Source of the DNA: Escherichia coli
GTDB lineage: Bacteria > Pseudomonadota > Gammaproteobacteria > Enterobacterales > Enterobacteriaceae
Reading direction: 5' to 3' (one strand)
DNA: 64,000 bases
Assembly: GCF_024700885.2 (NCBI RefSeq)
Contig: NZ_CP117014.1
Shown: piece by piece, positions 1 to 64,000 of the stretch
Position numbering within the stretch: the first letter of the stretch is position 1
Layout of the letters: the number at the start of each line of letters is the position of its first letter
Program-made: the position numbers and the translations under genes
Notes under the pieces: model-generated
Told to the model about the DNA's origin: nothing
What the model saw: only the letters and a program-made list of their open reading frames with translations
Database searches by the model: none

Positions 1-861
1 ATGGATAAGTCATTTATCTCTGATATTCTTTATGCTGACATTGAAAGCAAGGCTAAAGAATTAACAGTTAATTCGAACAATACTGTTCAACCTGTCGCAC
101 TTATGCGGCTTGGTGTTTTCGTCCCTAAACCAACTAAAAAACAGGGTGAAAACAACGAGATAGATGCATCATCTGTTTTTTCCAAATTGGAAATAGCTCA
201 AGCAGAAGGCTACGACAACATCAAGATCACTGGCCCTCGCTTGGACATGGATACTGATTTCAAAGTCTGGATTGGGGTAATCTACTCATTTAGCAAGTAT
301 GGCTTATCATCGAATACAATTCGCCTTTCTTTTCAAGAATTTGCAAAGGCGTGCGGATTTCCATCTAAGCGACTTGATGGGAAATTAAGAAACACGATCC
401 ACGATTCTTTAGGTCGGTTACGCAACAAAGGCATCTCATTCAAAAGAGGGAAAAGTGCTCGTGGAAGCTACAATACTGGCCTGCTTAAAACGGGATATTT
501 TGACTTTGAAACAGATGTCGTTGAACTGGAGGCTGATTCCAAGTTATGGGAAATCTTCCAGCTAGACTATCGGGTGCTTCTACAGCAACACGCACTTCGC
601 GCTTTACCTAAAAAAGAAGCAGCCCAGGCCATATATACCTTTATAGAAAGCCTCCCGGCACGTCCAATACCTATTTCATTTGCCAGAATACGTGAAAGAT
701 TAGCCTTGATGTCATCGGTAAGTGAGCAAAACAGAACGATAAAAAAAGCTATAGACCAGTTAAAAACAATAGGTTATCTCGATTGCACCATTGAAAAGCA
801 AGGTCGTGAAAACTTCATTATCGTTCACTCTCGGAATCCGAAACTTAAACCAACAGATTAA
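1..861 (+). CDS. repA: Plasmid replication initiator RepA (P1-type, iteron-binding)
   Basis: 286-aa ORF starting at window position 1; protein recognisably P1 RepA-like; immediately followed by an array of ~19-bp iterons. Confidence 0.85.
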   Translation: MDKSFISDILYADIESKAKELTVNSNNTVQPVALMRLGVFVPKPTKKQGENNEIDASSVFSKLEIAQAEGYDNIKITGPRLDMDTDFKVWIGVIYSFSKYGLSSNTIRLSFQEFAKACGFPSKRLDGKLRNTIHDSLGRLRNKGISFKRGKSARGSYNTGLLKTGYFDFETDVVELEADSKLWEIFQLDYRVLLQQHALRALPKKEAAQAIYTFIESLPARPIPISFARIRERLALMSSVSEQNRTIKKAIDQLKTIGYLDCTIEKQGRENFIIVHSRNPKLKPTD

Positions 862-1084
862 ATGTGTGCTGAAGGGATAGTTTCATGTCTGGATGTGTGG
901 TGGAGGGAATTTCAGAGGATTGCTTATTTCAGATGTGTGCTGGAGGGATAAATGACGCTCTTTACATGCGAAATTCCCCTCCAGCACACATGTTGCCATT
1001 ACCATTCCCTCTACAACACATCTTGAGCAATGGGGTTTCCCGGCAGCACACATTTAACGTAAACCTTTCCCTACAGCACACATA
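862..1084. repeat. Iteron array (incA-like copy-control locus), 3 direct then 4 inverted copies of ~GATGTGTGCTGGAGGGAA
   Basis: Copies read at 862-879, 892-909, 932-950 (forward) and 974-992, 1005-1022, 1038-1054, 1067-1084 (reverse); matches the P1 iteron consensus from memory. Confidence 0.8.
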
Positions 1085-1095
1085 ATTAAAGCATT

Positions 1096-1803
1096 TCAGA
1101 ATTTGATCACTCCACTGATAGCCCCCTTTAACGCACTTGTAGCCATGCCAGCGGCACCGTTGACCAAGGCAGAAACACCTGAGCCTGCAGATGTGTATTT
1201 CTGGAAAGTGATTGGGTATGACAAGAACTCTGACACCTGATCACGTGAGCGAGTGATTTCCCCAAGTTGTGTAGGAAATACGCGCATTTCTTCTTCCAGT
1301 TCTTTTCCGCCGTCCTGAGTTACCCGGTAGACACGGATTTTCATCAGATATTCCGGAGGAAGGTTTATTGTTCCATCAGGATTTGTTACACGAGAACGAC
1401 GCTCTTTGAACCAGTCCATGATCTTGCCATCTTCGGTATCCCTCACGGTCATAGTGACCGGTCCAGCGCTAACATAGGTTGGCTTGCTGAATTCTACGCT
1501 GCCGATCACCTTGCTTTCTGTCTCAATGTTTCCACTGCTGTAGGTGATATCCTTCACGAACATATCGAAGCCGTTCAGGCCATCCACTTCAACGGTCCAC
1601 TGCCACCCCTGGGCGTAACGGATACGCATAGCGGCAGCAACAATATTTTTCCCGTAGGCAATATCGCTACTGTAATTCCCGCTTACCCCGCCGCCTGATA
1701 TGGCTTTATCAAGAATGTCGCTAATGAGGTTGCTGGTGAATGATTTCGTGTTAAATGACAATGCGGTGGTCAACGTTCTACCAACGCTGCTGAAAATACT
1801 CAC
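1096..1803 (-). CDS. Virion morphogenesis operon protein, hypothetical (235 aa)
   Basis: GTG start preceded by GGAGG; last gene of a tightly packed minus-strand operon 8190->1096; no recognisable motif. Confidence 0.4.
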   Translation of the reverse strand: MSIFSSVGRTLTTALSFNTKSFTSNLISDILDKAISGGGVSGNYSSDIAYGKNIVAAAMRIRYAQGWQWTVEVDGLNGFDMFVKDITYSSGNIETESKVIGSVEFSKPTYVSAGPVTMTVRDTEDGKIMDWFKERRSRVTNPDGTINLPPEYLMKIRVYRVTQDGGKELEEEMRVFPTQLGEITRSRDQVSEFLSYPITFQKYTSAGSGVSALVNGAAGMATSALKGAISGVIKF

Positions 1804-1818
1804 TCTGCGCCTCCAGCG

Positions 1819-2370
1819 TTAAAAAATGGTAGCCCCCGGAATAATGGCCCGGTTTGAGGACATTTTTTCCTCAATCTCCTGCACGCGGGCATATAGCGTG
1901 GCTTCATCGGGCAGATCGGAGTAGTCAAATTTCCCGTCGATGGACGCTCTACGCTGCCGGGCGACATTTCTTACATTGATAAGCGCCTCCAGATATTCCT
2001 CCAGCATTCCAATGATTGCAGGAGGCACTTGCCATTCATCCAGCTTTCTGTCGCGTAGATTAACCAGATACAGCATTCGAAAAGGCCAGCGTTCTGAACC
2101 TGTTAGCTCTAATTCAATAAATCCGGATAATTCATCCGAATAGACCAACAGGCCATTGTTGTCGGTAACATGAACCAGAGAGAGATAATCTTCTGGTAAT
2201 GGGATTGCAGTACCACCAGCTTTTTCAAGTTTTAACGTTTTCACTACCCCTGCCCTGTCCTGATACGTGGTCAGAGCTTTGATCAGGAAGGCTTTCAGCG
2301 TTTCTTCTTCACGCACAAGCAGTGGATTAAATCGTACTTTAACGCTTTCTAATAATTCGGTTGGTGTCAT
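1819..2370 (-). CDS. Virion morphogenesis operon protein, hypothetical (183 aa)
   Basis: ORF in structural operon; short intergenic spacing. Confidence 0.4.
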   Translation of the reverse strand: MTPTELLESVKVRFNPLLVREEETLKAFLIKALTTYQDRAGVVKTLKLEKAGGTAIPLPEDYLSLVHVTDNNGLLVYSDELSGFIELELTGSERWPFRMLYLVNLRDRKLDEWQVPPAIIGMLEEYLEALINVRNVARQRRASIDGKFDYSDLPDEATLYARVQEIEEKMSSNRAIIPGATIF

Positions 2371-2422
2371 CGTACCTACAACTCAAATACAAGGAGTTCC
2401 CGCCACAAGGGCGGGAAAGAGA

Positions 2423-2914
2423 TCACTCTACCCAGTTGTAAACAATACGCAGGGAAGGCTTAACGACTGCTGTTACGTCTTCGGTGGAGAAGTCCACTGC
2501 GTCGGAATACACTTTGCAGTGATAATATGTGCGGATCAGACCTTTATGGTTACCGCTATTGGATTCAGCCGCTGCCTGTAAGGTAATTTCCAGATATTCT
2601 TTGCCATATACCATTTGTTTTACGGCGGCCAGAACATCCCCTTCGATGGTTTCAGAGCAGGTAACCTGGAATTCACCTGAGTTACGCAATGGCCCGTGCT
2701 GGTTGATCTTCATGCCGCCAGGACCATAGTCTTCCACGTCTTCGCGAGTCATTTCCGGCAACTGAGTGGTACGAACAAGTACAGATAGTTTTTCGTAACC
2801 TTTAATAGTCATCCAGAATTCTGAACCAATAAGTTTTTCGCCCGCTGCCAGGTTTTTGTTCAACCGGGATTTCAGAAAAGCGATATCGGCTTTTGTATTT
2901 GCAAAACCGGACAT
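2423..2914 (-). CDS. Virion structural protein, possibly tail tube-like (163 aa)
   Basis: Size and position downstream of a large structural protein resemble myovirus tube genes; assignment is by context only. Confidence 0.3.
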   Translation of the reverse strand: MSGFANTKADIAFLKSRLNKNLAAGEKLIGSEFWMTIKGYEKLSVLVRTTQLPEMTREDVEDYGPGGMKINQHGPLRNSGEFQVTCSETIEGDVLAAVKQMVYGKEYLEITLQAAAESNSGNHKGLIRTYYHCKVYSDAVDFSTEDVTAVVKPSLRIVYNWVE

Positions 2915-2922
2915 AAATACTC

Positions 2923-3513
2923 CTACACAAAAACAGATGATATGTTGCTACGGTTAATCGAGGTGTTTCCGCTGCATTGCAGGGTTACCGTGTTATGAGT
3001 GAAATAGCCTTCCGGTGTGCGTGGGGCGTCCAGTTGGTAACTCACGCTTTTGATAACAACGTCGGTAAGGGCTATGTTCCTACCTATGTTTAACGTTACT
3101 GTCTCCGGGCGACGACCGAATGGCGCTACATTGTTCAGTTCCGGCGATTCCATCTTCAGCAATGCTGTAATGGCTGCGTTTACTTCAAGTTGCGCGTTCG
3201 TTGTCGCCATGAAATCAATTACCAGATTAAATTCAGGCGGTTGCTGACCTTCCCAAACAAGCATTGAGTTGAAGAGGGTTTTTGTTGTTACGCCGGTTGC
3301 GGTCTGAAGCGTATCTGCAAGAGAGCCAGCCGCAGCGCTAATACCACCAAGCAAACCTCCTACTGACTGGTTTTCAAATGGTGATTGCCACATTGATGAC
3401 AGTTCTGCGGTAGATCCTTCACCGATATAACCGACGACCATATCCTCTGAAGAGAGGATATAAACCTTCATTAACGGACTTATTCCGTCAGGCATTATCG
3501 CGCCGCAAATCAA
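2923..3513 (-). CDS. Virion morphogenesis operon protein, hypothetical (196 aa)
   Basis: ORF in structural operon. Confidence 0.4.
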   Translation of the reverse strand: MICGAIMPDGISPLMKVYILSSEDMVVGYIGEGSTAELSSMWQSPFENQSVGGLLGGISAAAGSLADTLQTATGVTTKTLFNSMLVWEGQQPPEFNLVIDFMATTNAQLEVNAAITALLKMESPELNNVAPFGRRPETVTLNIGRNIALTDVVIKSVSYQLDAPRTPEGYFTHNTVTLQCSGNTSINRSNISSVFV

Positions 3514-3562
3514 ACGCTATTTCTCCCAGGTAGAGGCCACCTTTGCAGACGGCCTATGTCAC

Positions 3563-4303
3563 TTACAAACCGCGTTTTTTGCGAATGCGCATTGATTTTT
3601 TGCGGTTGATATTCGCTACGGATGTATGTGCTTTGCGGCGTGCTTTTTTCAGCGCCTGTTTTTGCAATGACGTCATGCGGCGAGGACGCGGGCGTTTACG
3701 GATGATGGTTACCTTGCCATCACGAACCACTTTTTTACGTACCGCTTCCAGCATTGCGCTATCACCACCAGCAACGGTGTAAATGGCAATAGCTGTTTCC
3801 ATCATGTCGGTGTCGCTTTCGGAAAGAGCGTCATAAACACGTTCGGCAGCTGAGTCATCTTCATCGTCGATCATTTCGGTTACATCATCCTGATCAGCGC
3901 CAAGCGCAACAGCTGCATCAGCAAGAGCTGCGAGTGCATCGTTATAAGCATCGATTTGCTCATCGGTGAAATCGGTGTCTTCATCGATATCAGCCAGGCC
4001 AGCCATAGTGATTGCTAATGCATCAAATGAGTCAGCCTCCGGATCACCATCTTCAACCCAACCAGCAAGCATGGAAGCTGCCAGGCTGCGCATATCACCT
4101 TGTGCACGGGATTCAACCGCTTCCATCATCGCGGTTTCAATGTCGTCTTTGGGCTTTGGTTGAGTGTCCTTTCCTTTCTGTCCTGCGCTTTCCAGCATGG
4201 CGTTATCATTATTGTCCTGCGTGGATTTATCACCGCTTTCAAAGCAGCCAGAACCGAAAATCGCACGCATAAAAGGATCAGCAGTATAATTTTTCATATT
4301 CAA
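3563..4303 (-). CDS. Acidic virion protein with strongly basic C-terminal tail (246 aa)
   Basis: D/E-rich central region followed by K/R-rich C-terminus (KRPRPRR...RKKRGL); composition typical of internal or DNA-associated virion proteins. Confidence 0.35.
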   Translation of the reverse strand: MNMKNYTADPFMRAIFGSGCFESGDKSTQDNNDNAMLESAGQKGKDTQPKPKDDIETAMMEAVESRAQGDMRSLAASMLAGWVEDGDPEADSFDALAITMAGLADIDEDTDFTDEQIDAYNDALAALADAAVALGADQDDVTEMIDDEDDSAAERVYDALSESDTDMMETAIAIYTVAGGDSAMLEAVRKKVVRDGKVTIIRKRPRPRRMTSLQKQALKKARRKAHTSVANINRKKSMRIRKKRGL

Positions 4304-4340
4304 ACCTCTCTCCCCCGCATCATTTAGCGGGGGTTATAAA

Positions 4341-5999
4341 TCAGCGCATCAGAATTGGCTTACCGACGATTCGGCGAGCTGTACCGGTCGGACAAACAGA
4401 CCAGGACACTTCCCACAGATCGATGTCCTTTTGGACAACCTGAACAACGTATGGATCTTCACCCTGGGACTTGTCACGTGGAGTAACCAGCGCACCGGCT
4501 GCAACGTAACGGTCAAGCAATTCAGTCATTGCTTTCATTAGCGTTTCTTTGGTAATGCCATCCGGTTCGTGCTTAATCGCCTGAGCTACTTCATAGAAAT
4601 CTCTGGCGATGGCGTTCATCAAGGAAGACACATGCTGGAATCGCAGATAGTTGTTTTTGCTGTAAGTTGTTAAAGAGTCGTCAATGTAAACGGACCCGTC
4701 AGCAGCAACTGAAACTGGATTAATGCGCGCAAGAACGAACGCTTCACGATCAACTGCACCGATATTTGGAATTCGGGCAATGTTCTGTCGATCAATAATC
4801 GCGCGTGATATACCTGCCGGTGCGTAATGCCAACCACCAACATCCGGTACCAGCGCCACTCCTTTTGCCTTCGCTACGAATGCGTCGCAGCTAATGCCAT
4901 AGACGACATTCATTCCAGTGAAAGTATCTCGGCAGGAGAGTGGGAAGTAGTAACGGCTTGGTTGATGTGAGCCGCCAAAACTATGGCTTTTCGCTTCTGA
5001 AATAGCGTTTTCAGGTGTCTGGTTGCCCTTCAGGTCATAGAACATGTCTACGCGAACATCTTCAGCCAGCTTTTTGATTGCGGCTAAGGCGGATGCGTCA
5101 TAACAACCCAATGACAGCAATGCGGTGTAATTAACCTCTGAAGCTTCGAGAACCTTTAATGCTTCCAGATAGTCTGCAGCGTTAATTTCGGACAGATTTC
5201 CATCAGTACCACCTTCAAAAGCTACATCCTCAAAAATGAGTTGAGCAGCGGATGCTTCTGCATTATCTGCCAGTACGGCACCAATGCGAGAGGACTGGCT
5301 TTCAAGCAGTGTCGGAATCCATGCTGGTTGGCCCATGTCGTTGGTGCCTTCTGGATTGAAAGACACTTGGTGGCTTTCCAGCACCTCAATGGACCCATCG
5401 GTTTGTTTTTCTTTCAGCGTCAGCGTAAAGAGTTCGCTTTCTTCATCATCGCGAGTTAGTGATAACGTACGATTTTGAGATGCATCACCATCTTTGATGA
5501 AGAATAATGCCTTCTCTCCACCTTTAATCTGGGGCGTCTCTTTGGGTGTGAAGGTCACTGATTGAGTCGTTGCAGTTGAAGCAACACCAACGCTTAATGT
5601 GTCACCTGGATTTACTGTGGTTTCAGTAGGTTCAACGGAAAGTTCTTTGCTCGCCTTTGCCGCTTTTGCTTTGCCCACAACGGAAACAGAAATACCCGGC
5701 ACCTTCATGTCTTTAGCGCAAACTCGAACGACATATCCAGAGCCGCCTTTTACTGCACGCTCCACGTGGCGATATGGTTCAAATGCCGCGCCCTGGCGAG
5801 GGTGAATCGGTGAACCTAATACGCTTTGATAAGTCGTATCGTCAACTTTCAGTACCTTACCCGGTGCGCCACGACGCGATATTACAAGCCCAGCAAAGAC
5901 GGATGCGCCACCGCTGGTATTGGTGAGGGTAGCGTCAGCATTTACTGACATTACAGCAACGCCAGCTGCCTGCCCTACCGAAAAACTAATCTTATTCAT
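4341..5999 (-). CDS. Large virion structural protein (552 aa), possibly contractile tail sheath
   Basis: Large ORF in structural operon followed by a 163-aa tube-sized gene further downstream; identity unverified. Confidence 0.35.
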   Translation of the reverse strand: MNKISFSVGQAAGVAVMSVNADATLTNTSGGASVFAGLVISRRGAPGKVLKVDDTTYQSVLGSPIHPRQGAAFEPYRHVERAVKGGSGYVVRVCAKDMKVPGISVSVVGKAKAAKASKELSVEPTETTVNPGDTLSVGVASTATTQSVTFTPKETPQIKGGEKALFFIKDGDASQNRTLSLTRDDEESELFTLTLKEKQTDGSIEVLESHQVSFNPEGTNDMGQPAWIPTLLESQSSRIGAVLADNAEASAAQLIFEDVAFEGGTDGNLSEINAADYLEALKVLEASEVNYTALLSLGCYDASALAAIKKLAEDVRVDMFYDLKGNQTPENAISEAKSHSFGGSHQPSRYYFPLSCRDTFTGMNVVYGISCDAFVAKAKGVALVPDVGGWHYAPAGISRAIIDRQNIARIPNIGAVDREAFVLARINPVSVAADGSVYIDDSLTTYSKNNYLRFQHVSSLMNAIARDFYEVAQAIKHEPDGITKETLMKAMTELLDRYVAAGALVTPRDKSQGEDPYVVQVVQKDIDLWEVSWSVCPTGTARRIVGKPILMR

Positions 6000-6066
6000 G
6001 CTGGTTCTTATCCTCTAAAGCGAGAGAACGAGGCAAGGCTACCCACGGTTAATGGGCAGCCTCTGA

Positions 6067-6345
6067 TCAGGATTGGCTTACCGTGAAGTTATCGCCTACG
6101 GTTACTTCTTTCGTAGTTGGTTCAACACTGACGGTGCTTACGCTTTTATGTGCCTCCCTAACAGTGACTGTGCACTGTGCGGTTTTATTGCCGTCATTTG
6201 TTTTGATTGTCAGCACTGCCTGCCCGACCTTAAGAGCGGTACATGTAGTGCCATCAACCCGGACAATATCAGGGTGATCTGACTCAACAGTGAAAGATTT
6301 GTCTGTTGCGTCAGATGGCGTGATAGTTACTTGAATGTTTGCCAT
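6067..6345 (-). CDS. Small Ig-like (BIG2-type) domain protein, probable virion decoration or accessory protein
   Basis: 92-aa T/V/S-rich beta-strand pattern typical of bacterial Ig-like domains; AGGAG RBS; preceded by a stem-loop at ~6358-6385. Confidence 0.4.
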   Translation of the reverse strand: MANIQVTITPSDATDKSFTVESDHPDIVRVDGTTCTALKVGQAVLTIKTNDGNKTAQCTVTVREAHKSVSTVSVEPTTKEVTVGDNFTVSQS

Positions 6346-6492
6346 TTTTTTCTCCTGAACGCCCCTTAATCAGGGGCGTGTTTTTGCCTTACTTCTGCTT
6401 TGTTTTTTTCTGTGCCTTTGAAGTGTTCGCGGCGATAGTTTCACCTTCATCTACGTCAAGTGACGTTGGTGATACCGACACGTTCGCCACCA

Positions 6493-8190
6493 TCACTTTT
6501 TTTCGTTAACCTTGCCTGTCAGCATGTCGATAGCACCTTCTTTGGCGCGAGTCAGACGCAGGCGGGTGAAGTAGTTTTCACCGTTGCGAGGATGTACTTC
6601 GTTGATGGCACTGCCCCAGAGAGTGGTACGGTTAACGAGAGACGGATTGGTTTCGTGCACGTAAGGGATTGCTGGGACTGCATCACCAGCAATCAGACCG
6701 GCTTTACCGATGCCTTCGCCACGCCCATAGAAGAAGATGTCATCCAGCCCGAAGTCATATCCCTGTGCCTGGAATTGCTCACAGACAGGTTGCGGCACTT
6801 CGTAAATACGAATCGTGCCAAACAGGGTGCCGATGTACTGTACATACGGCGACTGAACGTAACCTGGTGCGATCTGGAAGTGCTGTGGAGGCAGAGAGCG
6901 CAGGAAGTTCGCGGCGTCACCACCAGCAAAGCCGCCACGAATACCCGTTGTCAGGGTACGATTTGCCATTTCTTGAGACAGAGCGTTTACTACGTGACGC
7001 AGGAGGCCGACCCAGGACTCATAGTTTTGAGCTTCCGGCAGAGCCACATCAAATTCACGACCATAAACGGTATGGAATACCAGGGTGCGCAGACGCATGA
7101 TGTCGGTTTCATGGGAGATCCAGTTACGCATCGCGGAGAACTGAAGTGCCGCTAATTCAAGGCCGTGCTCACGGCTTAAATCGGATGCGGACATTACCGT
7201 GTGTTCGGAAGCAATTACGTACTGGGATGGACGAACTTCGTACTTACGCATAGCCTGGTTGATCACAGGAATCAGGCTTGGATTGCGCTCGATGTTAATT
7301 TCGACCTGAACAGCAATTTCAGTACCTTCTGGCGGAGCCTGGGTAAATGTAATGTCAATGACACCAGTGTCATAGGCAACTTTGGCAGTCGCTGAGAAAG
7401 CTTTACCTTTGCTGTCTTTAGCATTGAAATAAAGGTTGCCATCGCCGTCGTCAACTTTGGACGGTTTGCGGTTGATCAGCAGTTTGTTATAACCAGCGCG
7501 AAGCGGGCAGGATTGTCCCTCAAAATTTTGGATGTCGAACTGGAAGGTTTTGGTGCTGCCATCCCCTTTAGTGGAAAGGGTATACAGGCGCTTCATTTGA
7601 GAATAAACACCAGCTGACTGCATATTCAGTTCGTCACCTTGTTTGAAGGTGCCGAATTTTGTGCCTGCTACGTTGACCAGTTCATAAATATTTGACTCGT
7701 CACGATCACAAGGAACAAAAGTACAGGCATCACTGGTAGCAGCGCCCAGAGAGGCAGGCAGAATTAGAGCAGCATATTGAGCAACTTTCATTACGCCGTC
7801 AGAGCTACGCATTGATTGCGCGACAGACTCAAACATTGCCTTACCCGTGCCTTCGTGGGTATCACTGGCACATTCAGTCATCAGGCGCTCAAGAGCCATG
7901 TGTGCGTTCGCCAGGATGTCACTTGCCGGGTAATGACCATGTTGACGTTTATACTCATGCAGAGACATAGCCCACCCACCAGTGATCTGACGAGCGACCT
8001 CTGGATTTACGCCTTCAAACATAGGCACTTTCTGGATTGCTTTATCCAGGTTTTCCATCATTACTGCCTGGTCAGCAATCATGTTGCCTGCTGCATCGGT
8101 GGTCGGATCGACGGTCATAGCCATGACGCTTGCCGCCCGATTCATAATCTCGCGCTCGCGATCACGAGCTGGCTGAATGTTTTTATTCAC
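6493..8190 (-). CDS. Large virion structural protein (565 aa), possibly major head protein
   Basis: First and largest gene of the morphogenesis operon; dispersed motif copy upstream (8317-8335); P1 gp23-like by position only. Confidence 0.35.
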   Translation of the reverse strand: MNKNIQPARDREREIMNRAASVMAMTVDPTTDAAGNMIADQAVMMENLDKAIQKVPMFEGVNPEVARQITGGWAMSLHEYKRQHGHYPASDILANAHMALERLMTECASDTHEGTGKAMFESVAQSMRSSDGVMKVAQYAALILPASLGAATSDACTFVPCDRDESNIYELVNVAGTKFGTFKQGDELNMQSAGVYSQMKRLYTLSTKGDGSTKTFQFDIQNFEGQSCPLRAGYNKLLINRKPSKVDDGDGNLYFNAKDSKGKAFSATAKVAYDTGVIDITFTQAPPEGTEIAVQVEINIERNPSLIPVINQAMRKYEVRPSQYVIASEHTVMSASDLSREHGLELAALQFSAMRNWISHETDIMRLRTLVFHTVYGREFDVALPEAQNYESWVGLLRHVVNALSQEMANRTLTTGIRGGFAGGDAANFLRSLPPQHFQIAPGYVQSPYVQYIGTLFGTIRIYEVPQPVCEQFQAQGYDFGLDDIFFYGRGEGIGKAGLIAGDAVPAIPYVHETNPSLVNRTTLWGSAINEVHPRNGENYFTRLRLTRAKEGAIDMLTGKVNEKK

Positions 8191-8348
8191 GGTTAAGCCC
8201 TAAATTCGGGCGCGGCGTGAAGGTTCTTTTGACGGGATAACAATACCTACTTTGTGATTTAGTCAATAGGTTTAGTAAAATAAAATCTATTAACACTCAT
8301 GTTGTTATGTGATTTAATTTTAGTTTTCTAACACAAATCATTAGAGTT

Positions 8349-8741
8349 ATGGCGTATCGAATCTTTGTTTCGTATAAAAATGGCGCTAAGAGCCACTCTC
8401 TGAACACAACAAGTCGCTTTCTTGTTGAGGCGCAGTTGGCATCAATTCTTGCCGAAAGTGAGATACTCTCGCTCGCTGAACGGATCGTTATCCAGTTTTC
8501 TGGTAGAGATATACTCAATGTCCCCGCTCTCACCCCGGCCTCCGAAGTTATGGAATCAATTAAATGGCCTGTATGCGGATGTCCTGCCAGGGTTGAAGAA
8601 CCGGTAACTGCAACGCTCTACATGCCGAAAGCTGTAAGAGATTGGCTTGCTATGGTTGGCAATGGGAAAGTCAGTGCTGGACTTCGCAAGTTAATTGAAA
8701 TGGCAGATATTCCTGAGTTAAAAAATGCATGGCGACAATGA
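8349..8741 (+). CDS. Hypothetical protein (130 aa)
   Basis: ORF divergent from structural operon; motif copy immediately upstream. Confidence 0.4.
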   Translation: MAYRIFVSYKNGAKSHSLNTTSRFLVEAQLASILAESEILSLAERIVIQFSGRDILNVPALTPASEVMESIKWPVCGCPARVEEPVTATLYMPKAVRDWLAMVGNGKVSAGLRKLIEMADIPELKNAWRQ

Positions 8742-8757
8742 GTAAACAAGGGACAAA

Positions 8758-9216
8758 ATGAGTCACGTTAACCCATCAAAAACACAATATCGCTTAATGC
8801 TGGCGATCGCGTCAGCTATACCAACCAGCCTGAATCCCCCGGCAGGCTATCCCACTGTTGTTGATGATTGTTTTCAGTATTACGGAGAAGACATCCTGAG
8901 CCAGTCAAAAGCGCTCAAGCAGTTATGTAAGGCAGGTATTCTTCACTGTATCGGAGATCCGGACGATTTTGTTGTTATGCTGGCGGATCGTGACTCTTTT
9001 CTACTGTCCTGGAAAGCTGGTGCGCGCGAAGCACGTTTGGGGAATGGTATTGGTTACATAGACTATAGCGATTGTCCGCTGGCATTTGCTGGTGGATATA
9101 TGCATTGGCATGAGCGAAATAGGGGCCGTCAGCGTCAGTATCGTTTGAGTGACTTTAACGTCTGTCACGGTTTCGAAGAAGCTGACAGCCAGGACATCTG
9201 GCTTCAGGAGCCTTGA
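8758..9216 (+). CDS. Hypothetical protein (152 aa)
   Basis: ORF 16 nt downstream of previous gene, same strand. Confidence 0.4.
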   Translation: MSHVNPSKTQYRLMLAIASAIPTSLNPPAGYPTVVDDCFQYYGEDILSQSKALKQLCKAGILHCIGDPDDFVVMLADRDSFLLSWKAGAREARLGNGIGYIDYSDCPLAFAGGYMHWHERNRGRQRQYRLSDFNVCHGFEEADSQDIWLQEP

Positions 9217-9536
9217 TCCCCCTTCCCTTCCCAAATCTCCCTGTTTCTTTGGTTATTCAGTGCGTTTCGTTGGTTGCATTCGTCGATCGTGCTGAATAAC
9301 TGTTCAGCGTATGTCGGATACTTGTTTAACAGCACTGGCGTGTCTTCTGGCACTAAACAAGGGGAGTAATCAATCAGATTTGCCTGCGGCTTGCTGGTGG
9401 CTTCTACGGTAATTTTCACTGGCACGCTGGTTGATGGCTTTTGCCCGTTCCCGCTGCATCCTGATAACGTCATCAGGCACACGCACATCGTTAATCCCAG
9501 CACGGCGTAACGCATTTTCAAGGCGAGTGATTTCAT
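9204..9536 (-). CDS. Rz1-like o-spanin lipoprotein, partly embedded in the Rz reading frame
   Basis: Lipobox LSGC after a hydrophobic signal segment; out-of-frame overlap with the Rz-like ORF; likely true start near 9515. Confidence 0.45.
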   Translation of the reverse strand: MKSLALKMRYAVLGLTMCVCLMTLSGCSGNGQKPSTSVPVKITVEATSKPQANLIDYSPCLVPEDTPVLLNKYPTYAEQLFSTIDECNQRNALNNQRNREIWEGKGDQGS

Positions 9537-9843
9537 TATGGCTTTCCTCCCGTTGTTTGATTAGGTTGGCATTCAGTTCTGCTGTTTTGCGCTGGTACTC
9601 CTTTTCCAGTGCTTTAATTCTTTCGTTTTCGGTCAGCATGGCTGAGCGAGCGTTCTCACTTAACTGTAATGCGGTAGAAAGCGTGTTGTTCGTGCTTTCC
9701 AGTTGTGATTTTGAGTCTTCAAGCGATCGGACATACCTGATGTGTTCGATAACTGCCGTCGTTGTTCGGTAAATTCCAGAAATGGCTAAAACCGCAATTA
9801 CAATCAAAATTATCTTTTTCAAAACCATCCTCTTCAGGTTCAT
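9370..9843 (-). CDS. Rz-like i-spanin (N-terminal transmembrane helix plus coiled coil)
   Basis: N-terminal hydrophobic helix (IILIVIAVLAISGIY) followed by heptad-rich E/K/R/Q region; lipoprotein gene overlapping in another frame. Confidence 0.5.
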   Translation of the reverse strand: MNLKRMVLKKIILIVIAVLAISGIYRTTTAVIEHIRYVRSLEDSKSQLESTNNTLSTALQLSENARSAMLTENERIKALEKEYQRKTAELNANLIKQREESHNEITRLENALRRAGINDVRVPDDVIRMQRERAKAINQRASENYRRSHQQAAGKSD

Positions 9844-9898
9844 TTTTGGTGTTAAACATGTACCAATTCACATCCTTTTGTGTTCCTAAGTGGTGTTG

Positions 9899-10705
9899 CT
9901 ATTGTTCCTTTTTGGTGTTCTTTTGGAGCGCATCGATAACGCCTTGTGGCATGATTAAACTGATTGCCGGACTCATTACTGCATCATCCAGTAGAGAACC
10001 AGTTAACGTGATGGCGACAGCGTTTTCTAAACCTTTGGTTGCCTGAGTGGTTGACGTTTTAATGCGACCTGTAAGGGCTACGACACTCTCACTTGCTGAG
10101 TTAATTTCGGAGAGTAAAACTTCGGCGGCTGTCACTGCTTCCCGTAAAGCATCAATTTCATCCTGAGTAATGACTGGAGCCTGAGCGCCCCCAGTACCAC
10201 CCTGTCCACCATTGCTATCACCACCACCAGCACTTCCGGCAGCTTCTATTTTTGCGTTAATGGCGTTCATGGCGGTTTTCAGAGCATCAAGTTTTAGCGC
10301 CGTCAATGCGTCCGTTAGAGATTGCGGAATGGAAACATTCCCCATCCCCTCAACAAGGGCGAAAGCAGGTATGGGGGTCAGCTCGTTACCTTTTACGTAG
10401 CATTCCCAGCCAATCTTCATCTGTAACAGCTCTGATGGCTTGGTGTATGGGGAAAGAGAATCAGCCAGTAATGAAGACGCTTTGCTGGCCTCATTTAGCT
10501 GTTCAGAAAAGCCAAGCAATTGAGTAGTCCAGGCCGAAACAGAATCAGGATAGGTTTTATCGGCGTGAACTATTCCCTGTATGGCGCTGGCGAGTGATGA
10601 GGCTTTTACAGACGCTGCCCGGCTTATGGTTATAGATTCTGGTGTAGAGATACCGGCATCTGACAGAATTTTGAAGGCTTTAACTTCACCTATTGAATCA
10701 AGCAT
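9899..10705 (-). CDS. Hypothetical tail-associated protein (268 aa; start MLDSIGEV overlapping PAAR stop as TAATG)
   Basis: Translational coupling to upstream PAAR-like gene; Ala/Ser/Gly-rich. Confidence 0.35.
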   Translation of the reverse strand: MLDSIGEVKAFKILSDAGISTPESITISRAASVKASSLASAIQGIVHADKTYPDSVSAWTTQLLGFSEQLNEASKASSLLADSLSPYTKPSELLQMKIGWECYVKGNELTPIPAFALVEGMGNVSIPQSLTDALTALKLDALKTAMNAINAKIEAAGSAGGGDSNGGQGGTGGAQAPVITQDEIDALREAVTAAEVLLSEINSASESVVALTGRIKTSTTQATKGLENAVAITLTGSLLDDAVMSPAISLIMPQGVIDALQKNTKKEQ

Positions 10706-10989
10706 TATGCAACCTGAAAAATATCCTCGCCGTTGGCGATAACAGAACCACAAGAAAGCGGATCGCCTACACAGACAACTCCCTTTCCACCTATCGAAAA
10801 CCATACTCGCGTCGATACAGCTGCCCCTGGATGTGCACTGTTACCGTCAGTGTGACTGGGAAACATGGCACCATCTACAACAATTGGCTTACCGTTAACG
10901 GTGAACCAGGGAACAGTTTCAGCTACCAGTCGCGGCGGAAATCCTCCGTGACCAGAACAAAGGGTGTCGCTGGTGGCTATTGCGCTCAT
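10705..10989 (-). CDS. PAAR-like spike tip protein
   Basis: 94 aa with HGG and GDPLSCG-type motifs characteristic of PAAR repeat proteins. Confidence 0.5.
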   Translation of the reverse strand: MSAIATSDTLCSGHGGFPPRLVAETVPWFTVNGKPIVVDGAMFPSHTDGNSAHPGAAVSTRVWFSIGGKGVVCVGDPLSCGSVIANGEDIFQVA

Positions 10990-11069
10990 TCTTCACCTCC
11001 TGGTTATCCTCCTATTGTCATCACTTTGTTATTTCGTCATTCAAACTGAGAGTAAAATTTCGGAATATT

Positions 11070-11231
11070 TTTGTATTCTCAATTCATCCTCAAATAAATC
11101 TCACTGTCAGACCATCATTCATTGGGTGATTAAGATATTCTCAAAATGAACTCAATAATCACTCTTTATTATCTCTTTTGGTGTGGATTTTTGGGTGCTT
11201 CTCTTTTAAAATTGCATTTTGATTCTCAAAT
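11070..11231. repeat. parC-like centromere: ~5 copies of (A/T)TTCTCAA(A/T) upstream of parM
   Basis: Repeats read at ~11075, 11087, 11136, 11150, 11221; located directly upstream of the ParM gene as in type II partition loci. Confidence 0.45.
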
Positions 11232-11255
11232 GTGTCTCAGAAGTGGAGCAAGAAG

Positions 11256-12212
11256 ATGCGCATTTTTATCGATGATGGTTCAACCAATATCAAAATGCTG
11301 TGGGAGCACGACGGGGAAACTCGCACTCACATCAGCCCTAACAGCTTTAAGCGCGGATGGTCAGCAACATTTTGTGCTGGCAAGCCGTTTAACTATGTCA
11401 TTGACGACGAAAAGTATTCGTATGATTTGATCTCGCCAGATGTTCTGCCGACGAATAACGTGGAATGGCAATACAGCCCGCTTAACGTCCTGGCTGTTCA
11501 CCATGCCCTGCTGACAAGTGGCATTGAGCCGCAGGAAGTAGAAATTGTGGTCACGCTGCCTCTGGCGGAGTTTTACGACGACGACGCGCAATACAATCTC
11601 GATAACATCGAGCGCAAGAAAGCCAGCCTTATGCGCCCCGTCACGCTGAATAAAGGCAATGTGTTCACGATTAAGAAAGTTACGGTACGACCGGAGTCTA
11701 TTCCGGCAGGAATTGGCCTGTGCGACAATCTGAACCCTGCCCATTCTATTCTTATCGTCGATTTGGGTGGAACTACCCTTGATGTTTCAATGGTCGCCGG
11801 GCAAATGACGGCAGTTTCCCGTGTTTTTGGCGATTCGAATCTTGGCGTCTCTCTGGTTACCAGGGAAGTAAGGCAAGCGCTTGCCAGAGCCAATACCGAA
11901 ACGTCAAATTACAATGTTGATCAGCTCATTATTAACCGCCACGATGAAGATTATCTGAATGACAATATCAATGACCCATCAGCGATTGGTGATGTGAAAA
12001 AGGCCATTGCCGCAAGCATTGACCGTCTGCGTACCCGCGTTCTTGATGTGATTGGCGACTTTAAAGGATATACGCATGTCATGGTGATCGGTGGTGGCGC
12101 ACCGCTGGTGGCAGATGCAATTCGCGAGCAAGTTAATATTCGTGATGACCGTTTCTTCGTGGCGGATGACCCGCAACTTGCTCTTGTTCATGGCCTGAAA
12201 GCAATCGGTTAA
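11256..12212 (+). CDS. parM: ParM actin-like plasmid segregation ATPase
   Basis: IFIDDGSTNIK phosphate-1 motif and full-length similarity to R1 ParM/StbA; ATG at 11256 with RBS (track ORF starts at upstream GTG 11232). Confidence 0.85.
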   Translation: MRIFIDDGSTNIKMLWEHDGETRTHISPNSFKRGWSATFCAGKPFNYVIDDEKYSYDLISPDVLPTNNVEWQYSPLNVLAVHHALLTSGIEPQEVEIVVTLPLAEFYDDDAQYNLDNIERKKASLMRPVTLNKGNVFTIKKVTVRPESIPAGIGLCDNLNPAHSILIVDLGGTTLDVSMVAGQMTAVSRVFGDSNLGVSLVTREVRQALARANTETSNYNVDQLIINRHDEDYLNDNINDPSAIGDVKKAIAASIDRLRTRVLDVIGDFKGYTHVMVIGGGAPLVADAIREQVNIRDDRFFVADDPQLALVHGLKAIG

Positions 12213-12218
12213 CGAGGT

Positions 12219-12563
12219 ATGTCCATGTCTCAGGAACGTAAGAAAGTGATGATTTATCTTCGCCCAGAGGCTTATGCCAATGAAAAGGCGGCGAGCGAGA
12301 AGATAAAAAAACATAGCGATATGGCAAGAACTGCATTGTTGGCAGGGCTTGCGCTGGGAGAAGTCGATAGCAGGCTTCCAGGATTACTGGCTTCCCTGCT
12401 GACCGAAGACAATAACCCGGAGCTGATCCGAAAAATGCTGGCATCCTTCCTGGAACTACCAGCTGCGGTTGAGGAGCGCCCTGCCTCCATTGAGCCAGTG
12501 AAGGAGCAAGTTGTTGCCAAAAGCGCGTCGGCGCGCAATCTGGCTGACTCTCTACCTGATTGA
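12219..12563 (+). CDS. parR: ParR-like centromere-binding adaptor
   Basis: 114-aa ORF 7 nt downstream of parM; size and position typical of ParR. Confidence 0.6.
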   Translation: MSMSQERKKVMIYLRPEAYANEKAASEKIKKHSDMARTALLAGLALGEVDSRLPGLLASLLTEDNNPELIRKMLASFLELPAAVEERPASIEPVKEQVVAKSASARNLADSLPD

Positions 12564-12583
12564 CAGAAGATGTGCTGGTTTAA

Positions 12584-12606
12584 GGCTGCAAATTGCAGCC
12601 TTTTTT
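12584..12606 (+). terminator. Rho-independent terminator after parR
   Basis: GGCTGCA-aat-TGCAGCC hairpin followed by TTTTTT. Confidence 0.6.
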
Positions 12607-12607
12607 G

Positions 12608-12730
12608 TGCCTTAATGGTGTCTAATTAGTGTTGAACTGGCACCAGTTAGGTGCTGTTATGGTGCAATTTTGTATCTGGTTCCAATTTAGGGCTGATTTC
12701 GTGTTAAATAGGATGCAATATAAGGTGTAT
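12608..12730. repeat. Centromere-like boxes (GGTGCAATT / GGTTCCAATT / GGATGCAAT) upstream of the ParA-like gene
   Basis: Related 9-11 bp boxes at ~12616, 12637, 12660, 12677, 12710; a similar set recurs downstream at 13790-13885. Confidence 0.4.
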
Positions 12731-12850
12731 TTGGTCTGATTGATGTTATACTTTGCCAAACATTCATGACTCCATTATAGAGCCTGTCCCGCATCAAAAA
12801 GGCTCTTATCTGGAACCGTTTTGATACCAAAATCACACCGAGGAACGGAT

Positions 12851-13492
12851 ATGATTATATTGGTAGTCAGCCAAAAAGGTGGCTGTGGAAAATCAACCAC
12901 AAGCGTAAACATCTGTGCGGAGCTTGCCCGCGCAAATAAGGATGTAGTGTTACTAGATGCAGACAAGCAAGGAACAGCTGCCCGCTGGGCAGCTGACCGT
13001 AACACGGCAGAGGTTTCTCCTGTAATTCATTGTGTCCAGAAGTTTGGTAATATTCGAGAAACACTTCTCGATCTGGATAAGCGTTATGAATTTGTTGTTG
13101 TTGATACAGCCGGGCGCGATAGCAAAGAGATGCGTACAGGCATAACCGCTGCAGATATTGTGTTGGTCCCATTCAGACCATCTCAACCAGATTTAGACAC
13201 GCTGGCACACTTTGTTGAAGTGTTTGAAGAGGCTTTGGACCTGATGCCTAATCCTAGCATTAAGGCGTTCGCAGTCTTAACAATGGCCCCATCCAATCCG
13301 GTTGTGAATGAAACCAATGAGGCCAAAGAGTACCTGGCTGAATATCCGCAACTGAAGTTGCTGAAAACCATCATTCGTGATCGTAAGGTTTACCGCGATT
13401 GCATGGCTGAAGGGAAGGGCGTTGTTGAGATGGACAACGGGAAAGCTAAAGGTGAAATCCAGATGTTGGTTAAGGAGTTATTAAGTGATTAA
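12851..13492 (+). CDS. ParA/Soj-family partition ATPase (small type Ib)
   Basis: Deviant Walker A KGGCGKST near N-terminus; ATG at 12851 with GAGGAA RBS. Confidence 0.8.
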   Translation: MIILVVSQKGGCGKSTTSVNICAELARANKDVVLLDADKQGTAARWAADRNTAEVSPVIHCVQKFGNIRETLLDLDKRYEFVVVDTAGRDSKEMRTGITAADIVLVPFRPSQPDLDTLAHFVEVFEEALDLMPNPSIKAFAVLTMAPSNPVVNETNEAKEYLAEYPQLKLLKTIIRDRKVYRDCMAEGKGVVEMDNGKAKGEIQMLVKELLSD

Positions 13493-13772
13493 GCCTCGTA
13501 AATCGGTAAAAGCCCCCGAAGTAAAAGACCCCGATCTTGAACGCCGAATTGAGGATTTTGCAAGTAAGGCTGATTTGGTGCCGGGTGAGCAACCAGAAGA
13601 CAACAAAGTGCTCGATAAGGACGCTCCACGTGATTTTAAATCTATTCGTGTTGGTTTCAATGAATACGAGTACCAGGTACTTGATGCGTTGAGCAAAAAG
13701 CATAATCGCAGCAAATTGAATATGATCCGCCATGCTATCCTCATGTTAGCGGAGTCTGAGGAAGCAAAATAA
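13485..13772 (+). CDS. ParG-like small centromere-binding protein (putative RHH)
   Basis: 95-aa basic protein overlapping the ParA stop; arrangement typical of ParF/ParG-type loci. Confidence 0.5.
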   Translation: MIKPRKSVKAPEVKDPDLERRIEDFASKADLVPGEQPEDNKVLDKDAPRDFKSIRVGFNEYEYQVLDALSKKHNRSKLNMIRHAILMLAESEEAK

Positions 13773-13789
13773 AGTCTTTCAGGTTGGTT

Positions 13790-13885
13790 TTAGAACTTAA
13801 AAAGTCTTGAACCAAAGGTGCACCAATACACCACTAATTTGGTGCACCTTTACATCCTTTTTGGTTCCAATTGTGTACCATTTGT
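13790..13885. repeat. Second set of centromere-like boxes downstream of ParG-like gene
   Basis: GGTGCACCAAT, TTGGTGCACC, GGTTCCAATT, GTGTACCATT at ~13818-13883. Confidence 0.4.
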
Positions 13886-14040
13886 CATTAATTTACTTAT
13901 GCGCAAAAGTGGGCTTCATGAAAAAGCTCATTATTGAAATAACGATAGAAAGTAATTTCTAATCAACTAGTGGTTGTCAGCCTATTCGGCTTATAAGATC
14001 ATACGCTGTTATACGTTGTTTACGCTTTGAGGAATCCACA

Positions 14041-15702
14041 ATGAGTGAGGCAGAAGCCCGCCCGACTAACTTTATTCGTCAGATCATCGATGAAGATCTG
14101 GCCAGTGGTAAGCACACCACAGTACATACCCGTTTCCCGCCGGAACCGAATGGCTATCTGCATATTGGTCATGCGAAATCTATCTGCCTGAACTTCGGGA
14201 TCGCCCAGGACTATAAAGGCCAGTGCAACCTGCGTTTCGACGACACTAACCCGGTAAAAGAAGATATCGAGTACGTCGAGTCGATTAAAAACGACGTTGA
14301 ATGGTTAGGTTTTCACTGGTCTGGCAACATCCGTTACTCCTCCGATTATTTTGACAAACTCCATGCCTATGCTGTTGAACTGATCAACAAAGGCCTGGCG
14401 TATGTTGACGAACTGACGCCGGAACAGATCCGCGAATACCGCGGCACCCTGACGCAGCCGGGTAAAAACAGCCCGTACCGCGACCGCAGCGTTGAAGAGA
14501 ACCTGGCGCTGTTCGAAAAAATGCGTGCCGGTGGTTTTGAAGAAGGTAAAGCCTGCCTGCGTGCGAAAATCGACATGGCTTCGCCGTTTATCGTGATGCG
14601 CGACCCGGTGCTGTACCGCATTAAGTTTGCTGAACATCACCAGACTGGCAACAAGTGGTGCATCTACCCGATGTACGACTTCACCCACTGCATCAGCGAT
14701 GCGCTGGAAGGTATTACGCACTCTCTGTGTACGCTTGAGTTCCAGGACAACCGTCGTCTGTATGACTGGGTACTGGACAACATCACCATTCCTGTTCACC
14801 CGCGCCAGTACGAATTTTCGCGCCTGAATCTGGAATACACTGTGATGTCCAAGCGTAAGCTGAACCTGCTGGTGACCGACAAGCACGTTGAAGGCTGGGA
14901 TGACCCGCGTATGCCGACCATTTCCGGTCTGCGTCGTCGTGGTTACACTGCGGCTTCTATTCGTGAGTTCTGCAAACGCATCGGCGTGACCAAGCAGGAC
15001 AACACCATTGAGATGGCGTCGCTGGAATCCTGCATCCGTGAAGATCTCAACGAAAATGCGCCGCGCGCAATGGCGGTTATCGATCCGGTGAAACTGGTTA
15101 TCGAAAACTACCAGGGCGAAGGCGAAATGGTCACCATGCCGAACCATCCAAACAAACCGGAAATGGGTAGCCGTCAGGTGCCGTTTAGCGGTGAGATTTG
15201 GATCGACCGCGCCGATTTCCGCGAAGAAGCTAACAAGCAGTACAAACGTCTGGTGCTGGGTAAAGAAGTGCGTCTGCGTAATGCTTACGTCATTAAGGCT
15301 GAACGCGTGGAGAAAGATGCCGAAGGCAATATCACCACCATCTTCTGTACTTATGACGCCGACACCTTAAGCAAAGATCCGGCAGATGGTCGTAAAGTGA
15401 AAGGCGTTATTCACTGGGTGAGCGCGGCACATGCGCTGCCGGTTGAAATCCGCCTGTACGATCGTCTGTTCAGCGTGCCGAACCCAGGTGCTGCGGATGA
15501 TTTCCTGTCGGTGATTAACCCGGAATCGCTGGTGATCAAACAGGGTTTTGCTGAACCGTCGCTGAAAGAAGCGGTAGCGGGTAAAGCATTCCAGTTTGAG
15601 CGTGAAGGTTATTTCTGCCTCGACAGCCGCCATTCTACGGCGGAAAAACCGGTATTTAACCGCACCGTTGGGCTGCGTGATACCTGGGCGAAGTTAGGTT
15701 AA
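14041..15702 (+). CDS. glnS: Glutaminyl-tRNA synthetase
   Basis: 553-aa class I aaRS with HIGH (LHIGHAKS) and KMSKS-like (VMSKR) motifs; essentially indistinguishable by eye from enterobacterial GlnRS; own terminator. Confidence 0.95.
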
Positions 15703-15726
15703 TAGGTATTTCGCCACATAAAAAAG

Positions 15727-15753
15727 TAAACGCCGCTACTGCGGCGTTTTTTA
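15727..15753 (+). terminator. Rho-independent terminator after glnS
   Basis: AAACGCCGC-tact-GCGGCGTTT hairpin followed by T-tract. Confidence 0.65.
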
Positions 15754-17979
15754 CTTCATTATTGCAATTATATCGTTAGCAACTACACGTGTTGACGCCT
15801 TGCAGGACACCGACCGTCTGGCTGCCATATGATGTACTTTAAACCCGTTTCGTTCATATAGTTCACGGATGTTTGGCGCACCACTATTTGTTATCACTAC
15901 CTTAGCGCCGCGCTGGTGGGCTTCCACCAATAGAGATACCAGCCGTTTCTGTTCGTCGAAACGGAAGCTATTTCCTGAATAACTGGTAAACCCTTCTGTA
16001 TCCGGCAGCGGTTCATACGGCGGATCGCAAAAAATCACATCGCCTTCACCAGCCGCCTCGATGACGCCAGCAAAGTCACCTGATACAAAGGACGTGTTTT
16101 TGAGTACGTCATCAGCCAAAAATGCCTCCATCTCTGCATGTGGGAAGTAGGGCGCTTTGTATTTGCCATACCCCACGTTGAACTCGCCATTTTGGTTGTA
16201 CCGCGTTACGCCATTAAAACAGTGCCGATTAAGGTACAAAAAGGCGGCAGCATGATGTAGCTGGTCATACTTTCCTCTGTTAAATGCCTCGCGCACTTCG
16301 AGGTAAGCGTCAGCGTTGTTGTAATTTTTGAAAAAACTATATGCCAGCGTGACGAGCGAATGTCCCTCTCGCTGCAATGTCTGATAGAAGTTAATCAGGT
16401 CACCGTTAATATCATTAAGCAGGTTGTGGCGAAATCCTGCATTCGTAAATACGGAACCGCCACCAACGAATGGTTCTATTAACCGCTTGCCGTGTGGTAG
16501 ATGCTCAAGCACTGTAGGCAACTCTGAGAATTTACCGCCTACCCATTTGAATATTGGGCGTTCATATTCATCCGGAGTCCGGAGTTTTCTTGTGTAGGTA
16601 ATGGTATTTATTGTTTTTTGCTGTTTATCCGCTACGGTCGCAAGAATGCGACACCCTATCCATTGCATAACAGGAACTGCCATGCTGTTGCCGATCGCTT
16701 TGTAACGCGGTCCGTCAGCTGCAAGCATCGCGGCCTCTTCTTCGCTTAAATCTGGATAGTGATTGCGAAGGTATGCCAGTTCATCTGAAGAAACTTTTTT
16801 ACGCTTTTCCGTAGGGATCAACGTGTGCCCGTCAGGAAAGCCCTGCAGGCGTTCGCACTCGACAGGCGTTAAGCGACGTACTGCCACTCCGACGTTCGCA
16901 CTGTCAAAAACAGCCAGGTCGGTTGCATCCTTAAAATCTCTGGCCTTGACCGTGGAAGCCGCCTCATCATCCGCATACTCACCAAATGCTACCATCCGGT
17001 AAGCACCGACAAGCCCACTTCCGCGCTGTGAAAAAATCTCCTGGTTGCTTGCACCCGTCCCGCCGGTATTGTGCGATCGGGCAAGTGTCGGGTGAGGATT
17101 TACAGGGTTATCCCAATGGCTCCCGCTTTTAATGCCATTTCCAACATTTCCGGCAACTTCCTTCCCCTCGCCTCTGCTCGGCGCAATATCCCGGCGCACG
17201 CCTTCGAACTCAAAAAGTACCGTTGCGGGATCGAGGTCTGTTCGAGCACTTGCGACAACAAACACGCGTCGGCGTCGTTGTGCCACTCCGAAGTATTGGG
17301 CATCAAGTATTCTCCAGGCCACCTTTCGCTGCGGTCCATAAATACAACCACACTGCGGCCACTTTGGAGCATGGCAACCGGTTTTGCCATCCCACCGCCA
17401 GAACGCGTTACTTTTTCCTGATTCAGGTCGATCACCTGGTTCAAATGGTGCATCTTCTCCAGCCAATCCGGCAAGGAAACATCCGAAGGCGTTATCTGCC
17501 GATGACAGGACTCCTGGGACATTTTCCCAGACGATAACTGTCGGTTTGAGGAAGGACTCAGACCGTTTGTCGTCAATTGCATTTGCAAGCTCCACATACT
17601 TCAAAGTTAGCGCGCCGCGCTCATCATCAAGCCCACCACGTAATCCCGCGATACTGAATGCCTGACAAGGTGTTCCCCCGACGAGCACATCAGGGGATTC
17701 GATTTCCCCAGCCAGGACTTTTTTGGCAAGTTTTGTCATATCGCCAAGGTTGGCGATATGAGGCCAGCGGTGCGCAAGAACGGCAGATGGAAAAGGCTCA
17801 ATTTCAGCAAACCACGCCGGACGCATACCCAACGGTTCCCAGGCAATGCTCGCGGCTTCAATTCCACTGCAAACTGAACCATATCGAAGGTTAACGTTCT
17901 GCTTCACCGCCAATGGCCTCCACCAGCGCGTTAAACAGTGCAGATAATTCGCCCGTAAAGAGCACGAAATCAGCATCAA
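15751..17979 (-). CDS. dmt: Bifunctional DNA methyltransferase: N-terminal C5-cytosine (Dcm-type) plus C-terminal N6-adenine (Dam-type), P1 Dmt-like
   Basis: Motifs [22 protein letters not shown] in N-terminal half; DPPY and Dam-like region in C-terminal half; start uncertain, ORF overlaps rdgC 3' end by ~88 nt. Confidence 0.8.
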
Positions 17980-18796
17980 ATCGTTGTGCTACATCCTCCC
18001 GGTCGATATCGTCATTCTGGTCATAGAGATCATCACAGAATGTCAGGGCTTTGATACTCATATCATCGTTGACTCTGAACGACGCGCGTTCCATCCAGTT
18101 AATTGCAACGGTCGTAGCTACTTTCCCCGCCTCAATGTGAGACATAATCTCGTCGGACTGTAGATCAACTTTGTTGCAGCGAACGGCACCACCATTATCG
18201 AGCAGACCCTTTAATGTGGCGTCTTCACCTGCTGTAAATCCGGCAGGGAAGCCGCTTTTAAACCACTCGGTCATTGTAATTTCCAGCGGTTCGCGTGGTG
18301 TGAATGGAATGACAGGCAGGCTGCCGAGCGATTTTCGCAATAAAGCCAGCTGGTCCTCTGCCTTTTTGGCGCTGCTTGCCTCAACGAATACCAGATGGTT
18401 GCTGCGGTCGATCAGGATTTTGGCAAGTGATTTTCTCGTGAACGCGCGAGGCAAAAGTGAATGCAGGACTTCATCTTTAAGACTGTCTCTTTCCGTTTTC
18501 TTCAGCTTGCGGGCTTGCTCTTCTTCGAGTTTCAGGACTTTTTTCTGCAACTCTTCCTTGAGCACCTGCGAGGGGAGAATTTTTTCTTCTCGCTTATGCT
18601 GTATTAGCAGAAAACCCTGGTATTCATGTGTGAGGTTGTCACCAAGAACGGAGGTCCAACCAGCTTTAGCCATATCCTGAGAACCGCATGGGGTAAACAC
18701 AAACTTGCTAAGGGCTGCATTTACTTCTGCAGTATCCCAGCTAACTTCGCGTGAAAGACGATAGATGAAGATATTTTTGAAAGCGACTGATCTCAT
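17891..18796 (-). CDS. rdgC: Recombination-associated protein RdgC homolog
   Basis: 301 aa collinear with E. coli RdgC ([40 protein letters not shown]); ATG start, motif copy ~35 bp upstream. Confidence 0.8.
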
Positions 18797-18807
18797 TTCT
18801 CACCATT

Positions 18808-18841
18808 TGTGTTAGAAAATACGCGTTAATTATCTAACACA
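18808..18841. promoter_or_regulatory. Palindromic operator-like site TGTGTTAGAAAA-N-TTATCTAACACA in the rdgC promoter region
   Basis: GTTAGA-N16-TCTAAC read directly; same architecture at 32812-32829 and 35654-35681. Confidence 0.45.
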
Positions 18842-18855
18842 AATGGGTGCATTTT

Positions 18856-19509
18856 CTATCCTTTCTTGAAATCGAAGTTGCCAGCAGTGGCCTGAAAGGT
18901 TCCCCCTGCCTTGAAAGCTATGTCCCCGTTAGCGGTGACAGCAATATTTTCCCCATTAACATTGATGTTGTTGGCTGATTTGACGTTAACACTCCCTCCT
19001 GCATTCACGATTACATCAGCCGGACCAATGATATATATCTGCCCGGACTCATTCATGCCAATCCTTGAGCCTGCTGCCGTATTGGCAATTTCATAGCCGC
19101 CACCAGCAGTTCGTACTTCAAGAATATTGTTGCGGTGAATAACGAAGTCTTTCGTTGCTGAGATTTGGGGGCGGGGAGGTGCTCCATCTACTTCCGGCGG
19201 CGTCCAGCCGTTGCCTTTGCCAGATGCTTCTGGTGCAACGTTTGGAATTCCTCCCGGTGCATCCTGAGCGGCACCAACTATCATTGGGCGTCTGGTGTCT
19301 ATTCGACCGTTAACATCTAAATAAGGAAACTCTACCCAGACCAGGTCACCTTTGACTGTGGGTACAAAAGCGTTTCCGATGGGTAACAGGTATTCCGCCC
19401 AGGGTAGATCGTCATCAGGAACGCCATTCCAGTCAGGTAAAACACGGACTTGAGCACGCATAAGCCCTGCCGGGTGCACAGTTCCAACAATTTGCGCTCT
19501 ACGCTTCAT
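18856..19509 (-). CDS. Baseplate spike/hub protein (gpV-like OB-fold N-terminus, beta-helical C-terminus)
   Basis: N-terminal pattern resembling phage baseplate assembly protein V; C-terminal NINVNGENIAVTANG repeats. Confidence 0.45.
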   Translation of the reverse strand: MKRRAQIVGTVHPAGLMRAQVRVLPDWNGVPDDDLPWAEYLLPIGNAFVPTVKGDLVWVEFPYLDVNGRIDTRRPMIVGAAQDAPGGIPNVAPEASGKGNGWTPPEVDGAPPRPQISATKDFVIHRNNILEVRTAGGGYEIANTAAGSRIGMNESGQIYIIGPADVIVNAGGSVNVKSANNINVNGENIAVTANGDIAFKAGGTFQATAGNFDFKKG

Positions 19510-20486
19510 TTGTTCGGCACTCCTAATATCATTCGTGTTGTGTAGCCTACGCGGTCCTCAAAGTGCGCAACATTTTTTACTATCAGCTTACGGGGCATTG
19601 ATTCATCAATGCGGTTTTCCTGGTCATAGCGGTATACGATAATCTCTATTACCATCCCCGGTTTTATATCAGGATTGCCTGCGACTTCTATATCCATTTT
19701 GGGGACGAGAGACAGCTGCATATTGCGAAGAGTTTCCATATCAGAGTCGGATATATAACGCACTGGGAGTGAGCTATCGCCATATTCGACGTAGCCATCG
19801 GTCATGGAATACCCAACAAAACGATATTGATTCTTTGCTGTTGTCGCATGTTCCTGTTGGAGTAGGCGCATTTTGGACAAAGTGTATTCTGCTTTAGGGT
19901 TATTCCCCTCGTAGGTAAATGATGGCGTTTGCTTCATCAGATCAGCCAGGGTGTAAAAGTTCAATTCCCCCCGGCATACCCAACATAATGCACCTTTGTC
20001 TCGCGCTATCTCCGAAAGCATTTTTGACGGTTTGTCACCGGCATTCAGATGATATGTAACTGCGCGTTTTAGCACGCTGCTGGTAATTTTAAGCTTGCCG
20101 GAATATGCCTTGAATATAGCGTCTGGTGTTTTGTTGGTATGTAAATTTGTGCGCGGGGAGGGGATCTTAAACCTGCGCACGTCTTCACTGACAGCAATAA
20201 CGGTAACAACATCACCAGCCAGCATTGCAGACGTAACAAAGAAATCTGTTTTAAAAGTGCCTGCATTACCGTTTGGATCGCCCATTTCAGCCACCAGCGA
20301 TGCACCGTATTTGGCTTTCCAGTCATCAATTACGGTGCCGGTAGCGTCATGAATTTCCAGTTTTAGCAAAGGGGCTTTGAGGCTGGTTTTTTCTACATAT
20401 ACTGCGGTAAAAATCCAGTCTCGAGGCACTTTGTTATCGTTAATGAGCACTGACTGTAGAAAATATTGTTGTAACTCCTGGGCCAC
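19506..20486 (-). CDS. Putative baseplate protein (326 aa)
   Basis: Translationally coupled to spike gene; no motif recognised. Confidence 0.3.
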   Translation of the reverse strand: MAQELQQYFLQSVLINDNKVPRDWIFTAVYVEKTSLKAPLLKLEIHDATGTVIDDWKAKYGASLVAEMGDPNGNAGTFKTDFFVTSAMLAGDVVTVIAVSEDVRRFKIPSPRTNLHTNKTPDAIFKAYSGKLKITSSVLKRAVTYHLNAGDKPSKMLSEIARDKGALCWVCRGELNFYTLADLMKQTPSFTYEGNNPKAEYTLSKMRLLQQEHATTAKNQYRFVGYSMTDGYVEYGDSSLPVRYISDSDMETLRNMQLSLVPKMDIEVAGNPDIKPGMVIEIIVYRYDQENRIDESMPRKLIVKNVAHFEDRVGYTTRMILGVPNK

Positions 20487-20489
20487 TTA

Positions 20490-21257
20490 TCACCCCATAG
20501 ATATCGAGGTTTCGGTAATAATACGTTTTGCGTCCAACTCCCATGCTGTGATCACGTCTGTAATCACACTTATCGGCGCTTGTGTGGCATAAATACGCTC
20601 TTCTCCAATTGGTGCTGAAACATCCGTAAAGCCGACTTCTTTGGCATCCTGTATCGAGCAAATCAGCGGGACCGGGACACGAACAAGGTGAGTGGTTGCT
20701 TCAAATTGTGTACCTGTCATCAGGCGAAGCCGTGCGCCCAGCGAATTACACATCAGACTCATGGTCGCTTTATCAGTTGCCATTAACGTAACGTCATACG
20801 TCAGAATGGCCTGGGTGTATTCCAGTTCTGCTAAAGGCATTCCGGTATCCGGTTCGCAAAAACTGGCTACTTTTTTGCGGTCAATCTGCTGATCATCGTT
20901 GATATAATTGATATCCATAGTGCGTGAGATATTGACCAGGGGGAGAGCATCCCGGTTAATGTTCTGGTTTTCAGGTTTTCTCCCTTGCCCGGCATTTGCG
21001 CGACGAACTGCTTTAAGAAACTCGATCGCATTGTCGAAACGGGCCACATAGACACGCTCTGCTGGTGGACGATTCAGGAATGACGCAAAGCGTTTTTCTT
21101 CCGGCGCGGGGGCCACCAGTAAGATATCAGAAAAGATATTGCTGATTAGCGTAGCAAACGCGTTATCCACGTTTTCAAAGCCCGTGGTCTGGAATTTCCC
21201 TGTGCGTGAGGTTTGCCATTCACCTGTTCGCGCCAGGAGGGTTTTATTTGAAGTCAT
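20490..21257 (-). CDS. Putative baseplate/tail protein (255 aa)
   Basis: ORF in same operon. Confidence 0.3.
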   Translation of the reverse strand: MTSNKTLLARTGEWQTSRTGKFQTTGFENVDNAFATLISNIFSDILLVAPAPEEKRFASFLNRPPAERVYVARFDNAIEFLKAVRRANAGQGRKPENQNINRDALPLVNISRTMDINYINDDQQIDRKKVASFCEPDTGMPLAELEYTQAILTYDVTLMATDKATMSLMCNSLGARLRLMTGTQFEATTHLVRVPVPLICSIQDAKEVGFTDVSAPIGEERIYATQAPISVITDVITAWELDAKRIITETSISMG

Positions 21258-22087
21258 TCGATCACTCCGTTTTGAGTCGTATCAAAATTTCTGGCAGGTA
21301 TGCAGTAGTAAAGCGAACCAACATGTTGTGTGCCGTAGCTAAAAATACGGTGCACGTACCACCAGCGGCGGGCTACGCCGTTTACCATCTCTTCATTCCA
21401 TTCAAGAATTGATCCGACGGGGACGTTATTTGCTGCAATACGCAGAATCAGAACATCATCGGTTAAGCCATCCTGCTCACCGTCTGCGTCAATCGCATGG
21501 AAAGAGTCACGCCCGTCAGGGTTATCCAGCACATAAACGATTTCAGGTTCCTGGTAAGTCAGTTCGCGTTGGTTGTTATCCAGTTCAGTGAATGACTCTT
21601 CTCCTGTTTCGTCGCTGACTACCCCATATGTGCCAACATCTGGTCGATATAAGAGAGCCTGAAACGCGTCTGGGCTGGATTCAATAATCAGCATCCAGTC
21701 TGCGCGGATTTGGTCGTTAAAGGCTTTATGCCCGTTATAGCGTGCTTTTAGCTGTGGCGTCGGTTCTCTGCCAGCCAAGGAAGGTGGAAGTATGGCTATA
21801 TCTGATTCGCCAGCGTCCGGAGTAAGGCCACCGTTGCTATCAGCAAAATTATCATGGCTATCAGCTTCGGCGGTGGATTGCTCTTCCAGAATGCTGAATG
21901 AATCCGGTCCGGCATTGCCATGTTCCGGCGCGCTTCCTGCATCCGCTTCAACCGTCGCTGGCGTTTCTCTCTGCGTGCTGTCATGTTCTGACTCCTTACT
22001 TGCCAGGTTTGCATCGTCAGCAAACCATTCGTCAAAACGGCCCATAAGCATCCTCAAAGGTCGATTTATCAGGTATCGAGGGTGCAT
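21254..22087 (-). CDS. Putative baseplate/tail protein (277 aa)
   Basis: First ORF of operon, overlaps next gene by 4 nt. Confidence 0.3.
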   Translation of the reverse strand: MHPRYLINRPLRMLMGRFDEWFADDANLASKESEHDSTQRETPATVEADAGSAPEHGNAGPDSFSILEEQSTAEADSHDNFADSNGGLTPDAGESDIAILPPSLAGREPTPQLKARYNGHKAFNDQIRADWMLIIESSPDAFQALLYRPDVGTYGVVSDETGEESFTELDNNQRELTYQEPEIVYVLDNPDGRDSFHAIDADGEQDGLTDDVLILRIAANNVPVGSILEWNEEMVNGVARRWWYVHRIFSYGTQHVGSLYYCIPARNFDTTQNGVIE

Positions 22088-22190
22088 TGTCTGGAGATTG
22101 TGATTTCAATTCATATCCCAGCATGGGACTAAAGTGCTTTACATTGTCCCATATTGGAACTACTATACTTTCAGTGAGAAGGAATCTGTG

Positions 22191-22493
22191 ATGAAAATAA
22201 TTTCGGTAAAAACACTAAGGGATTTTTGGGCGAAGAATCCCGATGCAGAACAGCCTTTAAAGGCATGGGTTGATGAAGCAACAAAGGCTGACTGGAAAAA
22301 TCCGGCTGAGATCAAAGAACAGTACCGGACAGCCAGCATCCTTAAAAACAGGCGCGTGGTGTTCAATATTAAGGGAAATGATTACAGGTTAATTGTCGCA
22401 ATTGCTTATCAGCGAGGATGGATGTTCGTTAAGTTTATTGGAACACACAAGGAATACGATGCCATTGACGCGGATACAATAGAACTGGAGTAA
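22191..22493 (+). CDS. higB: HigB-family type II toxin (RelE/ParE fold)
   Basis: 100 aa with conserved ...FNIKGNDYRLI...FIGTHKEYD pattern; toxin-first gene order. Confidence 0.75.
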   Translation: MKIISVKTLRDFWAKNPDAEQPLKAWVDEATKADWKNPAEIKEQYRTASILKNRRVVFNIKGNDYRLIVAIAYQRGWMFVKFIGTHKEYDAIDADTIELE

Positions 22494-22496
22494 ATC

Positions 22497-22856
22497 ATGA
22501 ACATTAAACCTATCCGTACAGAACAAGATTATGAGGCCGCACTGCGTGCGGTCGAACCGATGTTCGATAACGAACCGGAAATGAACACCCCGGAAGGTGA
22601 TTTCTTTGAGGTCATGTGTCTTCTCATTGAGGAGTACGAGAAAAAACATTACCCAATTGAGCCACCATCACCTATTGAAGCCATTAAATTCCGCATGGAA
22701 CAGCAAGGGCTGACCGTGAAGGATCTGGAACCGGCAATTGGTAAGTCAAACCGTGTTTACGAAGTGCTTAATGGGACACGAAATTTGACGTTACCTATGA
22801 TTCGTCGTTTACATGCCCAGTTTGGTATTCCACTGGAAAGTCTGGTTGGTGTTTAA
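22497..22856 (+). CDS. higA: HigA-family antitoxin (XRE-type HTH)
   Basis: 119 aa, starts 4 nt after higB stop; C-terminal HTH-like segment (GLTVKDLEPAIGKSNRVYEVLNG). Confidence 0.75.
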   Translation: MNIKPIRTEQDYEAALRAVEPMFDNEPEMNTPEGDFFEVMCLLIEEYEKKHYPIEPPSPIEAIKFRMEQQGLTVKDLEPAIGKSNRVYEVLNGTRNLTLPMIRRLHAQFGIPLESLVGV

Positions 22857-22916
22857 GTTTTGCGGTCTGGATGACCGCTTTTACATAAAATCAATGTTTA
22901 AATATTTGGTAATTAT

Positions 22917-23648
22917 ATGAGCGCTGATTCATCAATAGAAAAGGAAAACCCCTCTACCAAAAATCTGTTAGAAGACGCTGTAAAAGATAAGTTGTTTAAT
23001 AAGGTTTTTGCCTATATTTTTATTTCATTTTTAATTTCTAACTGGCAAGAAATATTGATTTTGTTTAAATCAAAATATGATATATACACAACACTATCTA
23101 TAGTATGGATTGGTGACAAATATCAAGTCCCTTATTTGGGAACCTTCATTGTACCTCCGTTTTTAGCTCACTTTGTTATGCCGTTTATATATGGCACTGT
23201 TGCGTCCATAGTAATGCCTTATATTACTATGCGTATATCAAAACTAACTGGTAGAAATTATGCGCAAATAAGACATATTGACCGTGAATTTGACTCAAAA
23301 GAGCAAGCAAGATTAGATGAGTTACAGAAAGAAATAGAACAAAAAAAAGATGAGCGTTTAAGTCTAGAAAAGAAAATAGAAGATCAACGTAAATCATTGG
23401 CTAAAATTGAAGGTGAAAAGAAAGAAGTTGAGGACGCTAGAATATCCCTGTTTTATGGGATAAAGGCAATAGTTGATATATATGAAACCAAAGGCGAAAG
23501 CATTTCCACCCAAGAGGATTTTGCTGATTTACTAAAGGCAGTCGAACAAACTGATTTTTATAAAGATACAGGTTTATACGGTATTAATAAATTGGTAGAT
23601 GATGTAAAAAGAATATACGAACATCAATCTATCTTAAATGATAAGTAA
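22917..23648 (+). CDS. Membrane protein with 2-3 N-terminal transmembrane helices and a long charged coiled coil (243 aa)
   Basis: Strongly AT-rich gene; hydrophobic segments (FAYIFISFLISNWQEILILF; FIVPPFLAHFVMPFIYGTVASIVMPYITM) then E/K-rich heptads. Confidence 0.5.
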   Translation: MSADSSIEKENPSTKNLLEDAVKDKLFNKVFAYIFISFLISNWQEILILFKSKYDIYTTLSIVWIGDKYQVPYLGTFIVPPFLAHFVMPFIYGTVASIVMPYITMRISKLTGRNYAQIRHIDREFDSKEQARLDELQKEIEQKKDERLSLEKKIEDQRKSLAKIEGEKKEVEDARISLFYGIKAIVDIYETKGESISTQEDFADLLKAVEQTDFYKDTGLYGINKLVDDVKRIYEHQSILNDK

Positions 23649-23677
23649 TAACATAGGCGGGATAACCGCCTATGTTA
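23648..23677. terminator. Bidirectional hairpin between convergent genes
   Basis: TAACATAGGCGG-gataa-CCGCCTATGTTA inverted repeat. Confidence 0.45.
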
Positions 23678-23681
23678 TCAA

Positions 23682-24878
23682 TCAAGAACCTTTCTTCACA
23701 TACTCCATGAACATTTTTTCAGCCTGCTCAGGTGACGTTCCTGCCATGACAAGCGCATCAATGAACGCCTGCTTCTTCAGTGCGAACTGATCGGCAAGGC
23801 GTTGCTGAAGCTCCTTGTTTTTCTGTTTCTCACGTTGCAAGGCCGCTTCTTTTGCTGCCGCCCGTTTTTTCTGTGCGTCTGACAACTTTCTGGCTTTGGT
23901 CAATTGGTCACGTAGCTTGTCAATTTTGCCGTTGTCCTTTGCCAGTTTTGTGCTTAAAGCGGCCTGGCGCTTCTGATAGAGCCTCCATTCGCGCTTGGCA
24001 GCGTCAACGTTTGTTTTACTGTTGCGATTGCGATTAAACTCCCTCTCGTCTTCTTTTGAGAAGTGTTTGGTTGTACGGCGGCGATCGTCACCAAATGCAA
24101 TTTGCGTTGCGGCCTTTTGTAACGCACGAGCAATACTCATTTGCCAACTGGCGGACTGTAACCGCGTCATTGAGTGGATCACGTGTTTACAGGCGACGCC
24201 TTGTAGCTTAGGGTTACGAACTTTTGGATAGGCGTATTCTTTTGGCGGGGCCAGGGCAAAGTTACCTGCAGTAGCGATGTAACGATACCAGTATTGATGA
24301 CGACCACAGTCACAATCGAAAGACACCCGCCCAGCGCACAGTGATTTAGTGATTTTCAGAGCTGATTTATCGTCTTCTGCGATGTCATCGACCATCTGAT
24401 CCCATTCTTCAAAGCGTATCCGGACGATATGGTGCTGGTGGACGGATATATCCGATGCTTCTACGCGGATATTAATCACGTTGTGGCGAAGAGATACGGG
24501 TGTAGCTCTTTTGATACCAGATCCGTCATCCACGGCGTTATTTGCACGCTTAATATCGATTGCCTGGCTGGATGCCACCAGCTGGGCGTATGTGATGCCA
24601 GCCGTCTTGCTGTCATATTTTTCGCGTGTTTTACTCCGTAGCTTTTCGAAACCTTTCAGGTCGTCTCGCGTGAAGAACGTGCCGCCTTTTTTCTTCCCTA
24701 ACTTGAGAATATCTTCGGCGGATTTGTTCCTCAGTCTACCTGGCGTCAGCGTCCGGTGAGCTTGTCGGCGCTTACGGGTTTGTTCTTTCCTGATAAGGTC
24801 GAATAAACGCGTGAAGTCCTTAGAGGACAGGCCGTCAGTGATATAGCGCCCGTCCTGGTTTTTCAGGAAATCAGGCAT
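23682..24878 (-). CDS. SWIM-type zinc-finger protein with basic N-terminus and K/R/Q-rich coiled-coil C-terminus (398 aa)
   Basis: CDCGRHQYW...(25)...CKHVIH matches a CxC-Xn-CxH SWIM finger. Confidence 0.45.
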   Translation of the reverse strand: MPDFLKNQDGRYITDGLSSKDFTRLFDLIRKEQTRKRRQAHRTLTPGRLRNKSAEDILKLGKKKGGTFFTRDDLKGFEKLRSKTREKYDSKTAGITYAQLVASSQAIDIKRANNAVDDGSGIKRATPVSLRHNVINIRVEASDISVHQHHIVRIRFEEWDQMVDDIAEDDKSALKITKSLCAGRVSFDCDCGRHQYWYRYIATAGNFALAPPKEYAYPKVRNPKLQGVACKHVIHSMTRLQSASWQMSIARALQKAATQIAFGDDRRRTTKHFSKEDEREFNRNRNSKTNVDAAKREWRLYQKRQAALSTKLAKDNGKIDKLRDQLTKARKLSDAQKKRAAAKEAALQREKQKNKELQQRLADQFALKKQAFIDALVMAGTSPEQAEKMFMEYVKKGS

Positions 24879-25200
24879 TTTCTATCTCCGGTTCCGCGCT
24901 CGCGTAATCACGGATCTTGTTCCTCAGCCATGCCACATCAGGAAGAGTTAACGTGGTCCCGGCGGGCATTTCTTCCATTTCTGACTCATGGCCCACCAGC
25001 ACCCGGAATACCCAGCGCAAATCTGCATTGCCATACGCCCGGTAGGCTGCAAGGTCTGAACGATATACTTCATCAATCTTTATCGTGTACTGGAAATTAT
25101 CAGAGTGATACTCCGATACCCGCTTAATCATTTCCTGGTGAAACAGCGCACGAAAAATATCGTCTTCAATGTACCTATCGTCGAGTCTGCTATAGCCCAT
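24871..25200 (-). CDS. Hypothetical protein (109 aa), translationally coupled to SWIM protein
   Basis: 8-nt overlap with downstream gene. Confidence 0.4.
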   Translation of the reverse strand: MGYSRLDDRYIEDDIFRALFHQEMIKRVSEYHSDNFQYTIKIDEVYRSDLAAYRAYGNADLRWVFRVLVGHESEMEEMPAGTTLTLPDVAWLRNKIRDYASAEPEIENA

Positions 25201-25372
25201 AACAAAGCCTCTCAGTCATAACCTGGGGGAAACTGTATGCAGGGTGTGAAATGCGAGAAACAGACAGGTCACCATAAATCCCCTCACTGGTGACAAGTGA
25301 CTTTCATTAATCTTTATGCGGGGGCCAGCTTCATTTGCTGGCATTAGATTAAAAATTAAACGGAGTGAATGA

Positions 25373-25507
25373 CATGGATGTTATATTCGAATTATTAATG
25401 CTAATTGATCTGTTTATGAACGCTTCATTGACCACTCAAATACTCGCGTCAATATTTTTGTTACTCTTCTACCTGGTATTGAGGGAGTTAACAAAGCTAC
25501 TAATGTG
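25373..25507 (+). CDS. Small hydrophobic peptide (44 aa), candidate membrane-active toxin-like peptide
   Basis: MDVIFELLMLIDLFMNASLTTQILASIFLLLFYLVLRELTKLLM; GGAG 12 nt upstream; below the track's 60-aa cutoff. Confidence 0.3.
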
Positions 25508-25508
25508 A

Positions 25509-26162
25509 TCAAAGTATCACGGTATCTTCATCAACTTCTTTCCCAGCCAGTGACTTTGGCTGGGAGGTGCCTGCTTTAACTTTTTCATGCCCAATAATGG
25601 ACAGGAACGAAGCGAGTATGCCTGTTTTTTGCTCTTTCTCGACTGTACCGGTCATCTGCTCTACATAATCTGCACTGGCAACGTTGTGGTATACGGTCGC
25701 GTAGCAACACAGGATCATCAAAATATGCTCCGGCCTGATATCCTGCCAGTTCACCCTGTAGACTTCTTCTCCGTTACCGTTGTATTCGGTATCAACGATA
25801 GAGTCGGGGATTTCGAAAGCACCTTTGTTATTTTGCGGCAGGGATAATAGTTTCTGGAGTTTTAACTCTCTGTATCTTTCCATCCCAACGATGATTGCTG
25901 CTCTACCATCGGCATGACGGGTCTTGAGAGTCACCTGGCTTGCTCCGGTGCCAGCGGAGATCGTTGGCGTAATTTCGTCTACTAGAACCTTAAATTTGCT
26001 TTTCCGCAGGGCTGCTATAGCTGGAGGAATTTTTTGCTTTTGCTCCAATGCTGACGCGGGAAGGGGTTTTACTTCGTTAATAATGAGAGCACCGTCTTTC
26101 AGTATTGCAGTGAGCATTTGAGGCTTGCTGGTGGTCAGGCTGAATATTGCGATCTTTTCCAT
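25509..26162 (-). CDS. Hypothetical protein (217 aa from ATG 26162, GGAGGAAGG RBS)
   Basis: Track ORF extends to 26204 but a strong RBS precedes the internal ATG and a terminator hairpin occupies 26197-26213. Confidence 0.4.
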   Translation of the reverse strand: MEKIAIFSLTTSKPQMLTAILKDGALIINEVKPLPASALEQKQKIPPAIAALRKSKFKVLVDEITPTISAGTGASQVTLKTRHADGRAAIIVGMERYRELKLQKLLSLPQNNKGAFEIPDSIVDTEYNGNGEEVYRVNWQDIRPEHILMILCCYATVYHNVASADYVEQMTGTVEKEQKTGILASFLSIIGHEKVKAGTSQPKSLAGKEVDEDTVIL

Positions 26163-26189
26163 TTTCCTTCCTCCACGGATGACGGATAC

Positions 26190-26213
26190 AAAAAAAGGCC
26201 GCACATGGCGGCC
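26190..26213 (-). terminator. Rho-independent terminator (minus strand)
   Basis: GGCCGC-acat-GCGGCC with A7 on plus strand = U7 tail on minus. Confidence 0.5.
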
Positions 26214-26430
26214 TGCTTTGGCGTTATGACTCCCTACCGCGCTTCGGCTGAAAGTTAATCGTCAAAAGAACCTTCAACGGGAGCCGTTAGCGCGATGGAT
26301 TATGTGCAGTTTGTGATTTCCAAAATAGTGTCAACCACTTTTTGTGGATTTTATTTTTTGACCGAAATTTGGCCTAAATCATGTTGATGTAGTTAATTGT
26401 TTTTATAACATAAAACTTCATTTTGTTTAC

Positions 26431-27054
26431 ATGAAGGATGGTGTAGTGAAGTTAAGGGTTTTAGGGGCCGCGCTCGCGGCTATGTTGGGATGCGTATCTG
26501 CTAATACTGCCAATGCAACTGCGTTACCTGCACAATTCAGGGCAGGGCAGCAGGTTATGAATAATGCTGGTGGGGATCATTCACAAGCGGCCATTATGGA
26601 CTTTTGCAAGAGGGAGGGCATTCCATTACGGCCTGTTGGAACTCAGTTTATTGGTAAAACTGACTTTTGCGTTTTTGCATATACAGCATATCTGACGGAC
26701 AAAGCTATAACAAAAACAGGTTATTCAACCAAAGATACTCTTTCCAGATTAAGTCAGGGATGGCAGCAATTCGAAGTGTATCGCCAGCAAGGATTAGGTG
26801 AGTTATTGCAACCACTTTTTATGCTTGCGTTGGTGCCCGAGGGGCAGCAATTTTTGGTTAAAAAGGGAATGCTTCGCCAAAGTGATATTGCCGGGTTCGA
26901 TAGCATGATGGCTTATGAGCGCAAACTAACCGAGCAGCGAAATAAAAAACCATCTGCTTCATGTGTGCAAAGTAAAACAGCAGAATACAGTGCAGTAGCC
27001 GGGCCTTTAGCCAAACAAATGGCAGAGCAATGGTGTAAAAAATACGGGCAATAA
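26431..27054 (+). CDS. Exported protein with signal peptide (207 aa)
   Basis: N-terminal LGAALAAMLGCVSANTANA signal-like segment. Confidence 0.5.
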   Translation: MKDGVVKLRVLGAALAAMLGCVSANTANATALPAQFRAGQQVMNNAGGDHSQAAIMDFCKREGIPLRPVGTQFIGKTDFCVFAYTAYLTDKAITKTGYSTKDTLSRLSQGWQQFEVYRQQGLGELLQPLFMLALVPEGQQFLVKKGMLRQSDIAGFDSMMAYERKLTEQRNKKPSASCVQSKTAEYSAVAGPLAKQMAEQWCKKYGQ

Positions 27055-27074
27055 GTTACGCAGCGGAGGCAGAA

Positions 27075-27467
27075 TTGAAAAGATTGACAATTGCTTTACT
27101 GGCGTCTTTCCCTTTGATCGCGAGCGCCGGAAATTTACAAGTTAAGTGCGGTCGGTTTGATATAAAAATCTATCCAGATGCCATATTTCTGAATGGGAAT
27201 AAGGTTGATAACGTACACCGAAAAACTGAATCTGACGTAATGAGCTATGTGTTCCAGGAGTATGCGGAGATGGGGGGAACTTACACGCTGTACTCGCTGG
27301 ATGTTCCTTCTCGCGGTGATATGACATTATCCCATCAATGGCAGAACGCCGATGGCGAAGCTCTGCGCGAAGTTAAAACAGAAAAATGTGGCACTTTCCA
27401 TTCTTTTAAAGGGAAAGTGCCAAATGTTAAATCTGTGCTTGAAAAACAGCGCGCAGGTGATTTTTAA
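27075..27467 (+). CDS. Exported protein with signal peptide (130 aa)
   Basis: MKRLTIALLASFPLIASA signal peptide. Confidence 0.5.
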   Translation: MKRLTIALLASFPLIASAGNLQVKCGRFDIKIYPDAIFLNGNKVDNVHRKTESDVMSYVFQEYAEMGGTYTLYSLDVPSRGDMTLSHQWQNADGEALREVKTEKCGTFHSFKGKVPNVKSVLEKQRAGDF

Positions 27468-27489
27468 ACTGTGTTAGCACTTTGAACAT

Positions 27490-27535
27490 GGCGACAACAC
27501 ATCTTGGTGGCTGCGTTGTCGCTGTATGTTTTTAT
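27490..27535 (+). terminator. Rho-independent terminator
   Basis: GCGACAAC...GTTGTCGC stem followed by TGTATGTTTTTAT. Confidence 0.5.
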
Positions 27536-27555
27536 AATATAAAGCATTAAAGTTT

Positions 27556-28185
27556 TCATTTTTGTCGGATCTTTTCCAGCATATTTAATTCATTATCACT
27601 TTCTGCTGCTGAGACGGTTGGCCTCACATTTCCGAAATATTTCCTGTGAGACTCATGACTTATGTATTCACCGACAGTTTCATTCTTGAATATACGAATT
27701 TGACATATGCGAGATCCAACAATAAGTTCTACAGGGCTATTCCCATGATTAAATAACTCTAAAGATATACAGCCTCTGTACCCTGGTTGTATCATGGTAT
27801 TTAATGAAAGACCAAGCCTTGTATAGCTGCTTCTGGACAATACATCAGCGTAGCAATCTGGTGGCAAACAAACATATTCTAATGTTGTTGCCAGTACCAC
27901 TTGATTCGGGTAAACAATGAACCTATCCCCAAGATCTCTCCTTGTTTCCTGGAAAAATGTTCTGATTGGTTGATGAGTATCATTGTTTTTTGAGGGAATT
28001 AACTCTATTGACGGCTTCCTTGTCATAATAGACACTAAAAAATCGTAACCAAGTCTAAGGTCTATGGTGAAGTTTCCAATTTGGTTTTTATTTAGAAGAG
28101 GTTCAATGAACAACGACTCAGGTTCTTCTGATTCATAATATTGCAGCAATTCAGCTTTGCTTAGGAGATTCATTGTGCACTCCAT
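27556..28185 (-). CDS. dCTP deaminase (Dcd/dUTPase-fold) homolog
   Basis: 209 aa collinear with E. coli Dcd: IDLRLG, LATTLEYVCLP, RSSYTRLGL, GYRGCISLELFNHG; putative catalytic Ser/Arg/Glu conserved. Confidence 0.7.
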   Translation of the reverse strand: MECTMNLLSKAELLQYYESEEPESLFIEPLLNKNQIGNFTIDLRLGYDFLVSIMTRKPSIELIPSKNNDTHQPIRTFFQETRRDLGDRFIVYPNQVVLATTLEYVCLPPDCYADVLSRSSYTRLGLSLNTMIQPGYRGCISLELFNHGNSPVELIVGSRICQIRIFKNETVGEYISHESHRKYFGNVRPTVSAAESDNELNMLEKIRQK

Positions 28186-29243
28186 TTTTCAAGAATCATT
28201 ACGTTTCGAATCGATTTTTCAACCAAATCATTTATAGTTTTTTCTATGGCTTCTTTTGACAACCCAGACCATATACCCGTAGGTTTTTCCCATTCAGAGC
28301 ATAAGTACTGCCAGCTGCTGTTAATAAAAGCATGCATTTCATTGTGGTCGCGAATAACAAAAGGACGCACATTATCAAAAGCTGATTTCACATCAAGCAA
28401 AGGTGTCGGCAATGTCAAACAAGGAGAAATAATCTGCCCACCCTTATGTAAGGCTGATATCACAGCATTGAACATGCCAACAACTGGATTTTCCACTTTG
28501 TTCAAAAAGTCGCTTACAATTTTAACTCTATCTTCTGTGGATGGGTGAGTATAGCTTGCAGGATGAGAGCCAGCTAATTTGTATAAGAAATCTACCCCAC
28601 TTTTTCCAATAAATTGGGCACTAAATAGATCTGCAAAATATTCTCTGCAATGATTTATCCAAATAACATCAGGTAGATTACTCCATTCTGGTCCTGGAAG
28701 TGTGCCTTTGTCCTTGGAACGATAGTTAAGACAGGCAAGCTCAGAAATACCTTTGCTAATATCAACGAAATGTCCCAATTCGTGATATAAAGGTATAGAG
28801 CATAATGGTCGTCTTCTGTACATTTCAGGTAATGAAATCTGAATTAATTCGACCTCGAATTTGACATTTAAAACTTCATCAAATAAAGAATACAAATTCT
28901 TGTTTACAGACTTAAAATAAAACCCATGCATATCTGGAGATAGGGCTGTGGTTATAAGTGTTTTTTCACTTATCCATTTTTTACAGGCATCATTTAAGCA
29001 ATAAACAATCTCGTAGGGAATTTTCTTTGTAGTACTGCCAGTGAAAAAATTAACTGCATCGGTGATAAAAAAAGTACAATCCGCAATTATTTTATCAGCA
29101 ACATTCACATGGTTTTCATAGAGCTTATCTACCGCTTCTTGTAGAACAGCAAGATATTCATGCATGTCTTTAGAAAAATAGGGAGATTCTGATATCTCCC
29201 TTAGCTTATTTCGAACTAATGTAAGTTGTGTAAATGCAAGCAT
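28170..29243 (-). CDS. HExxH zinc metallopeptidase-like protein (ImmA/IrrE-like motif)
   Basis: 357 aa; HELGH at residues 154-158 with downstream EYFADLFSAQFI; 16-nt overlap with Dcd-like gene. Confidence 0.5.
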   Translation of the reverse strand: MLAFTQLTLVRNKLREISESPYFSKDMHEYLAVLQEAVDKLYENHVNVADKIIADCTFFITDAVNFFTGSTTKKIPYEIVYCLNDACKKWISEKTLITTALSPDMHGFYFKSVNKNLYSLFDEVLNVKFEVELIQISLPEMYRRRPLCSIPLYHELGHFVDISKGISELACLNYRSKDKGTLPGPEWSNLPDVIWINHCREYFADLFSAQFIGKSGVDFLYKLAGSHPASYTHPSTEDRVKIVSDFLNKVENPVVGMFNAVISALHKGGQIISPCLTLPTPLLDVKSAFDNVRPFVIRDHNEMHAFINSSWQYLCSEWEKPTGIWSGLSKEAIEKTINDLVEKSIRNVMILEKWSAQ

Positions 29244-29548
29244 TAAATGTACTCTAATACATTCCGGGCCATTACGGGTTCTAACATATCTTCGCTAGTT
29301 ACTTTGGTTAGCACCTGGGCGAGCGCCTTAGTGTGGCGTATCTCTACCGCGAGCGAGATGGACTCTCTGTGAGAAGGAATCTGTAATTGATCACCTTTAT
29401 CTACACTTAAGTTTGAGGCTTCTCTGATCACCTCATAAACCCGTAACTTTAACTGCTGTGACACTTCTTGTTGAGATGCTATAAGCTGAAGTACAGTCTT
29501 GATTAACTTCAAAGAATCAGAAGCTTGCTGAGGAACCGCATAGAGCAT
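29243..29548 (-). CDS. Small hypothetical protein (101 aa), first gene of the three-gene operon
   Basis: Stop overlaps start of the metallopeptidase gene; predicted all-alpha. Confidence 0.4.
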   Translation of the reverse strand: MLYAVPQQASDSLKLIKTVLQLIASQQEVSQQLKLRVYEVIREASNLSVDKGDQLQIPSHRESISLAVEIRHTKALAQVLTKVTSEDMLEPVMARNVLEYI

Positions 29549-29684
29549 AACCCCTCCTTTTCCCTTATCTATAACCGCTTTCTTTTTTCTGTGGATGTTA
29601 AAAGTAGAAGCGGTTTTTACCTTTTATAATATATATAGTGTCTAAAACTAATTTTGGCACTATATATGGCATGATATCTATGTT

Positions 29685-29730
29685 TTAAAGACACAAAAGC
29701 TCTGTTAAAACAGAGCTTTTGTGTCTTTAA
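29685..29730. promoter_or_regulatory. Perfect 20-bp inverted repeat with 6-nt spacer upstream of the three-gene operon
   Basis: TTAAAGACACAAAAGCTCTG-ttaaaa-CAGAGCTTTTGTGTCTTTAA; second IR ATATATAGTG-N17-CACTATATAT at 29631-29667. Confidence 0.5.
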
Positions 29731-29874
29731 CTTGATCATTTTCTCGCTGAAGTGTATGTCAGGCTTAGCTCATAATCAAGTTGCTTCCAAGCTAAAAATG
29801 AGCTATTTCACTGAAACACCAAGAGCGGGATGTTTCATTTATTTGCGTTGGGCCTGACGGTGTGCAGGTGAGTT

Positions 29875-30162
29875 TTAGCTCATCACACTATAACGACGGG
29901 GAACGGAATTCTCCATCAGGTCACGAATTACTCCCGCCTCATGTAGTTCCTCTGTTTCCCAGTATCTGTTTGTCACCAGATCGAGGCTGGCTATGACCTT
30001 GTGCCGGTCATTAGGCATAGCCAATTTTTCTGCTATAACCATCAGTGAAAACTCTTCATCCAGTAGGATTTGATACCAGACTTTTGACAGCTCCAACTCT
30101 CTAATGAGGGTGAAGCGCCGCTCAAGTGTGGCGGCAGAATAAGTGAAATCTATTTTTTTCAT
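29875..30162 (-). CDS. Hypothetical protein (95 aa)
   Basis: ORF downstream of antirepressor-like gene. Confidence 0.4.
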   Translation of the reverse strand: MKKIDFTYSAATLERRFTLIRELELSKVWYQILLDEEFSLMVIAEKLAMPNDRHKVIASLDLVTNRYWETEELHEAGVIRDLMENSVPRRYSVMS

Positions 30163-30221
30163 CGTGCGGATAATCCGATTATTTGGCAGTTAAATCCCCG
30201 GCGTCGCCGGGGATGCAGCAT

Positions 30222-31148
30222 TTAACTAACAATCCAGTCCATAGCAATAACATCCTCTGGAGCTAAATCAATAGCATGGATTTTCCCGTCACGGATGGTG
30301 CGCCAGTGCTTTCGTGATCCACCTTCGGGCCACACCCATATACCTTCAGGCCAGGAAGAACGACGACACACTGTTGCGTATCCAGTCCTGATCTTCTCTC
30401 TGACGGTATGTAGTGACAGATTATCCTTTGGGCTTTCAGGCACAGGATGGTGGATTGCCTGAAACATCCCCATCTTTGGATGATACCAGCGTTTATTGCG
30501 TGGTTCTGCCTCCGACATCACCTGCTTAAAGGCTTTCCGGAAGGGGGCCAGGGCCACAATGGAGCGTCGCGCAAGCAAACCCTCTGGAGTTAAAAACTCA
30601 TGCGTATCGGTGGGAATCCGGAAAGCGTTAACCAGGTTGCGACATTTGGCTTCAGTCAGGCCACATTTCGCCGCCAGCTGGCGGTAGCCAATGTAACCTT
30701 CCGGCATATTGCCTTTCTTGATTTGCTCGAGTGTTTCAGCGACCATCGATACTTGTGCTGATACCTCGGCTACCTGGGCATTTACGGCGTTGATCCGGCG
30801 TTCATGCTCAAGATGCATTTGCGCCATTTCAGCCAGAATTTCGGCTTTTGATTTTAACTGTACCCGGGCATTCTCCAGTTCGCGCCAGCGGTCCACCAGC
30901 CGGGCGGTGAATTCGGGAGAGAGCTGCGCGACGACGACAATACTATCGCGCTTGCCTTGCTCGCCTTCGAAGACGTAATAGCTCGCCGGGCGGCCTGCGG
31001 TGGGCTTTTCCTCAATTTGAGGAAAAGATATTACGCCCCGTTCCGCCAGGTGTTCAATGGTGCGTTTAACGTTATCAGGGCGCTTACCTACCAGTTCCGC
31101 GATCTCAATGCTGGTCATTGTCGCTTTTTGAGAGATGGACAGATTCAT
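30222..31148 (-). CDS. Rha-family phage regulatory protein / antirepressor-like
   Basis: N-terminal ...TSIEIAELVGKRPDNVKRTIEHL... resembles the Rha domain; 308 aa. Confidence 0.55.
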   Translation of the reverse strand: MNLSISQKATMTSIEIAELVGKRPDNVKRTIEHLAERGVISFPQIEEKPTAGRPASYYVFEGEQGKRDSIVVVAQLSPEFTARLVDRWRELENARVQLKSKAEILAEMAQMHLEHERRINAVNAQVAEVSAQVSMVAETLEQIKKGNMPEGYIGYRQLAAKCGLTEAKCRNLVNAFRIPTDTHEFLTPEGLLARRSIVALAPFRKAFKQVMSEAEPRNKRWYHPKMGMFQAIHHPVPESPKDNLSLHTVREKIRTGYATVCRRSSWPEGIWVWPEGGSRKHWRTIRDGKIHAIDLAPEDVIAMDWIVS

Positions 31149-31363
31149 CAGTGCGCCTCCACGCAGTTCATCGGCAGATTCCAGTAATTGAGGATCTCCA
31201 TCGCATCAAGAGTGAAGCGAGCAGCAAAAATGCAGGGTTCTTCGGGAAGGTATGAGCGCGCCTCTGCTTCGGTAGCAGCCATGACGCAGATATACAGGTG
31301 TTTTTGGCAGGAATAGAAACGCCAGATAAATTCAGAATGAGTTGGGGTAGGGATAGTAGCCAT
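31148..31363 (-). CDS. Small protein (71 aa) overlapping antirepressor start; Icd-position gene
   Basis: ATG with AAGGAGG RBS; stop overlaps antirepressor start. Confidence 0.4.
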   Translation of the reverse strand: MATIPTPTHSEFIWRFYSCQKHLYICVMAATEAEARSYLPEEPCIFAARFTLDAMEILNYWNLPMNCVEAH

Positions 31364-31548
31364 ATTGGCAGCCTCCTTTGACTAAGTTAAGGAGCTACCG
31401 CGTGAGGTTCCAATCTCAATGGCGGTAGCACTGACTGGGTTGGAACTACCGGCGTCAAAGGGAACCGGCCTGCCTTTCGGCAGCCCAGCCAGCACTACCA
31501 TTGATCTCTGAGCTAAACGCTACGTATGGCTGTGCGATGGCATGACAC

Positions 31549-31569
31549 AAAAAAGACGCTTTCGGCGTC
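31549..31569 (-). terminator. Rho-independent terminator (minus strand)
   Basis: GACGC-tttcg-GCGTC with A6 on plus = U6 on minus. Confidence 0.5.
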
Positions 31570-31674
31570 TGTGTCGCCTTTGACATTATCCGGGGTTCCA
31601 ATCCCGGCACCCGTTTTTCTAAGGTGCCGTAGAAATATACCCCACGATAATGCTAGGGCGCAACAGTCAGTATT

Positions 31675-31842
31675 TTATGCTTTGGCGGATTTCTTCCGGG
31701 CTTGCTTGCAGGCGTAGGCCATTGCTTTAACTTTCACTTCATCCAGCTTCCCGGTGATCACTTCTTTTCCGAGAGTGACAAACCAGTCATAGCAACCGCC
31801 AGTGATGTTCTGGATTTGAAAGTTGAGGTAGCGAACAGTCAT
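31675..31842 (-). CDS. Small basic protein (55 aa), below track cutoff
   Basis: ATG preceded by GGGGG; MTVRYLNFQIQNITGGCYDWF...KQARKKSAKA; followed by terminator. Confidence 0.3.
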   Translation of the reverse strand: MTVRYLNFQIQNITGGCYDWFVTLGKEVITGKLDEVKVKAMAYACKQARKKSAKA

Positions 31843-32173
31843 TTTGACACCCCCGACGCGAGTAAAGAATGCAGATTATCGCGTGAGTGGTGGACGACGA
31901 GTGATGGGAAAAGACTGTAGTTGTTCATAGTGTAGTGACTCCTTGCTTTCGGAGCCGCCATCGACTGTTCCACGGTCTGGTGGCGGCGCAATAAAGGCTG
32001 GAACACCGTGAGTCAACGGGGGCTTTTCAGCCACCTATATTGCACCGCCATAGGTATGACGGCGGCAATAATACGAAAAACTAAACAGTTTGTCTCAAAA
32101 AGTTGACCGGTGTGCCAATCGGTAGTGAATGTACATCGGAGAAATTTACAATTCAACTTAAAATGTTAGAAAA

Positions 32174-32752
32174 CTAATTTATCGATTCAATCGCCATCTG
32201 ATACAACGTCATTTCATCGGCATTGTGCCGTATGAAATCTGCTTTTCCGCCTATTTTTCCATCAGCATGAACAGGGACCAGCCAGGGATATTGTTCTCGG
32301 ACCTCGGCTGGCGCTGCGTACTGGTGGTGCCATTTACACAAAGGGAGGACATATTTATGCGCGTTCTCTGCCGTTCTCCCGAAGATATGGTGCAGGGATA
32401 CCACTGGGCTATGTTGCCCGTGAATATGGCAGGCAATGCAGGGGAGAGTACCTATAGCGGTCTGTATCCGGCGTTCATCGGCTGTGAGTGATCTGCCTTT
32501 CAGGCCGCGTGACGTGCGTGTTTTTTTGGGCGGAGCGGATACAGCTTTATCTTTTCTCCGCTGTTCATATTGCTTTGCTTTTTCATTTTTCTTTTGCCGA
32601 TATTCAGGCGATGCGGCCTTTTCTCTCGCTCGCTGCTGCTGGCGTTGAGCTTGTTGAAGGCGCTTTGCCCTTTGTTCCTCTCGCCAGGCCGGGTCAGCCA
32701 ATTTTTGCATGGCTTTTTGTCTCTGTTTCTCCCAATAACTCTGTTTCTGCAT
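32174..32752 (-). CDS. HNH-family endonuclease with long basic disordered N-terminus (P1 Ref-like)
   Basis: ~90 aa K/R/Q-rich N-terminus then CIACHIHG...LHHIF...PLCKWHHQ zinc/HNH motif; motif copies on both flanks. Confidence 0.5.
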   Translation of the reverse strand: MQKQSYWEKQRQKAMQKLADPAWREEQRAKRLQQAQRQQQRAREKAASPEYRQKKNEKAKQYEQRRKDKAVSAPPKKTRTSRGLKGRSLTADERRIQTAIGTLPCIACHIHGQHSPVVSLHHIFGRTAENAHKYVLPLCKWHHQYAAPAEVREQYPWLVPVHADGKIGGKADFIRHNADEMTLYQMAIESIN

Positions 32753-32811
32753 GATGGCAGTCTCTTACTTTTCAACGATTTTTCTATGATTGATCAAAAC
32801 GGTTAGATATT

Positions 32812-32829
32812 CAAAATTGATTTTCTAAC
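32812..32829. promoter_or_regulatory. Palindromic operator-like site GTTAGA-N16-TCTAAC upstream of the Ref-like gene
   Basis: GGTTAGATATTCAAAATTGATTTTCTAACACA read directly. Confidence 0.45.
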
Positions 32830-32869
32830 ACAAAACATTAATATCATCACTGATAAATGTTTGGAGGAC

Positions 32870-33025
32870 ATGATGCTTATAGCTTTAAGTGCGATCCACC
32901 AGCCATCTGTGAATGAGATTGGCCTGTTCTATGTGTTGTTTTTCGGGGCGTTGGCGCTACTTGAGCTTGGTATTGAGCTTTTCGCAGTGCTTATGTTTTG
33001 CGTCACGATTTTGGGGAAATTTTGA
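32870..33025 (+). CDS. Small hydrophobic protein (51 aa)
   Basis: GGAGG RBS; stop overlaps next gene start as TGATG; below track cutoff. Confidence 0.3.
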   Translation: MMLIALSAIHQPSVNEIGLFYVLFFGALALLELGIELFAVLMFCVTILGKF

Positions 33026-33636
33026 TGGTGAAACGTGTTTTGAAAATTTACATCGCGGGGCCGATGACTGGTTATCCAGATTACAACCGTGCTGCGTTTA
33101 ATGCGAAAGCGAGCGAGCTGATGGCTGAAGGGCATATCGTTCTGAATCCAGCTGTGTTACCTGGTGGCCTTTGTCAGAGTGAATACATGGATATTTGCCT
33201 GGCAATGGTGCGTTCTGCTGATGCGATCTACTTGCTCAATCGATGGGAGGAATCGATTGGTGCTCGTGCAGAGCACGCGCTGGCTGAAAAGCTGGGGCTG
33301 ACTGTAATTTATGAGTCACCAACCAACATTGAATGCCAGGTTGCTCCGCATATTTACCGGGAACTGGTCAATGCACTGCGTGATATCGCTGCTGTATATC
33401 ACGGCACAGAACAGCTTCGTGAGCGTTTAGCCCATACCATTTCCTATTACCTGTCTTTATCTCATGAGCACAAGCTCCGCCAGAAGGTAATGATCAAATT
33501 TATCATGAGGTTATCGAAATCCCTGGCAAACGCCGATCCAAAGAATCCATTACCGAAAGAGGCAATGAATTACCTGAAGTCCTGCAACGTTGTTTCTGAA
33601 GATGGCGTTCTTTTGGTTAGAAGGAGTTCTGCGTGA
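33025..33636 (+). CDS. DUF4406-like (nucleoside 2-deoxyribosyltransferase-like) protein with C-terminal extension
   Basis: N-terminal KIYIAGPMTGYPDYN...HIVLNP pattern. Confidence 0.45.
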   Translation: MVKRVLKIYIAGPMTGYPDYNRAAFNAKASELMAEGHIVLNPAVLPGGLCQSEYMDICLAMVRSADAIYLLNRWEESIGARAEHALAEKLGLTVIYESPTNIECQVAPHIYRELVNALRDIAAVYHGTEQLRERLAHTISYYLSLSHEHKLRQKVMIKFIMRLSKSLANADPKNPLPKEAMNYLKSCNVVSEDGVLLVRRSSA

Positions 33637-33950
33637 GCTGGCGGGGATGGGGAAGGGCAGAAATCATGATACTCCGCCAGTGCGCCGGAACTATGACGGT
33701 CGAGAGTATTGGGAAGCTGATCGGTCGTACCGGTGATGCCGTCAGGACTAAAGCGCGGGAGTTGGGGATCAGCATGATTCTGAAAGGAGACTTTCATCCG
33801 TCAGCCAAATTCCGGCAGAGCGATATAGAACTGGCGCGGCAGCTTCATCAGTGTGGTGTTCCCCGCCGTGAGATCGCGGAAAAACTCGAAATGCCCCTGG
33901 GCATGATTAATCAGTACGTTTATTTCGAAAGGAGAGTACATGAAGTCTGA
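33633..33950 (+). CDS. Small putative DNA-binding protein (105 aa)
   Basis: HTH-like segment SIGKLIGRTGDAVRTKARELG. Confidence 0.35.
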   Translation: MSWRGWGRAEIMILRQCAGTMTVESIGKLIGRTGDAVRTKARELGISMILKGDFHPSAKFRQSDIELARQLHQCGVPRREIAEKLEMPLGMINQYVYFERRVHEV

Positions 33951-34443
33951 AGGTTTAACGCCAGCACAACTGGCAGAGCGTAACGCTGAGTATGTAACGG
34001 AAATTTCCCGACTTGAGAAAGCGTGTGCTGCGCTGGCGGCGGAGAATGCGAGACTGAATGCGATATGTGAGGATCGCCGCACGTTCATTATGAATGGCGT
34101 GCAGCTTGGCTTTATCAAGGTGCCAACAGTGGAAATAGATCCAGCTCTCGAAACAATTCGTCTCGCCCTATCACCACAAAAAACCACTCCTGCGACCGAC
34201 ACTTTCCTGGATGAAGTGAAGACTGAAGCACGCAAGGAGGGCGCTTACTTTGTGGCGAACAGGATGCTGGCTGCTTGGGAAGCTGGTTTTATTGATGATA
34301 CTGCGAAGAACGCCGCGGATATTGCCCGGATGATTCTTACCTCTACTGAGTTTATGGCTAATGCGCGGGAAGGCGATTTTGACCGCTCATTCTCTGATGG
34401 CGTTCTCGAAGATATCGCCGAACAGCTTAGAAAAGGAAGGTAA
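33940..34443 (+). CDS. Ea22/Ead-like early-region protein
   Basis: Coiled-coil CAALAAENARLNAICEDRR and C-terminal ...TDTFLDEVKTEARKEG... shared with paralog at 37652. Confidence 0.45.
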   Translation: MKSEGLTPAQLAERNAEYVTEISRLEKACAALAAENARLNAICEDRRTFIMNGVQLGFIKVPTVEIDPALETIRLALSPQKTTPATDTFLDEVKTEARKEGAYFVANRMLAAWEAGFIDDTAKNAADIARMILTSTEFMANAREGDFDRSFSDGVLEDIAEQLRKGR

Positions 34444-34446
34444 ACA

Positions 34447-34695
34447 GTGAGTAATACCGCACGACTACAGCTTGGTTTTTCACCGCTATCAAAAACCATC
34501 GTGTTGGCAAAAATGCGTGACTTAGGGGATGGAACAAAACGTCGTGTTGGCAATGATCGCGGTCGTGATGTAACCAACGAGGCCGCTCAACTCCTCTGGC
34601 ATCTGGTCATGGCAGAAGGCGGTGAAATTAATTGGGAGCTGGATGATGGTTCTCGCATGGTATTGAAGGCAGAAAAGCAGGAACCACCACAGTGA
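34447..34695 (+). CDS. Small early-region protein (82 aa)
   Basis: Tightly packed ORF. Confidence 0.35.
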   Translation: MSNTARLQLGFSPLSKTIVLAKMRDLGDGTKRRVGNDRGRDVTNEAAQLLWHLVMAEGGEINWELDDGSRMVLKAEKQEPPQ

Positions 34696-34967
34696 ATATC
34701 GACACCACGATAACGCTCGATACGGCCCTAAATACCGGTCTGGCACTTCTTGGTTGGCTTTACATCATGTCCCGTACCTGGCGATGGCTGGGTTCCATTT
34801 TCCTAAAAGAGTGGAAAAAACGGCGCAAACAGGAACTACGCCAGAAGGCATTAGAAGCGTTCTATGACGCATTTGAACTTAGCCGCATTGAACCAGGCAC
34901 AACAGCCAGAATAGCGACAAAAGGCGACCTGATGATAGTGATGTTCAGACAGGAGAAAACCAAATGA
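34692..34967 (+). CDS. Small early-region protein (91 aa)
   Basis: 4-nt overlap with neighbours; N-terminal hydrophobic segment. Confidence 0.35.
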   Translation: MNIDTTITLDTALNTGLALLGWLYIMSRTWRWLGSIFLKEWKKRRKQELRQKALEAFYDAFELSRIEPGTTARIATKGDLMIVMFRQEKTK

Positions 34968-35188
34968 CAGAACAGACGATGACAAATCGCGAACTTGTTG
35001 ATGCCGCGATTGAACTTGCTGGCGATTTTTATTCCATGATGGGGTACACGCATCGCCCAGGCTTCAAATATTGGGAGTCTCCGCACCCGCAAGAGCAACG
35101 GGTATTTCAAATGGCCTGCCGCGCTTTTGAAGTTATTCGCGGTTCTGATGTGATGGACGCGGTTGCTGATTTGGAGGATGAAGAGTGA
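34964..35188 (+). CDS. Small early-region protein (74 aa)
   Basis: Translationally coupled ORF. Confidence 0.35.
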   Translation: MTEQTMTNRELVDAAIELAGDFYSMMGYTHRPGFKYWESPHPQEQRVFQMACRAFEVIRGSDVMDAVADLEDEE

Positions 35189-35496
35189 ACACAATTAAAG
35201 AAATGCCGGTAGAACGTGATGAATATGGCTGCTGGACACATCCGGAGTATGAGAAGTTTTGCGCAGGTCGTGAATATATTTCCACTGAGGAATTTGACGC
35301 CTGGATGAAGGAAAATAATCTTCAGTGGACTATTCGCAGTATGGATGAAGATGATTTTGATCTGGACGCAGCTGGTCCCGATATTGCCGCCTGGGAACCG
35401 GAGCGACCAGAGGGTGAAGGCTGGTTTGTTGGCTCTATTCATGACACTGAAGATGGTCCGGTTTGTATCTGGCTGCGTGAGAAGGTTGCCGCATGA
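35185..35496 (+). CDS. Small early-region protein (103 aa)
   Basis: Translationally coupled ORF. Confidence 0.35.
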   Translation: MNTIKEMPVERDEYGCWTHPEYEKFCAGREYISTEEFDAWMKENNLQWTIRSMDEDDFDLDAAGPDIAAWEPERPEGEGWFVGSIHDTEDGPVCIWLREKVAA

Positions 35497-35653
35497 CCCA
35501 GGCTCTGCATGAAGTGAATTTATATAGCCGTATTGATGGTTCTGGCTATAGAAACTAGACACGGGCGCGGTTTTTAGCGGAAATCTGACGCTAATGCAGG
35601 TGAAGGGAGGGCAGCTTAAAGTCTGATCAAATCATTTACGCACTCAAAATCAC

Positions 35654-35681
35654 GTTAGAACATTGATTTTAGTTTTCTAAC
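35654..35681. promoter_or_regulatory. Palindromic operator-like site GTTAGA-N16-TCTAAC
   Basis: CGTTAGAACATTGATTTTAGTTTTCTAACATA read directly, ~45 bp upstream of gene at 35725. Confidence 0.45.
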
Positions 35682-35724
35682 ATATTATTTTACCGATCGG
35701 AACAAAACAGAGTCGGTATGCATT

Positions 35725-36720
35725 ATGAGTGCAATAATCACCCCATATGTCGTAAATGAAACTGGTGTGGCTGTCTTTCCTGTAGATAAGCCCACCAGCA
35801 ATTACATCGGCGCAGGACGCCGTTTTCTTATATCCCCATTGCCGCGTGAACAGGCTGAAAACACCCCTGATGGTGTCGTTGACCTGAATTATTCACTGGT
35901 TGCCAACCAGTCACTGGCACCCTTTTTTCAAAGTGAGCGCGTATTTAACGCGTTAGGTGGTGAGGATTCTCTCGTTCACTGGGTTAGCACCAACATTCAC
36001 GATTGCCAGGTGCATGATAAGCGCGATTGCAGCCACCAGCTAACCACCCATTTCTATAACGGTTCTGCCGTTCGCCTGTGCTGGAAGCATGATGCGGAAT
36101 ACATGATGAAGGGATACGGCAAGCTGGAAGACCAACTGTCACTGAATCGCGCCAACTGGATTATGAACTGGGCTGCCAGCGAGTTAAAACTTCCGCCAGA
36201 TCGCGATCTGAGCATGGTTGAACTCACCTTTTGGGCCATTCGCCGGAATCTTAAAGACGAACTGCCTGATGAAGCTGGTCGCATTGCATTTTGTCAGCCA
36301 AAAACTGAAATCCCTACCGGCACTCTGAAAGAGTCGGATATTACTTGGGAGCATAGTACCCGCGAGCTGGTGGATATTTCCGCAGAGCAGATCGTCAATC
36401 TGTCCGTCGATGAAGATTCTGGCCTCCTATATATGCGCCGTCCAAAAACCTTACTCGGAAAAAGCCCGGCTTATCTCCGGTTTGTGGTGTCTCGCCCGTG
36501 TGTAGGCTGCGGCGGCAAGGTTAATCACCCATTCATGTACCGCGCCCGCTCGTTAAACGAACACGACCGCTGGACTGTTCCTCTTTGCGATGACTGCGCC
36601 AGAAGCGCAGAAAACGATGTCCGGGCATGGGAAAAAGCACATGGCATACGCCTTTACGTAGCCGCTAACCAGCTTTTCGACTTCGCCATTGAGCGCGGAG
36701 TGATCACGTTCAATAACTGA
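35725..36720 (+). CDS. Hypothetical protein with C-terminal Cys-cluster (331 aa)
   Basis: CVGCGG...CDDC near C-terminus. Confidence 0.4.
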   Translation: MSAIITPYVVNETGVAVFPVDKPTSNYIGAGRRFLISPLPREQAENTPDGVVDLNYSLVANQSLAPFFQSERVFNALGGEDSLVHWVSTNIHDCQVHDKRDCSHQLTTHFYNGSAVRLCWKHDAEYMMKGYGKLEDQLSLNRANWIMNWAASELKLPPDRDLSMVELTFWAIRRNLKDELPDEAGRIAFCQPKTEIPTGTLKESDITWEHSTRELVDISAEQIVNLSVDEDSGLLYMRRPKTLLGKSPAYLRFVVSRPCVGCGGKVNHPFMYRARSLNEHDRWTVPLCDDCARSAENDVRAWEKAHGIRLYVAANQLFDFAIERGVITFNN

Positions 36721-36733
36721 TGGGAGCAATGCA

Positions 36734-37027
36734 ATGAGTCAAGGTAATGGTGACGGAGCTGCAAAGTGCAGAATCTCCACTTGTTTGATTAATGACAAAA
36801 AAATAGAACCGTGCGCGGCGTTGGCACAATCTCTGGAGAAGGATGCTGAATACACGACGCGGAAAGGTCTGCTGAAATACAAAATCTATAACCATGAATT
36901 AATTCATTCACAAGACCTGATCATGCTGCGGTCTGGTGAATTTTCTAAATCGCCTATTCGAGTTTCATTTTGCCCATTCTGTGGTGAAAGTCTGAAAACG
37001 TGGGAAGCGGAGGCAACCAGTGAATAA
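36734..37027 (+). CDS. Small protein with C-terminal zinc-ribbon-like CPFCG (97 aa)
   Basis: ORF with Cys pairs. Confidence 0.35.
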   Translation: MSQGNGDGAAKCRISTCLINDKKIEPCAALAQSLEKDAEYTTRKGLLKYKIYNHELIHSQDLIMLRSGEFSKSPIRVSFCPFCGESLKTWEAEATSE

Positions 37028-37664
37028 CCGCTTTTACATGATGTGCTTGCGTGAAACTGTGGGTAATAACGCCTCATTCCATTGCCATAACGGCAATGGT
37101 TACAGTTCTGATATCGATCGCGCTCATATTTACACGCTGGAAGAAGCCCAAAAAGCCTGGAATTGTGGGCGAGATATCGATCAGCCTGTTTGTGCCGATA
37201 GTGTGGATGCAATGGCTGTGTGGCACGTTGATTGCCAGTACATCCCTACAGAAAGCCTGATTGAGTCAGATTGCACTGAGTATGTGGCCTACAAAAAAGG
37301 TAGCTGGAACGGCAACGATGTTTACTGGCTTCAACACGGTGGATTGCCAACAGATGACTTCAGTAAAGCGACCATCTTTAGCTTCGCCAACAAAAACGAA
37401 CCAGGAATAGTTTGGTTGCCATTTTCCATTGCTGATGCAGCAAAGCGCCGGACGTTCAATATCAATAACTTTAACCGCAGAACAATGGTTCAGGGCGCAG
37501 GTTTGGTCATGCCTGACTGGTTGAAAGAGCAGAACAGAAGAAAGAAGTCGCGAAGCGGGAAGGTGCGTTGGAATTGTCCGCATTGCGGAAAAATAACCTG
37601 GCAGTACAGCCCATATGATTTTGAAGGCTGTCGTGATTACAACTGTGAAGGATGGCGAGAATGA
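37020..37664 (+). CDS. Cys-rich hypothetical protein (214 aa)
   Basis: Multiple Cys/His pairs including CPHCG. Confidence 0.35.
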   Translation: MNNRFYMMCLRETVGNNASFHCHNGNGYSSDIDRAHIYTLEEAQKAWNCGRDIDQPVCADSVDAMAVWHVDCQYIPTESLIESDCTEYVAYKKGSWNGNDVYWLQHGGLPTDDFSKATIFSFANKNEPGIVWLPFSIADAAKRRTFNINNFNRRTMVQGAGLVMPDWLKEQNRRKKSRSGKVRWNCPHCGKITWQYSPYDFEGCRDYNCEGWRE

Positions 37665-38374
37665 CAATTGACTATCAGGTACTGCGTGAGGCGGCAGAAA
37701 AGGCAACACCAGACGAATGGGTCGCATTTATTTCGACGGATACTGGTACTTATGCGGTGCACACGCCCGGTGATGAACGATGTGAAGACGTTATCAAATG
37801 GACCGGCTTTGATGGACAGAAAAATGCAGAGAACAACGCTCGTTATGTTGCCGCGTTCAACCCAAAGGTTGCACTGGAGCTTCTTGGTGAAATTAAGCGC
37901 CTGGAGGACACAAATATTGATGCTATGTGTCGAATTGCAGAGCTTGAGACTAATCTCGCGGCGCTGGCGGCGGAGAATGAACTGGCTCGTAAGGCAGTTC
38001 AGGCATTCTGCGATGTTGTTGGCGACAACACCGAGGTTATCGCTGAGGAGGTTGGGCGAGATGGCGTTCTGGTTATTTTGGAGGCCATGAAGGCAACAGG
38101 AAATATGCCAGCCACCGATGCTTTTCTGGCTGAAATTCGTGCGGAAGCACGCAACGAGGGAGTTAACTATACCGCCAGCCGTCTTGCTGCTGCGTTCAAT
38201 CACGGATTTATCAATAAGTCTTTGCGTGAAGTTTTCGACGTTACACGCATGATTTTGTCAGCGAAAGAAGAGTTGGCTAATGAAGCGCATCCGATTGATG
38301 GCCTGTCTGGTGAATATGCGGAGAAATCCCTTGAAGAATGGGCGGAACAGATTCGCAAAGGAGCTGACAAGTGA
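37652..38374 (+). CDS. Ea22/Ead-like early-region protein
   Basis: N-terminal YQVLREAAEKAT and AAFNPKVALELL cassettes shared with 39309 paralog; coiled coil. Confidence 0.45.
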   Translation: MARMTIDYQVLREAAEKATPDEWVAFISTDTGTYAVHTPGDERCEDVIKWTGFDGQKNAENNARYVAAFNPKVALELLGEIKRLEDTNIDAMCRIAELETNLAALAAENELARKAVQAFCDVVGDNTEVIAEEVGRDGVLVILEAMKATGNMPATDAFLAEIRAEARNEGVNYTASRLAAAFNHGFINKSLREVFDVTRMILSAKEELANEAHPIDGLSGEYAEKSLEEWAEQIRKGADK

Positions 38375-38781
38375 AGAAGATGATTTTTATCGCGGCATTG
38401 TTGGTGAATATCCAACAAGTGCATGCTTCAGCAGCTATTGTAGCCTCTACCGCCGCGACTACGGCTGCTGTAGCTGCTGCGAACTCTGCGAATATCGCAA
38501 ACCAACAGGCACAGCGTGCTGCTAATGCATCAGCCAGCGTTCACTCAATCACCATTAAGAGCAGTAAGCAAAATCTGGGATTCATAACGTGCGGCACGCG
38601 TTCTAATGAAGCTGTAGGTTCACTTGGATGTACGGTATATGGGGGTAGTGAGAATAGAGAAATTCCATGGAAAACGTGGCCCGGATACGTTCTTGGCTCG
38701 AAGCTCCCGGCCAGTTATGAAGTAAACGCCGTATCGTTTGATCACTATAACGGCGTGGCAACGGTCTATTTTGCATATTGA
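38371..38781 (+). CDS. Secreted Ala-rich small protein (136 aa)
   Basis: Signal-like N-terminus then low-complexity Ala/Thr run. Confidence 0.35.
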   Translation: MKKMIFIAALLVNIQQVHASAAIVASTAATTAAVAAANSANIANQQAQRAANASASVHSITIKSSKQNLGFITCGTRSNEAVGSLGCTVYGGSENREIPWKTWPGYVLGSKLPASYEVNAVSFDHYNGVATVYFAY

Positions 38782-38788
38782 GGCCCGC

Positions 38789-39322
38789 ATGAAATTCTCC
38801 AAATTTTCTGAGTTGGTGAATCGTATTTTGTTGAATCGTATTTTGTCCAACAACCACAGCCATCGTCGCGATATGGATGTAACGATCGTTGTTCATTCGC
38901 CTGGCAGCATTGGTTCAACACCCTCAGTTGAGGTTCAGTCAATTCACGCTGGTTTTGATTGGGATTCCGGGAAAGTGCTGATTTTCCCAGCACAGCCACT
39001 GACCACTCTAACACCAGAACAGATTACTGATATTACTGATAGTGTGCGCAAAGGTCAGTCCTGGCACGCATATCAGGAATACAAGAAGCATAAAGAGCAG
39101 TTGGAAAAATTATCGATTGAACTTGATACCGCAAAACAGCGCATTGCAGAGCTGGAGAGCAATCGCGCGGCGCTGGCGGCGGAGCATGGTATTCAGATTG
39201 CAATAAATGAACTGCTTGCTCTGGCCCCGCGTCTGGATAAACGAGCGGTGGATGCACTCTCTGTGGCTGTGGAGCACCTGTGTAAACTGATTAAGAAGGA
39301 GGCAGTCAGTGAGCAAAATTAA
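38789..39322 (+). CDS. Ea22-like coiled-coil protein (start refined to ATG 38789)
   Basis: IAELESNRAALAAEHG coiled-coil cassette shared with paralogs. Confidence 0.4.
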   Translation: MKFSKFSELVNRILLNRILSNNHSHRRDMDVTIVVHSPGSIGSTPSVEVQSIHAGFDWDSGKVLIFPAQPLTTLTPEQITDITDSVRKGQSWHAYQEYKKHKEQLEKLSIELDTAKQRIAELESNRAALAAEHGIQIAINELLALAPRLDKRAVDALSVAVEHLCKLIKKEAVSEQN

Positions 39323-40064
39323 TTACCAGGCACTGCGTGAGGCGGCAGAGAAAGCAACGTGGGGAGACTGGGACTCATATAAACCACACCGTGGCGCACG
39401 TGGTTATAAGGTCCGACTAAGTGGTCAGGCCATTGCGCAACACGTTCTGAAAAACAACGCTGAATTTATTGCTGCCTTTAATCCAAAGGTTGCTTTGGCA
39501 TTACTGGATGAACTGGAAAGAAACCAGCAATACATCAAACGCCGCGACCAGAAGAACGAGGATATTGCTCTTACGGTTGGGAAGCTGAGAGTTGAGCTTG
39601 AGGAAGTAAAACAACACGCTGAAGAATTATCCGAAACCAAGGCTGTTCGTAACCAATGGCGGCCAGATATTTGCCCAATAACCGGACGTGCATTTTTCAT
39701 GTGGATTGAGCATCCAACATTGGGAAATGTGCCGACATATGGTGGCCCATTAGATAGTTACACCATTCCAACAAAGGACGGTGACGGTGAGTTTTCATGT
39801 GAGCGTTACGATCATGATTTTGGCGGTTGGGTAGAAAGCGAATGTCTTGGGTTATATCTGATTGATGATAGAGAACAATGCAGGGTCTACGAACTGGAGG
39901 AGCGCGTTAAGGAACTGGATGCTCGGGAAATATCGCTCCCGGAACGTAGCAGCATGCTTCATCGAACAGATTTTCACGATGATTACCAAACGGTAATGGC
40001 ATACAAAGTTTCTGAAGTCATCGATGCAATCCGCGCTACTGGCATTCGCATCAAAGGAGAGTGA
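39309..40064 (+). CDS. Ea22/Ead-like early-region protein
   Basis: N-terminal YQALREAAEKAT / AAFNPKVALALL cassettes. Confidence 0.45.
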   Translation: MSKINYQALREAAEKATWGDWDSYKPHRGARGYKVRLSGQAIAQHVLKNNAEFIAAFNPKVALALLDELERNQQYIKRRDQKNEDIALTVGKLRVELEEVKQHAEELSETKAVRNQWRPDICPITGRAFFMWIEHPTLGNVPTYGGPLDSYTIPTKDGDGEFSCERYDHDFGGWVESECLGLYLIDDREQCRVYELEERVKELDAREISLPERSSMLHRTDFHDDYQTVMAYKVSEVIDAIRATGIRIKGE

Positions 40065-40065
40065 G

Positions 40066-40476
40066 ATGAACGCTATAACCAAAGAACGTATCAAATTATT
40101 CATTAAAAATCCGCTTGATAACGGACTTACTCGTGGCGAACAAATGGAACTGGCACGAATTGCTCTGGCATCGCTGGAAGCAGAGGCAGTTATGTTCTGT
40201 ATATCAGGACAAAATGTAGATTCAGAAGAACATGTATCAACCAGCAAAGCGGTTGTTGATGCCTGGGTTGAAGAATGGAATCAGGTTGACGGAAGTCCTG
40301 GCGAACCACTGTACAAAACTATGCCACTCTACTATCACGCTGCCTTGCCAGCGCCGGTAGTGCCGGATGAAATGTATTGGCAGGATGCGCCAGTTGAAGG
40401 CAGCAGCAAAGCGGCTGCATACGCTACAGGCTGGAACGCCTGCCGCGCCGCTATGCTTCATGGGAAAGGAGAGTGA
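40066..40476 (+). CDS. Small early-region protein sharing N-terminal cassette with 40752 gene
   Basis: ITKERIKLFIKNPLDNGLTRGEQMELARIALASLEA near-duplicated at start of next large gene. Confidence 0.4.
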   Translation: MNAITKERIKLFIKNPLDNGLTRGEQMELARIALASLEAEAVMFCISGQNVDSEEHVSTSKAVVDAWVEEWNQVDGSPGEPLYKTMPLYYHAALPAPVVPDEMYWQDAPVEGSSKAAAYATGWNACRAAMLHGKGE

Positions 40477-40478
40477 TA

Positions 40479-40741
40479 TGGCAACTTTAACAAAAAAAGA
40501 ACGGGCATGGTTGAACGAATTACAGGACGTTCTTGATCGCTGTCCATCACCGAAAAAAATTGGTTTTTACACCATTGGCGATAAAAGCATTTACCTGTAT
40601 GACCTGCGCCGCATGGATGAAATCATGGAGACTCTTGATAATCGTTCGTCGATGGATTGGTGTGTTGCTGTTCATGATATGAATGCAGGGTTTGATGAAA
40701 AGATTTTGTTCCCCTCATCAGTTGAAAGCACTGCGGGTTAA
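40479..40741 (+). CDS. Small early-region protein (87 aa; start refined to ATG 40479)
   Basis: AGGAGAG RBS; track ORF extends upstream in overlap. Confidence 0.35.
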
Positions 40742-40751
40742 GGAGTAACAC

Positions 40752-42272
40752 ATGACCACTATTACCAAAGAACGTATTGAATTGTTCATTAAAAATCCGC
40801 TTGAAAACGGGCTTACCCGTGGTGAACAAATGGAACTGGCACGGATTGCGCTGGCATCGCTGGAAGCAGATCCAGTTAAACGAGTTAACTCAGATCAGAT
40901 GCGCCGAGTCTGCTTAGAAGCTAATCGCCATTTAGATAAATATGACGCGATGGCGAAAGAGGTAAATAAGTTGCTTGGACGCATCGCCCCGCCAGCGCCG
41001 GTAGTGCCGGAAGAAGCAACTCCGGAAAACGTAGAAATGCTCTCTGGCTATGTTTCCACGTACAAATTAACCGATAGCGAGCGCGATATTGCTGCCGAAA
41101 TATGGAACGCCTGCCGCACCGCCATGCTTCAGTCCGGAAACTTTCGGGAAAGCAAGAATTCGTCAACCAATAATTTTCGGGAAATCGCGGAAACGTCAAC
41201 CAACTATCCGGTAATTCCTAGTGAGGTGTTGTCAGCAATCCTGAAGTTTGCCAGAGTTCGTGCCGATTTCGATGATTTTGACGGTGACAGGCGAGGTATC
41301 GGTGATTGTCTGGATGAGGCCGAGCAAGAGCTTATCGTTACCATTAACAAATATGCCAGTCAGTTGGCAGCAGAACCGATAGCGACTAATGACGTTCGAG
41401 AGCAAACAGCCGTTCCGCCAATACAGGCTGATGTCGCGCAAGCAATTGAAAATCTCAAGCAGAAGTTAGTGGAATGCAATCGCTATAACTACTGCGCAGA
41501 TGCAGTTAAAGGCGTAGAGGATGCCAGCCGCGTCTTGGCACTCCAAAATCAAAATATGTCAGCACCGGTAACGCCGGAGGCCATTGAAAACGCAATTGAA
41601 TATATCCGCAGTATCGCTTTTCACATCGATGAAGACGATTACCACGGCAAGCATATTGCGTATTTCATGCGACAAGCATTGGCCTGGCTGGAAGGGCATT
41701 CATGCAGCGACGACAGGCTGGGTAAGGCCGACAATCAACCCGCATCTGGTAACCAGTCTGCCGAATCCAATCGCGGTAATGAGTGGACCGGCAATCCTGA
41801 TATTGATAACGCCATCATCATGCTCGACCGCATAGATACGGCGGAAAGTTGCGATGATGACCGTATTGAGGCCGTTAAGGCTGTGTTGCGTAGACTGGCA
41901 GGCAACTATCCGGATATTCCGGATAGTTCGGTGCCAGCGCCAGGAAAGGGCGTCACCGGTGAACGTATCCGCATTAAGCCGCATGTTTATCGCGAACTGG
42001 TTAACCGTCTCCACGATACAGCGATCAAGTGTGCTGGCACCCAGCAATTACGAGAAAGAATTAGCCGTGTTTTGGGCGACGTTATTACACCAGATCATCA
42101 TAAACAAGCCGAGAAAAGTGGCCTGGAAAGGTGTCGCCTTGAGGCGGCATTAAACATTAAGCCGGGGCATACGCTTGGCATTATTGATGCACTATTGGTT
42201 CATAAGATGGCCAGGGCTTTATTGCCGCTGGTGGCTGAAAAGCATGAGGTGGACCATGCCAACGAAAGCTGA
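40752..42272 (+). CDS. Large early-region protein (506 aa) with Ea22-type N-terminal cassette
   Basis: N-terminus duplicates 40066 gene; internal APPAPVVPEE linker also shared. Confidence 0.4.
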   Translation: MTTITKERIELFIKNPLENGLTRGEQMELARIALASLEADPVKRVNSDQMRRVCLEANRHLDKYDAMAKEVNKLLGRIAPPAPVVPEEATPENVEMLSGYVSTYKLTDSERDIAAEIWNACRTAMLQSGNFRESKNSSTNNFREIAETSTNYPVIPSEVLSAILKFARVRADFDDFDGDRRGIGDCLDEAEQELIVTINKYASQLAAEPIATNDVREQTAVPPIQADVAQAIENLKQKLVECNRYNYCADAVKGVEDASRVLALQNQNMSAPVTPEAIENAIEYIRSIAFHIDEDDYHGKHIAYFMRQALAWLEGHSCSDDRLGKADNQPASGNQSAESNRGNEWTGNPDIDNAIIMLDRIDTAESCDDDRIEAVKAVLRRLAGNYPDIPDSSVPAPGKGVTGERIRIKPHVYRELVNRLHDTAIKCAGTQQLRERISRVLGDVITPDHHKQAEKSGLERCRLEAALNIKPGHTLGIIDALLVHKMARALLPLVAEKHEVDHANES

Positions 42273-42540
42273 ATTACAGGTGCGCGTAGATGAGCTTGAA
42301 AAAGAGAACGCGAGCCTCAAAAAAATGCTGTCGCGGGCGGAAAGGGAATTATCAGGCAAATTATTGCCAGAAGAACTGCCACCAGCAGATATACCTGATC
42401 GAGTGTCCTGGTGGATGAAGTATTTCCGTGCACCGTGGGAGGCGTTTTGGTGCTACGACCATCGCAGATGGTGTGATGAGCTTGATAGCAGTTTCCCCTA
42501 TTTTGCAGAAGGGAACTCTTGCCCTGAATGTAGGCGTTAA
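42256..42540 (+). CDS. Coiled-coil / zinc-ribbon small protein, paralog A
   Basis: C-terminal W..PWE.F.C.DH..W.DELD.SFPYF...CP.C shared with next gene. Confidence 0.4.
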   Translation: MPTKAELQVRVDELEKENASLKKMLSRAERELSGKLLPEELPPADIPDRVSWWMKYFRAPWEAFWCYDHRRWCDELDSSFPYFAEGNSCPECRR

Positions 42541-42845
42541 TGATGACCGGCGAGCTTTATTTTAAAATGGCACGGGAGCGGCGTGTGCATCTGGATCGGA
42601 TATTTCATCTCCAGAAGAGAGTAGAAGAACTGGAACGTCGTCTGAACTGTTATCCTGTTGATATGGTGTCTGCAATACCGCCGATTCCAATAGAAATGCA
42701 GATCCGCCTATGGATGGAAGAATATGGAATGCCGTGGGAGATATTTTTCTGCTTCGACCATAAACAGTGGGTAGATGAGCTGGATAATAGTTTCCCATAT
42801 TTCACAGAGAACACATGCCCAGTATGCAGGAAGAACGGAATATGA
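42540..42845 (+). CDS. Coiled-coil / zinc-ribbon small protein, paralog B
   Basis: Tandem paralog of previous gene. Confidence 0.4.
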   Translation: MMTGELYFKMARERRVHLDRIFHLQKRVEELERRLNCYPVDMVSAIPPIPIEMQIRLWMEEYGMPWEIFFCFDHKQWVDELDNSFPYFTENTCPVCRKNGI

Positions 42846-43366
42846 CAAAATTTGGAAAGCTGGAAGCTCATTTGCTAACTCGCAACTACCGCCATGATAT
42901 ACACCCATATAGACAGTGGATCGATGAAAGCGAAGGAGTAGTTACATTCCCTCTCTACAGGTTTGATGGGATGTTGGCTGGGTATCAGACATATAGACCA
43001 GGTGCACCTAAGCAGCATAGCAATCCGAAGATGGCCCGGTATTTCACGCGATCACACGGCAGACAGTTACTTTGGGGAACCTATCTTCCTTTAAAAGATG
43101 GCCCAATATGGATAACTGAGTCTATTTTTAAGAGCGCAGCTGTACACAACGCGGGCGGCAATTCGTGGGCGCTGTTAGGTTCAACTTTCTCCGCAGGATT
43201 ACGCCGTCAACTTGCGATGCTGCCGTATGACTTTCGCGTAATAGGTGACAATGATGCGGCTGGTGAATCACTTGTGAAGTCTTTCGGAAAAGGTTTTGTG
43301 GCCCCGGATCTTGACGAGCTACAACCACATGAAGTGTCTCATTTGATTTTTAGCCATAGCCAATAA
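42815..43366 (+). CDS. Hypothetical protein with Toprim-like acidic motif (start uncertain)
   Basis: ...ITESIFKSAAV...VIGDNDAAGE... resembles a Toprim E / DxD arrangement. Confidence 0.3.
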   Translation: MPSMQEERNMTKFGKLEAHLLTRNYRHDIHPYRQWIDESEGVVTFPLYRFDGMLAGYQTYRPGAPKQHSNPKMARYFTRSHGRQLLWGTYLPLKDGPIWITESIFKSAAVHNAGGNSWALLGSTFSAGLRRQLAMLPYDFRVIGDNDAAGESLVKSFGKGFVAPDLDELQPHEVSHLIFSHSQ

Positions 43367-43574
43367 GCATCTCTCCCCTTTGAGGTCACAATTAGTGGCC
43401 TTAAACAATGTGTTTTCTACCTCGATTTAGCCTTTATTATCGTTTTGCATTTCTCTAATCCGGGCAACGAGGTTACGCTGATTCGTTGGTGATGAATAGT
43501 AGCAAAGCGCACAAAATCATCTGCGGTGGTTGATGTACGTAACGCGTTTGCACCAAATGTGTCTCTTTAATGTA

Positions 43575-43594
43575 TACTGTATAAATGAACAGTA
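43575..43594. promoter_or_regulatory. LexA (SOS) box upstream of humD
   Basis: TACTGTATAAATGAACAGTA = CTGT-N8-ACAG consensus, 20 bp upstream of ATG. Confidence 0.7.
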
Positions 43595-43613
43595 TTATTG
43601 AGGTGAAAACGCT

Positions 43614-44003
43614 ATGGGCTTCCCTTCTCCTGCGGCGGACTATGTTGAAAGCCGAATTTCTCTTGATCAGCAACTAATCAGGCATCCATCAGCGACATAC
43701 TTCATGCGGGCGGCAGACAGCCATCACCGTGAGGGAATATTGCAGGGTGCTTTGCTGGTGGTTGATTCTTCGCTTACTCCAGTTGATGGTTCGCTGCTTG
43801 TGTGCGCTATGGAGGGAGAATATCGCGTAAAAAGATACCGGAAGTATCCGCGCCAGCACCTGGAGGATTTAAGCACCGGGAAGAAAGAGGCGTTACCAGT
43901 AGATGACGATGGTTACACGGGTAGTAATGCTGTTTTTGGTGTGATCACCCACATTATCAATGACGCCAGGGGCGGTGAATTTGATGATAGTCCTGCTATA
44001 TGA
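43614..44003 (+). CDS. humD: UmuD-prime-like S24 peptidase-fold protein (P1 HumD-like)
   Basis: 129 aa aligning with UmuD C-terminal domain (...LLVVDSS...GEYRVKRY...FGVITHII); SOS box upstream. Confidence 0.65.
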   Translation: MGFPSPAADYVESRISLDQQLIRHPSATYFMRAADSHHREGILQGALLVVDSSLTPVDGSLLVCAMEGEYRVKRYRKYPRQHLEDLSTGKKEALPVDDDGYTGSNAVFGVITHIINDARGGEFDDSPAI

Positions 44004-44137
44004 TTTGTTTTCAGAGAAACCATAGAGAGGCATGACTGGATCTATATCGCCCTGGCCATTTAAATGATTCCTCCCATTAGACGCGGTTACTCACTTGAAG
44101 ATAAGATGAGGTTATAATTCTCTTTTTAGGTACGCGA

Positions 44138-44560
44138 ATGAGTTCGTCTGCTTTTGTCACTGTTGTCACTGGAGTAAGCGTTTTTGTCCTAGGTCGACTC
44201 ATCATCAAGGGGGTTGAGTCTTACATTTCATTCAAGGAACAGTTGGGGGAAATATCGCATCTGTTATTGTCTAACCAAGCAAAGCTATCGAATCCCCGCT
44301 CTGACTTAAAACAAGAAATCATCCATGATTTGAAAGATGCGGCAGCACAGTTACGGGTGAAGTACGAACTATTACCTTTCTATATCAAAATGTTACACAT
44401 CGGTTTTCGCCTTGTTCCATCAGAAACTGAAATTCGTAAAGCGGCGCAAGAATTGAATCTGATAGCCTCGATACATGATGGTAAAACCGGAGAGCTGCCA
44501 TATGAGCACATAGCCAAGATTGGATTACTGCTCAGAATTCCAACCACTTATTCTGCTTAA
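44138..44560 (+). CDS. Membrane-anchored hypothetical protein (140 aa)
   Basis: N-terminal TM helix (SAFVTVVTGVSVFVLGRLII); AT-rich gene between humD and phd. Confidence 0.4.
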   Translation: MSSSAFVTVVTGVSVFVLGRLIIKGVESYISFKEQLGEISHLLLSNQAKLSNPRSDLKQEIIHDLKDAAAQLRVKYELLPFYIKMLHIGFRLVPSETEIRKAAQELNLIASIHDGKTGELPYEHIAKIGLLLRIPTTYSA

Positions 44561-44668
44561 TCCCAGCAATTGCAAGACTGCATCTCGAGGATTTAAGGCA
44601 CCAAGAAGTGGTATTCAGCATCATTAAAACCTATAATTGCGTACACATAACGAGCACACGAGGTGTTT

Positions 44669-44890
44669 ATGCAATCCATTAACTTCCGTACCGCGCGCGG
44701 CAACCTTTCTGAAGTGCTCAACAATGTTGAAGCCGGGGAAGAGGTTGAAATCACCCGCAGAGGCCGTGAGCCAGCAGTAATTGTCAGCAAGGCTACTTTT
44801 GAAGCCTACAAAAAAGCGGCGCTGGATGCCGAATTTGCATCCCTGTTTGACACCCTGGACTCCACCAACAAGGAACTGGTTAACCGATAA
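44669..44890 (+). CDS. phd: Phd antitoxin
   Basis: 73 aa from [13 protein letters not shown]...; recognised as P1 Phd; stop overlaps doc start. Confidence 0.85.
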
Positions 44891-45270
44891 TGAGGCATAT
44901 ATCACCGGAAGAACTTATTGCGCTTCATGATGCGAATATAAGCCGCTACGGCGGCCTGCCGGGAATGTCAGATCCGGGTAGGGCAGAGGCCATTATCGGG
45001 AGAGTTCAGGCCAGAGTTGCCTACGAAGAGATCACCGACCTTTTCGAAGTCTCCGCCACCTACCTGGTGGCTACGGCGAGAGGGCATATATTCAATGATG
45101 CCAATAAGCGTACCGCGCTAAACAGTGCGCTGCTATTTCTACGCCGTAACGGTATACAGGTATATGATGATCCCGTGCTGGTGGAGCTTGCAGTGGGGGC
45201 TGCAACTGGTGAAATCCCCGTATCTTCAGTAGCGAAAAAACTACGTGAACTATATGGTTCCAATATTTGA
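44890..45270 (+). CDS. doc: Doc toxin (Fic-fold kinase)
   Basis: 126 aa with HIFNDANKR Fic motif; P1 Doc-like. Confidence 0.85.
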
Positions 45271-45305
45271 AAAGAAGCCCGCTCAACCAGGCGGGCTTCT
45301 TACTA

Positions 45306-46400
45306 TCACTCAATGATTTTTTCTGCTGTCAGCCAGCTAATTTCTTGCCTGTCTTTCGGCGGTTTTAGCATGTGGGCGTATTCAGCGACATTCTCCCACG
45401 GAATTGTTTTTGCCCACTCAACGATAGCATTGTGATCTGCAGTGAAGAGTGGAATGGTGTGCGATTTCAACCATTCTAATGTCGTGACGCCATGTTTTTT
45501 GGCGTGGTGCTGCGCATGATGCCGGGCTATCACTCGTAATGGTATTGTCCATTCACTACCATCAGGCATCGAAAAGCGCATTGTCTTCGGCATATCTGAT
45601 TCAAGAACAGCCTCCCTAATACCAGGGAACTCACCAAGAATCATACGACGATAGTCATCACTATTTCGCCCGCCATACCTTTCGGCAAAATGATCAAGAT
45701 ATTCTTGGGTAATAAATGGTGAATCCTCCGCACTCAGCTTAATGGCTTTATATACACCACTCGGATTATCTTCAGCTAAAGCACGTCCATGATGTGAATC
45801 ATAAAAAAAGCCTATTTCCTCTGGTGACGGAATTGAAGTGAGCAATATGCGTGAATCACCACTAGTCATGCTTGCCCACACAATGCTGTATGCCCGATCG
45901 CTGATATGTGCGGAATCCACAATAATGAATAAAAGATGGTCGGCGTAGTGACCTGCAATGCTATCTTCATAGTTAAGGCGGAAGTTACAAAAGCACATTC
46001 CCCAAAATTCATTGAACATCAGACCGCTATCACCGACCTTAAAATACTCAATGATAAAAGGTTGTTTTTTCAGCAATGCCTCCCAACATTGCCACACATA
46101 TGCAACAATTCCTCTTTTGCAAACATTTGATTTTGGATAAACAATTACTGTCCGGGAATCAGGATACATAATCGTATAAAGGGTACTAATAACAGCAAGC
46201 ACTTGCGGTCGTCCGATCCCATACGGAGTGGTGACAGTAGCTTTTGCATTATTGGGCTGTATAGCTTCAACAATTTGTTGTTGCTGGTGGCTTAAATCAA
46301 TATCAAACAATTCTTTTGCTGCCAGTACCCAATTGTCTTTATATTTCTCCACCAGCGACAGCCAGCGCGGATCTTTATAAATATTGCTCTTAGTCGCCAT
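45306..46400 (-). CDS. PacB-like terminase large-subunit paralog with degenerate Walker motifs (365 aa)
   Basis: Collinear with PacB N-terminal half (SHQQQQI, DSHHGRA, ESPF, YGGR) but Walker A GHGTGKSS replaced by PYGIGRPQ and Walker B LDEAS by VDSAH; start ATG 46400. Confidence 0.5.
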   Translation of the reverse strand: MATKSNIYKDPRWLSLVEKYKDNWVLAAKELFDIDLSHQQQQIVEAIQPNNAKATVTTPYGIGRPQVLAVISTLYTIMYPDSRTVIVYPKSNVCKRGIVAYVWQCWEALLKKQPFIIEYFKVGDSGLMFNEFWGMCFCNFRLNYEDSIAGHYADHLLFIIVDSAHISDRAYSIVWASMTSGDSRILLTSIPSPEEIGFFYDSHHGRALAEDNPSGVYKAIKLSAEDSPFITQEYLDHFAERYGGRNSDDYRRMILGEFPGIREAVLESDMPKTMRFSMPDGSEWTIPLRVIARHHAQHHAKKHGVTTLEWLKSHTIPLFTADHNAIVEWAKTIPWENVAEYAHMLKPPKDRQEISWLTAEKIIE

Positions 46401-47157
46401 CTGCCACTTCCTTAACTTCTTCTTTGGCCTGTTCTGCAATCGCCGCACGGCATTTCGCCCTGGCTGTAGCGATTGCTTCAGCTCGCACATCGTCTGGAAT
46501 CGTTGACGTGATATACATATCCAGTTCTTCGGCACGGAATACTGTTTGGTCCAGATATTCGCGTAGCATCCAGGTAAATTCGAAATCACACGCGATAATC
46601 TCTGCGCTACCTTCTGCACCATTTGGGAAATGAATAAATGCCTGTTTAGCCAAACCGATAACACGACATGCGGTTGCCAAAACAGCGACAACTAGGTTTA
46701 CATTTTCACACGCTACGGGCTGGTTAACGCCGGAGATTACTCCATTTAACTGTCGGTTATATGGAAGGTAGTTTGAGATGCGTTCTACGCGCCATGTGCC
46801 AGTCAGGCTGCCATTTTTAAATATAATTGGTGTAACGGATAGCCCAAGCTCGCGTATAAGTCGTTGCGCTATAGCAGGATCATTAAACAGGTCTAATGCT
46901 ACACATTCGAAAGACTGCGCAAGGGCAAACAGTTCTTCCAGAGAGTAGTCTTTGCCCCTGGCGGTGATGTAACGACGAACGCCGCTGTCTGCATCACTCC
47001 ATATAGCTACGCCATGCTCTTCATTCAGCTCTTCATTAAAGCCGAGATACGTCATGATAGTGCGTTCAATCGTGTCAAACGGCAGTGACATGTCGGCGTT
47101 AACAGCCACCAGCAGGCCATTACGCAAGCGGTATTGAATTGTTTTAGTGCTTTCCAT
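46390..47157 (-). CDS. Hypothetical protein (255 aa)
   Basis: ORF overlapping paralog start. Confidence 0.4.
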   Translation of the reverse strand: MESTKTIQYRLRNGLLVAVNADMSLPFDTIERTIMTYLGFNEELNEEHGVAIWSDADSGVRRYITARGKDYSLEELFALAQSFECVALDLFNDPAIAQRLIRELGLSVTPIIFKNGSLTGTWRVERISNYLPYNRQLNGVISGVNQPVACENVNLVVAVLATACRVIGLAKQAFIHFPNGAEGSAEIIACDFEFTWMLREYLDQTVFRAEELDMYITSTIPDDVRAEAIATARAKCRAAIAEQAKEEVKEVADGD

Positions 47158-47163
47158 GTCAAA

Positions 47164-47604
47164 TCACTCCACAACAAACCAGTCACAGGCCAGCAGGTCG
47201 CCAACTGAAGGCACCCACGGAACAACTACACCTTGTGCATTTTTTAAGGCGAAATAAGCACCATACGGAACGAGGTCGCCGGGGAAATATCCCTTAATGG
47301 CTTCCATTCGTGCCGGGTACTGTCCTTCAGGAACCAGCCAGCAGAATTGGTTTTCGCCGTTCCACCCGCGTCGAGCAACTTTCTTGCCTTCCTTCAGCCA
47401 CATCAGCGCGTCTGAAAAGTCGGCTGCTTCAAGGTCGATTTCTTCTTGCTGGGTGGTGATGCCACCAGCAGAAATAGTTACGCTCCCGGTAAGATTAATC
47501 ATCACGCCGTTGTCATCCGTAATGATGACCGTGGTTCCATTTTTTTTGTGAGCTTTGTATTTGGGACGGAACTTAAAAAGCTCTTTCGTTGCCATGTTAT
47601 TCAT
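47164..47604 (-). CDS. DUF2829-like (Tad2-like) domain protein with N-terminal extension
   Basis: C-terminal half ...DALMWLKEGKKVARRGWNG...VGDLLACDWFVVE matches the DUF2829 pattern from memory. Confidence 0.5.
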   Translation of the reverse strand: MNNMATKELFKFRPKYKAHKKNGTTVIITDDNGVMINLTGSVTISAGGITTQQEEIDLEAADFSDALMWLKEGKKVARRGWNGENQFCWLVPEGQYPARMEAIKGYFPGDLVPYGAYFALKNAQGVVVPWVPSVGDLLACDWFVVE

Positions 47605-47618
47605 AGTCTTTTCTCTGC

Positions 47619-48113
47619 TTATAACTTTTCGTACTGAAGCGGTGAACGCTTAATTTCAAAGTGGCCTTCCGATGTGCTACCAAAGCCACCAGCACCACGC
47701 TCCGTTTCGTTGAGTTCCTCAACCTCGACTAGTGAGACTTGTTCAACACGCTCAAAAATTCCTTGCATGACAGCCATTCCAGGCTTGAGACAAACGCCTT
47801 CCCCGCCGGGATCAGTAATCAGTTTTGCCATGATTTCGCCGCGATAATCGGAGTCGATAATTCCTACGCAGTTAGCCAGGCGAGTATGTTTTTTGCAGCC
47901 CAATCCTGATCGCGGATAGAGTTTCAGACACCAGCCGGGCGGGATCTCCATAGCCAGTCCGGTATACACCCACCAGCTTGAGGAAATTGCACCATTGCTA
48001 TCGACGCATGGTTTTATTTCAACAGCCTCAAAATCCATCGCCGCCGATCCGGAGGTGGCATAAGCTGGAAGTTTTGCTGCCGGATGTAGGCGTTTCACTT
48101 TTACGTAAATCAT
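47619..48113 (-). CDS. dut: dUTP diphosphatase
   Basis: Motifs AYATSGSA, PRSGLG, GIIDSDYRGE, GAGGFGSTS. Confidence 0.8.
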   Translation of the reverse strand: MIYVKVKRLHPAAKLPAYATSGSAAMDFEAVEIKPCVDSNGAISSSWWVYTGLAMEIPPGWCLKLYPRSGLGCKKHTRLANCVGIIDSDYRGEIMAKLITDPGGEGVCLKPGMAVMQGIFERVEQVSLVEVEELNETERGAGGFGSTSEGHFEIKRSPLQYEKL

Positions 48114-48592
48114 TGTTTTTTAGCTCTCTGCGTGAAGGTGTAAACCCGACGTTTGATATGTGGAACGGTAGGAACAGGAAGACAGGAACTTTCAATAACT
48201 CCTTGCTCATCCAGCGATCGCACCGCCCGCAAGAACTGCGACGTGTCGCCGCCAAACTGGCGGGCATAGGTGCTGCCGTTATGAAGTATTTGAGCTATTA
48301 CCCGAGTTTTTGTCTGGCTGTCACGATATGCGAATAGCCGCACGGCCTCTTCTGGCGCAATCGCTAACTGATAGCCTTTCCCGGCACGGTGTCGAATGAA
48401 TCCATGCGCCAGTAGGTTTTTGAGTTCGTTACGAGTGCGAACAGATCCGTAACCCAGGAAGTGTGGATTGATAACGACTGGCTTAAACCATTCCGTAGGT
48501 GCTTTAGCTAATAGAGCTAACAGCTTCCCGGATAATTCTGGATAGGAAGACGGGTAACAATTCAGAGATGGGTAATAAGTTTTCACCGACAC
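48110..48592 (-). CDS. Hypothetical protein (160 aa)
   Basis: 4-nt overlap with dut. Confidence 0.4.
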   Translation of the reverse strand: MSVKTYYPSLNCYPSSYPELSGKLLALLAKAPTEWFKPVVINPHFLGYGSVRTRNELKNLLAHGFIRHRAGKGYQLAIAPEEAVRLFAYRDSQTKTRVIAQILHNGSTYARQFGGDTSQFLRAVRSLDEQGVIESSCLPVPTVPHIKRRVYTFTQRAKKQ

Positions 48593-48927
48593 CCCCTTGC
48601 AGGATATCGACCGGCATTAGTATCCGGTGCAATAAAGCCGGTAGTGGGGCGAGTGAAAGCGAGATTAATCTTCTCGACCATAGTGCGATAATTTTCCTGA
48701 TAGTGGGCCAGGAGTTTTTCGGCGGCAATGATGGTTACTTTCCGGACGTAGCTTTCTGCTTCCTCCAGATTTCGCCAGTTTTTTTCGAGGGTAAACACAG
48801 GGACGGCCTCAAGCCCGGTCATGATGCCGAACACAACGACAGCATGACTGTTCTTAACACCAGCGGCGAAGGTTACGGTGTAACCATCCACCTTGAAGCG
48901 TCTTGATTCCGTGATTTGACTCTGCAA
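48583..48927 (-). CDS. Hypothetical protein (114 aa)
   Basis: First gene downstream of recombinase. Confidence 0.4.
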   Translation of the reverse strand: MQSQITESRRFKVDGYTVTFAAGVKNSHAVVVFGIMTGLEAVPVFTLEKNWRNLEEAESYVRKVTIIAAEKLLAHYQENYRTMVEKINLAFTRPTTGFIAPDTNAGRYPARGCR

Positions 48928-49000
48928 AGCACCCTCCTAAATAGGCGAGGGTACTTTACAGCAAAGGCGTTAATCTAAAAAGATGTGTTAGAAATTTAAT

Positions 49001-50029
49001 TTACGAATCCATCAGGCGGCTATTAGCCCCCACAGACACGCCGCCACGGCGAAGATACCGCATAAGTGTTTCCGGTTTCTTCCAGGTTCCTTCCTGCATG
49101 ATCTCCACCATAGACACCTGCTTTTCAGCCATATCAATAGCGGCCCCGACGCGTGCACTATGCCCGGTCCACGTCCGGTATCTTCCTTTGTTTGGCGTAG
49201 CATCTCTTTTATTCAGCAACACCCAGGCGTCGCTGAATATTTTCTCCATTGCAGGTGCAGTAAGGGGCGTTGTCGTGATCCTGGCCTTATTGCTACGGTG
49301 TATCGGCGGGAACAGCACTGCGTCAGGATGTTCGCGAAGCCCGGAAACATCCAGCCAGTCATTCAGCACAGCGGTAGTGCGACGGGAAAGCACCTTATCA
49401 AGCCCGGCGGCGGTCGTTATTGTCTTCGTGTGTGAAATATGTAGCGTGACAGTGTCACCTGTTTGATCCAGATCTCCTACACGAATACGCGAGATTTCCG
49501 ACATACGCATCAGCGTATTGTATGCAACAAAGAGAAAAGCCCGGTTGCGCAGGTCCACCAGCCGTTCTGACCTGGACAACAGGACGTCGAGCAGTTTCAG
49601 ATCGTCCCACCGAAGCGGTATAGCCTGGCCTGTTCGTTCGCCTTTTTCAGTTGCCGCTTCGCGCCGGATGCGCCGCATAGCCAGAGAAACACTTTTATCA
49701 TCCGAAAGTGGCGGAAGGCCACAATGCGAAAGCAGCATATTCAGCATGGCGTAGTGCTTATCAATGGTGGTCGAAGCCAGATCGGCATCATGCAGCTGAA
49801 GAAAATACTCGCGGGCCATTTCTGGTGAGATCGGAAACCAGGCAAGCTGGCGAGCGTGACACCAGCGCGCCCATGAATGAAACACCAACCGGAGGTCGCG
49901 CAGAGTATTCGGCGCATAAGCCCCCTGGTCATTCATGAACCGCATAAAGTTTTCTGCAGCCTCCTGGTACTCTTTGCCAATGTTGCGCAGAAAACCACCG
50001 GAGCTGCCAGAGATAATTAATTCACTCAT
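49001..50029 (-). CDS. Cre-like tyrosine site-specific recombinase
   Basis: 342 aa collinear with P1 Cre (…WTGHSARVGAA.DMA……IMQ.G.W……Y.R), conserved R/H-x-x-R/W/Y; lox-like site ~150 bp upstream. Confidence 0.8.
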   Translation of the reverse strand: MSELIISGSSGGFLRNIGKEYQEAAENFMRFMNDQGAYAPNTLRDLRLVFHSWARWCHARQLAWFPISPEMAREYFLQLHDADLASTTIDKHYAMLNMLLSHCGLPPLSDDKSVSLAMRRIRREAATEKGERTGQAIPLRWDDLKLLDVLLSRSERLVDLRNRAFLFVAYNTLMRMSEISRIRVGDLDQTGDTVTLHISHTKTITTAAGLDKVLSRRTTAVLNDWLDVSGLREHPDAVLFPPIHRSNKARITTTPLTAPAMEKIFSDAWVLLNKRDATPNKGRYRTWTGHSARVGAAIDMAEKQVSMVEIMQEGTWKKPETLMRYLRRGGVSVGANSRLMDS

Positions 50030-50180
50030 GAAACTATTTAACCTCTATATACAGATAACGCTACGCGAAAAATATAAAAATGACAGGGTAGCTATAAGTT
50101 AATTTTCAAGATTCAAGCCTTTGATTCGAGGCGCGTATTTTCAGTGATGTCAATACTGATCATCTACCCATAATTATAGC

Positions 50181-50214
50181 CTAACTTTAAATAATGCCAA
50201 TTATTTAAAGTTAT
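50181..50214. other. lox-like recombination site: 13-bp inverted arms with 8-bp asymmetric spacer
   Basis: CTAACTTTAAATA-ATGCCAAT-TATTTAAAGTTAT; outer AACTT/AAGTTAT shared with loxP. Confidence 0.6.
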
Positions 50215-50395
50215 AAAATGCCGATTTTTTTTAATCCATCATAGATTGATGATGACCAGTAACACGTTGCCTTCATGGTCTTTAATTTGCGAAGTGTGGT
50301 TTCTACGGTTGGTTTTCTAAAATTGATGACAAAAAATCACAGTTCGATCCTTTACTCACTCTGTTATTCGACATAAATTTGTCATAGTAATTTTA

Positions 50396-50411
50396 TGTTA
50401 GAAAACTAAAT
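50396..50411 (+). promoter_or_regulatory. Dispersed motif copy TGTTAGAAAACTAAAT in promoter of gene at 50424
   Basis: Read directly, ~13 bp upstream of ATG. Confidence 0.45.
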
Positions 50412-50423
50412 CGAGTAGGAATA

Positions 50424-51461
50424 ATGAGTAAGAAGTCGATCGAGAAAGAGTACAAACGGTTCCTGCAAACCGCTGAACGGTGGAAAGAGCTGGTGGTCGC
50501 AAACTCTGTTTTCCATGATACCAGTTATGCTGGCGAGGAATTCCGCCATGTTGCATTAACGCATGACCAAAACATATTAGAAGAAGCTGAAAAATGTCTT
50601 GCTGAATGGAAAGCCTTCGTTGACATGTGCCGCGATGCCGACGGCAAAGCGTCGAACATTGTTGAGTCTGTATATTCTCCGATCCCATTCATCATTGAGG
50701 ACACCAATCAAAGCACGCATGTCGTTGTGCAAAGCGCTACAACAACACGTACATTTACACGTGAACAATTGCTAAAAAAATACGACAAAATCATAAAGAA
50801 AAGCCTTAAAAATAGGGTTTTTTCTCAAATCGTAGGTGATCTTGAAGAAGAACAGCGCTTCTTTGAAGCTGAGCCTGAAGGCGAGATCTACCGGGCGCGT
50901 AAAGAGGCATATACAGATGTTGTGCTGACAACAAACATCGAAGGCAGCAATGCCCTTTCTCGCTTTAGAGTTGGCGCACATGGTGCATTGGTTTTCGCAA
51001 GACTACCGAAGACAACGATCCCCGTTGTCAATAATGTTGGTGAACGCCGGAGCATTACAATTTATTCTGGCGTCGAATCGGTACCTTGCAGCCTTCTCGG
51101 CGATTTTAACTTATATCGTGTTCGTGACCTGGAAAAACACCAGCCAAGCTATGTTGCGAAGTCGTACATCTTAAGGAACATCGATATTCGCAATGAAAGC
51201 CTTAAGCAGAAATCCGCTAAGATGCTGGAGGATGCCGATCCGGCTATTCGCCATATCATTGAGCGTAAGATACGTACATCACGTGAAGCAATGGCAAGGC
51301 TGGATAAAATGGATCTGGAATTGTTAGACGTAATGATGGCCTCTGGAGACGACCTGACCGGCATTAAACTGAATGAAGCTCGTAAAAAATACGGCAAAGC
51401 AATCGAAGAACGTTACGGATACACATTCCCCCAAACGCAGTACGCCGCGAAGCTCTGGTAA
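50424..51461 (+). CDS. Hypothetical protein in the c1-equivalent position (345 aa); candidate regulator
   Basis: Convergent with pacB and adjacent to lox-like site, as for c1 in P1; motif copy in own promoter; no recognisable P1 C1 similarity. Confidence 0.4.
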   Translation: MSKKSIEKEYKRFLQTAERWKELVVANSVFHDTSYAGEEFRHVALTHDQNILEEAEKCLAEWKAFVDMCRDADGKASNIVESVYSPIPFIIEDTNQSTHVVVQSATTTRTFTREQLLKKYDKIIKKSLKNRVFSQIVGDLEEEQRFFEAEPEGEIYRARKEAYTDVVLTTNIEGSNALSRFRVGAHGALVFARLPKTTIPVVNNVGERRSITIYSGVESVPCSLLGDFNLYRVRDLEKHQPSYVAKSYILRNIDIRNESLKQKSAKMLEDADPAIRHIIERKIRTSREAMARLDKMDLELLDVMMASGDDLTGIKLNEARKKYGKAIEERYGYTFPQTQYAAKLW

Positions 51462-51468
51462 TCACAAC

Positions 51469-51490
51469 CGGCCCCGCATCGCGGGGCTTT
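51469..51490. terminator. Bidirectional hairpin terminator between convergent genes
   Basis: GCCCCGC-atc-GCGGGGC followed by TTTATATAT. Confidence 0.55.
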
Positions 51491-52997
51491 ATATATCCAG
51501 ATCCGGCATTTCGATATCCGCCAGAACCTGATCTCGGAAAGTTGCCATTTCGGCACCAATATCTTCATTAGCAGGCACATAGTCCACCAGCATAGTGAAG
51601 CAGTAGGTATCCCATCGGTCAGGCGATTTGATGTTTAGCTTTTGCCGCATGTGCTCTTTGCGCATCATCGCCATTTTCCCTTCTTCATTCAGTAAAAAGG
51701 GGATTTTTGACGCTTGCTCTGCCGTTTTAGGGTCACTGTCTATCCGCATACGCCCTGACTTTATGGCATCACGCGCCATAATGTTTGCGTAGGCACGCTG
51801 ATTAACAAATCGCTCCCTGTCTTTGTTCGCAAACATGGGTTTTCCCCACCGAATACGTACCGGGTTCGCACCACGACGCACCAACTGCGCACACGTATCA
51901 GAACCAAAACCATCAGCATCAACCGCGATTGTTATATTCGGGTATTTTTCCGGCGTACATTCGTTATATATGAAGTCAGCAAAGGCCAATGGGTCCATAG
52001 TGCCAGGCATCTCCATTACCTTAAAGTTAACAACGCGCCGCTTATCCCTGTGACCTGATACCTTGCAGATGTTGAGGACCGACTTATCTCGCCCATTACC
52101 AACGTCAGCCGTTGCCACCCATCCCCAGTTTTTCTCCAACAACACCTTGCGGCGAGCAGAGCGATCGCATTCATCACGACCAAGCAAATAGCCGTTAATT
52201 TCTCGTGGGAACTGACCAAGCACCTTGACCATGTACTCAATAGAATCGCGCCCACCATATTCCAGAAGCTTCTCCTTGATGAATTGTGGTGTGACGAACG
52301 GTGATTCTTCCGAGTTAAGAACAATTGCTGTCCAGATCCCTTTCGGGTTGTCTGGGGTTTTTGCTCGAGAATGGTGCGAATCGTAGAAATAACCACTTGG
52401 CCTTGTTGGCTGGGATAGCATCAACATCCGGTTATCTTCTTCAGTAAGAGCACCGGTCATTACGCCGATCGCCTTATCAGATATACCAGATGCTTCATCC
52501 AGAATTAGAAGCAAATGTGCCGCGTGTTCCCCCGCCAGCGCTTCTTCGTTGCCGAGTCGATAACCTTTGCAGAGAACTTCCCAAATCCCCTTACGGGAGC
52601 GCTCATAAAACATGGTGTCAGAGAGGACAAAATAGGTCTGCAACCACCCATGACGCTTAACTGCATTCGCCCAATACTGTTTAACGTATTTGAATACGCC
52701 TGTTTTTACCTGGCCTATCTTGTTAGCAACAATGATGACACGGGCATCGGGGAACAGGATCATAAAAATCAACAGCAACATCGCGGTAAGGGACGACTTC
52801 CCCGTTCCGTGTCCGGACGTGACGGTCGTCCTACTCCCCGTTTCCTGCACTGACTGAATGATCTGCTGCTGCTGGTGGGAGGGGAACATCCCAAAAATAT
52901 CGACTACAGCCTGGGTAAAGTTGTAGCGGTATTTGATTACCATATCGCGCCAGCGTGGATCGCTGGTGACGCATTTAATCTTGCGCCCGCCAGCCAT
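51489..52997 (-). CDS. pacB: Terminase large subunit (PacB-like)
   Basis: Walker A GHGTGKSS, Walker B LLLILDEASG; 502 aa; start overlaps pacA stop. Confidence 0.8.
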   Translation of the reverse strand: MAGGRKIKCVTSDPRWRDMVIKYRYNFTQAVVDIFGMFPSHQQQQIIQSVQETGSRTTVTSGHGTGKSSLTAMLLLIFMILFPDARVIIVANKIGQVKTGVFKYVKQYWANAVKRHGWLQTYFVLSDTMFYERSRKGIWEVLCKGYRLGNEEALAGEHAAHLLLILDEASGISDKAIGVMTGALTEEDNRMLMLSQPTRPSGYFYDSHHSRAKTPDNPKGIWTAIVLNSEESPFVTPQFIKEKLLEYGGRDSIEYMVKVLGQFPREINGYLLGRDECDRSARRKVLLEKNWGWVATADVGNGRDKSVLNICKVSGHRDKRRVVNFKVMEMPGTMDPLAFADFIYNECTPEKYPNITIAVDADGFGSDTCAQLVRRGANPVRIRWGKPMFANKDRERFVNQRAYANIMARDAIKSGRMRIDSDPKTAEQASKIPFLLNEEGKMAMMRKEHMRQKLNIKSPDRWDTYCFTMLVDYVPANEDIGAEMATFRDQVLADIEMPDLDI

Positions 52998-54361
52998 TAA
53001 TCATCCTCCGGCGGTTCTATCGCGATATCATCATCTCCGGCGTCATACCCTGCATCAGATGCATCATAATCACCGTAAATTTCAGCCGTTGCCGAAGGGT
53101 CAATATCCAGCTCTTCGTCGTTGGCCTCGAATTCTCCAGCTTTACGCTCGCCATTGCGGTCGTAATCTCCGCACCCCAATTCTTCAACAATGGTTGCCAC
53201 ATCCGCCCGGCGCTCTGCCAGCCATTGCGGATGGTTAGCCTGAAGCGTTGCAAACTCCCTTGCCTCTTTGTCCAGCTGTTCATCATCAACATCATTGACG
53301 TCAGAAACAGGTGGTTCGAGAAGAGTGATAGCTTTCGCCGCGCGCGCCGCGAGGATAGCCGGGACGCTGACACCCTGGCGCTCGATGTATTCAGCAACAC
53401 CGATATCATCCAGTTCCTCGCGCTCACGCATACGTATAGCGGCGGCGATAACTCTGGCTGCGCGTGCGTCAGCGCCAATGCGATATTCAATCTCTTTGCC
53501 ACGCTGTTCGGCCTGTAGGCGTGCTAATTCGAGTTTTTCTCTGGCCTCAGCCTCTTTGAATGCTTGCTGGCGAGCGCTCTGACGAAGCTTTTCATCCCCC
53601 TGTCGCAGCTTTTGTTCGGACTGATATATAGCTGCCAACCTACTGATAAAATCATTCATGTAGTAGGCCGCGTCACTGATTAGACCGAGAAGGCGCTGCC
53701 CAGGGTGCATTCCTTCTGGCTCTTTATCGCCCAAGGCGTCTATTTCCGCCTGTAGACGTTCGGCCTCCTGATCAACAATGCTTTGATACTGAAGTGCGCG
53801 CTCTTGCGCCATTTGAATTGCTAACCGCAGGTGTTCTTCTGCGCCGTTCTTCATCATATCGCGAGCCACATTCGTAGTTGGCAATGTGGCACGCTGCACA
53901 GCACCGTCAGGGATCATTGCAGAAGATCCCTCAATTTTTGGGGCGTTTTTATCTTCTTCGGGGATCATTTTCGCCATTTTTTCGCGCAATGATCTCCTGA
54001 CAGATTCTTTTATCTCATTGTTATTATTTGAATTATTTTCATGATCCGAAGTTTTCTTTCTCGGCATACTTCGGAAAGAACCTGCGCCCTGCGAATTGTC
54101 AATTTCTGTAAATTTTGTTTTTTCTGCACCCTCTTCCAGCTTTTTTGTTGCTCTTCCCGCCCGTTTTTTTTCAGGTGATTTGGTGCTTTTTTTTGTTGTC
54201 TTTACCTGCGACCGCACCTCATTTTTTTTCATATTGAGATGCTTTCTGGCTGTATTGAAGCTAAGGCCATGCTCCTCACAGTATTCCTTTACAGTGATCC
54301 CTTTTTCTTCACGCAACGCTATAAAGCGGGCGCGGTGCTCCTCCCAATTAACCAGACTCAT
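52997..54361 (-). CDS. pacA: Terminase small subunit (PacA-like) with N-terminal HTH
   Basis: N-terminal ...KEYCEEHGLSFNTARKHL HTH; acidic C-terminus; internal GATC cluster. Confidence 0.7.
   Translation of the reverse strand: MSLVNWEEHRARFIALREEKGITVKEYCEEHGLSFNTARKHLNMKKNEVRSQVKTTKKSTKSPEKKRAGRATKKLEEGAEKTKFTEIDNSQGAGSFRSMPRKKTSDHENNSNNNNEIKESVRRSLREKMAKMIPEEDKNAPKIEGSSAMIPDGAVQRATLPTTNVARDMMKNGAEEHLRLAIQMAQERALQYQSIVDQEAERLQAEIDALGDKEPEGMHPGQRLLGLISDAAYYMNDFISRLAAIYQSEQKLRQGDEKLRQSARQQAFKEAEAREKLELARLQAEQRGKEIEYRIGADARAARVIAAAIRMREREELDDIGVAEYIERQGVSVPAILAARAAKAITLLEPPVSDVNDVDDEQLDKEAREFATLQANHPQWLAERRADVATIVEELGCGDYDRNGERKAGEFEANDEELDIDPSATAEIYGDYDASDAGYDAGDDDIAIEPPEDD
53912..54046. other. 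Candidate pac site: cluster of five GATC (Dam) sites within pacA
   Basis: GATC at 53912, 53925, 53963, 53991, 54043 (~0.5 expected by chance); GGGATCATT duplicated. Confidence 0.4.
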
Positions 54362-54750
54362 AAAGCAACACCACGCTTTTTAACGGCGGCATTCCACAGC
54401 TTATTCGCCATGTCCACCAGCTCTCGTTGCTCTTTTCGCGCCTGTTCGACTGATTTCCTGCTACAGTTTTTAACCAGTAAACTGCCATATTCAGGGGTTC
54501 GCCCACGCACCTTGAACTGATATCCGTTCAGGCCATGCAACCAGTATTTTCGTGGGTAAACACGATCATCAAGCTCACAGATTGCCCTGCTTGAACGAAC
54601 AAAATGACGAATGATGTTAGTTACACTTACTCGTGAAACATGGAGATGAGGGTATTTTTCTTTGGCGAGAGTGGTAATTTCAGTGACTGTCAGATAGCAG
54701 TCAGCCCTGATCATGATATCCGCAATTTCTGCGCTGCTGATTTGTTCCAT
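54358..54750 (-). CDS. Small protein immediately upstream of pacA (Lpa-position gene; putative late activator)
   Basis: 130 aa, 4-nt overlap with pacA start; assignment by synteny with P1 lpa only. Confidence 0.4.
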   Translation of the reverse strand: MEQISSAEIADIMIRADCYLTVTEITTLAKEKYPHLHVSRVSVTNIIRHFVRSSRAICELDDRVYPRKYWLHGLNGYQFKVRGRTPEYGSLLVKNCSRKSVEQARKEQRELVDMANKLWNAAVKKRGVAL

Positions 54751-54858
54751 TAATCCCCCGGGCAGGAAATGACCGAGGGGATGATAATGAGAATGTTAAA
54801 ACTGTATAGACTGGTAAAAAGATGAATGTATTAGAAAATTAATACTAAATATCTAATG

Positions 54859-55251
54859 CTACCAGCTAGACAAACGAACAACATGTTTCACTTTTGCGAT
54901 CCACTGTCCGCGATAACTATTGATTACGGCCTGTGCCAGCTTCAAATTGGCTTCAAAATCAGCCTTACTACCATCAGACTCCACCAGCATTCCTCCATCT
55001 ATTTCTGGTAAACATAGATAATCCTGCTCAACCTGCAGCGGCATTGATGGCTCTCTGAATGGGGTTACTTGCTCTGCTTTCCAGCGAAATCTAACCCTTA
55101 TCCCCCTGGTGGTCATTACTAGATAGCCTGTTATAGTGCTTTTATGGCCCACATCAGTACGCGTGGCATTGCATGACTCGATCTTACAGTTAGCGATAGA
55201 CCACTCCATATTGGTGGCCTGTTGAGTGCTTAATTTGGTAGTCCCGTACAT
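54859..55251 (-). CDS. Hypothetical protein (130 aa)
   Basis: ORF, stop/start coupled to upstream gene. Confidence 0.4.
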   Translation of the reverse strand: MYGTTKLSTQQATNMEWSIANCKIESCNATRTDVGHKSTITGYLVMTTRGIRVRFRWKAEQVTPFREPSMPLQVEQDYLCLPEIDGGMLVESDGSKADFEANLKLAQAVINSYRGQWIAKVKHVVRLSSW

Positions 55252-55826
55252 CAGAAAGCCTCCCAGTCAGTCGCGATAATATCCACACCAGTTGCAAACC
55301 AGTCTGTCTGCGCCTGTAAATCCCCATTCATCATTACCAGGCGAGGCATCACCATCACATCGCACCCTTCCACAATATCGAATGCCTCTTCCGGCAAGAA
55401 TTCGAAGAGCTTTTCTTTGCTGCCAATACTGCCACGGAACATCGATATATAGCTCCCTTTGGGCCATGATGTCCGCCGGGCATCAAGCCCTTTCATCATC
55501 CAGTAAAAAGCCGAGGAAAAAGGGATATTCTTTTTGCCAATGATTACATTATTCGCTTCTGTGTATTTCAGGAACTTAACTAACCTTACCATTGACTCGG
55601 ATAACGCAACGTATGGCTCATGATTGATTGCTGACACGCTTACACCGTGCAATCCAACGCTTACCACTGTCATATCGCCGCTCTGTGCGGTTTCGATATT
55701 GACGCCTTTGCGAACTAATGAGGCGTAAATTTCCTCTCGCTTTTGGGTCCAGCGTTCACGCTTCCCTATGAAGTCACTCAAAATGAGATCTTCTTCTGTA
55801 TATGCGTTATCGTTCGCCATTAACAT
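55251..55826 (-). CDS. Hypothetical protein with DUF2829-like C-terminal region (191 aa)
   Basis: ...FYWMMKGLDARRTSWPKGSYI...VDIIATDWEAF resembles the G-K-x-x-R-x-x-W and D-l-l-A-x-D-W pattern of 47164 protein. Confidence 0.35.
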   Translation of the reverse strand: MLMANDNAYTEEDLILSDFIGKRERWTQKREEIYASLVRKGVNIETAQSGDMTVVSVGLHGVSVSAINHEPYVALSESMVRLVKFLKYTEANNVIIGKKNIPFSSAFYWMMKGLDARRTSWPKGSYISMFRGSIGSKEKLFEFLPEEAFDIVEGCDVMVMPRLVMMNGDLQAQTDWFATGVDIIATDWEAF

Positions 55827-56278
55827 AACGTTTCCTTTTTTACACGCGCGACTATCCCCCGGAAGTACCGGTAGTGATGTCGTAACTTCGTATTAATTAA
55901 GGGGTACAGCCTGAGCGGCTATATGATGAATTGAAAGGAGTTGTGGCGGTGGTGCCTCCACCTGCCAGGTTAGCCACTCCTGGCGACGTCACTTATCAGA
56001 ACGTAGTGAATGAAAATGGCTTCGTCACGAGCGCATAGCCGCAATTACCACAACGGAAACGGCGCTCACGCTAATTAAACGCCTTTTCCTGTTGTGCGCC
56101 GTGCTCTTCCGGCTGTCACACCGAATCGCCAGGATGGTGAATCCGCAGTCCGACGCTATGAACGGGGCTTGCACATTCCGGCTACCTGGTGTGCCCATGC
56201 AGTGTTAGTAAAAGGTACCTAACAGCTACACCAGACCGCTAACGACGCATGTGCCATACGCCGTGTTACAACCAAATG

Positions 56279-56354
56279 TGGTGGCCCCTACCGGACTTGA
56301 ACCGGTGACCGTGCGATTATGAGTCGCCCGCTCTAACCACTGAGCTAAAGGGCC
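56279..56354 (-). tRNA. tRNA with CAU anticodon (Ile2/Met-type)
   Basis: Reverse complement gives 76-nt cloverleaf ending CCA, anticodon loop CTCATAA; very similar to E. coli ileX from memory. Confidence 0.8.
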
Positions 56355-56783
56355 AGATTACTGTTAATTACGCTTACGCTTTTTGCCAGAACCGCGTAAG
56401 GCTTTTGCCGCTTGCTCTACCCCGTATGCAACCACCAGCAGAAACAATAATGTCCACTCCGGGTTTTTATCGGCAAACGCCCAAAAATCCATCACTTGCA
56501 GCCACCTTTTAAGACAAAACGCCATTGCTGTTAGGTTGCGGTGCCGGGCGCCTCCCGGTGACGTTAACCAGTTAACAATTAACGCCGGATCACTTATGGA
56601 TTCTCGTTACGCCAGTAAAAAGACCACCTTTACTGTTTTAACTGTTCCGCGTGCGCTTAGCCGCATTCACCGCAATGGTAAGAGCATTTGGCTGACTGGG
56701 CGGCGATGACGCCTGTACGCATTTGGTGATCCGGTTCTGCTTCCGGCATTCGCTTAATTAGCCAAATACCCTTAATGTTGCAC

Positions 56784-56870
56784 TGGCGGAGAGTAATGGA
56801 ATCGAACCATCATCGCTTGCGCAATGGGACGGTTTTCAAGACCGCTTGAGCACCATGCTCCCTACTCTCC
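56784..56870 (-). tRNA. tRNA-Ser (UGA), type II with long variable arm
   Basis: 87 nt, acceptor GGAGAGT/ACTCTCC, anticodon stem GCGGT/ACCGT, loop CTTGAAA, T-loop TTCGATT, 3' GCCA. Confidence 0.7.
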
Positions 56871-57324
56871 CGTTATTGTGGCGACCGGTGCTGATCTCCG
56901 GCTTGCGGTTATTTCAGACTCTCACGGGCGTTTAATTGCCCCGCCGAACAGCTCTTTTCCGCAATAGCTGCAATGTCTTTCGCGCATCAGCCTGCGCATT
57001 CACCACAATGTTGAGAACACTGGTTGTCACGCTGCAACGCAACATTTATTCGTAGATTGGGATATGACCCCGTTACGCCAGTGTTCTCAACGTTGTAGTG
57101 CCGGTTACGGTTCCGGCCAGACCTCTTCCTCAACGGGGTGTTCTCCATACGGACTACCGTTTATTGGTCGTTCCTGCGGTTTATGTTGTGAAGCCAGATG
57201 CTTATCTTCTGGTTGCTTCAAAGAGCTGCACTTCATCACAACGGTAAGAGCATTTATGGCTCGCATCGCGGGAAAAAGCCCACGGTAGAGAGTCGAACTC
57301 TACAAATGCTCTTACCTGTTGTGT

Positions 57325-57400
57325 TGGTGCCGGTTAACGGGATCGAACCGCTGACCATTCGCTTACAAAGCGACTGCTCTACCAACTGAGCTAAACCGGC
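57325..57400 (-). tRNA. tRNA-Thr (UGU)
   Basis: 76 nt, acceptor GCCGGTT/AACCGGC, D-arm GCTCAGTTGGTAGAGC, loop TTTGTAA, T-loop TTCGATC, CCA. Confidence 0.8.
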
Positions 57401-57404
57401 AATT

Positions 57405-57491
57405 TGGTGGGGAGTGATGGAGTCGAACCACCCGAGTCGCAATGACAGTAGATTTACAGTCTACCCCGCTACCCCTACGGACTAACTCCCC
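57405..57491 (-). tRNA. tRNA-Tyr (GUA), type II
   Basis: 87 nt, acceptor GGGGAGT/ACTCCCC, anticodon stem GTAGA/TCTAC, loop CTGTAAA, CCA. Confidence 0.75.
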
Positions 57492-57496
57492 TAAAT

Positions 57497-57573
57497 TGGC
57501 GATGGTGGGTGGATTCGAACCACCTACCGAAAGCTTAGAAGGCTGCTGTTCTATCCTACTGAGCTACACCATC
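57497..57573 (-). tRNA. tRNA-Arg (UCU)-like
   Basis: 77 nt, acceptor GATGGTG/CACCATC, loop CTTCTAA as in E. coli argU, T-arm GGTGG-TTCGAAT-CCACC, CCA; one mismatch in anticodon stem. Confidence 0.6.
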
Positions 57574-58808
57574 ACTTGCCGGGTACGTCTCCGGCGAGGG
57601 CTTCCACCTCCGTATGCTTTTCGGCGCACCGCGCCCTGGCTGCAATTCGGTAACAGGGGATGCACAACCCTGGCTTCCAGCGTGATTAGCGCCTTCAGCA
57701 TGACGGGATATACCCGTTACAAGAAGTTCTCCCAGGATGCCATTAAGCAATGGCTGTTACGCGGGAAGGACGCAACAGGTAAGGGCGCTGACCAGAAAGA
57801 CCTGACCCTTCTCATTCATCTGGTTAATCACACCAGCGCCCTTGCCTGTTATGCCTCCCCGTTCCCTAATACACAGACGGGGACACTCTGCGGTCGATTT
57901 TTTTGACGGGGGACGACTCATACCCCGTGGCGTCTGGCTTCTTAGGCCGCTACCATCATCAGATCATCGTTTGCATTTACTTTAATGGTCAGTTTCTAAA
58001 CCGCCGCAAAGTCGCTAACCATGACGAAAACCCTAAAAAAGCCCACCCGAAGATGGGCAAATACGCTACATCTCACACAAGAAAGAAGCCGACTGCCTGA
58101 GCTGGATTCACTTTCAAATGCCCGCTGAAAGGGATCACAAGTCGGCTTCTTTCTTGATGCGGCACTCTCTCCGCCCGTCACCGCTCTGTCTCGGTTGTCG
58201 CGTTTGCCACGCCAGCCGTAACGAGGTTTAAAGTCTTTACACGTTTCCATCACTCGACTGCCGTCTGTGGCTGTTCGTTGCAGCGGGGGTGCCTCCCCCT
58301 GGGGATATCCCCGGCCTTACCCCATTCTTTCAAGACACAATGCAAGGCCACATCCGCATAGGTGCATTACCGCAACATTAAGGAGACTCAGGGCAAAAGG
58401 TAACCGCCACAAAAATCCCTATGCCTCCTTAATGTTGAAGATGTGCATTGATGATTAGATGCAGCATGTACCGTTACTCTCTGCCGGACCATCATCAATG
58501 AACACCTTAAAAAGACCTTCCGTGGCTCAACATGTATTGTCGTTTACTCCGCAAAGTGCTCTCTCTGAAACCACTTTCCGCACTAAACCTGCTGAACTTT
58601 GGCCTGCACGGTGCCAAAGCGTGCTCTTGCATTACTATACATTTCTAACACTTTAATTTGTTAAATGCTGGTGGGCGAACAATAACCAATAAGTGACTAT
58701 CAAGCCCAGCAAGCGAAACGTGGGTACCGCCCACCAGCAAGGAAAATTCTATGTTAAGTTATCTTCACAATCAATACATTCGAATTGTGATTTTAGATTT
58801 CTAACACA

Positions 58809-60017
58809 TTATTTCCCATAAAGATCTTCTACACCCCCATTCTTCTTATCCCATTCGTTCGCCCATACCCGGCAAGCGTCAATGATTTCCTGACGACGAT
58901 CTCCTTGCATGAACGGGATGCTTTCATGGAAACAGCTTGGAATGCAGGCCACACTGAATACAGTATCAAACTCCGTCTGCTTGATTGCCTCCAGCGTCTC
59001 CGGACGCATTTTTAATTCATCGATTGGCGCATCCTTAGAGTCCATAATCCGGCGATATAAGCGCGGAAAATCCGTCTCCAGATACGCCATAATTTTATCT
59101 GCGAGACATTCGTCTATGTCGGTATTCCAGTCCTTTTCGAAGCCCGGCAGGCGATAGTAAAGCGGCGTTCCCCATACCGATGGGATCACATCCATCGTTA
59201 ACAGGCGATTGGTTCTGATTTGTTGATGGTAATTAGCCGTCAGCAGTGCTTCGCCACGCTGCCCAGTTTCCGCAACCAGGCCGTGCGGATACTCATGGAT
59301 GTAGGCAATGGCATCCCTTCCATCATACATAAGTGGAAATGTCTCTGGTCTTTGTCCCATGCCACAAGCACGGTTCAGATCGTGACCAAGCTGTGAGCAC
59401 TCTCGCTTTAATGTTTCGATAATGCTCTGCGCTGTAGCCAACTTTTTACGCAGTGTGACGCCTTCGCCTTGATAATCAATGCATTGCTGATTGAGCTTGG
59501 TTAAACGCTCTTTTAGTTCCCGGCGCTCTCTTTTCAGCGTGCGGTTATCCTTCTCCGCAACATCCAGCCGCTTTGTCAGGCTTGGCGGATAGTCTTTTTT
59601 GTAACGGTTCAAATCGGCTTCGGCAGATTTACGCAGTGTATTTGCCTGTTCAAGACGCGCTTCCAGATTGCCGATCTCATTACGCATATTCGCGGCAAAT
59701 TGATTAACTGCATCACCCAGGCTTTCAACTGTCGCTGATACGCCTGTGACTTGTGAAAAACGGATCAAGCCATCATTAACTGCTTGTTGGTATTCCTCAA
59801 ACTGATCCACCAGCTTATTGTAATCAACTGCCCCATCATCAAGCAGCTTGTTGATTTCCGCCACCAGGTTATCTGTAGTGGCAATGACACTCTCGTGCAG
59901 TCGCTTTGACAGGTCATCACCCGGATTCCGTTTCTGTATAAGAGCGATTTGTGTGCGCAGCGTTTCAATTGCTGTCGAGATAATTTCCAGATTAGAAGTA
60001 TCAGTGTGTTGACTCAT
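58809..60017 (-). CDS. Hypothetical protein with N-terminal coiled coil (402 aa)
   Basis: Motif copies flank both ends (58786-58807 and 60038-60056). Confidence 0.45.
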   Translation of the reverse strand: MSQHTDTSNLEIISTAIETLRTQIALIQKRNPGDDLSKRLHESVIATTDNLVAEINKLLDDGAVDYNKLVDQFEEYQQAVNDGLIRFSQVTGVSATVESLGDAVNQFAANMRNEIGNLEARLEQANTLRKSAEADLNRYKKDYPPSLTKRLDVAEKDNRTLKRERRELKERLTKLNQQCIDYQGEGVTLRKKLATAQSIIETLKRECSQLGHDLNRACGMGQRPETFPLMYDGRDAIAYIHEYPHGLVAETGQRGEALLTANYHQQIRTNRLLTMDVIPSVWGTPLYYRLPGFEKDWNTDIDECLADKIMAYLETDFPRLYRRIMDSKDAPIDELKMRPETLEAIKQTEFDTVFSVACIPSCFHESIPFMQGDRRQEIIDACRVWANEWDKKNGGVEDLYGK

Positions 60018-60130
60018 TGCTATTCCCGTTACTTTGTTAAATTATTTTTCTAACATATTTTATTAGTTTGATGACAGTATCGAAAGATGCAATAAACAAA
60101 AAACCCGCTAATTGGCGGGTTTTTATGCAA

Positions 60131-60445
60131 TTACTGTGTTGCAGCCTGATAAATAAGATACGCGATAAATACAGGTACGATGGCCCATTGCAGCAATGAA
60201 AGTAGCCTCATTACTGTTATTGGGGTAACTCCATCCACGTATTGTTTCTCTGACATTTTCCCGAACCAACTAACCGACAACAGTGCCGAGTTTTCCCCCA
60301 ATTCCAGCTCTCTGAGAGCTTCACGGATTAACGGCGCTGTCACAGCCTTAACCGGTGTGCTCAACGTGATACTCCGCGTCCTCCCCGCATCGTCAGCGAA
60401 CGCCAGACTCACATAATATTTTTTGCTCAATGTACAAACTCCCAA
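60131..60445 (-). CDS. Small protein with C-terminal transmembrane helix (104 aa)
   Basis: C-terminal LLSLLQWAIVPVFIAYLIY hydrophobic segment. Confidence 0.35.
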   Translation of the reverse strand: MGVCTLSKKYYVSLAFADDAGRTRSITLSTPVKAVTAPLIREALRELELGENSALLSVSWFGKMSEKQYVDGVTPITVMRLLSLLQWAIVPVFIAYLIYQAATQ

Positions 60446-60641
60446 TCATCAGCGCTTGCACTTTCCGGGGTTATGTGAACCTTATCGCCAGTAACAATAT
60501 TGCGAGCTTCAAAACTTCCATTGATACGTTTCGAGATCTCAATACATAGAGCCTGCTGCCATGAGCGACGACGAGCGATAGCATTAGTTCCTGCAGGGAT
60601 AAGTTCTGCCACGTTAAGTAACCGCAAAACGATTTCTCCGT

Positions 60642-61136
60642 TTAATCAAGACAAACATACTCCGTGATAGCTTTTATGGCTTCAGCGGCACTGCGCGCCT
60701 CAAAGCAGTAGTAACCGGCTTCTGTGAGGCGAGTCATCCAGACGAGTTGTTCGGGAGTCAGGCGATTTCTCCCATGTTTCATCTCAATGCGCATTCCGTG
60801 GTATCCCCCACAAGCAAGGTCTATAGAAAGATCGGGATATCCCTTCTTTTGGCCCTCTGCCACCATTTTTATTGCCGTCCTTATGCCTCGCAGGCCACCG
60901 TTTGGAGTGGCGTGAGTATGCTCATACACATAACGCATATTGCGATACATCCAGTCCAGGACGCGAACCTGCTCGTAATGCTCATGGTTCCTTTTGATTA
61001 GATCTGGGTTTTTCTCCAGTTCTCTAAGAGCTGCGGCATGTGGGGATGTTTCAGAATATTCACTGCGACGCCTTCTCTTTCGCGCTATTTTTCTAACACA
61101 CCCATTGATAGTAAATATGCGAAATAATAACAACAA
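60642..61136 (-). CDS. VRR-NUC domain nuclease (start uncertain)
   Basis: ...PNGG...KGYPDL...GGYHG.RIEMK.G.N.LTPEQ..W...L...GY pattern; motif copy at 61083-61100 lies inside the 5' end of the track ORF. Confidence 0.55.
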   Translation of the reverse strand: MLLLFRIFTINGCVRKIARKRRRRSEYSETSPHAAALRELEKNPDLIKRNHEHYEQVRVLDWMYRNMRYVYEHTHATPNGGLRGIRTAIKMVAEGQKKGYPDLSIDLACGGYHGMRIEMKHGRNRLTPEQLVWMTRLTEAGYYCFEARSAAEAIKAITEYVCLD

Positions 61137-61272
61137 CGTTAGATTTGTAAAACAAGAGAGATACTACTCAAGGATGGTCTATATGCAACAGGTCGGATTT
61201 GCTTTTAGAGTAAAGAGTGACCTTAATCAACAAGGAGGGTAAATCGCATGGCATTTACCCAACCTGTTATTT

Positions 61273-61533
61273 TTAAAGGGTTATTTTATCCTGTTCGGAT
61301 AATTCTTTGATTGTCTTGTCGATTGCGATCAACCAACCTTCATAGGTTAAATCATCAACAAGTTCTACCAACTTATCATCGGTGTGAGGAAAGTATATCC
61401 AGCTCCAGTTCGCAGGGTTTTCTGCTTTTCGCAGCGTAAAAACCTTCTTGTATCGGTGGAACTCAAGGATATACCCCTTCGATATGGAATATTCCTTTAG
61501 GTCTTCGACCGTAAACCTACGATTCTTTCGCAT
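61273..61533 (-). CDS. Hypothetical protein (86 aa)
   Basis: ORF with short spacing to neighbours. Confidence 0.35.
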   Translation of the reverse strand: MRKNRRFTVEDLKEYSISKGYILEFHRYKKVFTLRKAENPANWSWIYFPHTDDKLVELVDDLTYEGWLIAIDKTIKELSEQDKITL

Positions 61534-61535
61534 GG

Positions 61536-61970
61536 CTACCCCATAATTCGATATTTCTCTATAGACTCGTCGTAACTTGTGTACACGTATGGCTCTGTAT
61601 CATCGGCATAAGGTGCGACTTCCAGAGCATGAACAGGATTGTATACCGCGTCATTTTCCAGGCGATCGCTCGAATACAGATGCCCAGCCAAAACCGTAAG
61701 CGCCGGGCGACTCATTTTGTAGATCTCTGCCACATCACTATCTACAACTTGTCCAAATGATATGTCGCCGCGCTCCAGCAATAACGTTTTAAGCGCAGGC
61801 CACCACGGCCCATAAAGGTGATAAAGCTGTGGATCTCGTTTCAGCCTTTCCACCATGCCATTCAGATATGCATCCAGAAACGCCTCTTCACTCCTGCCAT
61901 TGAGCGCCTGCGGCAAAATGTCCTCAAGGTAGGATTCCGTCGGTTTTACAGTGTCAATTAATGTCGTCAT
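61536..61970 (-). CDS. Hypothetical protein (144 aa)
   Basis: ORF. Confidence 0.4.
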   Translation of the reverse strand: MTTLIDTVKPTESYLEDILPQALNGRSEEAFLDAYLNGMVERLKRDPQLYHLYGPWWPALKTLLLERGDISFGQVVDSDVAEIYKMSRPALTVLAGHLYSSDRLENDAVYNPVHALEVAPYADDTEPYVYTSYDESIEKYRIMG

Positions 61971-62006
61971 TCAAATTCGGCCCCAGTTGGGGCCGCTCCT
62001 TATCTG

Positions 62007-63962
62007 TTAGGCCGCATCGGCGATTATTTTACGCAGTTCATCTACCGAGTAACGCGTAGATACCATCCATGCAGGACGGTCAAAGTTCACATCAGCAACC
62101 GGGTTTGCTTCAAAATTCCAGAAACGTCCGCCAATCTTCTTAATCGCGTCTTTGGCGTTCCGTATTGTCGAGGAACCTGGTTGGTCGGCAATGAGATAAA
62201 CCGCGCCAACGTCCTCGCTGACGCTCCACCAGCGCCCGCGAACACGCGCCTTAGCGCGAATCGGCTTATCATTAACCACAATGATATAGTCATCATTCGC
62301 CGCTTCATCAGCTCTGGCTTCAGCCACTGCCGCCTGCTCTTCTCTTTTGCTTTCAGCCTGCTCAAGCCTTTCCGCGATCTCTGATTCAGTGGCCCCGCCG
62401 TTTTTCAGCGATACATAGTCCTGCCACGTTGCCGATTTGAGCGTATCCGGCAACTCATTCACATAGTCGCCGTCTTTCAACTCACGGGCGCGGCGGGTAG
62501 CCATTTCTACCAGGCGATTAACAGAAACAGCATCAGCAAAATCGTCCTTACTAATGTGTTTTTCATCAAATGCATTGATGACAGCCCCCACCTTAATCCA
62601 CTGTGCTGCCGGTGATTCCAGGGGGTTATCAGCCTGAACAATGGCGAGTTTCGCTCCATCTACCCCATTATTCGCCAGCTGTTCCAATGCCGCCCATCCA
62701 TCTGCATCACTGAGTGATTTATATTGCTCAAACAATGCATCGCGCCAGGCCACCAGCGCAGAACGTGTTTTTTCGATCTTCGCCTTAATTTTCGCGATCT
62801 TGACCTGATTAAACATCCGTTCAATATCATCGATATTGCTAAAGGCTTTCATCCTGCCCTGGAATAAACGGTATGCCAGCACGGTCCTCCAGAATGATTC
62901 CAGACCTTCTCCGGACGGTTTGCGGAACAAGCTAAGAATATCTTCAGAAGTGACTTTATTAAGCGAACGACCTGACAGACCACGCCCAGCCATCCAGTTT
63001 TCGAACTCATGGGCAACATCATCCATCGTTGCCTGTGCGCCCCATGCCTGCATTCCCTGGGTGTAATCATACCCATACAATGCCTGGAGGAATCCCTCGC
63101 CGTCCACGATATTCAGCGGGTTATCACTGGCTTGTATTTTTGCCACTTCACGCTTCAGCGCCTCGTCGTTGCCATCAGGATATATCCATCGCTCAGGTGC
63201 TATATCCGATGCTCGCCCGATTTTTTGGCCTATCACGCCATCATAGGCCGATGACAGCGCGATCTGACCATCATCTGTGCGATATGCCCAGTATTTAATA
63301 GCTGACCCACCGCCCCATGCATTACCAGGTTTACCAGCAATAACATTCATTACCCCATTGCGAATAGCATCATAGAACTGATCGCGAGTAAGTATTGTTG
63401 ATAGCTGGTGGCACTGAACACCACGCGCAGCCGTTGCGCGCGATTCAGCTACCCCCTCTTCAAAAGTTACCGCTTCAATCACAGAGTCAAACGGCAATGT
63501 AACGATTGACCCCGGTGCTCGAGCGTAACGACTTGCTCTATCCAGCCAGGCGATACGGCAGAGGTATTGTGCTTTTTCACCGTCAATTTTTTCCACCCGG
63601 ACAATCGCTGTTGTTTCGCGATCATCAATGACTGCACGGTAATAACTACCTTTATGCAACAGGATATTCTTGTCAGTGCGCATATATTCCTGTGGGTTCT
63701 GAATAACATCGATACTGATATCCAGCACACCAGACTTAATAGCGCGCTCCACCTCACCACGAGAGCGTTTCATTATGGTATCCGCGTCTTTTGCCCTGGT
63801 GATCGCAAACCGCAGCACCCGCGCACGTTTTCTGTAGCTACTCAACTGCTCAAGCGCGTATTTTTGCCCATTCCTGTTCGTACCCGCTTTTATCAGGTCG
63901 TCAAGATTGCGCTGGTAATACTCTATCTGTTCCATCGCGCTTTTCAGTTCTGTCTCCATCAT
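62007..63962 (-). CDS. Large hypothetical protein (651 aa)
   Basis: Long ORF, no recognisable motif; upstream region runs off the window. Confidence 0.45.
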   Translation of the reverse strand: MMETELKSAMEQIEYYQRNLDDLIKAGTNRNGQKYALEQLSSYRKRARVLRFAITRAKDADTIMKRSRGEVERAIKSGVLDISIDVIQNPQEYMRTDKNILLHKGSYYRAVIDDRETTAIVRVEKIDGEKAQYLCRIAWLDRASRYARAPGSIVTLPFDSVIEAVTFEEGVAESRATAARGVQCHQLSTILTRDQFYDAIRNGVMNVIAGKPGNAWGGGSAIKYWAYRTDDGQIALSSAYDGVIGQKIGRASDIAPERWIYPDGNDEALKREVAKIQASDNPLNIVDGEGFLQALYGYDYTQGMQAWGAQATMDDVAHEFENWMAGRGLSGRSLNKVTSEDILSLFRKPSGEGLESFWRTVLAYRLFQGRMKAFSNIDDIERMFNQVKIAKIKAKIEKTRSALVAWRDALFEQYKSLSDADGWAALEQLANNGVDGAKLAIVQADNPLESPAAQWIKVGAVINAFDEKHISKDDFADAVSVNRLVEMATRRARELKDGDYVNELPDTLKSATWQDYVSLKNGGATESEIAERLEQAESKREEQAAVAEARADEAANDDYIIVVNDKPIRAKARVRGRWWSVSEDVGAVYLIADQPGSSTIRNAKDAIKKIGGRFWNFEANPVADVNFDRPAWMVSTRYSVDELRKIIADAA

Positions 63963-64000
63963 GCCGATATCTTTTCCGGCGGCGTTTGCCGCTTTCAGGT

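Follow-up and report, generated by a model that had tools for sequence, protein, structure and literature searches.

Mosaic ea22 genes, in which a shared N-terminus and coiled coil are combined with variable C-terminal domains, were described in 2020 and 2024 (PMC7093339, PMC10834534). In the Ea22 protein, an N domain and a coiled coil precede a variable C-terminal domain; the protein is tetrameric and pro-lysogenic, and two ea22 variants can occur in one genome (PMC10834534, PMC7093339); favouring lysogeny is its one experimentally described role (PMC7093339). Homology-driven mosaics of temperate phages mainly involve small gene fragments, with a minimum of ~30 bp for Red-beta recombination (PMC3945230), and in P1-like phage-plasmids ~30% of genes are recombining (PMC10879196). 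The window analysed here, the whole 64-kb stretch of DNA, is a D6-like (P1 subgroup 2) phage-plasmid of E. coli, whose closest matches are E. coli plasmids of 87-97 kb and phages D6 and P7. Two of its genes, g11 and g14, have the layout of lambda Ea22 and P22 Ead (PF13935), namely N domain, coiled coil and variable C-terminal domain. As in Stx phages with mosaic ea22 (PMC7093339, PMC10834534), there are several variants per genome, mosaic blocks and a K/RGE tail. In contrast to lambda ea22, the window genes lie on a P1/D6-group plasmid prophage between ref and humD, not between xis and exo, and their C-terminal domains (CTD_A and that of g14) differ from the solved lambda domain. Because such mosaics have already been described for lambda ea22, the array pattern is real but largely ordinary; the recurrent intragenic joint described below is the only detail that may be new.

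The accessory operon and its candidate operator

The region from ~33.0 to 43.4 kb is a variable accessory operon of the D6-like phage-plasmid, with ~20 genes on the + strand, flanked by ref and humD/phd-doc in a neighbourhood of ref, icd/ant, humD and phd-doc. The features discussed here are:

32814..32830, + strand: candidate repressor operator AAATTGATTTTCTAACA, in the divergent ref/g01 intergenic region
33025..33636, + strand: g01, DUF4406 domain (aa 1-99, Pfam) fused to a module (aa 100-155); partial PHROG matches
33322-33489, + strand: the g01 module 'H(I/V)YRELVN...GT(E/Q)QLRER' (aa 100-155), which recurs in g17
33940..34443, + strand: g03, short N-terminal segment, ALAAEN joint and CTD_A allele b (aa 83-167)
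37652..38374, + strand: g11, Ead/Ea22-family protein (Pfam PF13935, 5e-20)
38371..38781, + strand: g12, small protein whose N-terminus is hydrophobic and resembles a signal peptide
38789..39322, + strand: g13, own N domain (aa 1-100), ALAAEH joint and 43-aa tail
39309..40064, + strand: g14, closest lambda Ea22 homologue (Pfam PF13935)
40053..40068, + strand: gene-boundary joint AAA GGA GAG TGA g ATG, the end of g14 and start of g15
40066..40476, + strand: g15, opening with an EaA-type N-terminal cassette (aa 1-47) that is followed by a PAPVVP...WNACR segment
40478..40741, + strand: g16, 87 aa, full-length phrog_1714
40752..42272, + strand: g17, a 506-aa module chain
42256..42845, + strand: g18 and g19, tandem paralogues with 43% identity, each with a coiled-coil N-terminus and a CPxCR motif at the C-terminal end; both match phrog_3797

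Five copies of AAATTGATTTTCTAACA were found in the window at ≤3 mismatches, against 0.36 expected. A perfect copy occupies the same place in every D6-group relative; it is absent from P7, where the homologous operon is preceded by a C1 operator. The candidate operator at 32814..32830 is likely the control point of the operon. From this upstream site and the C1 operator of P7 we infer that early expression, as proposed in the first-pass annotation, is plausible. Elsewhere, plasmids of this type carry a Tad2 anti-Thoeris gene, and a phosphatase gene with an internal deletion is also present in the window.

Shared cassettes and protein families

The first-pass annotation named six genes as sharing short cassettes, and its motifs were all present at the gene starts given. 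YQ(V/A)LREAAEKAT and AAFNPKVAL(E/A)LL read DYQVLREAAEKAT and AAFNPKVALELL in g11 and NYQALREAAEKAT and AAFNPKVALALL in g14; ITKERI(K/E)LFIKNPL(D/E)NGLTRGEQMELARIALASLEA is common to g15 and g17 (139 nt, 86% nucleotide identity); and the coiled-coil motif appears as ACAALAAEN in g03, NLAALAAEN in g11 and NRAALAAEH in g13. The segment APPAPVVPEE, reported for both g15 and g17, has a similar form in each, but g15 reads ALPAPVVPDE, and the cassettes are identical in their cores and not beyond them. Proteins were compared by blastp within a 20-protein database. Matches were obtained for g03 and g11 (E 8e-21, spanning the C-terminal 160 aa), g11 and g14 (E 4e-13, N-terminal 115 aa), g15 and g17 (E 6e-24), the tandem paralogues g18 and g19 (E 4e-23), and the C-terminal half of g01 and g17 residues 402-455 (E 9e-10). 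The coiled-coil match alone was weak in protein (g11 and g13, E 0.001; g03 and g13, E 0.68) and is backed by a three-copy DNA repeat. With g15 and g17, g16 has in common its ribosome-binding site and start codon as well as the gene-start cassette 'LTKKER'. Four genes beyond the original six (g01, g16, g18 and g19) also belong to the same similarity network, and the cassette similarity exceeds chance. Between paralogous cassettes dS was 0.38 (ITK), 0.8-1.1 (Ea22 N domain), 1.7 (CTD_A) and 2.5 (AAFNPKVAL). Because these values run from 0.4 to saturated, the paralogous cassettes are old.

These genes do not form the one paralogous Ea22/Ead family that had been claimed. The Pfam Ead_Ea22 model matched only g11 and g14; its best match in the set (8.8e-30), for which the search output did not specify the member, was assigned to g14. 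In g14, the N domain and lambda-type coiled coil (aa 1-115) match lambda Ea22 residues 1-84 (E 1.3e-24) and are followed by a C-terminal domain (116-251) that differs from lambda; the two proteins end alike over the last 8 residues (GIRIKGE). In the related locus L010 and an Stx2c phage (L012), the N domains joined to this C-terminal domain are 35% identical; in P7 Upf88.3 it stands (96-100%) behind a largely different N-terminus. The layout of g11 is N domain (aa 1-84), coiled-coil joint (85-114), helical linker, and 'PATDAFL' box with CTD_A allele a (151-240). In its AF2 model (pLDDT 72.7), a small N domain and a single long helix (71-148) are followed by an end domain of three helices; modelled by itself, the C-terminal domain gave a poor result (pLDDT 63). 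Unlike the Ea22 family, g03 and g13 lack the Ea22 N domain and have only the coiled-coil joint and end domains; neither matches the Ead_Ea22 model, and g03 had no Pfam match. The 43-aa tail of g13 ends an Ea22N-type protein in relatives, and L006_7806-8270 consists of Ea22N, coiled coil and g13 tail at 100% identity; a g13 homologue is labelled 'missing C-terminus' by PGAP.

Also outside that family, g15 and g17 open with an EaA cassette, 73% to P22 EaA residues 1-56 and 98% to the phage 689R5 'EaA protein', an annotation given there to the g15-type cassette alone. The order within g17 is a P22-EaA-like segment (1-56; 73%, tblastn), PAPVVPEE/WNACR (75-130), two middle modules, and a P1-PmgU-like C-terminus (383-494; 94.6%, tblastn) that includes the module common with g01. 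P7 Upf89.5 covers 76% of g17 (tblastn), and D6 orf104 ('pmgU-like') corresponds to roughly its last 290 residues (aa ~217-506), the EaA cassette being missing. Many close g17 relatives end in DUF551 (PF04448), whereas g15 and g17 lack DUF551 and g17 ends in a PmgU-type module. P1 PmgU and P7 Upf88.3 and Upf89.5 occupy the same genomic neighbourhood, the variable region upstream of humD, and the exact module combination differs in each P1-group element. The 'putative morphogenetic function' of PmgU is an old assignment.

Reassortment at short joints

Re-assortment was examined in 11 relatives. The g03 N-terminus was joined to either CTD_A allele, and in L008 the g13 N-terminus was joined to CTD_A allele b (99% identity). 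CTD_A allele a, g12 and the g13 N-terminus move as one block between joint cores; this block (38108-39188) recurs with 93-97% identity at another position in L006 and L008. Seventeen of 46 breakpoint clusters fell inside cassettes covering 12% of the region (p 1e-5) and nine at gene borders covering 5% (p 6e-4), p values that are subject to the non-independence of relatives and to the tendency of BLAST extension to stop HSPs at conserved stretches. Among the 150 listed 50%-identity representatives, the g11 module order was kept in ~8, 42 architecture strings occurred, and homology boundaries clustered at g11 aa 79-90, 85-100, 109-120, 139-156 and 163-180; the best 120 homologues of g17 had 29 architectures. 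Parts of g11 were present in 1,128 of 5,426 complete E. coli genomes and whole g11 in 95; for g17, the figures were 2,095 and only 4. The module pool is common to lambdoid (including Stx) prophages and P1/P7 at >95% nucleotide identity. Modular recombination, as first proposed, is strongly supported by the many other combinations in which modules recur in relatives. The short cassettes, which had been taken as the shuffled units, are instead the joints, and the exchanged units are the domains between them.

The coiled-coil joint contains a 19-nt core encoding ALAAEN, present in three copies in the window and located by joint alignment:

34030..34048, + strand: joint core copy 1, GCGCTGGCGGCGGAGAATG, in g03
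37961..37979, + strand: joint core copy 2, in g11
39170..39188, + strand: joint core copy 3, GCGCTGGCGGCGGAGCATG, in g13

The three copies are identical over 15 nt (GCGCTGGCGGCGGAG), and those of g03 and g11 over 19 nt; synonymous sites near the core differ between copies (pS 0.3-0.46). Five relatives have breakpoints at 34049-34059 (copy 1) and five break at 39188 (copy 3), while at copy 2 HSPs of all lengths stop at 37977-37979 in five relatives, three of which pass the breakpoint filter. Where two high-identity HSPs of a pair map to separate places in a relative, their only overlap is at the core (34027-34058, 37943-37977 and 39143-39188). In the joint alignment the core was invariant and the flanks on either side were unrelated. 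Ten related loci had three left and six right flank types in 10 of the 18 possible combinations. Across 120 viral contigs, 28 left and 45 right flank types formed 65 combinations, in a scan that took only exact 19-mer matches, so that the frequency of joint variants lies outside its reach; recognisable modules of the same pool were found in 103 of its 120 ORFs. At the gene-boundary joint, the codons of the K-G-E tail also contain AAGGAG, the ribosome-binding site for the gene that follows. This joint is repeated at 40465 and 40739 and is identical in lambda ea22 as far as 3 nt beyond the stop codon.

Together, these results show that exchange takes place at short conserved sequences. Intragenic joints lie at domain borders (the 19-nt ALAAEN core, AAFNPKVAL, PATDAFL, ITKERI...SLEA and PAPVVP/WNACR), and other joints are gene borders whose tail codons bear the next gene's ribosome-binding site. 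In polymorphic toxins, junction motifs such as 'VENN' of CdiA and 'PxxxxDPxGL' of Rhs accompany C-terminal cassette swapping and orphan modules. By analogy only, a short motif in the window likewise separates the constant part from interchangeable end domains, with truncated copies ('orphans') close by in arrays. Unlike those systems, it encodes small cytoplasmic coiled-coil proteins with neither toxin/immunity domains nor a secretion apparatus, and membership is not proposed. Homology-driven mosaicism of temperate phages, as framed by the modular genome hypothesis and relaxed homologous recombination (PMC3945230), likewise has high-identity blocks bounded by short lower-homology stretches, joints at gene borders, and small gene fragments exchanged oftener than whole modules; in contrast, the window region reuses one very short intragenic joint with many partners. 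Exchange between lambdoid and P1 elements is recent here (>95% identity), whereas none was seen between functional phages in that 84-genome 2014 study (PMC3945230).

Alternative explanations and proposed function

A single recent duplication, or chance likeness of low-complexity coiled coil, is an extremely improbable source of the cassette similarity. The ALAAEN motif is short and alanine-rich and the g03-g13 protein match is by itself not significant, but the remaining pairs reach E 1e-9 to 1e-24, the modules recur in other architectures (42 and 29), and many elements carry the identical DNA core with unrelated sequence on either side. These architectures, the dS values and the flank combinations at the core refute this explanation; a duplication with no modularity in relatives, the case that the first-pass annotation had set against its proposal, fails on both dS and the recombined modules. 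It is also quite unlikely that the array is mostly recombinational debris, that is, gene fragments derived from illegitimate and homologous exchange that are hardly under selection and lack a coherent function. The named window genes are intact ORFs, each with a ribosome-binding site and with tight or overlapping junctions, dN/dS on shared modules is well under 1, conservation of CTD_A between 50%-identity clusters is strong, and identical alleles persist in many genomes. Relatives do carry many truncated or frameshifted remnants (PGAP 'incomplete'), g13 resembles a truncated chimera and the window's own phosphatase gene is internally deleted; because of the many remnants in relatives, part of the array may be decaying debris.

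That the joint is a selected recombination device, its Chi-like core GCTGGCGG kept at the DNA level for cassette switching, is similarly improbable; such built-in domain shuffling would possibly be aided by the Ref nuclease, whose gene adjoins the operon. The identity of the 19-mer between dozens of unrelated flanks and of 15 to 19 nt among the window copies despite the nearby pS would fit, as would the exact Chi GCTGGTGG that forms the homologous core in L004, L009, L010 and L012 and the Chi-rich element (47 octamers in 64 kb). However, crossovers in a short stretch homogenise it automatically, so that selection for recombination is unneeded, and Leu-Val/Ala codons (CTG GYG G) yield Chi-like octamers through codon usage alone, GCTGGCGG being only a putative Chi site. 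Neither a site-specific recombinase nor a reverse transcriptase nor inverted repeats were found, and variation was seen between strains, not inside one strain. An anti-defence or host-takeover locus, as suggested in the first-pass annotation, with swappable end domains as immune inhibitors or decoys diversified in an arms race, is rather unlikely, although compatible with the main explanation rather than exclusive of it. The genes are small, fast-assorting, of no assigned function and in the variable region of a temperate element whose plasmid type also carries Tad2, and rare combinations of common modules are what diversifying selection would give. Nevertheless, no member matched a known defence or anti-defence family among those available for the search or gave any functional match in NCBIfam, PADLOC, PDB sequences or Foldseek, which leaves the suggestion without support and is not evidence against it. 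A literature search found no paper tying Ea22 to anti-defence, the sole tested Ea22 phenotype is pro-lysogenic (PMC7093339), and dN/dS of 0.08-0.68 on shared modules indicates purifying, not positive, selection.

We therefore favour, with a probability of roughly 0.8, an accessory operon whose proteins are assembled from an exchangeable domain pool via short joints. The cassettes are repeated because several genes encode multi-domain proteins built from this common pool. The pool includes N-terminal parts (the Ea22 N domain and the EaA cassette), coiled-coil segments, C-terminal parts (CTD_A and PmgU-type modules) and the DUF4406-associated module. The junction anatomy suggests homologous recombination over 20-50-nt stretches, probably driven by RecA/RecBCD or phage recombinases, between co-resident paralogues and also co-resident phages. 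Constraint on a helix motif at the protein level could, however, likewise preserve the joints. The block of CTD_A allele a, g12 and the g13 N-terminus would have moved between two joint copies, which is consistent with either unequal crossing-over or excision followed by re-insertion, the core copies serving as direct repeats. The pro-lysogenic role has been described only for lambda/Stx Ea22, with C-terminal domains unlike those in the window, and may not carry over to a non-integrating plasmid prophage. By homology with lambda/Stx Ea22, g11 and g14 would have a promoter under repressor control, be expressed on induction or infection and be dispensable for growth. As coiled-coil oligomers, they may offer variable end domains to different partners and thereby modulate the lysis-lysogeny balance or host physiology.

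Host element and layout of the operon

The top matches to the window are E. coli plasmids of 87-97 kb. Plasmids pB2C_96 and p702_18_3 are 99.7% identical to the window region across 6.7 kb, and plasmids of 95-96 kb match long window blocks at 99.7%. Phage D6 covers 43% of the operon region at 94.7% identity and P7 covers 24% of it. The closest plasmid encodes parM, glnS, dam, rdgC, baseplate genes, icd/ant, ref, humD, phd-doc (after humD), terminase and tRNAs, and NZ_CP066033, one of the matching plasmids, has been cited as P1g2 (PMC10879196). Because of the identity to these plasmids and to D6, and of the core gene content of the closest plasmid, the sequence identifies the window as a D6-like phage-plasmid of P1 subgroup 2 (the 'P1g2' of PMC10879196). 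The gene array sits in a variable accessory operon of this element. About 20 + strand genes, tightly packed or overlapping, occupy 33.0-43.4 kb, and the operon is syntenic yet filled differently in each relative examined.

Features of the operon and its borders
32174-32752, - strand: ref, bordering the operon on one side
33025-33636, + strand: g01, a DUF4406 protein
33940-34443, + strand: g03
37652-38374, + strand: g11
38371-38781, + strand: g12
38789-39322, + strand: g13
39309-40064, + strand: g14
40066-40476, + strand: g15
40752-42272, + strand: g17
42256-42845, + strand: g18 and g19
43379-43405: terminator-like hairpin at the other border, where a toprim gene also lies
43614-44003: humD, following the hairpin

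Between g03 and g11, positions 35493-35724 hold the leftover of a P1 ppp-like (NinI-type) metallophosphoesterase gene. Its first 21 codons are intact, and a clean internal deletion of 559 nt, with its joint at 35555/35556, is seen against seven of the relatives compared; the related locus L013 also lacks these 559 nt.

No site for the P1 C1 operator consensus ATTGCTCTAATAAATTT was found in the whole window. A 17-mer, AAATTGATTTTCTAACA (repeat form AAATT(G/A)NNTTTCTAACA), has five copies in the window compared to 0.36 expected, and those checked sit between long ORFs or at ORF edges.

Copies of the 17-mer in the window
26394-26410
32164-32180
32814-32830
48986-49002
60039-60055

A perfect copy lies in the divergent ref/g01 region and is kept in all D6-group relatives, where the 17-mer sometimes occurs as overlapping inverted pairs, and not in P7. 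The 17-mer is a candidate operator of a D6-type C1 repressor. Since it is conserved at ref/g01, and since the P7 annotation places a C1 operator ahead of the homologous operon, it is plausible that the operon is early and repressor-controlled. A sigma-70 promoter scan was uninformative; shuffled sequence gave more sites than the real one.

The K/R-G-E tripeptide at the C-terminus of Ea22 proteins has been described as 'of unknown significance' (PMC7093339). This tail overlaps the next gene's ribosome-binding site (AAA GGA GAG TGA g ATG): KGE ends both g14 (40053-40068) and g15 (40465-40480), one base ahead of the next ATG. The AGGA(G/A) of the next gene also falls within the ends of g03 (RKGR, 34432-34449) and g11 (RKGADK, 38355-38373). 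The end of g14 is identical to lambda ea22 over its final 24 nt, the stop codon and 3 nt beyond it (L002:2845-2875, - strand); in lambda, homology to the g14 end breaks off there and the next ~190 nt carry no annotated gene.

Shared cassettes and family membership

The first-pass annotation had proposed an array of Ea22/Ead-like genes built from shuffled, identical cassettes. All-against-all BLASTP of the 20 operon products bore out the sharing among the genes it named. The C-terminal 160 aa of g03 and g11 align at 32% identity (E 8e-21), the N-terminal 115 aa of g11 align with g14 (E 4e-13), and similarity between g11 and g13 (E 0.001) is confined to the coiled coil. In g15 and g17 (E 6e-24), 36 of the first 39 residues are identical, with divergence afterwards. 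Two further pairs had not been listed previously: the C-terminal half of g01 resembles g17 residues 402-455 (E 9e-10), and g18 and g19 are tandem paralogues (E 4e-23). A DNA repeat finder recovered the same cassettes, namely D1 (139 nt, 86% identity), D2 (the three-copy coiled-coil repeat) and, for the others, D3, D5, D6, D7 and D9; the repeats are direct and in frame. The description 'identical' holds for the cassette cores and not elsewhere, and APPAPVVPEE, assigned to both g15 and g17, is present in g17, whereas g15 reads ALPAPVVPDE.

Gene g17 contains an in-frame 33-nt tandem duplication at 41139-41203 (NFRESKNSSTN / NFREIAETSTN, 78% identical). The g18 and g19 products share 43% identity, a coiled coil at the N-terminus and a conserved C-terminus (W..PWE.F.C.DH..W.DELD.SFPYF...CP.CR) that could be a zinc-binding knuckle; PGAP labels the copy in one relative 'antitoxin PHD'. 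The 136-aa g12 product begins with a hydrophobic segment resembling a signal peptide and continues into a stretch rich in Ala, Asn and Gln. In the PGAP annotation, the g11 homologue begins at the second ATG (37661; MTIDYQ..., 237 aa), 9 nt downstream of the longer ORF start at 37652 (MARMTIDYQ...), and neither start has a strong ribosome-binding site.

The proposal of a single Ea22/Ead family held for two genes. Among the 20 proteins scanned, Pfam Ead_Ea22 (PF13935) matched g11 at 5.2e-20 and a second protein, taken to be g14, at 8.8e-30, whereas none of the remaining proteins matched, g03, g13, g15 and g17 included. The lambda ea22 genes lie in the early-left exo-xis region of lambdoid phage, whereas g11 and g14 lie between ref and humD/phd-doc; PF13935 membership of both stands because Pfam defines the family irrespective of location. 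Of the 20 products, g14 is the closest homologue of lambda Ea22, aligning to its N-terminus and coiled coil (lambda residues 1-84, E 1e-24) and sharing its last eight residues. In the AF2 model of g11 (pLDDT 72.7), a helix/hairpin/helix spans residues 8-68 and a single helix residues 71-148, followed by a three-helix end domain. As modelled, g11 has the three-part Ea22 layout of a short N domain, a long coiled coil and a separate C-terminal domain.

The N-terminal cassette of g15 and g17 is of a different type. It is annotated as EaA in phage 689R5, and g17 residues 1-56 are 73% identical to P22 EaA. Unlike P22 EaA/DUF551 proteins, g15 and g17 lack the DUF551 C-terminal domain: PF04448, which many g17 relatives carry, matched none of the 20 operon proteins. 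Residues 383-494 of g17 match the P1 pmgU/pmgT region at 94.6% identity, and this match accounts for only 22% of the protein; P7 Upf89.5 reaches 76% coverage of g17, and coverage by any phage record stays below 80%. Each operon protein matches many PHROG families over partial stretches only. NCBIfam gave no match for 10 proteins, a PDB sequence search with g11, g14 and g17 returned nothing below E 0.8, and the best Foldseek hit of the g11 model against PDB (E 3.2) was meaningless. The C-terminal domain modelled alone (pLDDT 63, pTM 0.30) was too poor for a fold search. Some g17 relatives (P0270, P0273 and others) are named 'dTDP-6-deoxy-L-hexose 3-O-methyltransferase'; Pfam, NCBIfam and PDB give no support for this name, which looks like a propagated misannotation. 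A literature search for pmgU returned unrelated papers only.

Nei-Gojobori dS was calculated between paralogous cassettes, all within the window.

Synonymous divergence between paralogous cassettes
EaA (ITK) cassette: dS 0.38
Ea22 N domain: dS 0.8-1.1
AAFNPKVAL stretch: dS 2.5, dN/dS 0.08
CTD_A (C-terminal domain of g11 and g03): dS 1.7
g01/g17 module: dS saturated
g18/g19: dS saturated

By these values, the shared cassettes are old domains on which purifying selection acts. Chance similarity or a single recent duplication is refuted, as dS between paralogous cassettes ranges from 0.38 to saturated. It is also unlikely that the array is recombinational debris, given that the window ORFs are intact and under constraint.

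Module re-assortment and joints

To follow the modules in relatives, the window proteins were split into 34 modules and the + strand ORFs of 11 related loci were searched. CTD_A comes as allele a, the g11 type, or as allele b, the g03 type; in the window, b sits on the g03 N-terminal part (g03N) and a on that of g11 (Ea22N). Allele a is found on g03N in L006, L008 and L010 (96-98% identity), and allele b on the g13 N-terminal part in L008 (99%) and on an Ea22N in L009 (94%). An Ea22N protein of L006 ends in the 43-aa g13 tail (100%). The g14 C-terminal domain is joined to 35%-identical N domains in L010 and a Stx2c phage and follows a largely different N-terminus in P7, and D6 orf104, which lacks the EaA cassette, corresponds to the C-terminal ~290 residues of g17 (aa ~217-506). 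Architectures of g11 were taken from 50%-identity representatives, a homologue search with g11 having given near-identical full-length proteins only. Its module order recurs in ~8 of the 150 representatives listed, and 42 architecture strings occur among the matches listed; some, such as N-lcc-PAPV-g17m1 and DUF4406-cc-A, bridge the Ea22 and EaA/PmgU groups. The best 120 homologues of g17 have 29 architectures. Of 5,426 complete E. coli genomes, 1,128 contain parts of g11, 2,095 parts of g17 and 267 parts of g03, compared to 95, 4 and 57 for the respective whole genes; copies are mostly chromosomal. The modular recombination proposed at first pass is thus upheld by re-assortment across the 11 loci, by the 42 and 29 architectures and by the old dS.

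Breakpoints were defined as the ends of matches to relatives of at least 200 nt and at least 88% identity, giving 46 clusters. Intra-window repeat cassettes, 12% of the region, hold 17 of the 46 (binomial p 1e-5), and gene borders, 5% of the region, hold nine (p 6e-4). Directly after ALAAEN, breakpoints recur in five loci each for g03 (34049-34059) and g13 (39188), and they recur in g11 as well (37977-37979); further recurrent ones lie inside the g14 AAFNPKVAL, at the EaA cassette end and at g17 PAPVVPEE and WNACR. Across the 150 representatives listed, the limits of homology to g11 lie at aa 79-90, 85-100, 109-120, 139-156 and 163-180, and these boundaries coincide with the same conserved joint stretches. 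The cassettes are the joints of exchange.

Partner changes were catalogued at the joint core, the 19-nt sequence coding ALAAEN. Match pairs that map to separate places of one relative overlap across this core only, and in the joint alignment the invariant GCGCTGGCGGCGGAG(A/C)ATG is flanked left and right by unrelated sequence. In ten loci the core joins 3 left types to 6 right types, with 10 of the 18 possible pairings present; in 120 IMG/VR contigs holding the exact 19-mer it joins 28 left and 45 right types in 65 combinations, and 103 of the 120 ORFs contain recognisable pool modules. Codon variants of AALAAE were counted too, but this count was discarded, its loci having been chosen for the exact core. 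The block of CTD_A allele a, g12 and the g13 N-terminus, which always travels as one, lies between Ea22N and the g13 tail in the window and between g03N and CTD_A allele b in L006 and L008, with a core copy at each end. Its move is consistent with excision followed by re-insertion at direct repeats, or with unequal crossing-over between them.

A single base separates the core from Chi, and in L004 (4135), L009 (2815), L010 (9623) and L012 (4955) the homologous core matches Chi exactly. P1 has been described as Chi-rich. The 64-kb window contains 47 Chi octamers (18 GCTGGTGG and 29 on the opposite strand), ~1 per 1.4 kb, compared to ~2 expected at random.

P1-group plasmids and lambdoid (including Stx) phages share segments of >95% identity. 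Exchange between the two groups is recent: segments of 97-98% identity are shared among a D6-like plasmid prophage, P7 and lambdoid Stx phages, as seen for 37009-37977 and 39496-40065 of the window compared to P7 (L005) and the Stx2c phage (L012). In a 2014 survey of 84 genomes, lambdoid/P1-group exchange was not detected between functional phages (PMC3945230).

Mechanism, function and significance

Old domains are joined combinatorially at short conserved stretches and have recently been exchanged across phage groups. Exchange would proceed by homologous recombination across stretches of 20-50 nt; the Red-beta minimum is 30 bp, near the length of the joint stretches, and small gene fragments are swapped more often than modules (PMC3945230). 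Published Ea22 is a tetramer with a variable C-terminal domain and is pro-lysogenic (PMC7093339, PMC10834534), and the predicted g11 model, with its N domain, 78-residue helix and three-helix end domain, resembles this layout. Tetramer formation and the pro-lysogenic effect are known only for lambda and Stx Ea22 (PMC7093339, PMC10834534). By homology, g11 and g14 may be coiled-coil oligomers displaying variable end domains. They would be made once the prophage repressor is lifted and could adjust host physiology or the balance between lysis and lysogeny; the step to function is the weakest part of the explanation.

The joint core could be a selected recombination device, but the joining needs no such device to be explained. 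Its near-identity to Chi, exact in four relatives, and the adjoining ref gene speak for such a device. Shufflons, invertible cassettes and diversity-generating retroelements need a dedicated recombinase or reverse transcriptase, whereas a Pfam search of the 20 operon genes found no domain of either kind; programmed rearrangement systems also use inverted or template/variable repeats, whereas those of the window are direct and in frame. Variation in the array was observed between strains only. A bolder proposal is that the Chi-like core, with lesser joints such as PATDAFL in g11, is a maintained universal coupling for combinatorial retargeting. The core would then be more than a by-product of recombination, N and C domains would be exchanged at high frequency across plasmid and lambdoid prophages, and the end domains would determine specificity in phage-host or phage-phage conflict, a retargeting that would resemble the C-terminal cassette swapping of polymorphic toxins. 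Taken together, we regard these propositions as quite improbable. An anti-defence role of the array has a low probability. Searches of PADLOC, which covers defence systems, and of NCBIfam and PHROGs left the operon proteins without a functional name, and our literature search found no paper linking Ea22 with anti-defence. A marginal PADLOC CARF/HEPN match of g01 (E 0.0036) was regarded as noise.

Mosaic ea22 genes with a common N-terminus and coiled coil and unrelated C-terminal domains, one of them DUF551, have been published, as have two variants per genome and the K/RGE tail (PMC7093339, PMC10834534). P7 Upf88.3 is already annotated as Ead-like, and P1-like phage-plasmids have been documented to exchange genes with phages (PMC10879196). 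At present, combinatorial joining in this operon mainly carries the published mosaic ea22 picture over to another element type. What may be new is a single short intragenic joint serving dozens of partners, a single pool of modules that ties together Ea22, EaA/DUF551, PmgU and DUF4406-tail proteins, and the simple reading of the K/RGE tail as the next gene's ribosome-binding site. Between one and two fifths of complete E. coli genomes contain the modules, Stx prophages included, and P1-group plasmid prophages and lambdoid prophages use one gene pool. The map of domain borders and joints offers a rational way to divide these proteins into testable units and, if the end domains are specificity determinants in lysogeny control or in conflict with other phages or with defences, would explain how new specificities arise.

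What the first reader, a model, noticed from the sequence alone, without database searches (positions are those of the whole stretch)
42256..42845. Tandem paralogs with coiled coil and C-terminal zinc ribbon
Two adjacent small genes share W..PWE.F.C.DH..W.DELD.SFPYF...CP.C at the C-terminus with divergent coiled-coil N-termini, indicating a tandem duplication with diversification.
Basis: seen in the sequence. Interest (0 to 1): 0.3.

Follow-up and report, generated by a model that had tools for sequence, protein, structure and literature searches.

The report
Paired small zinc-binding phage accessory genes
Two adjacent small genes in a P1/D6-like phage-plasmid are real but anciently diverged relatives from a rare, uncharacterised phage protein family (a dimerising helix plus a tiny acidic zinc-binding domain); they are ordinary dispensable accessory genes whose function is still unknown.

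Summary
Gene A (42256-42540, 94 aa) and gene B (42540-42845, 101 aa) are homologous (BLASTP 42% identity, E 6e-23). Both belong to phrog_3797, a family of unknown function. Each has an N-terminal heptad-repeat helix, a proline-rich linker and a roughly 50-residue C-terminal domain with near-invariant Cys, His, Cys, Cys.

A and B are not recent local duplicates. They fall in separate deep clades, and B is closer to proteins of Klebsiella phage LASTA (63%) than to A. Gene A is in 135 PLSDB plasmids, gene B in 13. An A-type/B-type pair nevertheless recurs, A upstream of B, in diverged Citrobacter-type phage-plasmids, so the pairing is old.

The predicted zinc site (a Cys/His hairpin plus a helix N-terminus) looks treble-clef-like rather than a classic zinc ribbon. 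The domain has no Pfam, PDB or viral-structure match outside the family, and it is acidic in every member.

A link to the downstream toprim gene as a split primase was tested and rejected.

The genes sit in a known hypervariable, non-essential region of P1-like elements. Their most likely role is as dimeric protein-binding modulators of a host or rival-element target; this is inferred, not shown.

Interest is low to moderate.

The parts
42256..42540 (+). Gene A (94 aa), A-type member of phrog_3797. It overlaps the upstream pmgU-like gene by 17 nt. A GAGG Shine-Dalgarno sequence ends 6 nt before the ATG.
   Evidence: dN/dS 0.23-0.38 among alleles
42265..42354 (+). Gene A residues 4-33: heptad-repeat (leucine-zipper-like) helix. 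Position a = V11, N18, L25, L32; position d = L7, L14, L21, A28.
   Evidence: z = 11 against shuffles; weak sub-threshold bZIP zipper-part hits
42388..42537 (+). Gene A C-terminal Cys/His domain (residues 45-94). Putative zinc ligands are C66 (42451-42453), H69 (42460-42462), C89 (42520-42522) and C92 (42529-42531).
42540..42845 (+). Gene B (101 aa), B-type member of phrog_3797. Its start overlaps the stop of A (TAATG), and its stop overlaps the start of the toprim gene (ATGA).
   Evidence: 100% identical in 13 IMG/VR loci and at least 99% identical in 13 plasmids
42543..42647 (+). Gene B residues 2-36: long helix with heptad repeat (a = I21, V28, L35; d = L24, L31).
42675..42842 (+). Gene B C-terminal Cys/His domain (residues 46-101). 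Putative zinc ligands are C71 (42750-42752), H74 (42759-42761), C93 (42816-42818) and C96 (42825-42827).
   Evidence: AlphaFold pLDDT 92.9 for the domain alone
40752..42272 (+). Context: upstream 506-aa gene of the same operon. It is EaA/pmgU-like, and its C-terminal 124 residues are conserved next to gene A in related elements.
42842..43366 (+). Context: 174-aa toprim-only protein, translationally coupled to B. It belongs to a stand-alone family found in 490 phage records, including the 172-aa T5 'DNA primase'. It is not a functional partner of the A/B family in general.
43379..43405 (+). Context: terminator-like hairpin (11-bp stem) just after the toprim gene; a possible end of the operon.

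Best explanation
Genes A and B are two anciently diverged members (A-type and B-type) of a rare family restricted to temperate phages and phage-plasmids. The family is catalogued as phrog_3797 and has no Pfam entry. Each protein is about 100 aa: an N-terminal amphipathic heptad helix of about 30-35 residues that most likely forms a parallel coiled-coil dimer, a proline-rich linker, and an acidic, aromatic-rich domain of about 50 residues held together by one structural zinc ion bound by Cys-x2-His ... Cys-x2-Cys.

The genes lie in the early accessory ('ea/hea'-type) operon, in the hypervariable and non-essential pmgT-humD region of a D6/P1-like phage-plasmid, and appear to be translationally coupled to their neighbours.

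Shown: homology, family membership, conserved ligand pattern, purifying selection, a confident predicted fold, dispensability, modular exchange, and recurrence of the A-type/B-type pair.

Inferred: zinc binding, dimerisation, and the mechanism. I think the zinc domain is a protein-binding module, presented as a dimer, that binds and modulates a host or competing-element protein (host takeover or counter-defence). I do not think it binds nucleic acid. The two types probably have different targets or partner specificities, which would explain why both are kept together in several lineages.
For: Homology and family:
- BLASTP E 6e-23; both match phrog_3797.
- Only 32 clusters at 50% identity among 1.84 billion proteins.
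- A profile search found 34 hits, all 95-116 aa, with no fusions and no Pfam domains.

Zinc site:
- C, H, C, C are invariant or near-invariant.
- The His is replaced by Cys in P0060, P0065 and Proteus phage Brookers gp52, with a matching change of the second pair to CxC. This is the behaviour expected of metal ligands.

Fold:
- pLDDT 89.8 for the full protein and 92.9 for the domain alone. The hairpin carries C..H, and the helix starts at CxxC.

Coiled coil:
- Heptad z = 11 for A and 7 for B; family median 2.9.
- A has Asn at an 'a' position.

Protein binding rather than nucleic-acid binding:
- The C-domain has negative net charge in all 32 members (median -5, pI 4.7).

Accessory status:
- The pmgT-humD region is one of eight hypervariable regions of P1-like phage-plasmids (PMC9603915).
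- All P1 genes tested there are non-essential (PMC10695390).
- Phage D6's own copy of A carries a 10-bp frameshifting deletion.
- B is deleted in loci L023-L028.
- Family members sit in the nin region of P22-like phages and in the early regions of LASTA, Brookers and a Vibrio phage.

Age of the pair:
- An A-type followed by a B-type on the same strand also occurs in Citrobacter plasmid CP056338.1, in L041 and in L043.
Against: - There is no experimental or homology-based link to any function.
- No neighbour is conserved across the family, so guilt by association gives nothing specific.
- No PDB or BFVD structural analogue exists outside the family.
- Zinc binding and dimerisation are predictions only. 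I could not inspect model coordinates or run a multimer prediction.
- Each type also occurs alone, so a required A-B partnership is unlikely.
- B has a mildly basic N-terminal stretch (KMARERR), so some nucleic-acid contact is not excluded.
Confidence: 0.55

Rival explanations
1. Recent in-situ tandem duplication of one gene, followed by rapid divergence of the N-terminus.
For: The genes abut on the same strand and share 61% identity in the C-domain. Within gene A alleles, all amino-acid changes are in the coiled coil.
Against: A and B are never sisters (0 of 200 bootstraps), and the B clade, which includes LASTA and LASTA-like phage proteins, has 99.5% support. B is 63-70% identical to proteins in unrelated phages but only 37-42% identical to A. 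Third-codon-position identity in the C-domain is only 54%. Gene A is in 135 plasmids and gene B in 13. Each N-terminal type is conserved within its own clade across genera.
Confidence: 0.07
2. Split primase: A and/or B supply the missing DnaG-type CHC2 zinc-binding domain for the downstream toprim-only protein.
For: The ligand pattern C-x2-H-x18/19-C-x2-C resembles the CxxH-x17-CxxC of DnaG zf-CHC2 (recalled from memory). B is translationally coupled to a toprim protein that aligns only to positions 143-333 of the 435-position 'DNA primase' family phrog_849. B and the toprim gene travel together in 12 of 13 IMG/VR loci.
Confidence: 0.03
3. Sequence-specific DNA-binding transcription regulators, either bZIP-like or of the zinc-finger activator type such as Ogr/Delta.
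For: Weak sub-threshold hits to the zipper part of bZIP models (E 0.003) and to phrog_4580 'transcription factor' (E 1.3e-4). B has a modestly basic stretch before the zipper. The genes are in an early operon.
Against: In A the heptad helix starts at residue 4, so there is no basic region. The hits cover only the generic coiled coil and fall below the Pfam thresholds. The conserved domain has negative net charge in every member.
Confidence: 0.12
4. Functional analogues of the secondary-channel RNA polymerase regulators (TraR/DksA-like): a long N-terminal helix plus a small zinc globule that binds RNA polymerase.
For: The architecture is similar (helix followed by a small zinc domain). TraR-like genes are common in phage and plasmid accessory regions (background knowledge). 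The A-type N-terminus MPTKAELQ is conserved even where the upstream gene differs.
Against: No zf-dskA_traR Pfam hit. The ligands are CHCC, not C4. The heptad pattern with Asn at an 'a' position suggests a parallel dimer rather than a single inserted helix. There is no structural match.
Confidence: 0.08
5. A toxin-antitoxin pair or a Phd antitoxin, as some database records name gene A ('antitoxin PHD').
For: Two small overlapping genes. Several NCBI/UniRef entries call A 'antitoxin PHD'.
Against: A and B are homologous to each other, which toxin-antitoxin partners are not. A has no PhdYeFM_antitox hit. The true phd-doc pair lies at 44663-45270. Both genes occur singly.
Confidence: 0.02

Closest known systems
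PHROG family phrog_3797 (function unknown)
   Same: Both A (E 4.8e-59, full length) and B (E 1.6e-36) match this profile. The length and architecture are the same.
   Different: Nothing differs: this is the family. It carries no functional annotation, no Pfam counterpart and no solved structure.
DnaG-type CHC2 zinc-binding domain (Pfam zf-CHC2, PF01807)
   Same: Same order and similar spacing of the ligands Cys-x2-His ... Cys-x2-Cys. In the window, B sits next to a toprim gene.
   Different: No sequence, profile or fold similarity. The domain is mostly helical with a single hairpin, it is acidic, and it ends at the CxxC. The family is not generally linked to toprim genes.
TraR/DksA family of zinc-finger RNA polymerase secondary-channel regulators
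   Same: Small proteins encoded by phages and plasmids, with a long helix plus a small zinc-stabilised globule, found in accessory regions.
   Different: DksA/TraR have a C4 zinc finger and a single helix or an antiparallel hairpin. Here the ligands are CHCC and there is a zipper-like heptad helix. No HMM match was found.
Treble-clef zinc fingers (structural class)
   Same: The predicted site uses a Cys/His knuckle on a beta-hairpin plus two Cys at the N-terminus of a helix.
Other accessory 'ea/nin'-type early genes of temperate phages (P22 ea and nin regions, P1 pmgT-humD variable region 8)
   Same: Same genomic niche: dispensable, mosaic, with overlapping start and stop codons.
   Different: That is a positional category, not a homologous family, and it says nothing about mechanism.

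Membership tests
phrog_3797 | Significant full-length match to the family HMM | tested here: met
   A: E 4.8e-59, positions 1-93 of 94. B: E 1.6e-36, positions 1-94 of 94.
DnaG-type zf-CHC2 zinc-binding domain | Cys-x2-His ... Cys-x2-Cys ligand pattern | tested here: met
   A has C66, H69, C89, C92 and B has C71, H74, C93, C96. The ligand spacing is 18-19 residues, against 17 in E. coli DnaG (recalled from memory).
DnaG-type zf-CHC2 zinc-binding domain | Match to Pfam PF01807 or profile similarity to a DnaG zinc-binding domain | tested here: not met
   No hit at E up to 10 for any of 32 domain sequences. hhalign probability 0.3%.
DnaG-type zf-CHC2 zinc-binding domain | Zinc-ribbon/beta-sheet fold of the primase zinc-binding domain | tested here: not met
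DnaG-type zf-CHC2 zinc-binding domain | Consistent fusion or linkage to a toprim/primase catalytic domain | tested here: not met
   All 34 profile hits are 95-116 aa with no fusions. There is no toprim neighbour in LASTA, SE10, Brookers, the Vibrio phage, or L031-L046.
DksA/TraR C4 zinc finger (PF01258) | HMM match and four-Cys site | tested here: not met
   No Pfam hit. The second ligand is His in over 90% of members.
bZIP transcription factors | Basic DNA-contact region immediately N-terminal to the leucine zipper, and a Pfam score above threshold | tested here: not met
   bZIP_1 scores 17.9 bits against a cutoff of 27.6, covering the zipper part only. The helix of A starts at residue 4.
Phd/YefM antitoxin (the name given in some records) | Match to PF02604 | tested here: not met
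   No hit for A or B. The real Phd at 44663-44887 hits at E 3.1e-13.
Classic zinc ribbon | Two zinc knuckles, each on a beta-hairpin | tested here: inconclusive
   The model shows one hairpin knuckle and one helix N-terminus. Only single members gave marginal Zn_ribbon Pfam hits (E 0.08-0.14). Coordinates could not be inspected.
Zinc-binding protein (any) | Stoichiometric bound zinc | not testable with these tools
   Inferred from ligand conservation and His-to-Cys swaps only.
Known anti-phage defence components (PADLOC) | HMM match | tested here: not met
   No hit for A or B.

The most novel reading that the evidence does not exclude
The A-type and B-type proteins form a conserved two-component module. 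It would work either as a heteromer or as two dimers acting on one pathway, built on a previously undescribed small zinc-binding fold. P1-like phage-plasmids would use it to control a central host machine, for example the replication/SOS apparatus (the neighbouring genes are hot, humD and toprim) or RNA polymerase. The recurrence of A-then-B order in diverged lineages would then reflect functional coupling.
Probability: 0.12. Interest if true: 0.6.

Novelty: new member of a known kind. Interest (0 to 1): 0.28.

Why it matters
The practical gains are modest.
- The work corrects a propagated misannotation: gene A is named 'antitoxin PHD' in some records.
- It defines a compact, confidently modelled domain family with a CHCC site and no Pfam or PDB counterpart.
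- It shows that the apparent tandem duplicate is an old A-type/B-type pair that is repeatedly reshuffled in the hypervariable pmgT-humD region of P1-like phage-plasmids.

If the domain proves to be a dimeric inhibitor of a host or defence protein, it would add one more small phage effector family and a new zinc fold. Nothing here yet suggests an unusual mechanism.

Tried and rejected
1. Split-primase idea (CHC2 zinc domain plus toprim). Rejected on several grounds:
- no Pfam hit and hhalign probability 0.3%;
- distant toprim homologues have no A/B-like neighbour;
- the toprim family is widespread and stands alone.

2. 'B is a recent insertion next to A.' I first inferred this from the counts of 135 against 13 plasmids and the invariance of B. 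I then had to soften it. The 'A-only' loci L023-L028 keep the first 30 nt of B and are deletion derivatives, and A-type/B-type pairs exist in diverged Citrobacter-type elements.

4. The search for related loci with the family alignment failed because no stretch was conserved enough. The single-protein scan found only near-identical loci.

5. The search for a conserved neighbour across the family found none.

6. Literature searches by accession, PHROG id and gene names found no functional study of the family.

7. Searches for P1 C1 operators and promoters to define regulation were uninformative. No operator consensus was found in the window, and the promoter scan was at or below chance level.

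Full report
**What is there**

The window is a P1/D6-like phage-plasmid. The 41800-43400 segment matches 443 PLSDB plasmids, mostly non-mobilisable 90-100 kb plasmids from E. coli and Salmonella. It also matches phages D6, RCS47, P1, P7 and SJ46.

On the + strand, a packed run of genes ends with:
- a 506-aa pmgU/EaA-like gene (40752-42272);
- gene A (42256-42540, 94 aa);
- gene B (42540-42845, 101 aa);
- a 174-aa toprim-only gene (42842-43366).

These are followed by a LexA box, humD, an unknown gene, and phd-doc. Gene A overlaps the upstream gene by 17 nt. The stop of A and the start of B overlap as TAATG, and the stop of B and the toprim start overlap as ATGA. These overlaps point to co-transcription and translational coupling.

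**Check of the observation**

- BLASTP of A against B gives 42% identity, E 6e-23. The C-terminal 41 aligned residues are 61% identical.
- Both match phrog_3797, a family of unknown function, over its full length.
- The heptad periodicity of the N-terminal helix is strong: z = 11 for A, 7 for B, and a family median of 2.9. AlphaFold predicts a single helix at residues 2-36 of B.
- Gene A alleles show dN/dS of 0.23-0.38. Every amino-acid change is in the coiled coil or at the last residue.

**The family**

An exhaustive phmmer search of 1.84 billion representative proteins found only 32 clusters. A profile search with the C-domain against 5.8 billion proteins found 34 hits. All are 95-116 aa, with no domain fusions and no Pfam annotation.

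The alignment shows near-invariant W-M, P-W-E, F-(W/Y)-C-x-(E/D)-H, W, E-L-D, F-P-(Y/H) and C-x2-C. In three members the His is replaced by Cys, and in those same members the second pair becomes C-x-C. This is how metal ligands behave.

No Pfam, NCBIfam or PADLOC model matches the domain, and no PDB sequence matches it.

The domain has a negative net charge in all 32 members, with a median of -5 and pI 4.7.

**Evolution of the pair**

A and B are not each other's closest relatives.
- In NJ trees they sit in different deep clades. The B clade (B, P0056, Klebsiella phage LASTA, and the second copy in L041) has 99.5% bootstrap support. A and B were sisters in 0 of 200 replicates.
- B is 63-70% identical to single-copy proteins in LASTA-like phages.
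- A is 55-66% identical to proteins in integrase-bearing prophages and in other phage-plasmids.

In PLSDB, gene A occurs in 135 plasmids at 80-99% nucleotide identity. Gene B occurs in 13, all at 99% or more, and the two are adjacent in 12.

Most plasmids that carry A have the D6-like layout: A, a minus-strand orf, hot, humD. I first read this as a recent insertion of B, but two results complicate that.
- Loci L023-L028 keep the first 30 nt of B and then jump into codon 22 or so of a minus-strand phrog_6164 gene. They are therefore deletion derivatives of an A, B, toprim, (-)gene layout. Only 4 plasmids carry that junction.
- An A-type gene followed on the same strand by a B-type gene also occurs in three other places:
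  - Citrobacter freundii plasmid CP056338.1, with a 230-bp gap between the two;
  - L041, where a minus-strand gene separates them;
  - L043, where two small genes separate them.

  In these elements the A-type protein is 55% identical and the B-type protein (in L041) 67% identical to the window's proteins.

The pairing is therefore old and repeatedly rearranged, and each type also exists alone. 'Tandem paralogs' is correct. A local duplication with later diversification is not supported.

**Context and dispensability**

The pmgT-humD segment is one of eight hypervariable regions of P1-like phage-plasmids (PMC9603915). All P1 genes tested in that region are non-essential by CRISPRi (PMC10695390).

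Phage D6's own copy of gene A carries a 10-bp frameshifting deletion.

Elsewhere the family sits in early accessory regions:
- between ninF and ninG in P22-like Salmonella phages;
- downstream of the replication genes and upstream of ninB in Proteus phage Brookers;
- in the early regions of LASTA and of a Vibrio phage.

No neighbour is conserved across the family.

**Split-primase hypothesis: tested and rejected**

The CHCC pattern resembles the DnaG zf-CHC2 motif, and the downstream toprim protein aligns only to the middle of a 435-position primase family profile. Against this:
- there is no sequence, profile or fold similarity to a primase zinc-binding domain;
- the short toprim family stands alone in 490 phage records, including T5;
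- its more distant homologues have unrelated upstream genes;
- B occurs without toprim in L021.

**Most likely mechanism (inferred)**

I think each protein is a coiled-coil dimer that presents two acidic, zinc-stabilised domains, and that these domains bind a protein target of the host or of a competing element. The A-type and B-type would differ in partner or target specificity.

The support is architectural: the heptad pattern (with Asn at an 'a' position in A), the uniformly acidic domain, the absence of a basic region in A, and the genomic niche.

Rival readings are not excluded: a DNA-binding regulator, or a TraR/DksA-like regulator of RNA polymerase. There is no positive evidence for either. 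The database name 'antitoxin PHD' is a misannotation.

**Verdict**

This is a real, rare and uncharacterised family of phage accessory proteins with a small domain that is probably new structurally. The tandem arrangement is an old paralog pair in a recombination hot spot. It is ordinary in kind and unknown in function, so interest is low to moderate.

Noticed in passing
window 42842-43366: A toprim-only 174-aa protein matches only positions 143-333 of the 435-position 'DNA primase' family phrog_849. Homologues of about 165-175 aa occur in 490 phage records, including the 172-aa protein annotated 'DNA primase' in T5, Kagunavirus phages and jumbo Erwinia phages. It has no zinc-binding or helicase-binding domain, and its function is unclear.
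   Followed up: partly
window 43463 (junction); compare L001 4147-4714: Relative to plasmid pKFu022_2, the window lacks 568 bp that hold most of a minus-strand 193-aa gene (phrog_6164, called 'DNA-binding protein' by NCBI). Only a 27-nt remnant is left at 43437-43463. This gene is a recurrent neighbour of the A/B genes in L001, L021, L041 and L044.
   Followed up: partly
L034 (phage D6) about 2957-3228: The reference D6 genome carries gene A with a 10-bp deletion that shifts the reading frame. It is annotated only as the 50-aa orf105. Clusters of 51-aa products (P0022, P0025, P0027) suggest the same lesion is present in other D6-like plasmids.
   Followed up: partly
gene A homologues in NCBI/UniRef (e.g. 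P0002, P0010, P0067, P0101): Gene A is named 'antitoxin PHD' in several records although it has no Phd/YefM domain. The true phd-doc pair is at window 44663-45270.
   Followed up: yes
window, whole 64 kb: The P1 C1 operator consensus ATTGCTCTAATAAATTT was not found anywhere, even with up to 3 mismatches, although P7 has one just upstream of the equivalent operon. This suggests a non-P1 immunity type, consistent with the D6-like layout.
   Followed up: no
window 43577-43592: A canonical LexA box (CTGTATAAATGAACAG) lies just upstream of humD (43614-44003). humD therefore has its own SOS-regulated promoter, separate from the A/B/toprim operon.
   Followed up: no
window 37652-38374 and 39309-40064: Two Ead/Ea22-like paralogs (Pfam PF13935) lie in the same operon, and a DUF968 (pdcB-like) gene is at 35725-36720. 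This is another case of paralogs in the accessory early operon.
   Followed up: no
P0059 (285 aa): One metagenomic cluster encodes an in-frame fusion of the pmgU-like C-terminus to gene A, starting from A residue 17. It probably arose by a small deletion across the 17-nt gene overlap.
   Followed up: no
L006 (Klebsiella phage LASTA) 3770-4294: The LASTA family member is annotated as a 174-aa ORF. Comparison with P0056 suggests the real start is the internal Met (MDERKQYVNELYFKM...), which would give a protein of about 106 aa.
   Followed up: no
L003 3377-3571, L004 1-432, L044 983-1519: Genes with precomputed Pfam hits to Lar_restr_allev or Sequestin lie within a few kb of the toprim or A/B homologues. 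Lar_restr_allev is a restriction-alleviation family. This fits these regions being counter-defence or accessory islands.
   Followed up: no

Follow-up and report, generated by a model that had tools for sequence, protein, structure and literature searches.

A predicted LexA operator, identical to the annotated site of phage P1, directly precedes the humD gene of a phage-plasmid in Escherichia coli

In Escherichia coli, the self-cleavage of LexA and the part played by UmuC are established knowledge of the SOS regulon, and the operator of umuD works via promoter occlusion. HumD of phage P1, studied by McLenigan et al. in 1999, reportedly complements UmuD' in mutagenesis and binds both UmuC and RecA filaments, and its poor expression is said to have been noted in the same work. 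In other sources, HumD has been described as a pre-activated UmuD' (PMC7092418) and humD as LexA-regulated (PMC9603915); P1 lytic growth does not need humD (PMC10695390), and Ronayne 2016 (PMC4713147) confined its RT-qPCR of humD to thermal induction, without SOS, and mentions a LexA site at coi and not at humD. We found no report of a direct LexA footprint or of SOS induction of humD in the accessible literature, the primary P1 papers lying outside this search. The operator itself is already known from the P1 annotation of Lobocka et al. of 2004, where a protein_bind feature of NC_005856 (87545..87564) is labelled 'LexA binding site in the regulatory region of lxr and humD'. Stand-alone, pre-truncated umuD'-like genes preceded by a strong LexA box are likewise present in the phage-plasmids phiKO2 (gp23, beside the dinI-like gp22) and N15 (gp26), and in the phiKO2 record a lexA binding site is entered before the UmuD'-like gene.

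The locus described here lies in a window of 64,000 nucleotides (64 kb) of E. coli DNA (contig NZ_CP117014.1 of assembly GCF_024700885.2), and its humD region matches P1, P7, SJ46, D6 and 654 plasmids with 84-98% identity. The first-pass annotation had taken the gene to be UmuD-prime-like, and this assignment is borne out by matches of the product to Pfam PF00717 (Peptidase_S24), to phrog_811 ('UmuD-like') and, with 213.8 bits where the cut-off is 120 and a coverage of 1-128 of 129, to NF051876, the NCBIfam equivalog for the 'HumD family translesion DNA polymerase'. HumD residues 2-118 align to residues 1-114 of UmuD' (1umu) and to residues 25-136 of UmuD (8gmt), which places HumD residue 2 at UmuD Gly25, the first residue of UmuD'; the protein is without the N-terminal arm and without the Cys24-Gly25 cleavage site and, given the alignment of residue 2 with Gly25, is made already shortened. 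No cognate umuC was found downstream of humD, the next gene encoding a 140-aa protein (phrog_7512) and being followed by phd/doc. The same annotation had placed a CTGT-N8-ACAG site 20 bp before the gene, called it a consensus LexA box and put the gene under the host SOS response. We read the 20-mer on the plus strand at exactly the same position (Table 1), with the ATG beginning 20 bp past the last base of the box, i.e. after a gap of 19 nt. The word consensus is slightly generous: the arms match, but against the 20-mer consensus TACTG(TA)5CAGTA with its CTGT-N8-ACAG core the box has 17/20 matches, all three mismatches lying in the central spacer.

Table 1. Positions of the predicted and annotated elements around humD, numbered from the first letter of the window
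Feature	Position	Strand	Basis or remark
Hairpin, possible terminator insulating humD	43379..43405	+	-13.8 kcal/mol, z = -2.86; terminator-like match
Candidate -35, TTGCAC (19-nt spacer) or TGCACC (18-nt spacer)	43548..43554	+	Weak, 3/6 matches; relaxed scan
Candidate -10 of a humD promoter, TATACT	43573..43578	+	Shares its last 4 nt with the start of the box; relaxed scan; inferred
LexA operator (SOS box), predicted	43575..43594	.	TACTGTATAAATGAACAGTA, arms TACTGT and ACAGTA
Shine-Dalgarno sequence, GAGGTG	43600..43605	+	8 nt before the ATG; kept in the P1 alignment
humD, 129-aa UmuD'-like protein, already shortened	43614..44003	+	ORF, PF00717, phrog_811, NF051876

Taken by itself, the loose CTGT-N8-ACAG pattern would allow the box to be a chance AT-rich palindrome unrelated to LexA, as it is expected 0.70 times per window, occurs once in this one and turned up at least once in 51 of 100 shuffles; with a count at chance level, the loose pattern alone is not significant. 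The full-length motif gives a different picture, since only one 20-mer of the window comes within three mismatches of the consensus TACTGTATATATATACAGTA and none does in 100 dinucleotide shuffles. To grade the predicted strength of the box, weights of the heterology index (HI) were solved from the 140 E. coli K-12 sequence/HI pairs of PSOSP Table S1 (PMC12527982). The recovered Lewis-type matrix is palindromic and fits these pairs exactly (rmse 1e-5), and it assigns the window box an HI of 4.52. Validated LexA sites of E. coli mostly have an HI below ~13, and four of the listed values are those of what we take to be umuDC (2.77), recA (4.31), sulA (4.65) and polB (12.09), so that on the same scale the box falls in the same range as the operators of recA and sulA. 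None of 200 shuffled windows reached an HI of 4.52, the lowest being 6.28. A second LexA site, for example of the P1 coi type, was sought across the window and none was found below HI 13.95, the score of the runner-up among the CTG-N10-CAG sites of the 64 kb and also the median best score of the 200 shuffled windows. With an HI of 4.52 against 13.95 for the next site and no shuffle below 6.28, the box is predicted to be a strong LexA site and the sole such site in the window. Together with its identity to the annotated P1 site and the presence of boxes before humD-like genes of distant phages with unrelated flanks (see below), the shuffles and the HI effectively refute the reading as a chance palindrome. 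A 66-aa minus-strand ORF that overlaps the box (43473-43673) was rejected as spurious, as it overlaps the humD start and is without family match or promoter; an Rfam scan of 42000-46000 gave sub-threshold chance matches only.

The box is identical to the P1 protein_bind site in 20/20 positions and amounts to the rediscovery of a feature already annotated; as both the principle and the exact operator have been part of the P1 annotation since 2004, our finding confirms existing knowledge, and what is new here is local detail only, namely the absence of lxr and a probable promoter overlapping the box. The spacing of 19 nt to the humD ATG is that of P1, the Shine-Dalgarno sequence and ~110 bp of upstream DNA are nearly identical, and the two HumD proteins are 95% identical. 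Unlike P1, in which a divergent lxr ('LexA regulated function') shares the operator with humD, the window has no divergent lxr at this place; homology to P1 begins only at 43463, past the lxr start codon, and a co-directional toprim/primase-fragment gene and a hairpin stand there instead. The predicted PhumD of P1, annotated ~440 bp upstream and within lxr, belongs to a region that is absent from the window. With lxr missing, humD is the only adjacent gene on which the operator could act. The window was searched for the P1 C1 operator consensus ATTGCTCTAATAAATTT, three mismatches being allowed, and gave no match and no sign of co-regulation by C1. A D6-type c1/pac region lies within the window (~47800-55000), and the absence of C1 operators is consistent with a different immunity specificity.

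The loss of lxr raises the reading that the box is a relic of P1-type lxr-humD control, its true target being gone and its regulatory role with it. In addition to the annotation of the P1 site as shared with lxr and the start of P1 homology only at 43463, one may note that the phiKO2 box, too, faces a divergent dinI-like gene. Against this, no leftward promoter-like hexamer pair was found near the window box in a relaxed scan of the minus strand, D6, N15, HK639, the Hafnia and Pantoea phages and the window itself all keep a strong box at about 14-19 nt although they have no divergent gene, and the arms of the box are nearly invariant while adjacent bases drift. We regard the relic reading as very improbable.

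This invariance was seen in a close set of 84 loci, comprising 80 IMG/VR loci (HumD identity of at least 91%), P1, D6, a plasmid and the window, all of which (84/84) carry CTGT-N8-ACAG; in the 83 of them with tabulated spacing, the box lies 16-19 nt from the ATG, and the 14 box variants among the close loci all have an HI of 1.4-5.6. Computed from 44 distinct 90-mers anchored on the box (92 loci), the entropy is 0.04 bit in the CTGT arm and 0.08 in the ACAG arm vs. 0.93 in the center of the box and 1.15-1.24 in the flanks, a contrast that overstates the number of independent events because related loci are not independent phylogenetically. No such weakness affects the argument based on unrelated flanks. 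In the lineage of loci L079-L083 and CMS-2020a, the DNA on both sides of the box is unrelated, yet TACTGTATGTGTATACAGTA is kept. Likewise, a box with an HI of 2.7-10.9, usually at 14-17 nt, lies upstream of every one of 10 umuD'-like genes from distant phages (44-92% identical; N15 gp26, phiKO2 gp23, and those of HK639, HK140, an Enterobacter phage, APC_JM3.2, Aeromonas, Hafnia and Pantoea phages and CMS-2020a), within unrelated flanking DNA. Arms retained within unrelated flanks are what selection for LexA binding would predict.

Comparison with individual systems shows how far the arrangement in the window is shared. The E. coli K-12 umuDC operator (TACTGTATATAAAAACAGTA, HI 2.77) is of the same box type and lies 19 nt before the umuD ATG, as in the window, and its left arm overlaps the -10 region, as we propose for humD; the window box is somewhat weaker, and whereas umuD is full-length, needs RecA-mediated cleavage and has umuC next to it, humD is shortened and without umuC. 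The proteins of phiKO2 and N15, which begin MGFPSPA... (with a GTG start codon in phiKO2), are 67-69% identical to the window HumD, with unrelated flanks and spacings of 14 and 44 nt, and the divergent dinI-like gene that faces the phiKO2 box has no counterpart at the window box. In the phiKO2 record (AY374448, our locus L085), the annotated lexA site occupies 355-375 and a better palindromic box, TACTGTATGCATATACAGTA (HI 2.82), directly precedes it (337-356); this may mean two neighboring LexA sites or an offset annotation. In HK140 (JQ086370, our locus L087), 262 nt separate the umuD'-like gene from a strong box (119-138, HI 5.96) that a divergent dinI-like gene faces from the other side; an extra 79-aa ORF stands between this box and the umuD'-like gene, pointing to an operon of two genes under LexA control.

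Overall, D6 comes closest to the window, with ~96% identity over 51% of 25 kb. Its UmuD-like orf108 product is 99% identical to the window HumD and the same 140-aa gene follows, while its box (TACTGTATGAATAAACAGTA, HI 2.9), at a distance of 18 nt to the ATG, falls within a truncated hot ORF and carries no annotation in the D6 record. Homology shared by D6 and the window starts at 43543, just upstream of the candidate -35. Upstream of humD, D6 has a hot fragment, the plasmid pRHB04-C06_3 a PHD-like gene, and the window a 183-aa toprim/DNA-primase fragment (42815-43366, plus strand; phrog_849, profile positions 143-333 of 435). Given that the upstream genes differ between P1, D6, pRHB04-C06_3 and the window, we conclude that the operator and approximately the first 30 bp of upstream DNA travel with humD, and that the DNA beyond is exchangeable.

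As for a promoter on which LexA could act, a standard sigma-70 scan of 43300-44200 found none. A relaxed hexamer scan gave the -10 candidate of Table 1 with its two possible -35 partners, plus a TGTATA-16-TATTAT pair that we consider implausible, as its start would fall within the Shine-Dalgarno sequence. TATACT occupies the candidate -10 position in 81/92 related loci, and it is accompanied by a good -35 in the D6 lineage (TTCACA-18-TATACT, 10/12 matches for the pair) as well as in the L079 lineage with its unrelated flanks (TTCAAA-17-TATACT, 9/12 matches).

With the operator identical to that of P1, its predicted affinity, its uniqueness in the window, its spacing and its conservation, the first-pass claim of host SOS (LexA) control of humD finds support in silico. 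We put at roughly 0.87 the probability that the 20-mer is an Escherichia-type LexA operator that would keep the phage-plasmid humD off in undamaged cells. The most likely mechanism, as judged from the layout of the sequence, is occlusion by LexA of a weak promoter whose -10 overlaps the box, with relief upon DNA damage. The humD promoter would be a weak sigma-70 promoter with its TATACT overlapping the left arm; a -10 at this position would set the transcription start near 43585, inside the box, from which we infer that bound LexA would exclude RNA polymerase, a LexA dimer on the box thus blocking the polymerase in umuDC-like geometry. DNA damage would lead to RecA-ssDNA filaments, these to self-cleavage of LexA, and this to a freed humD promoter. 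HumD would then be produced in the activated UmuD' form, bypassing the RecA-mediated cleavage that delays host UmuD, and would join host UmuC, itself SOS-induced, in a translesion polymerase; the HumD-UmuC part of this scheme leans on established SOS biology and on the 1999 work of McLenigan et al.

One may also picture the box as acting mainly as a roadblock or attenuator of read-through from the tightly packed plus-strand gene array that precedes humD (35725-43366), with humD being transcribed from an upstream promoter only once LexA is removed. This array ends in the hairpin of Table 1 and leaves a 247-nt gap before humD, an arrangement in favor of the operator reading; the assignment of the hairpin as a terminator is tentative given its weak U-tract, and it might leak. 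The local promoter is weak, and the P1 annotators, too, put PhumD far upstream of the box. However, the box stands beside TATACT despite differing upstream genes (lxr, the hot fragment, the PHD-like gene, toprim and tail genes), indicating that it does not depend on one upstream operon; good -35/-10 pairs are present in the D6 and L079 lineages; and the E. coli umuD operator of the same geometry acts by promoter occlusion. Since the local hexamers are conserved and the upstream contexts vary, a roadblock need not be invoked, and we hold it to be unlikely compared with occlusion of a local promoter.

Other features of the neighborhood were recorded. The 140-aa ORF between humD and phd (44138-44560, plus strand) has a hydrophobic N-terminal helix and matches neither Pfam nor NCBIfam; D6 has it too (orf109). 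It may be co-regulated with humD, as no terminator was found between the two by scan and folding, but the gene is preceded by a perfect TATAAT of its own (44113-18) and occurs in no more than 5/94 fetched humD loci. The phd/doc toxin-antitoxin pair lies at 44663-45270 (plus strand), as in P1 and D6, and the ORF finder begins phd at a GTG two codons ahead of the Phd ATG. Within the upstream array, two tandem paralogous ORFs (42175-42540 and 42540-42845, plus strand; 121 and 101 aa, both phrog_3797) overlap by one base and have in common a C-terminal ...SFPYF...CPxCR motif (zinc-ribbon-like CxxC). A 506-aa ORF (40752-42272, plus strand) is without a Pfam match and has hits to many PHROG families along its length (phrog_60, 14306, 21459 and others), so that it resembles a mosaic of Ea22-like modules. 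At 56279-57573, the minus strand carries a cluster of five tRNA genes (Met-CAT, Ser-TGA, Thr-TGT, Tyr-GTA and Arg-TCT).

A further difference between the window and P1 concerns the candidate -10 itself, which reads TATACT in the window and TGTACT in the P1 reference alone (NC_005856; positions 2611-2616 of our locus L001), the critical second base differing. We speculate, with considerable doubt, that wild P1/D6-like phage-plasmids have an intact LexA-controlled humD promoter (TATACT) and that the laboratory P1 reference alone carries an A to G change, making it a humD hypomorph. If TATACT is the real -10, such a hypomorph would fit the reportedly poor expression of HumD and the annotation of PhumD 440 bp away. 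If true, SOS-induced, pre-activated UmuD' from wild phage-plasmids could affect host mutagenesis beyond the P1-based expectation.

More broadly, the box would place a pre-activated UmuD' borne by a phage-plasmid under the SOS switch of the host, so that damaged lysogens could assemble an error-prone polymerase without the usual delay imposed by RecA-dependent cleavage of UmuD. A match to the humD region is present in 803 of 5426 complete E. coli genomes (~15%), and such control would bear on stress-induced mutagenesis across the many strains of E. coli and Salmonella with P1/D6-like plasmids.

Follow-up and report, generated by a model that had tools for sequence, protein, structure and literature searches.

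The window, by which we mean the whole 64,000-nucleotide stretch of Escherichia coli contig NZ_CP117014.1 that was analysed, carries a small gene, here called X, between the UmuD'-like gene humD and the phd-doc module (Table 1). X has the same orientation as humD, phd and doc. A reading made from the sequence alone had described it as a membrane-anchored gene of 140 codons inserted at a junction that is closed in phage P1. Key comparisons involved the junction in related phages and plasmids, the signals that could drive expression of X, the architecture of its product, and the surroundings of its relatives in other genomes.

Table 1. Positions of X, its flanking genes and signals, other genes of the same region, and the cassette-like units found around relatives of X in other genomes
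Feature	Position	Strand	Remarks
Tandem paralogous ORFs, 121 and 101 aa	42175-42540 and 42540-42845	+	No Pfam match
LexA box upstream of humD	43577-43592	+	CTGTATAAATGAACAG; sole CTGT-N8-ACAG within the 64-kb window
humD, UmuD'-like, Peptidase_S24	43614-44003	+	Left flank of insertion; ORF list, domain match, P1 alignment
Inserted segment	44004-44600	+	Adds a net 593 bp to the P1-type humD-phd junction; right edge fuzzy, about 44590-44631
Perfect TATAAT, candidate own promoter of X	44113-44118	+	20 nt upstream of ATG; no acceptable -35 at 16-18 nt
Shine-Dalgarno core of X	44128-44130	+	AGG, 7 nt before ATG
X coding sequence	44138-44560	+	ATG start, 140 aa (ORF list); equivalent of D6 orf109; PHROG 7512
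Predicted N-terminal transmembrane helix of X	44150-44206	+	Codons 5-23; hydropathy; AFVTVVTGVSVFVLGRLII
Pphd	44609-44637	+	-35-like TGGTAT, 17-nt spacer, -10 TATAAT at 44632-44637
phd, PhdYeFM_antitox	44669-44890	+	Right flank of insertion; ORF list, domain match
doc, Fic/DOC	44890-45270	+	Right flank of insertion; ORF list, domain match
ORF downstream of doc	45306-46691	-	Likely true start near 46403, about 365 aa; no Pfam match
Tad2-like ORF (Thoeris anti-defence 2-like, PF11195), 146 aa	47164-47604	-	E 5.9e-23; 2.6 kb from X
Cassette-like units around X relatives	L049, L051, L052, L057 at 7979-8535; L050 at 3653		Two cores (L050: the upstream one)

The adjacency of the flanking genes in P1, stated in the sequence-only reading, is borne out by the P1 record (NC_005856), in which the gene-free spacer between the end of humD at 87973 and the start of phd at 88046 measures 72 bp and holds Pphd alone. 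The P1 humD, phd and doc genes are ~95% identical to those of the window, and the -10 element of Pphd and the operator region are retained, whereas the spacer lacks the insert with X. On the left, high identity to P1 runs until 43993, and a weaker but recognizable match continues to the humD stop codon at 44003. On the right, identity is solid again from the -10 element of Pphd, with faint similarity from about 44590. Spans across the junction in the plasmids are 748 bp with the direct junction and 1341 bp with the insert, which yields the net gain of 593 bp.

Related elements were compared at this junction, as the earlier reading had proposed, and X proved to be missing from P1, P7, SJ46, RCS47 and JL22 and present in D6. 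With a 2-kb query around X, these five and others align as two pieces with the middle missing, and in P1, P7, SJ46 and RCS47 humD is joined directly to phd. Phage D6 is the only phage that matches the query throughout. The 651-bp middle piece of this query is 99.8% identical to D6 85848-86498; even at blastn sensitivity, nothing else in 50,697 phage records matches it. The D6 gene, orf109 (D6_109, ASR76410.1), is the same gene in the same place and is labelled 'hypothetical protein'. Because it already stands in public records under that label, the locus itself is not new, and what the analysis adds lies at the level of the family.

D6-like prophages that exist as plasmids in E. coli and Salmonella also have X between humD and phd. 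The complete humD-X-phd arrangement is present on 33 plasmids in PLSDB. The direct humD-phd junction was found in about 17 of 60 evenly spaced samples of 1431 matches, which extrapolates to roughly 400 records. Among 5426 complete E. coli genomes 21 have the insert, plasmid-borne every time. The D6-type copies of X are 99-100% identical to one another. None of the D6-like copies encountered, on 33 plasmids, in 21 E. coli genomes and on at least 1000 contigs, has a disrupted frame. A copy of the insert with 93% identity, on pSa1423-90k (L063, NZ_MK356557.1), was considered as an older lineage and dismissed: its X frame is not intact and its doc is broken, both of which are probably sequence errors in the record and not real divergence.

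The X coding sequence has a GC content of 41.8% and the inserted segment one of 41.7% (computed over 44004-44631); humD has 50.0%, phd-doc 51.0% and the window as a whole 47.2%. The segment had been called AT-rich; its GC content does lie below that of both flanks, but the AT-richness is only moderate. Because of the lower GC content and the free-standing homologues in unrelated mobile elements, the comparison favours a gain of X in the D6 lineage over a deletion in P1. Insertion between genes that are otherwise adjacent, together with a differing base composition, is what is expected of a phage moron, and the original proposal of an inserted accessory gene is thus supported by the junction, the low GC content and the free-standing homologues.

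A search of the insert edges for terminal repeats, direct or inverted, gave none longer than 10 nt, and no transposase gene lies inside the 0.6-kb segment; X of the window does not, on these features, qualify as a transposable element or insertion sequence. Nor do the edges of the window copy contain GTTRRRY or RYYYAAC, the core sites of attC, and so X here does not qualify as an integron gene cassette. A further candidate role, as a third component of the phd-doc module, was rejected because X is missing from P1 and from most phd-doc loci; X has no Pfam match, and its homologues elsewhere are found without phd-doc nearby.

Downstream of doc the window (45228-46700) is not D6-like, D6 having pdcA there; the segment is 100% identical in NZ_CP074704.1 and is present in 130 PLSDB plasmids. 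The window is thus a mosaic of D6-type and other P1-like modules. The minus-strand Tad2-like frame would, from its domain match, place an anti-defence gene in the same accessory region as X. Upstream of humD, the two tandem frames share the C-terminal motif PWE.F.C.DH..W.DELD.SFPYF...CP.C, and in plasmid CP058021, a 100% match, the frame just upstream of humD, probably the second of the two paralogues, is labelled 'antitoxin PHD'.

In P1, humD, phd and doc are prophage-state functions. The P1 record has a LexA site annotated upstream of humD at the place equivalent to that of the LexA box in the window. Neither the humD-X spacer nor the region 3' of X contains a terminator that could be found, and the spacer has no notable RNA structure. 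Read-through into X from the SOS-controlled humD promoter is therefore plausible, and transcripts could likewise run on from X into phd-doc. A sigma-70 promoter scan of 43350-45400 returned no full match. Since X is co-oriented with its neighbours and no terminator follows humD, its product is probably made in the lysogen, via read-through of the LexA-controlled humD transcript, a weak promoter of its own, or both.

The insertion adjoins the control region of phd-doc, which differs from that of P1. Pphd of the window has TGGTAT at -35 instead of TGGTGC and a different 17-nt spacer sequence, and two bases differ in the Phd/Doc operator region at 44632-44662 (TGCGTACAC...GAGCACAC in the window, TGTGTACAC...GAGTACAC in P1). 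D6 has the same changes in Pphd and operator. Autoregulation of phd-doc might differ between the D6 lineage and P1.

Hydropathy singles out residues 5-23 of the X product, whose Kyte-Doolittle mean is 2.19 and which have no counterpart elsewhere in the chain, in agreement with the one N-terminal membrane helix claimed from the sequence. An AlphaFold2 model of the monomer (pLDDT 83.7, pTM 0.75, from a 13-sequence alignment) has helices at residues 3-45, 59-77, 96-113 and 121-132 arranged as a four-helix bundle, the hydrophobic anchor forming the first half of the long helix 3-45. In 81 family members the stretch before the membrane helix averages 3.3 residues with 0.12 lysines or arginines, against 2.9 such residues within the 15 positions after it. 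By the positive-inside rule, this distribution points to an N-out/C-in topology, with a very short periplasmic N-terminus and a cytoplasmic bundle.

The membrane helix is also the best-conserved segment of the family, with a mean frequency of the top residue of 0.57 as compared to 0.38-0.43 in helices 2-4. Conserved residues of the anchor are T8, G12, V13, F16, G19 and Q20, followed by K24, E27 and P28; elsewhere they are L44, Q47, P94, N107, L132 and Y138. Such strong conservation of the helix suggests that it makes specific contacts in the membrane, whether between copies of X or with a membrane protein of the host. A possible oligomer or pore of the membrane helix was probed with a linker-fused tetramer model, from which no confident oligomer resulted (pLDDT 51.7, pTM 0.29); the model is uninformative because the method was improvised and the alignment has only 10 sequences. 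The D6 and window allele departs from the family at Q20, conserved in 95% of members, where it has R, and at P28, conserved in 98%, where it has S; it also lacks one residue after G25. This copy may therefore work differently or less well than its relatives. No informative structural relatives were found in PDB or BFVD, and a profile search against PDB sequences gave chance-level matches alone (E of 0.014 or higher).

X belongs to PHROG 7512: its residues 1-140 align with positions 1-141 of the 141-position profile at E 1.2e-77, and all 81 aligned relatives match the same profile. A profile built from 13 homologues and searched against 1.84 billion representatives matched 1006 representative clusters at E of 1e-3 or lower, 224 of them at 1e-10 or lower, nearly all with proteins of 135-155 aa. 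Five alleles of X on plasmids give pairwise dN/dS ratios of 0.09-0.46, and X compared with the nearest allele that is not of D6 type gives 0.20. On the strength of the pairwise ratios and the profile matches, the frame is judged to be a genuine gene under purifying selection and not a chance open reading frame. PHROG membership names the family of X without explaining its function; the source annotation was 'hypothetical' in every one retrieved for 10 representative clusters, and no paper on the family was found by accession or PHROG identifier. Neither Pfam nor NCBIfam has a family matching X or the 81 relatives. X is likewise not one of the known defence systems of PADLOC-DB 2.0, where it has no match at E of 10 or lower and the 81 relatives give just two stray matches (E ~5e-3).

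Homologues with 50-75% protein identity occur on ~310 further plasmids, where DNA conservation, at about 78%, is confined to the coding region. The carriers include ColV-type IncF plasmids (pS88), IncFIA/FIB plasmids with X near microcin J25 genes, IncFII-type plasmids and phage-plasmids of ~47 kb. A genome scan by motif-restricted alignment detected members in Pantoea, Arsukibacterium, Marinobacter, Bowmanella, Chromohalobacter and Sinimarinibacterium and, among metagenome-assembled genomes, in Nitrospirae, KSB1, Anaerolineae, Parcubacteria and Oscillospiraceae. Among the phage isolates in the 50,697 records D6 is the sole carrier, which fits cargo of the lysogen or host better than a lytic-cycle function.

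The relatives reside in several kinds of mobile DNA. In Klebsiella, Citrobacter and other Enterobacteriaceae, lambdoid prophages carry X between their replication and nin genes; it shares the strand of the repressor, and the O/P-nin-Q-lysis-terminase genes are on the other one. In P2-like prophages X adjoins tail-fibre genes in three loci; in one of these prophages (L029) it lies between sheath and tail fibre within a run of small membrane-protein frames, which in P2 is the position of the Z/fun gene. A distant relative sits 2 bp downstream of an ISL3 transposase gene and beside a MmeI-type restriction-modification gene, and another lies directly upstream of type I hsdR with specificity subunits nearby.

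Cassette-like surroundings are found in two species of Arsukibacterium and in Marinobacter and Bowmanella, where X is flanked by GTTATAAC/GTTGTAAC cores exactly 459 bp apart; one metagenome-assembled genome (L050) has the upstream core only. In these units the upstream core stands 22 nt before a TTG start and the gene has its own AGGAG ribosome-binding site, while the stop codon abuts the downstream core, which is the start of a ~95-nt attC-like element ending in GCGTTA. The hairpin expected of such an element has a z score of -3.7 in L049, is less clear and weak in L051, and is absent from L057. The L049 and L051 arrays of small co-oriented frames contain IS110 transposases, and in Sinimarinibacterium X is the first frame divergent from an IntI-like integrase. 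The near-identical upstream core and ribosome-binding site in different genera imply cassette exchange.

Some surroundings include defence genes. In one island X is found alongside TIR_2, SprT-like, Abi_2 and DUF4238 genes, and a single DUF4238 protein is an experimentally validated defence against T7 (PMC9122126). Among 141 neighbours from 19 loci, only a type I restriction-modification set and three PADLOC candidate families were matched, with one protein each; most of the sampled neighbours are non-defence genes, and several loci resemble ordinary housekeeping chromosomal DNA. The defence-gene content of these sampled surroundings is modest. An all-versus-all blastp comparison of 29 loci revealed no neighbour family that recurs and hence no conserved partner gene, from which it follows that X would act alone. 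Together, these contexts describe what appears to be a widespread, autonomous, single-gene mobile cargo that has been repeatedly mobilised. The sequence-only reading had left the function of X blank; that can be narrowed to this family of membrane proteins.

For X itself, the reading preferred here is that of a lysogen-expressed phage-exclusion or abortive-infection protein, a tentative assignment drawn from context and architecture and given somewhat less than an even chance. The D6 lineage of P1-like phage-plasmids would have gained X with ~0.6 kb of DNA that entered between humD and the promoter of phd-doc. The product would be a small inner-membrane protein with a very short periplasmic N-terminus, one transmembrane helix and a four-helix bundle in the cytoplasm, the first bundle helix running on from the membrane helix. 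Alone at the membrane, it would exclude or abort infection by other phages. If it acts in superinfection exclusion, it could block DNA entry via an inner-membrane component; if it acts in abortive infection, the highly conserved transmembrane helices could assemble into a membrane lesion once the cytoplasmic bundle senses infection. Relatives also occur in integron-like arrays, on plasmids and in non-phage islands, and on that ground a role as a holin or in lysis was rejected.

Single-pass membrane superinfection-exclusion morons such as HK97 gp15, T4 Imm and lactococcal Sie2009 are likewise optional genes; their small products, anchored in the inner membrane at the N-terminus, are produced in the lysogen and work there without a partner. 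X resembles them as a small, membrane-anchored product of an optional gene, but its main domain is predicted to be cytoplasmic, and it has no matches in Pfam, PADLOC, PDB or BFVD. Phage-resistance integron cassettes (BRiCs) provide a second comparison. About a third of them contain transmembrane helices, and one, Deva, appears to interfere with genome injection; its predicted fold is likened to the ~300-aa Brc22B and Brc23B, and it is modelled as an octamer (doi 10.1101/2024.07.02.601719). Relatives of X resemble integron cassettes too, but neither the paper nor its supplement offers a demonstrable homology link, and the motif of the X family does not occur in the supplementary text (doi 10.1101/2024.07.02.601719).

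Extended to the whole of PHROG 7512, the proposal is of an unrecognised, widespread single-gene defence family, in which a ~145-aa inner-membrane four-helix bundle would block or abort infection by phages or other mobile elements, with the D6 copy as one instance. Such a family would spread between phyla as integron cassettes, prophage morons, passengers of insertion sequences and plasmid cargo. This broader proposal is possible but on balance doubtful.

Proximity to damage-response genes recurs in four otherwise unrelated settings. D6 and the window share the order hot-humD-X; in Klebsiella and Citrobacter lambdoid prophages (L038-L041, 7672-8444) a hot-like DNA_pol3_theta gene is divergent from X and 72 bp away, next to an X that is just ~39% identical; a prophage (L046, 3122-6802) has SRAP, umuC, umuD and a 193-aa frame beside X; and Chromohalobacter (L053, 5597-8525) has the order umuC-SRAP-X. 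Together with the position of the window's only LexA box before humD and the spacer without terminator or notable structure, this adjacency agrees with an SOS or DNA-damage factor, co-transcribed with humD, that would work at the membrane when DNA is damaged, for instance as a brake on division or respiration or as a tether or regulator of translesion-synthesis factors. Yet most contexts, namely the integron-like units, P2-type tail-fibre loci, restriction-modification and Abi islands, and IncF plasmids, have no SOS gene nearby, and a scan of up to 400 nt upstream of X found no CTG-N10-CAG box in 24 of 25 loci, the sole match (L052) not being the canonical CTGT-N8-ACAG. The adjacency may instead mirror shared hotspots, since variable regions tend to collect several accessory genes, and an SOS function is considered improbable. 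In the IncF and Pantoea copies (L005 4880-4946, L006, L007, L048) there is a conserved upstream element with the palindrome CTGTCCAGTAGACAG (CTGT-N7-ACAG), which is one base short of a LexA box and is missing upstream of the window copy. Integron cassettes and plasmids often carry immunity or competition genes, and the homologues found next to the microcin J25 cluster and on virulence plasmids of the ColV IncF type such as pS88, as well as the nature of X as a single small membrane-anchored polypeptide working alone, would suit an orphan immunity factor against a membrane-acting bacteriocin, microcin, contact-dependent toxin or other envelope insult. That function, too, has a low probability: a toxin or bacteriocin gene is never a conserved neighbour in the 29 loci, a predicted cytoplasmic bulk is unusual for immunity to externally acting pore formers, and the family spans phyla, including Parcubacteria and Nitrospirae, that share no bacteriocin systems.

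Two other explanations concern the phage-plasmid copy in particular. The family may be functional while the D6 and window allele is a hitch-hiking or partly inactivated copy kept between two selected modules; Q20R, P28S and the one-residue deletion bear on this, two of nine positions conserved in at least 90% of members being changed, and selection within the D6 lineage is not measurable because the D6-type copies are so nearly identical. Still, the frame is intact in all D6-like copies noted above, dN/dS against the nearest other allele is 0.20, and the two substitutions, R at the edge of the membrane and S in place of P, are mild enough to be tolerated, which makes a decaying passenger quite improbable. 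Alternatively, X could serve the phage-plasmid itself as a counter-defence or entry-helper factor, as might be thought from the Tad2-like anti-Thoeris gene at 47164-47604 and from locus L042, where a KlcB/SSB block, as is typical of plasmid leading regions, lies next to X. But X points away from those KlcB/SSB genes, as it does from the early operons in lambdoid prophages, it is missing from all sequenced phage isolates but D6, and promoterless integron cassettes in bacterial chromosomes are no setting for phage counter-defence. A counter-defence role is accordingly rated very improbable, and exclusion or abortion of infection by other phages remains the preferred reading.

Phage-plasmids related to D6 and P1 are frequent in E. 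coli and Salmonella, where they move traits from strain to strain; their optional genes, and what these do for the host, bear on phage therapy, P1 transduction and plasmid ecology. The locus of X is an ordinary one, an annotated hypothetical gene at a variable junction, and its usefulness lies in the family behind it. That family is small in product, self-sufficient and under purifying selection, numbers about a thousand clusters in several phyla, and has been captured repeatedly by integrons, prophage hotspots and defence neighbourhoods. It would thus be a cheap and well-defined candidate for a defence or superinfection-exclusion screen.
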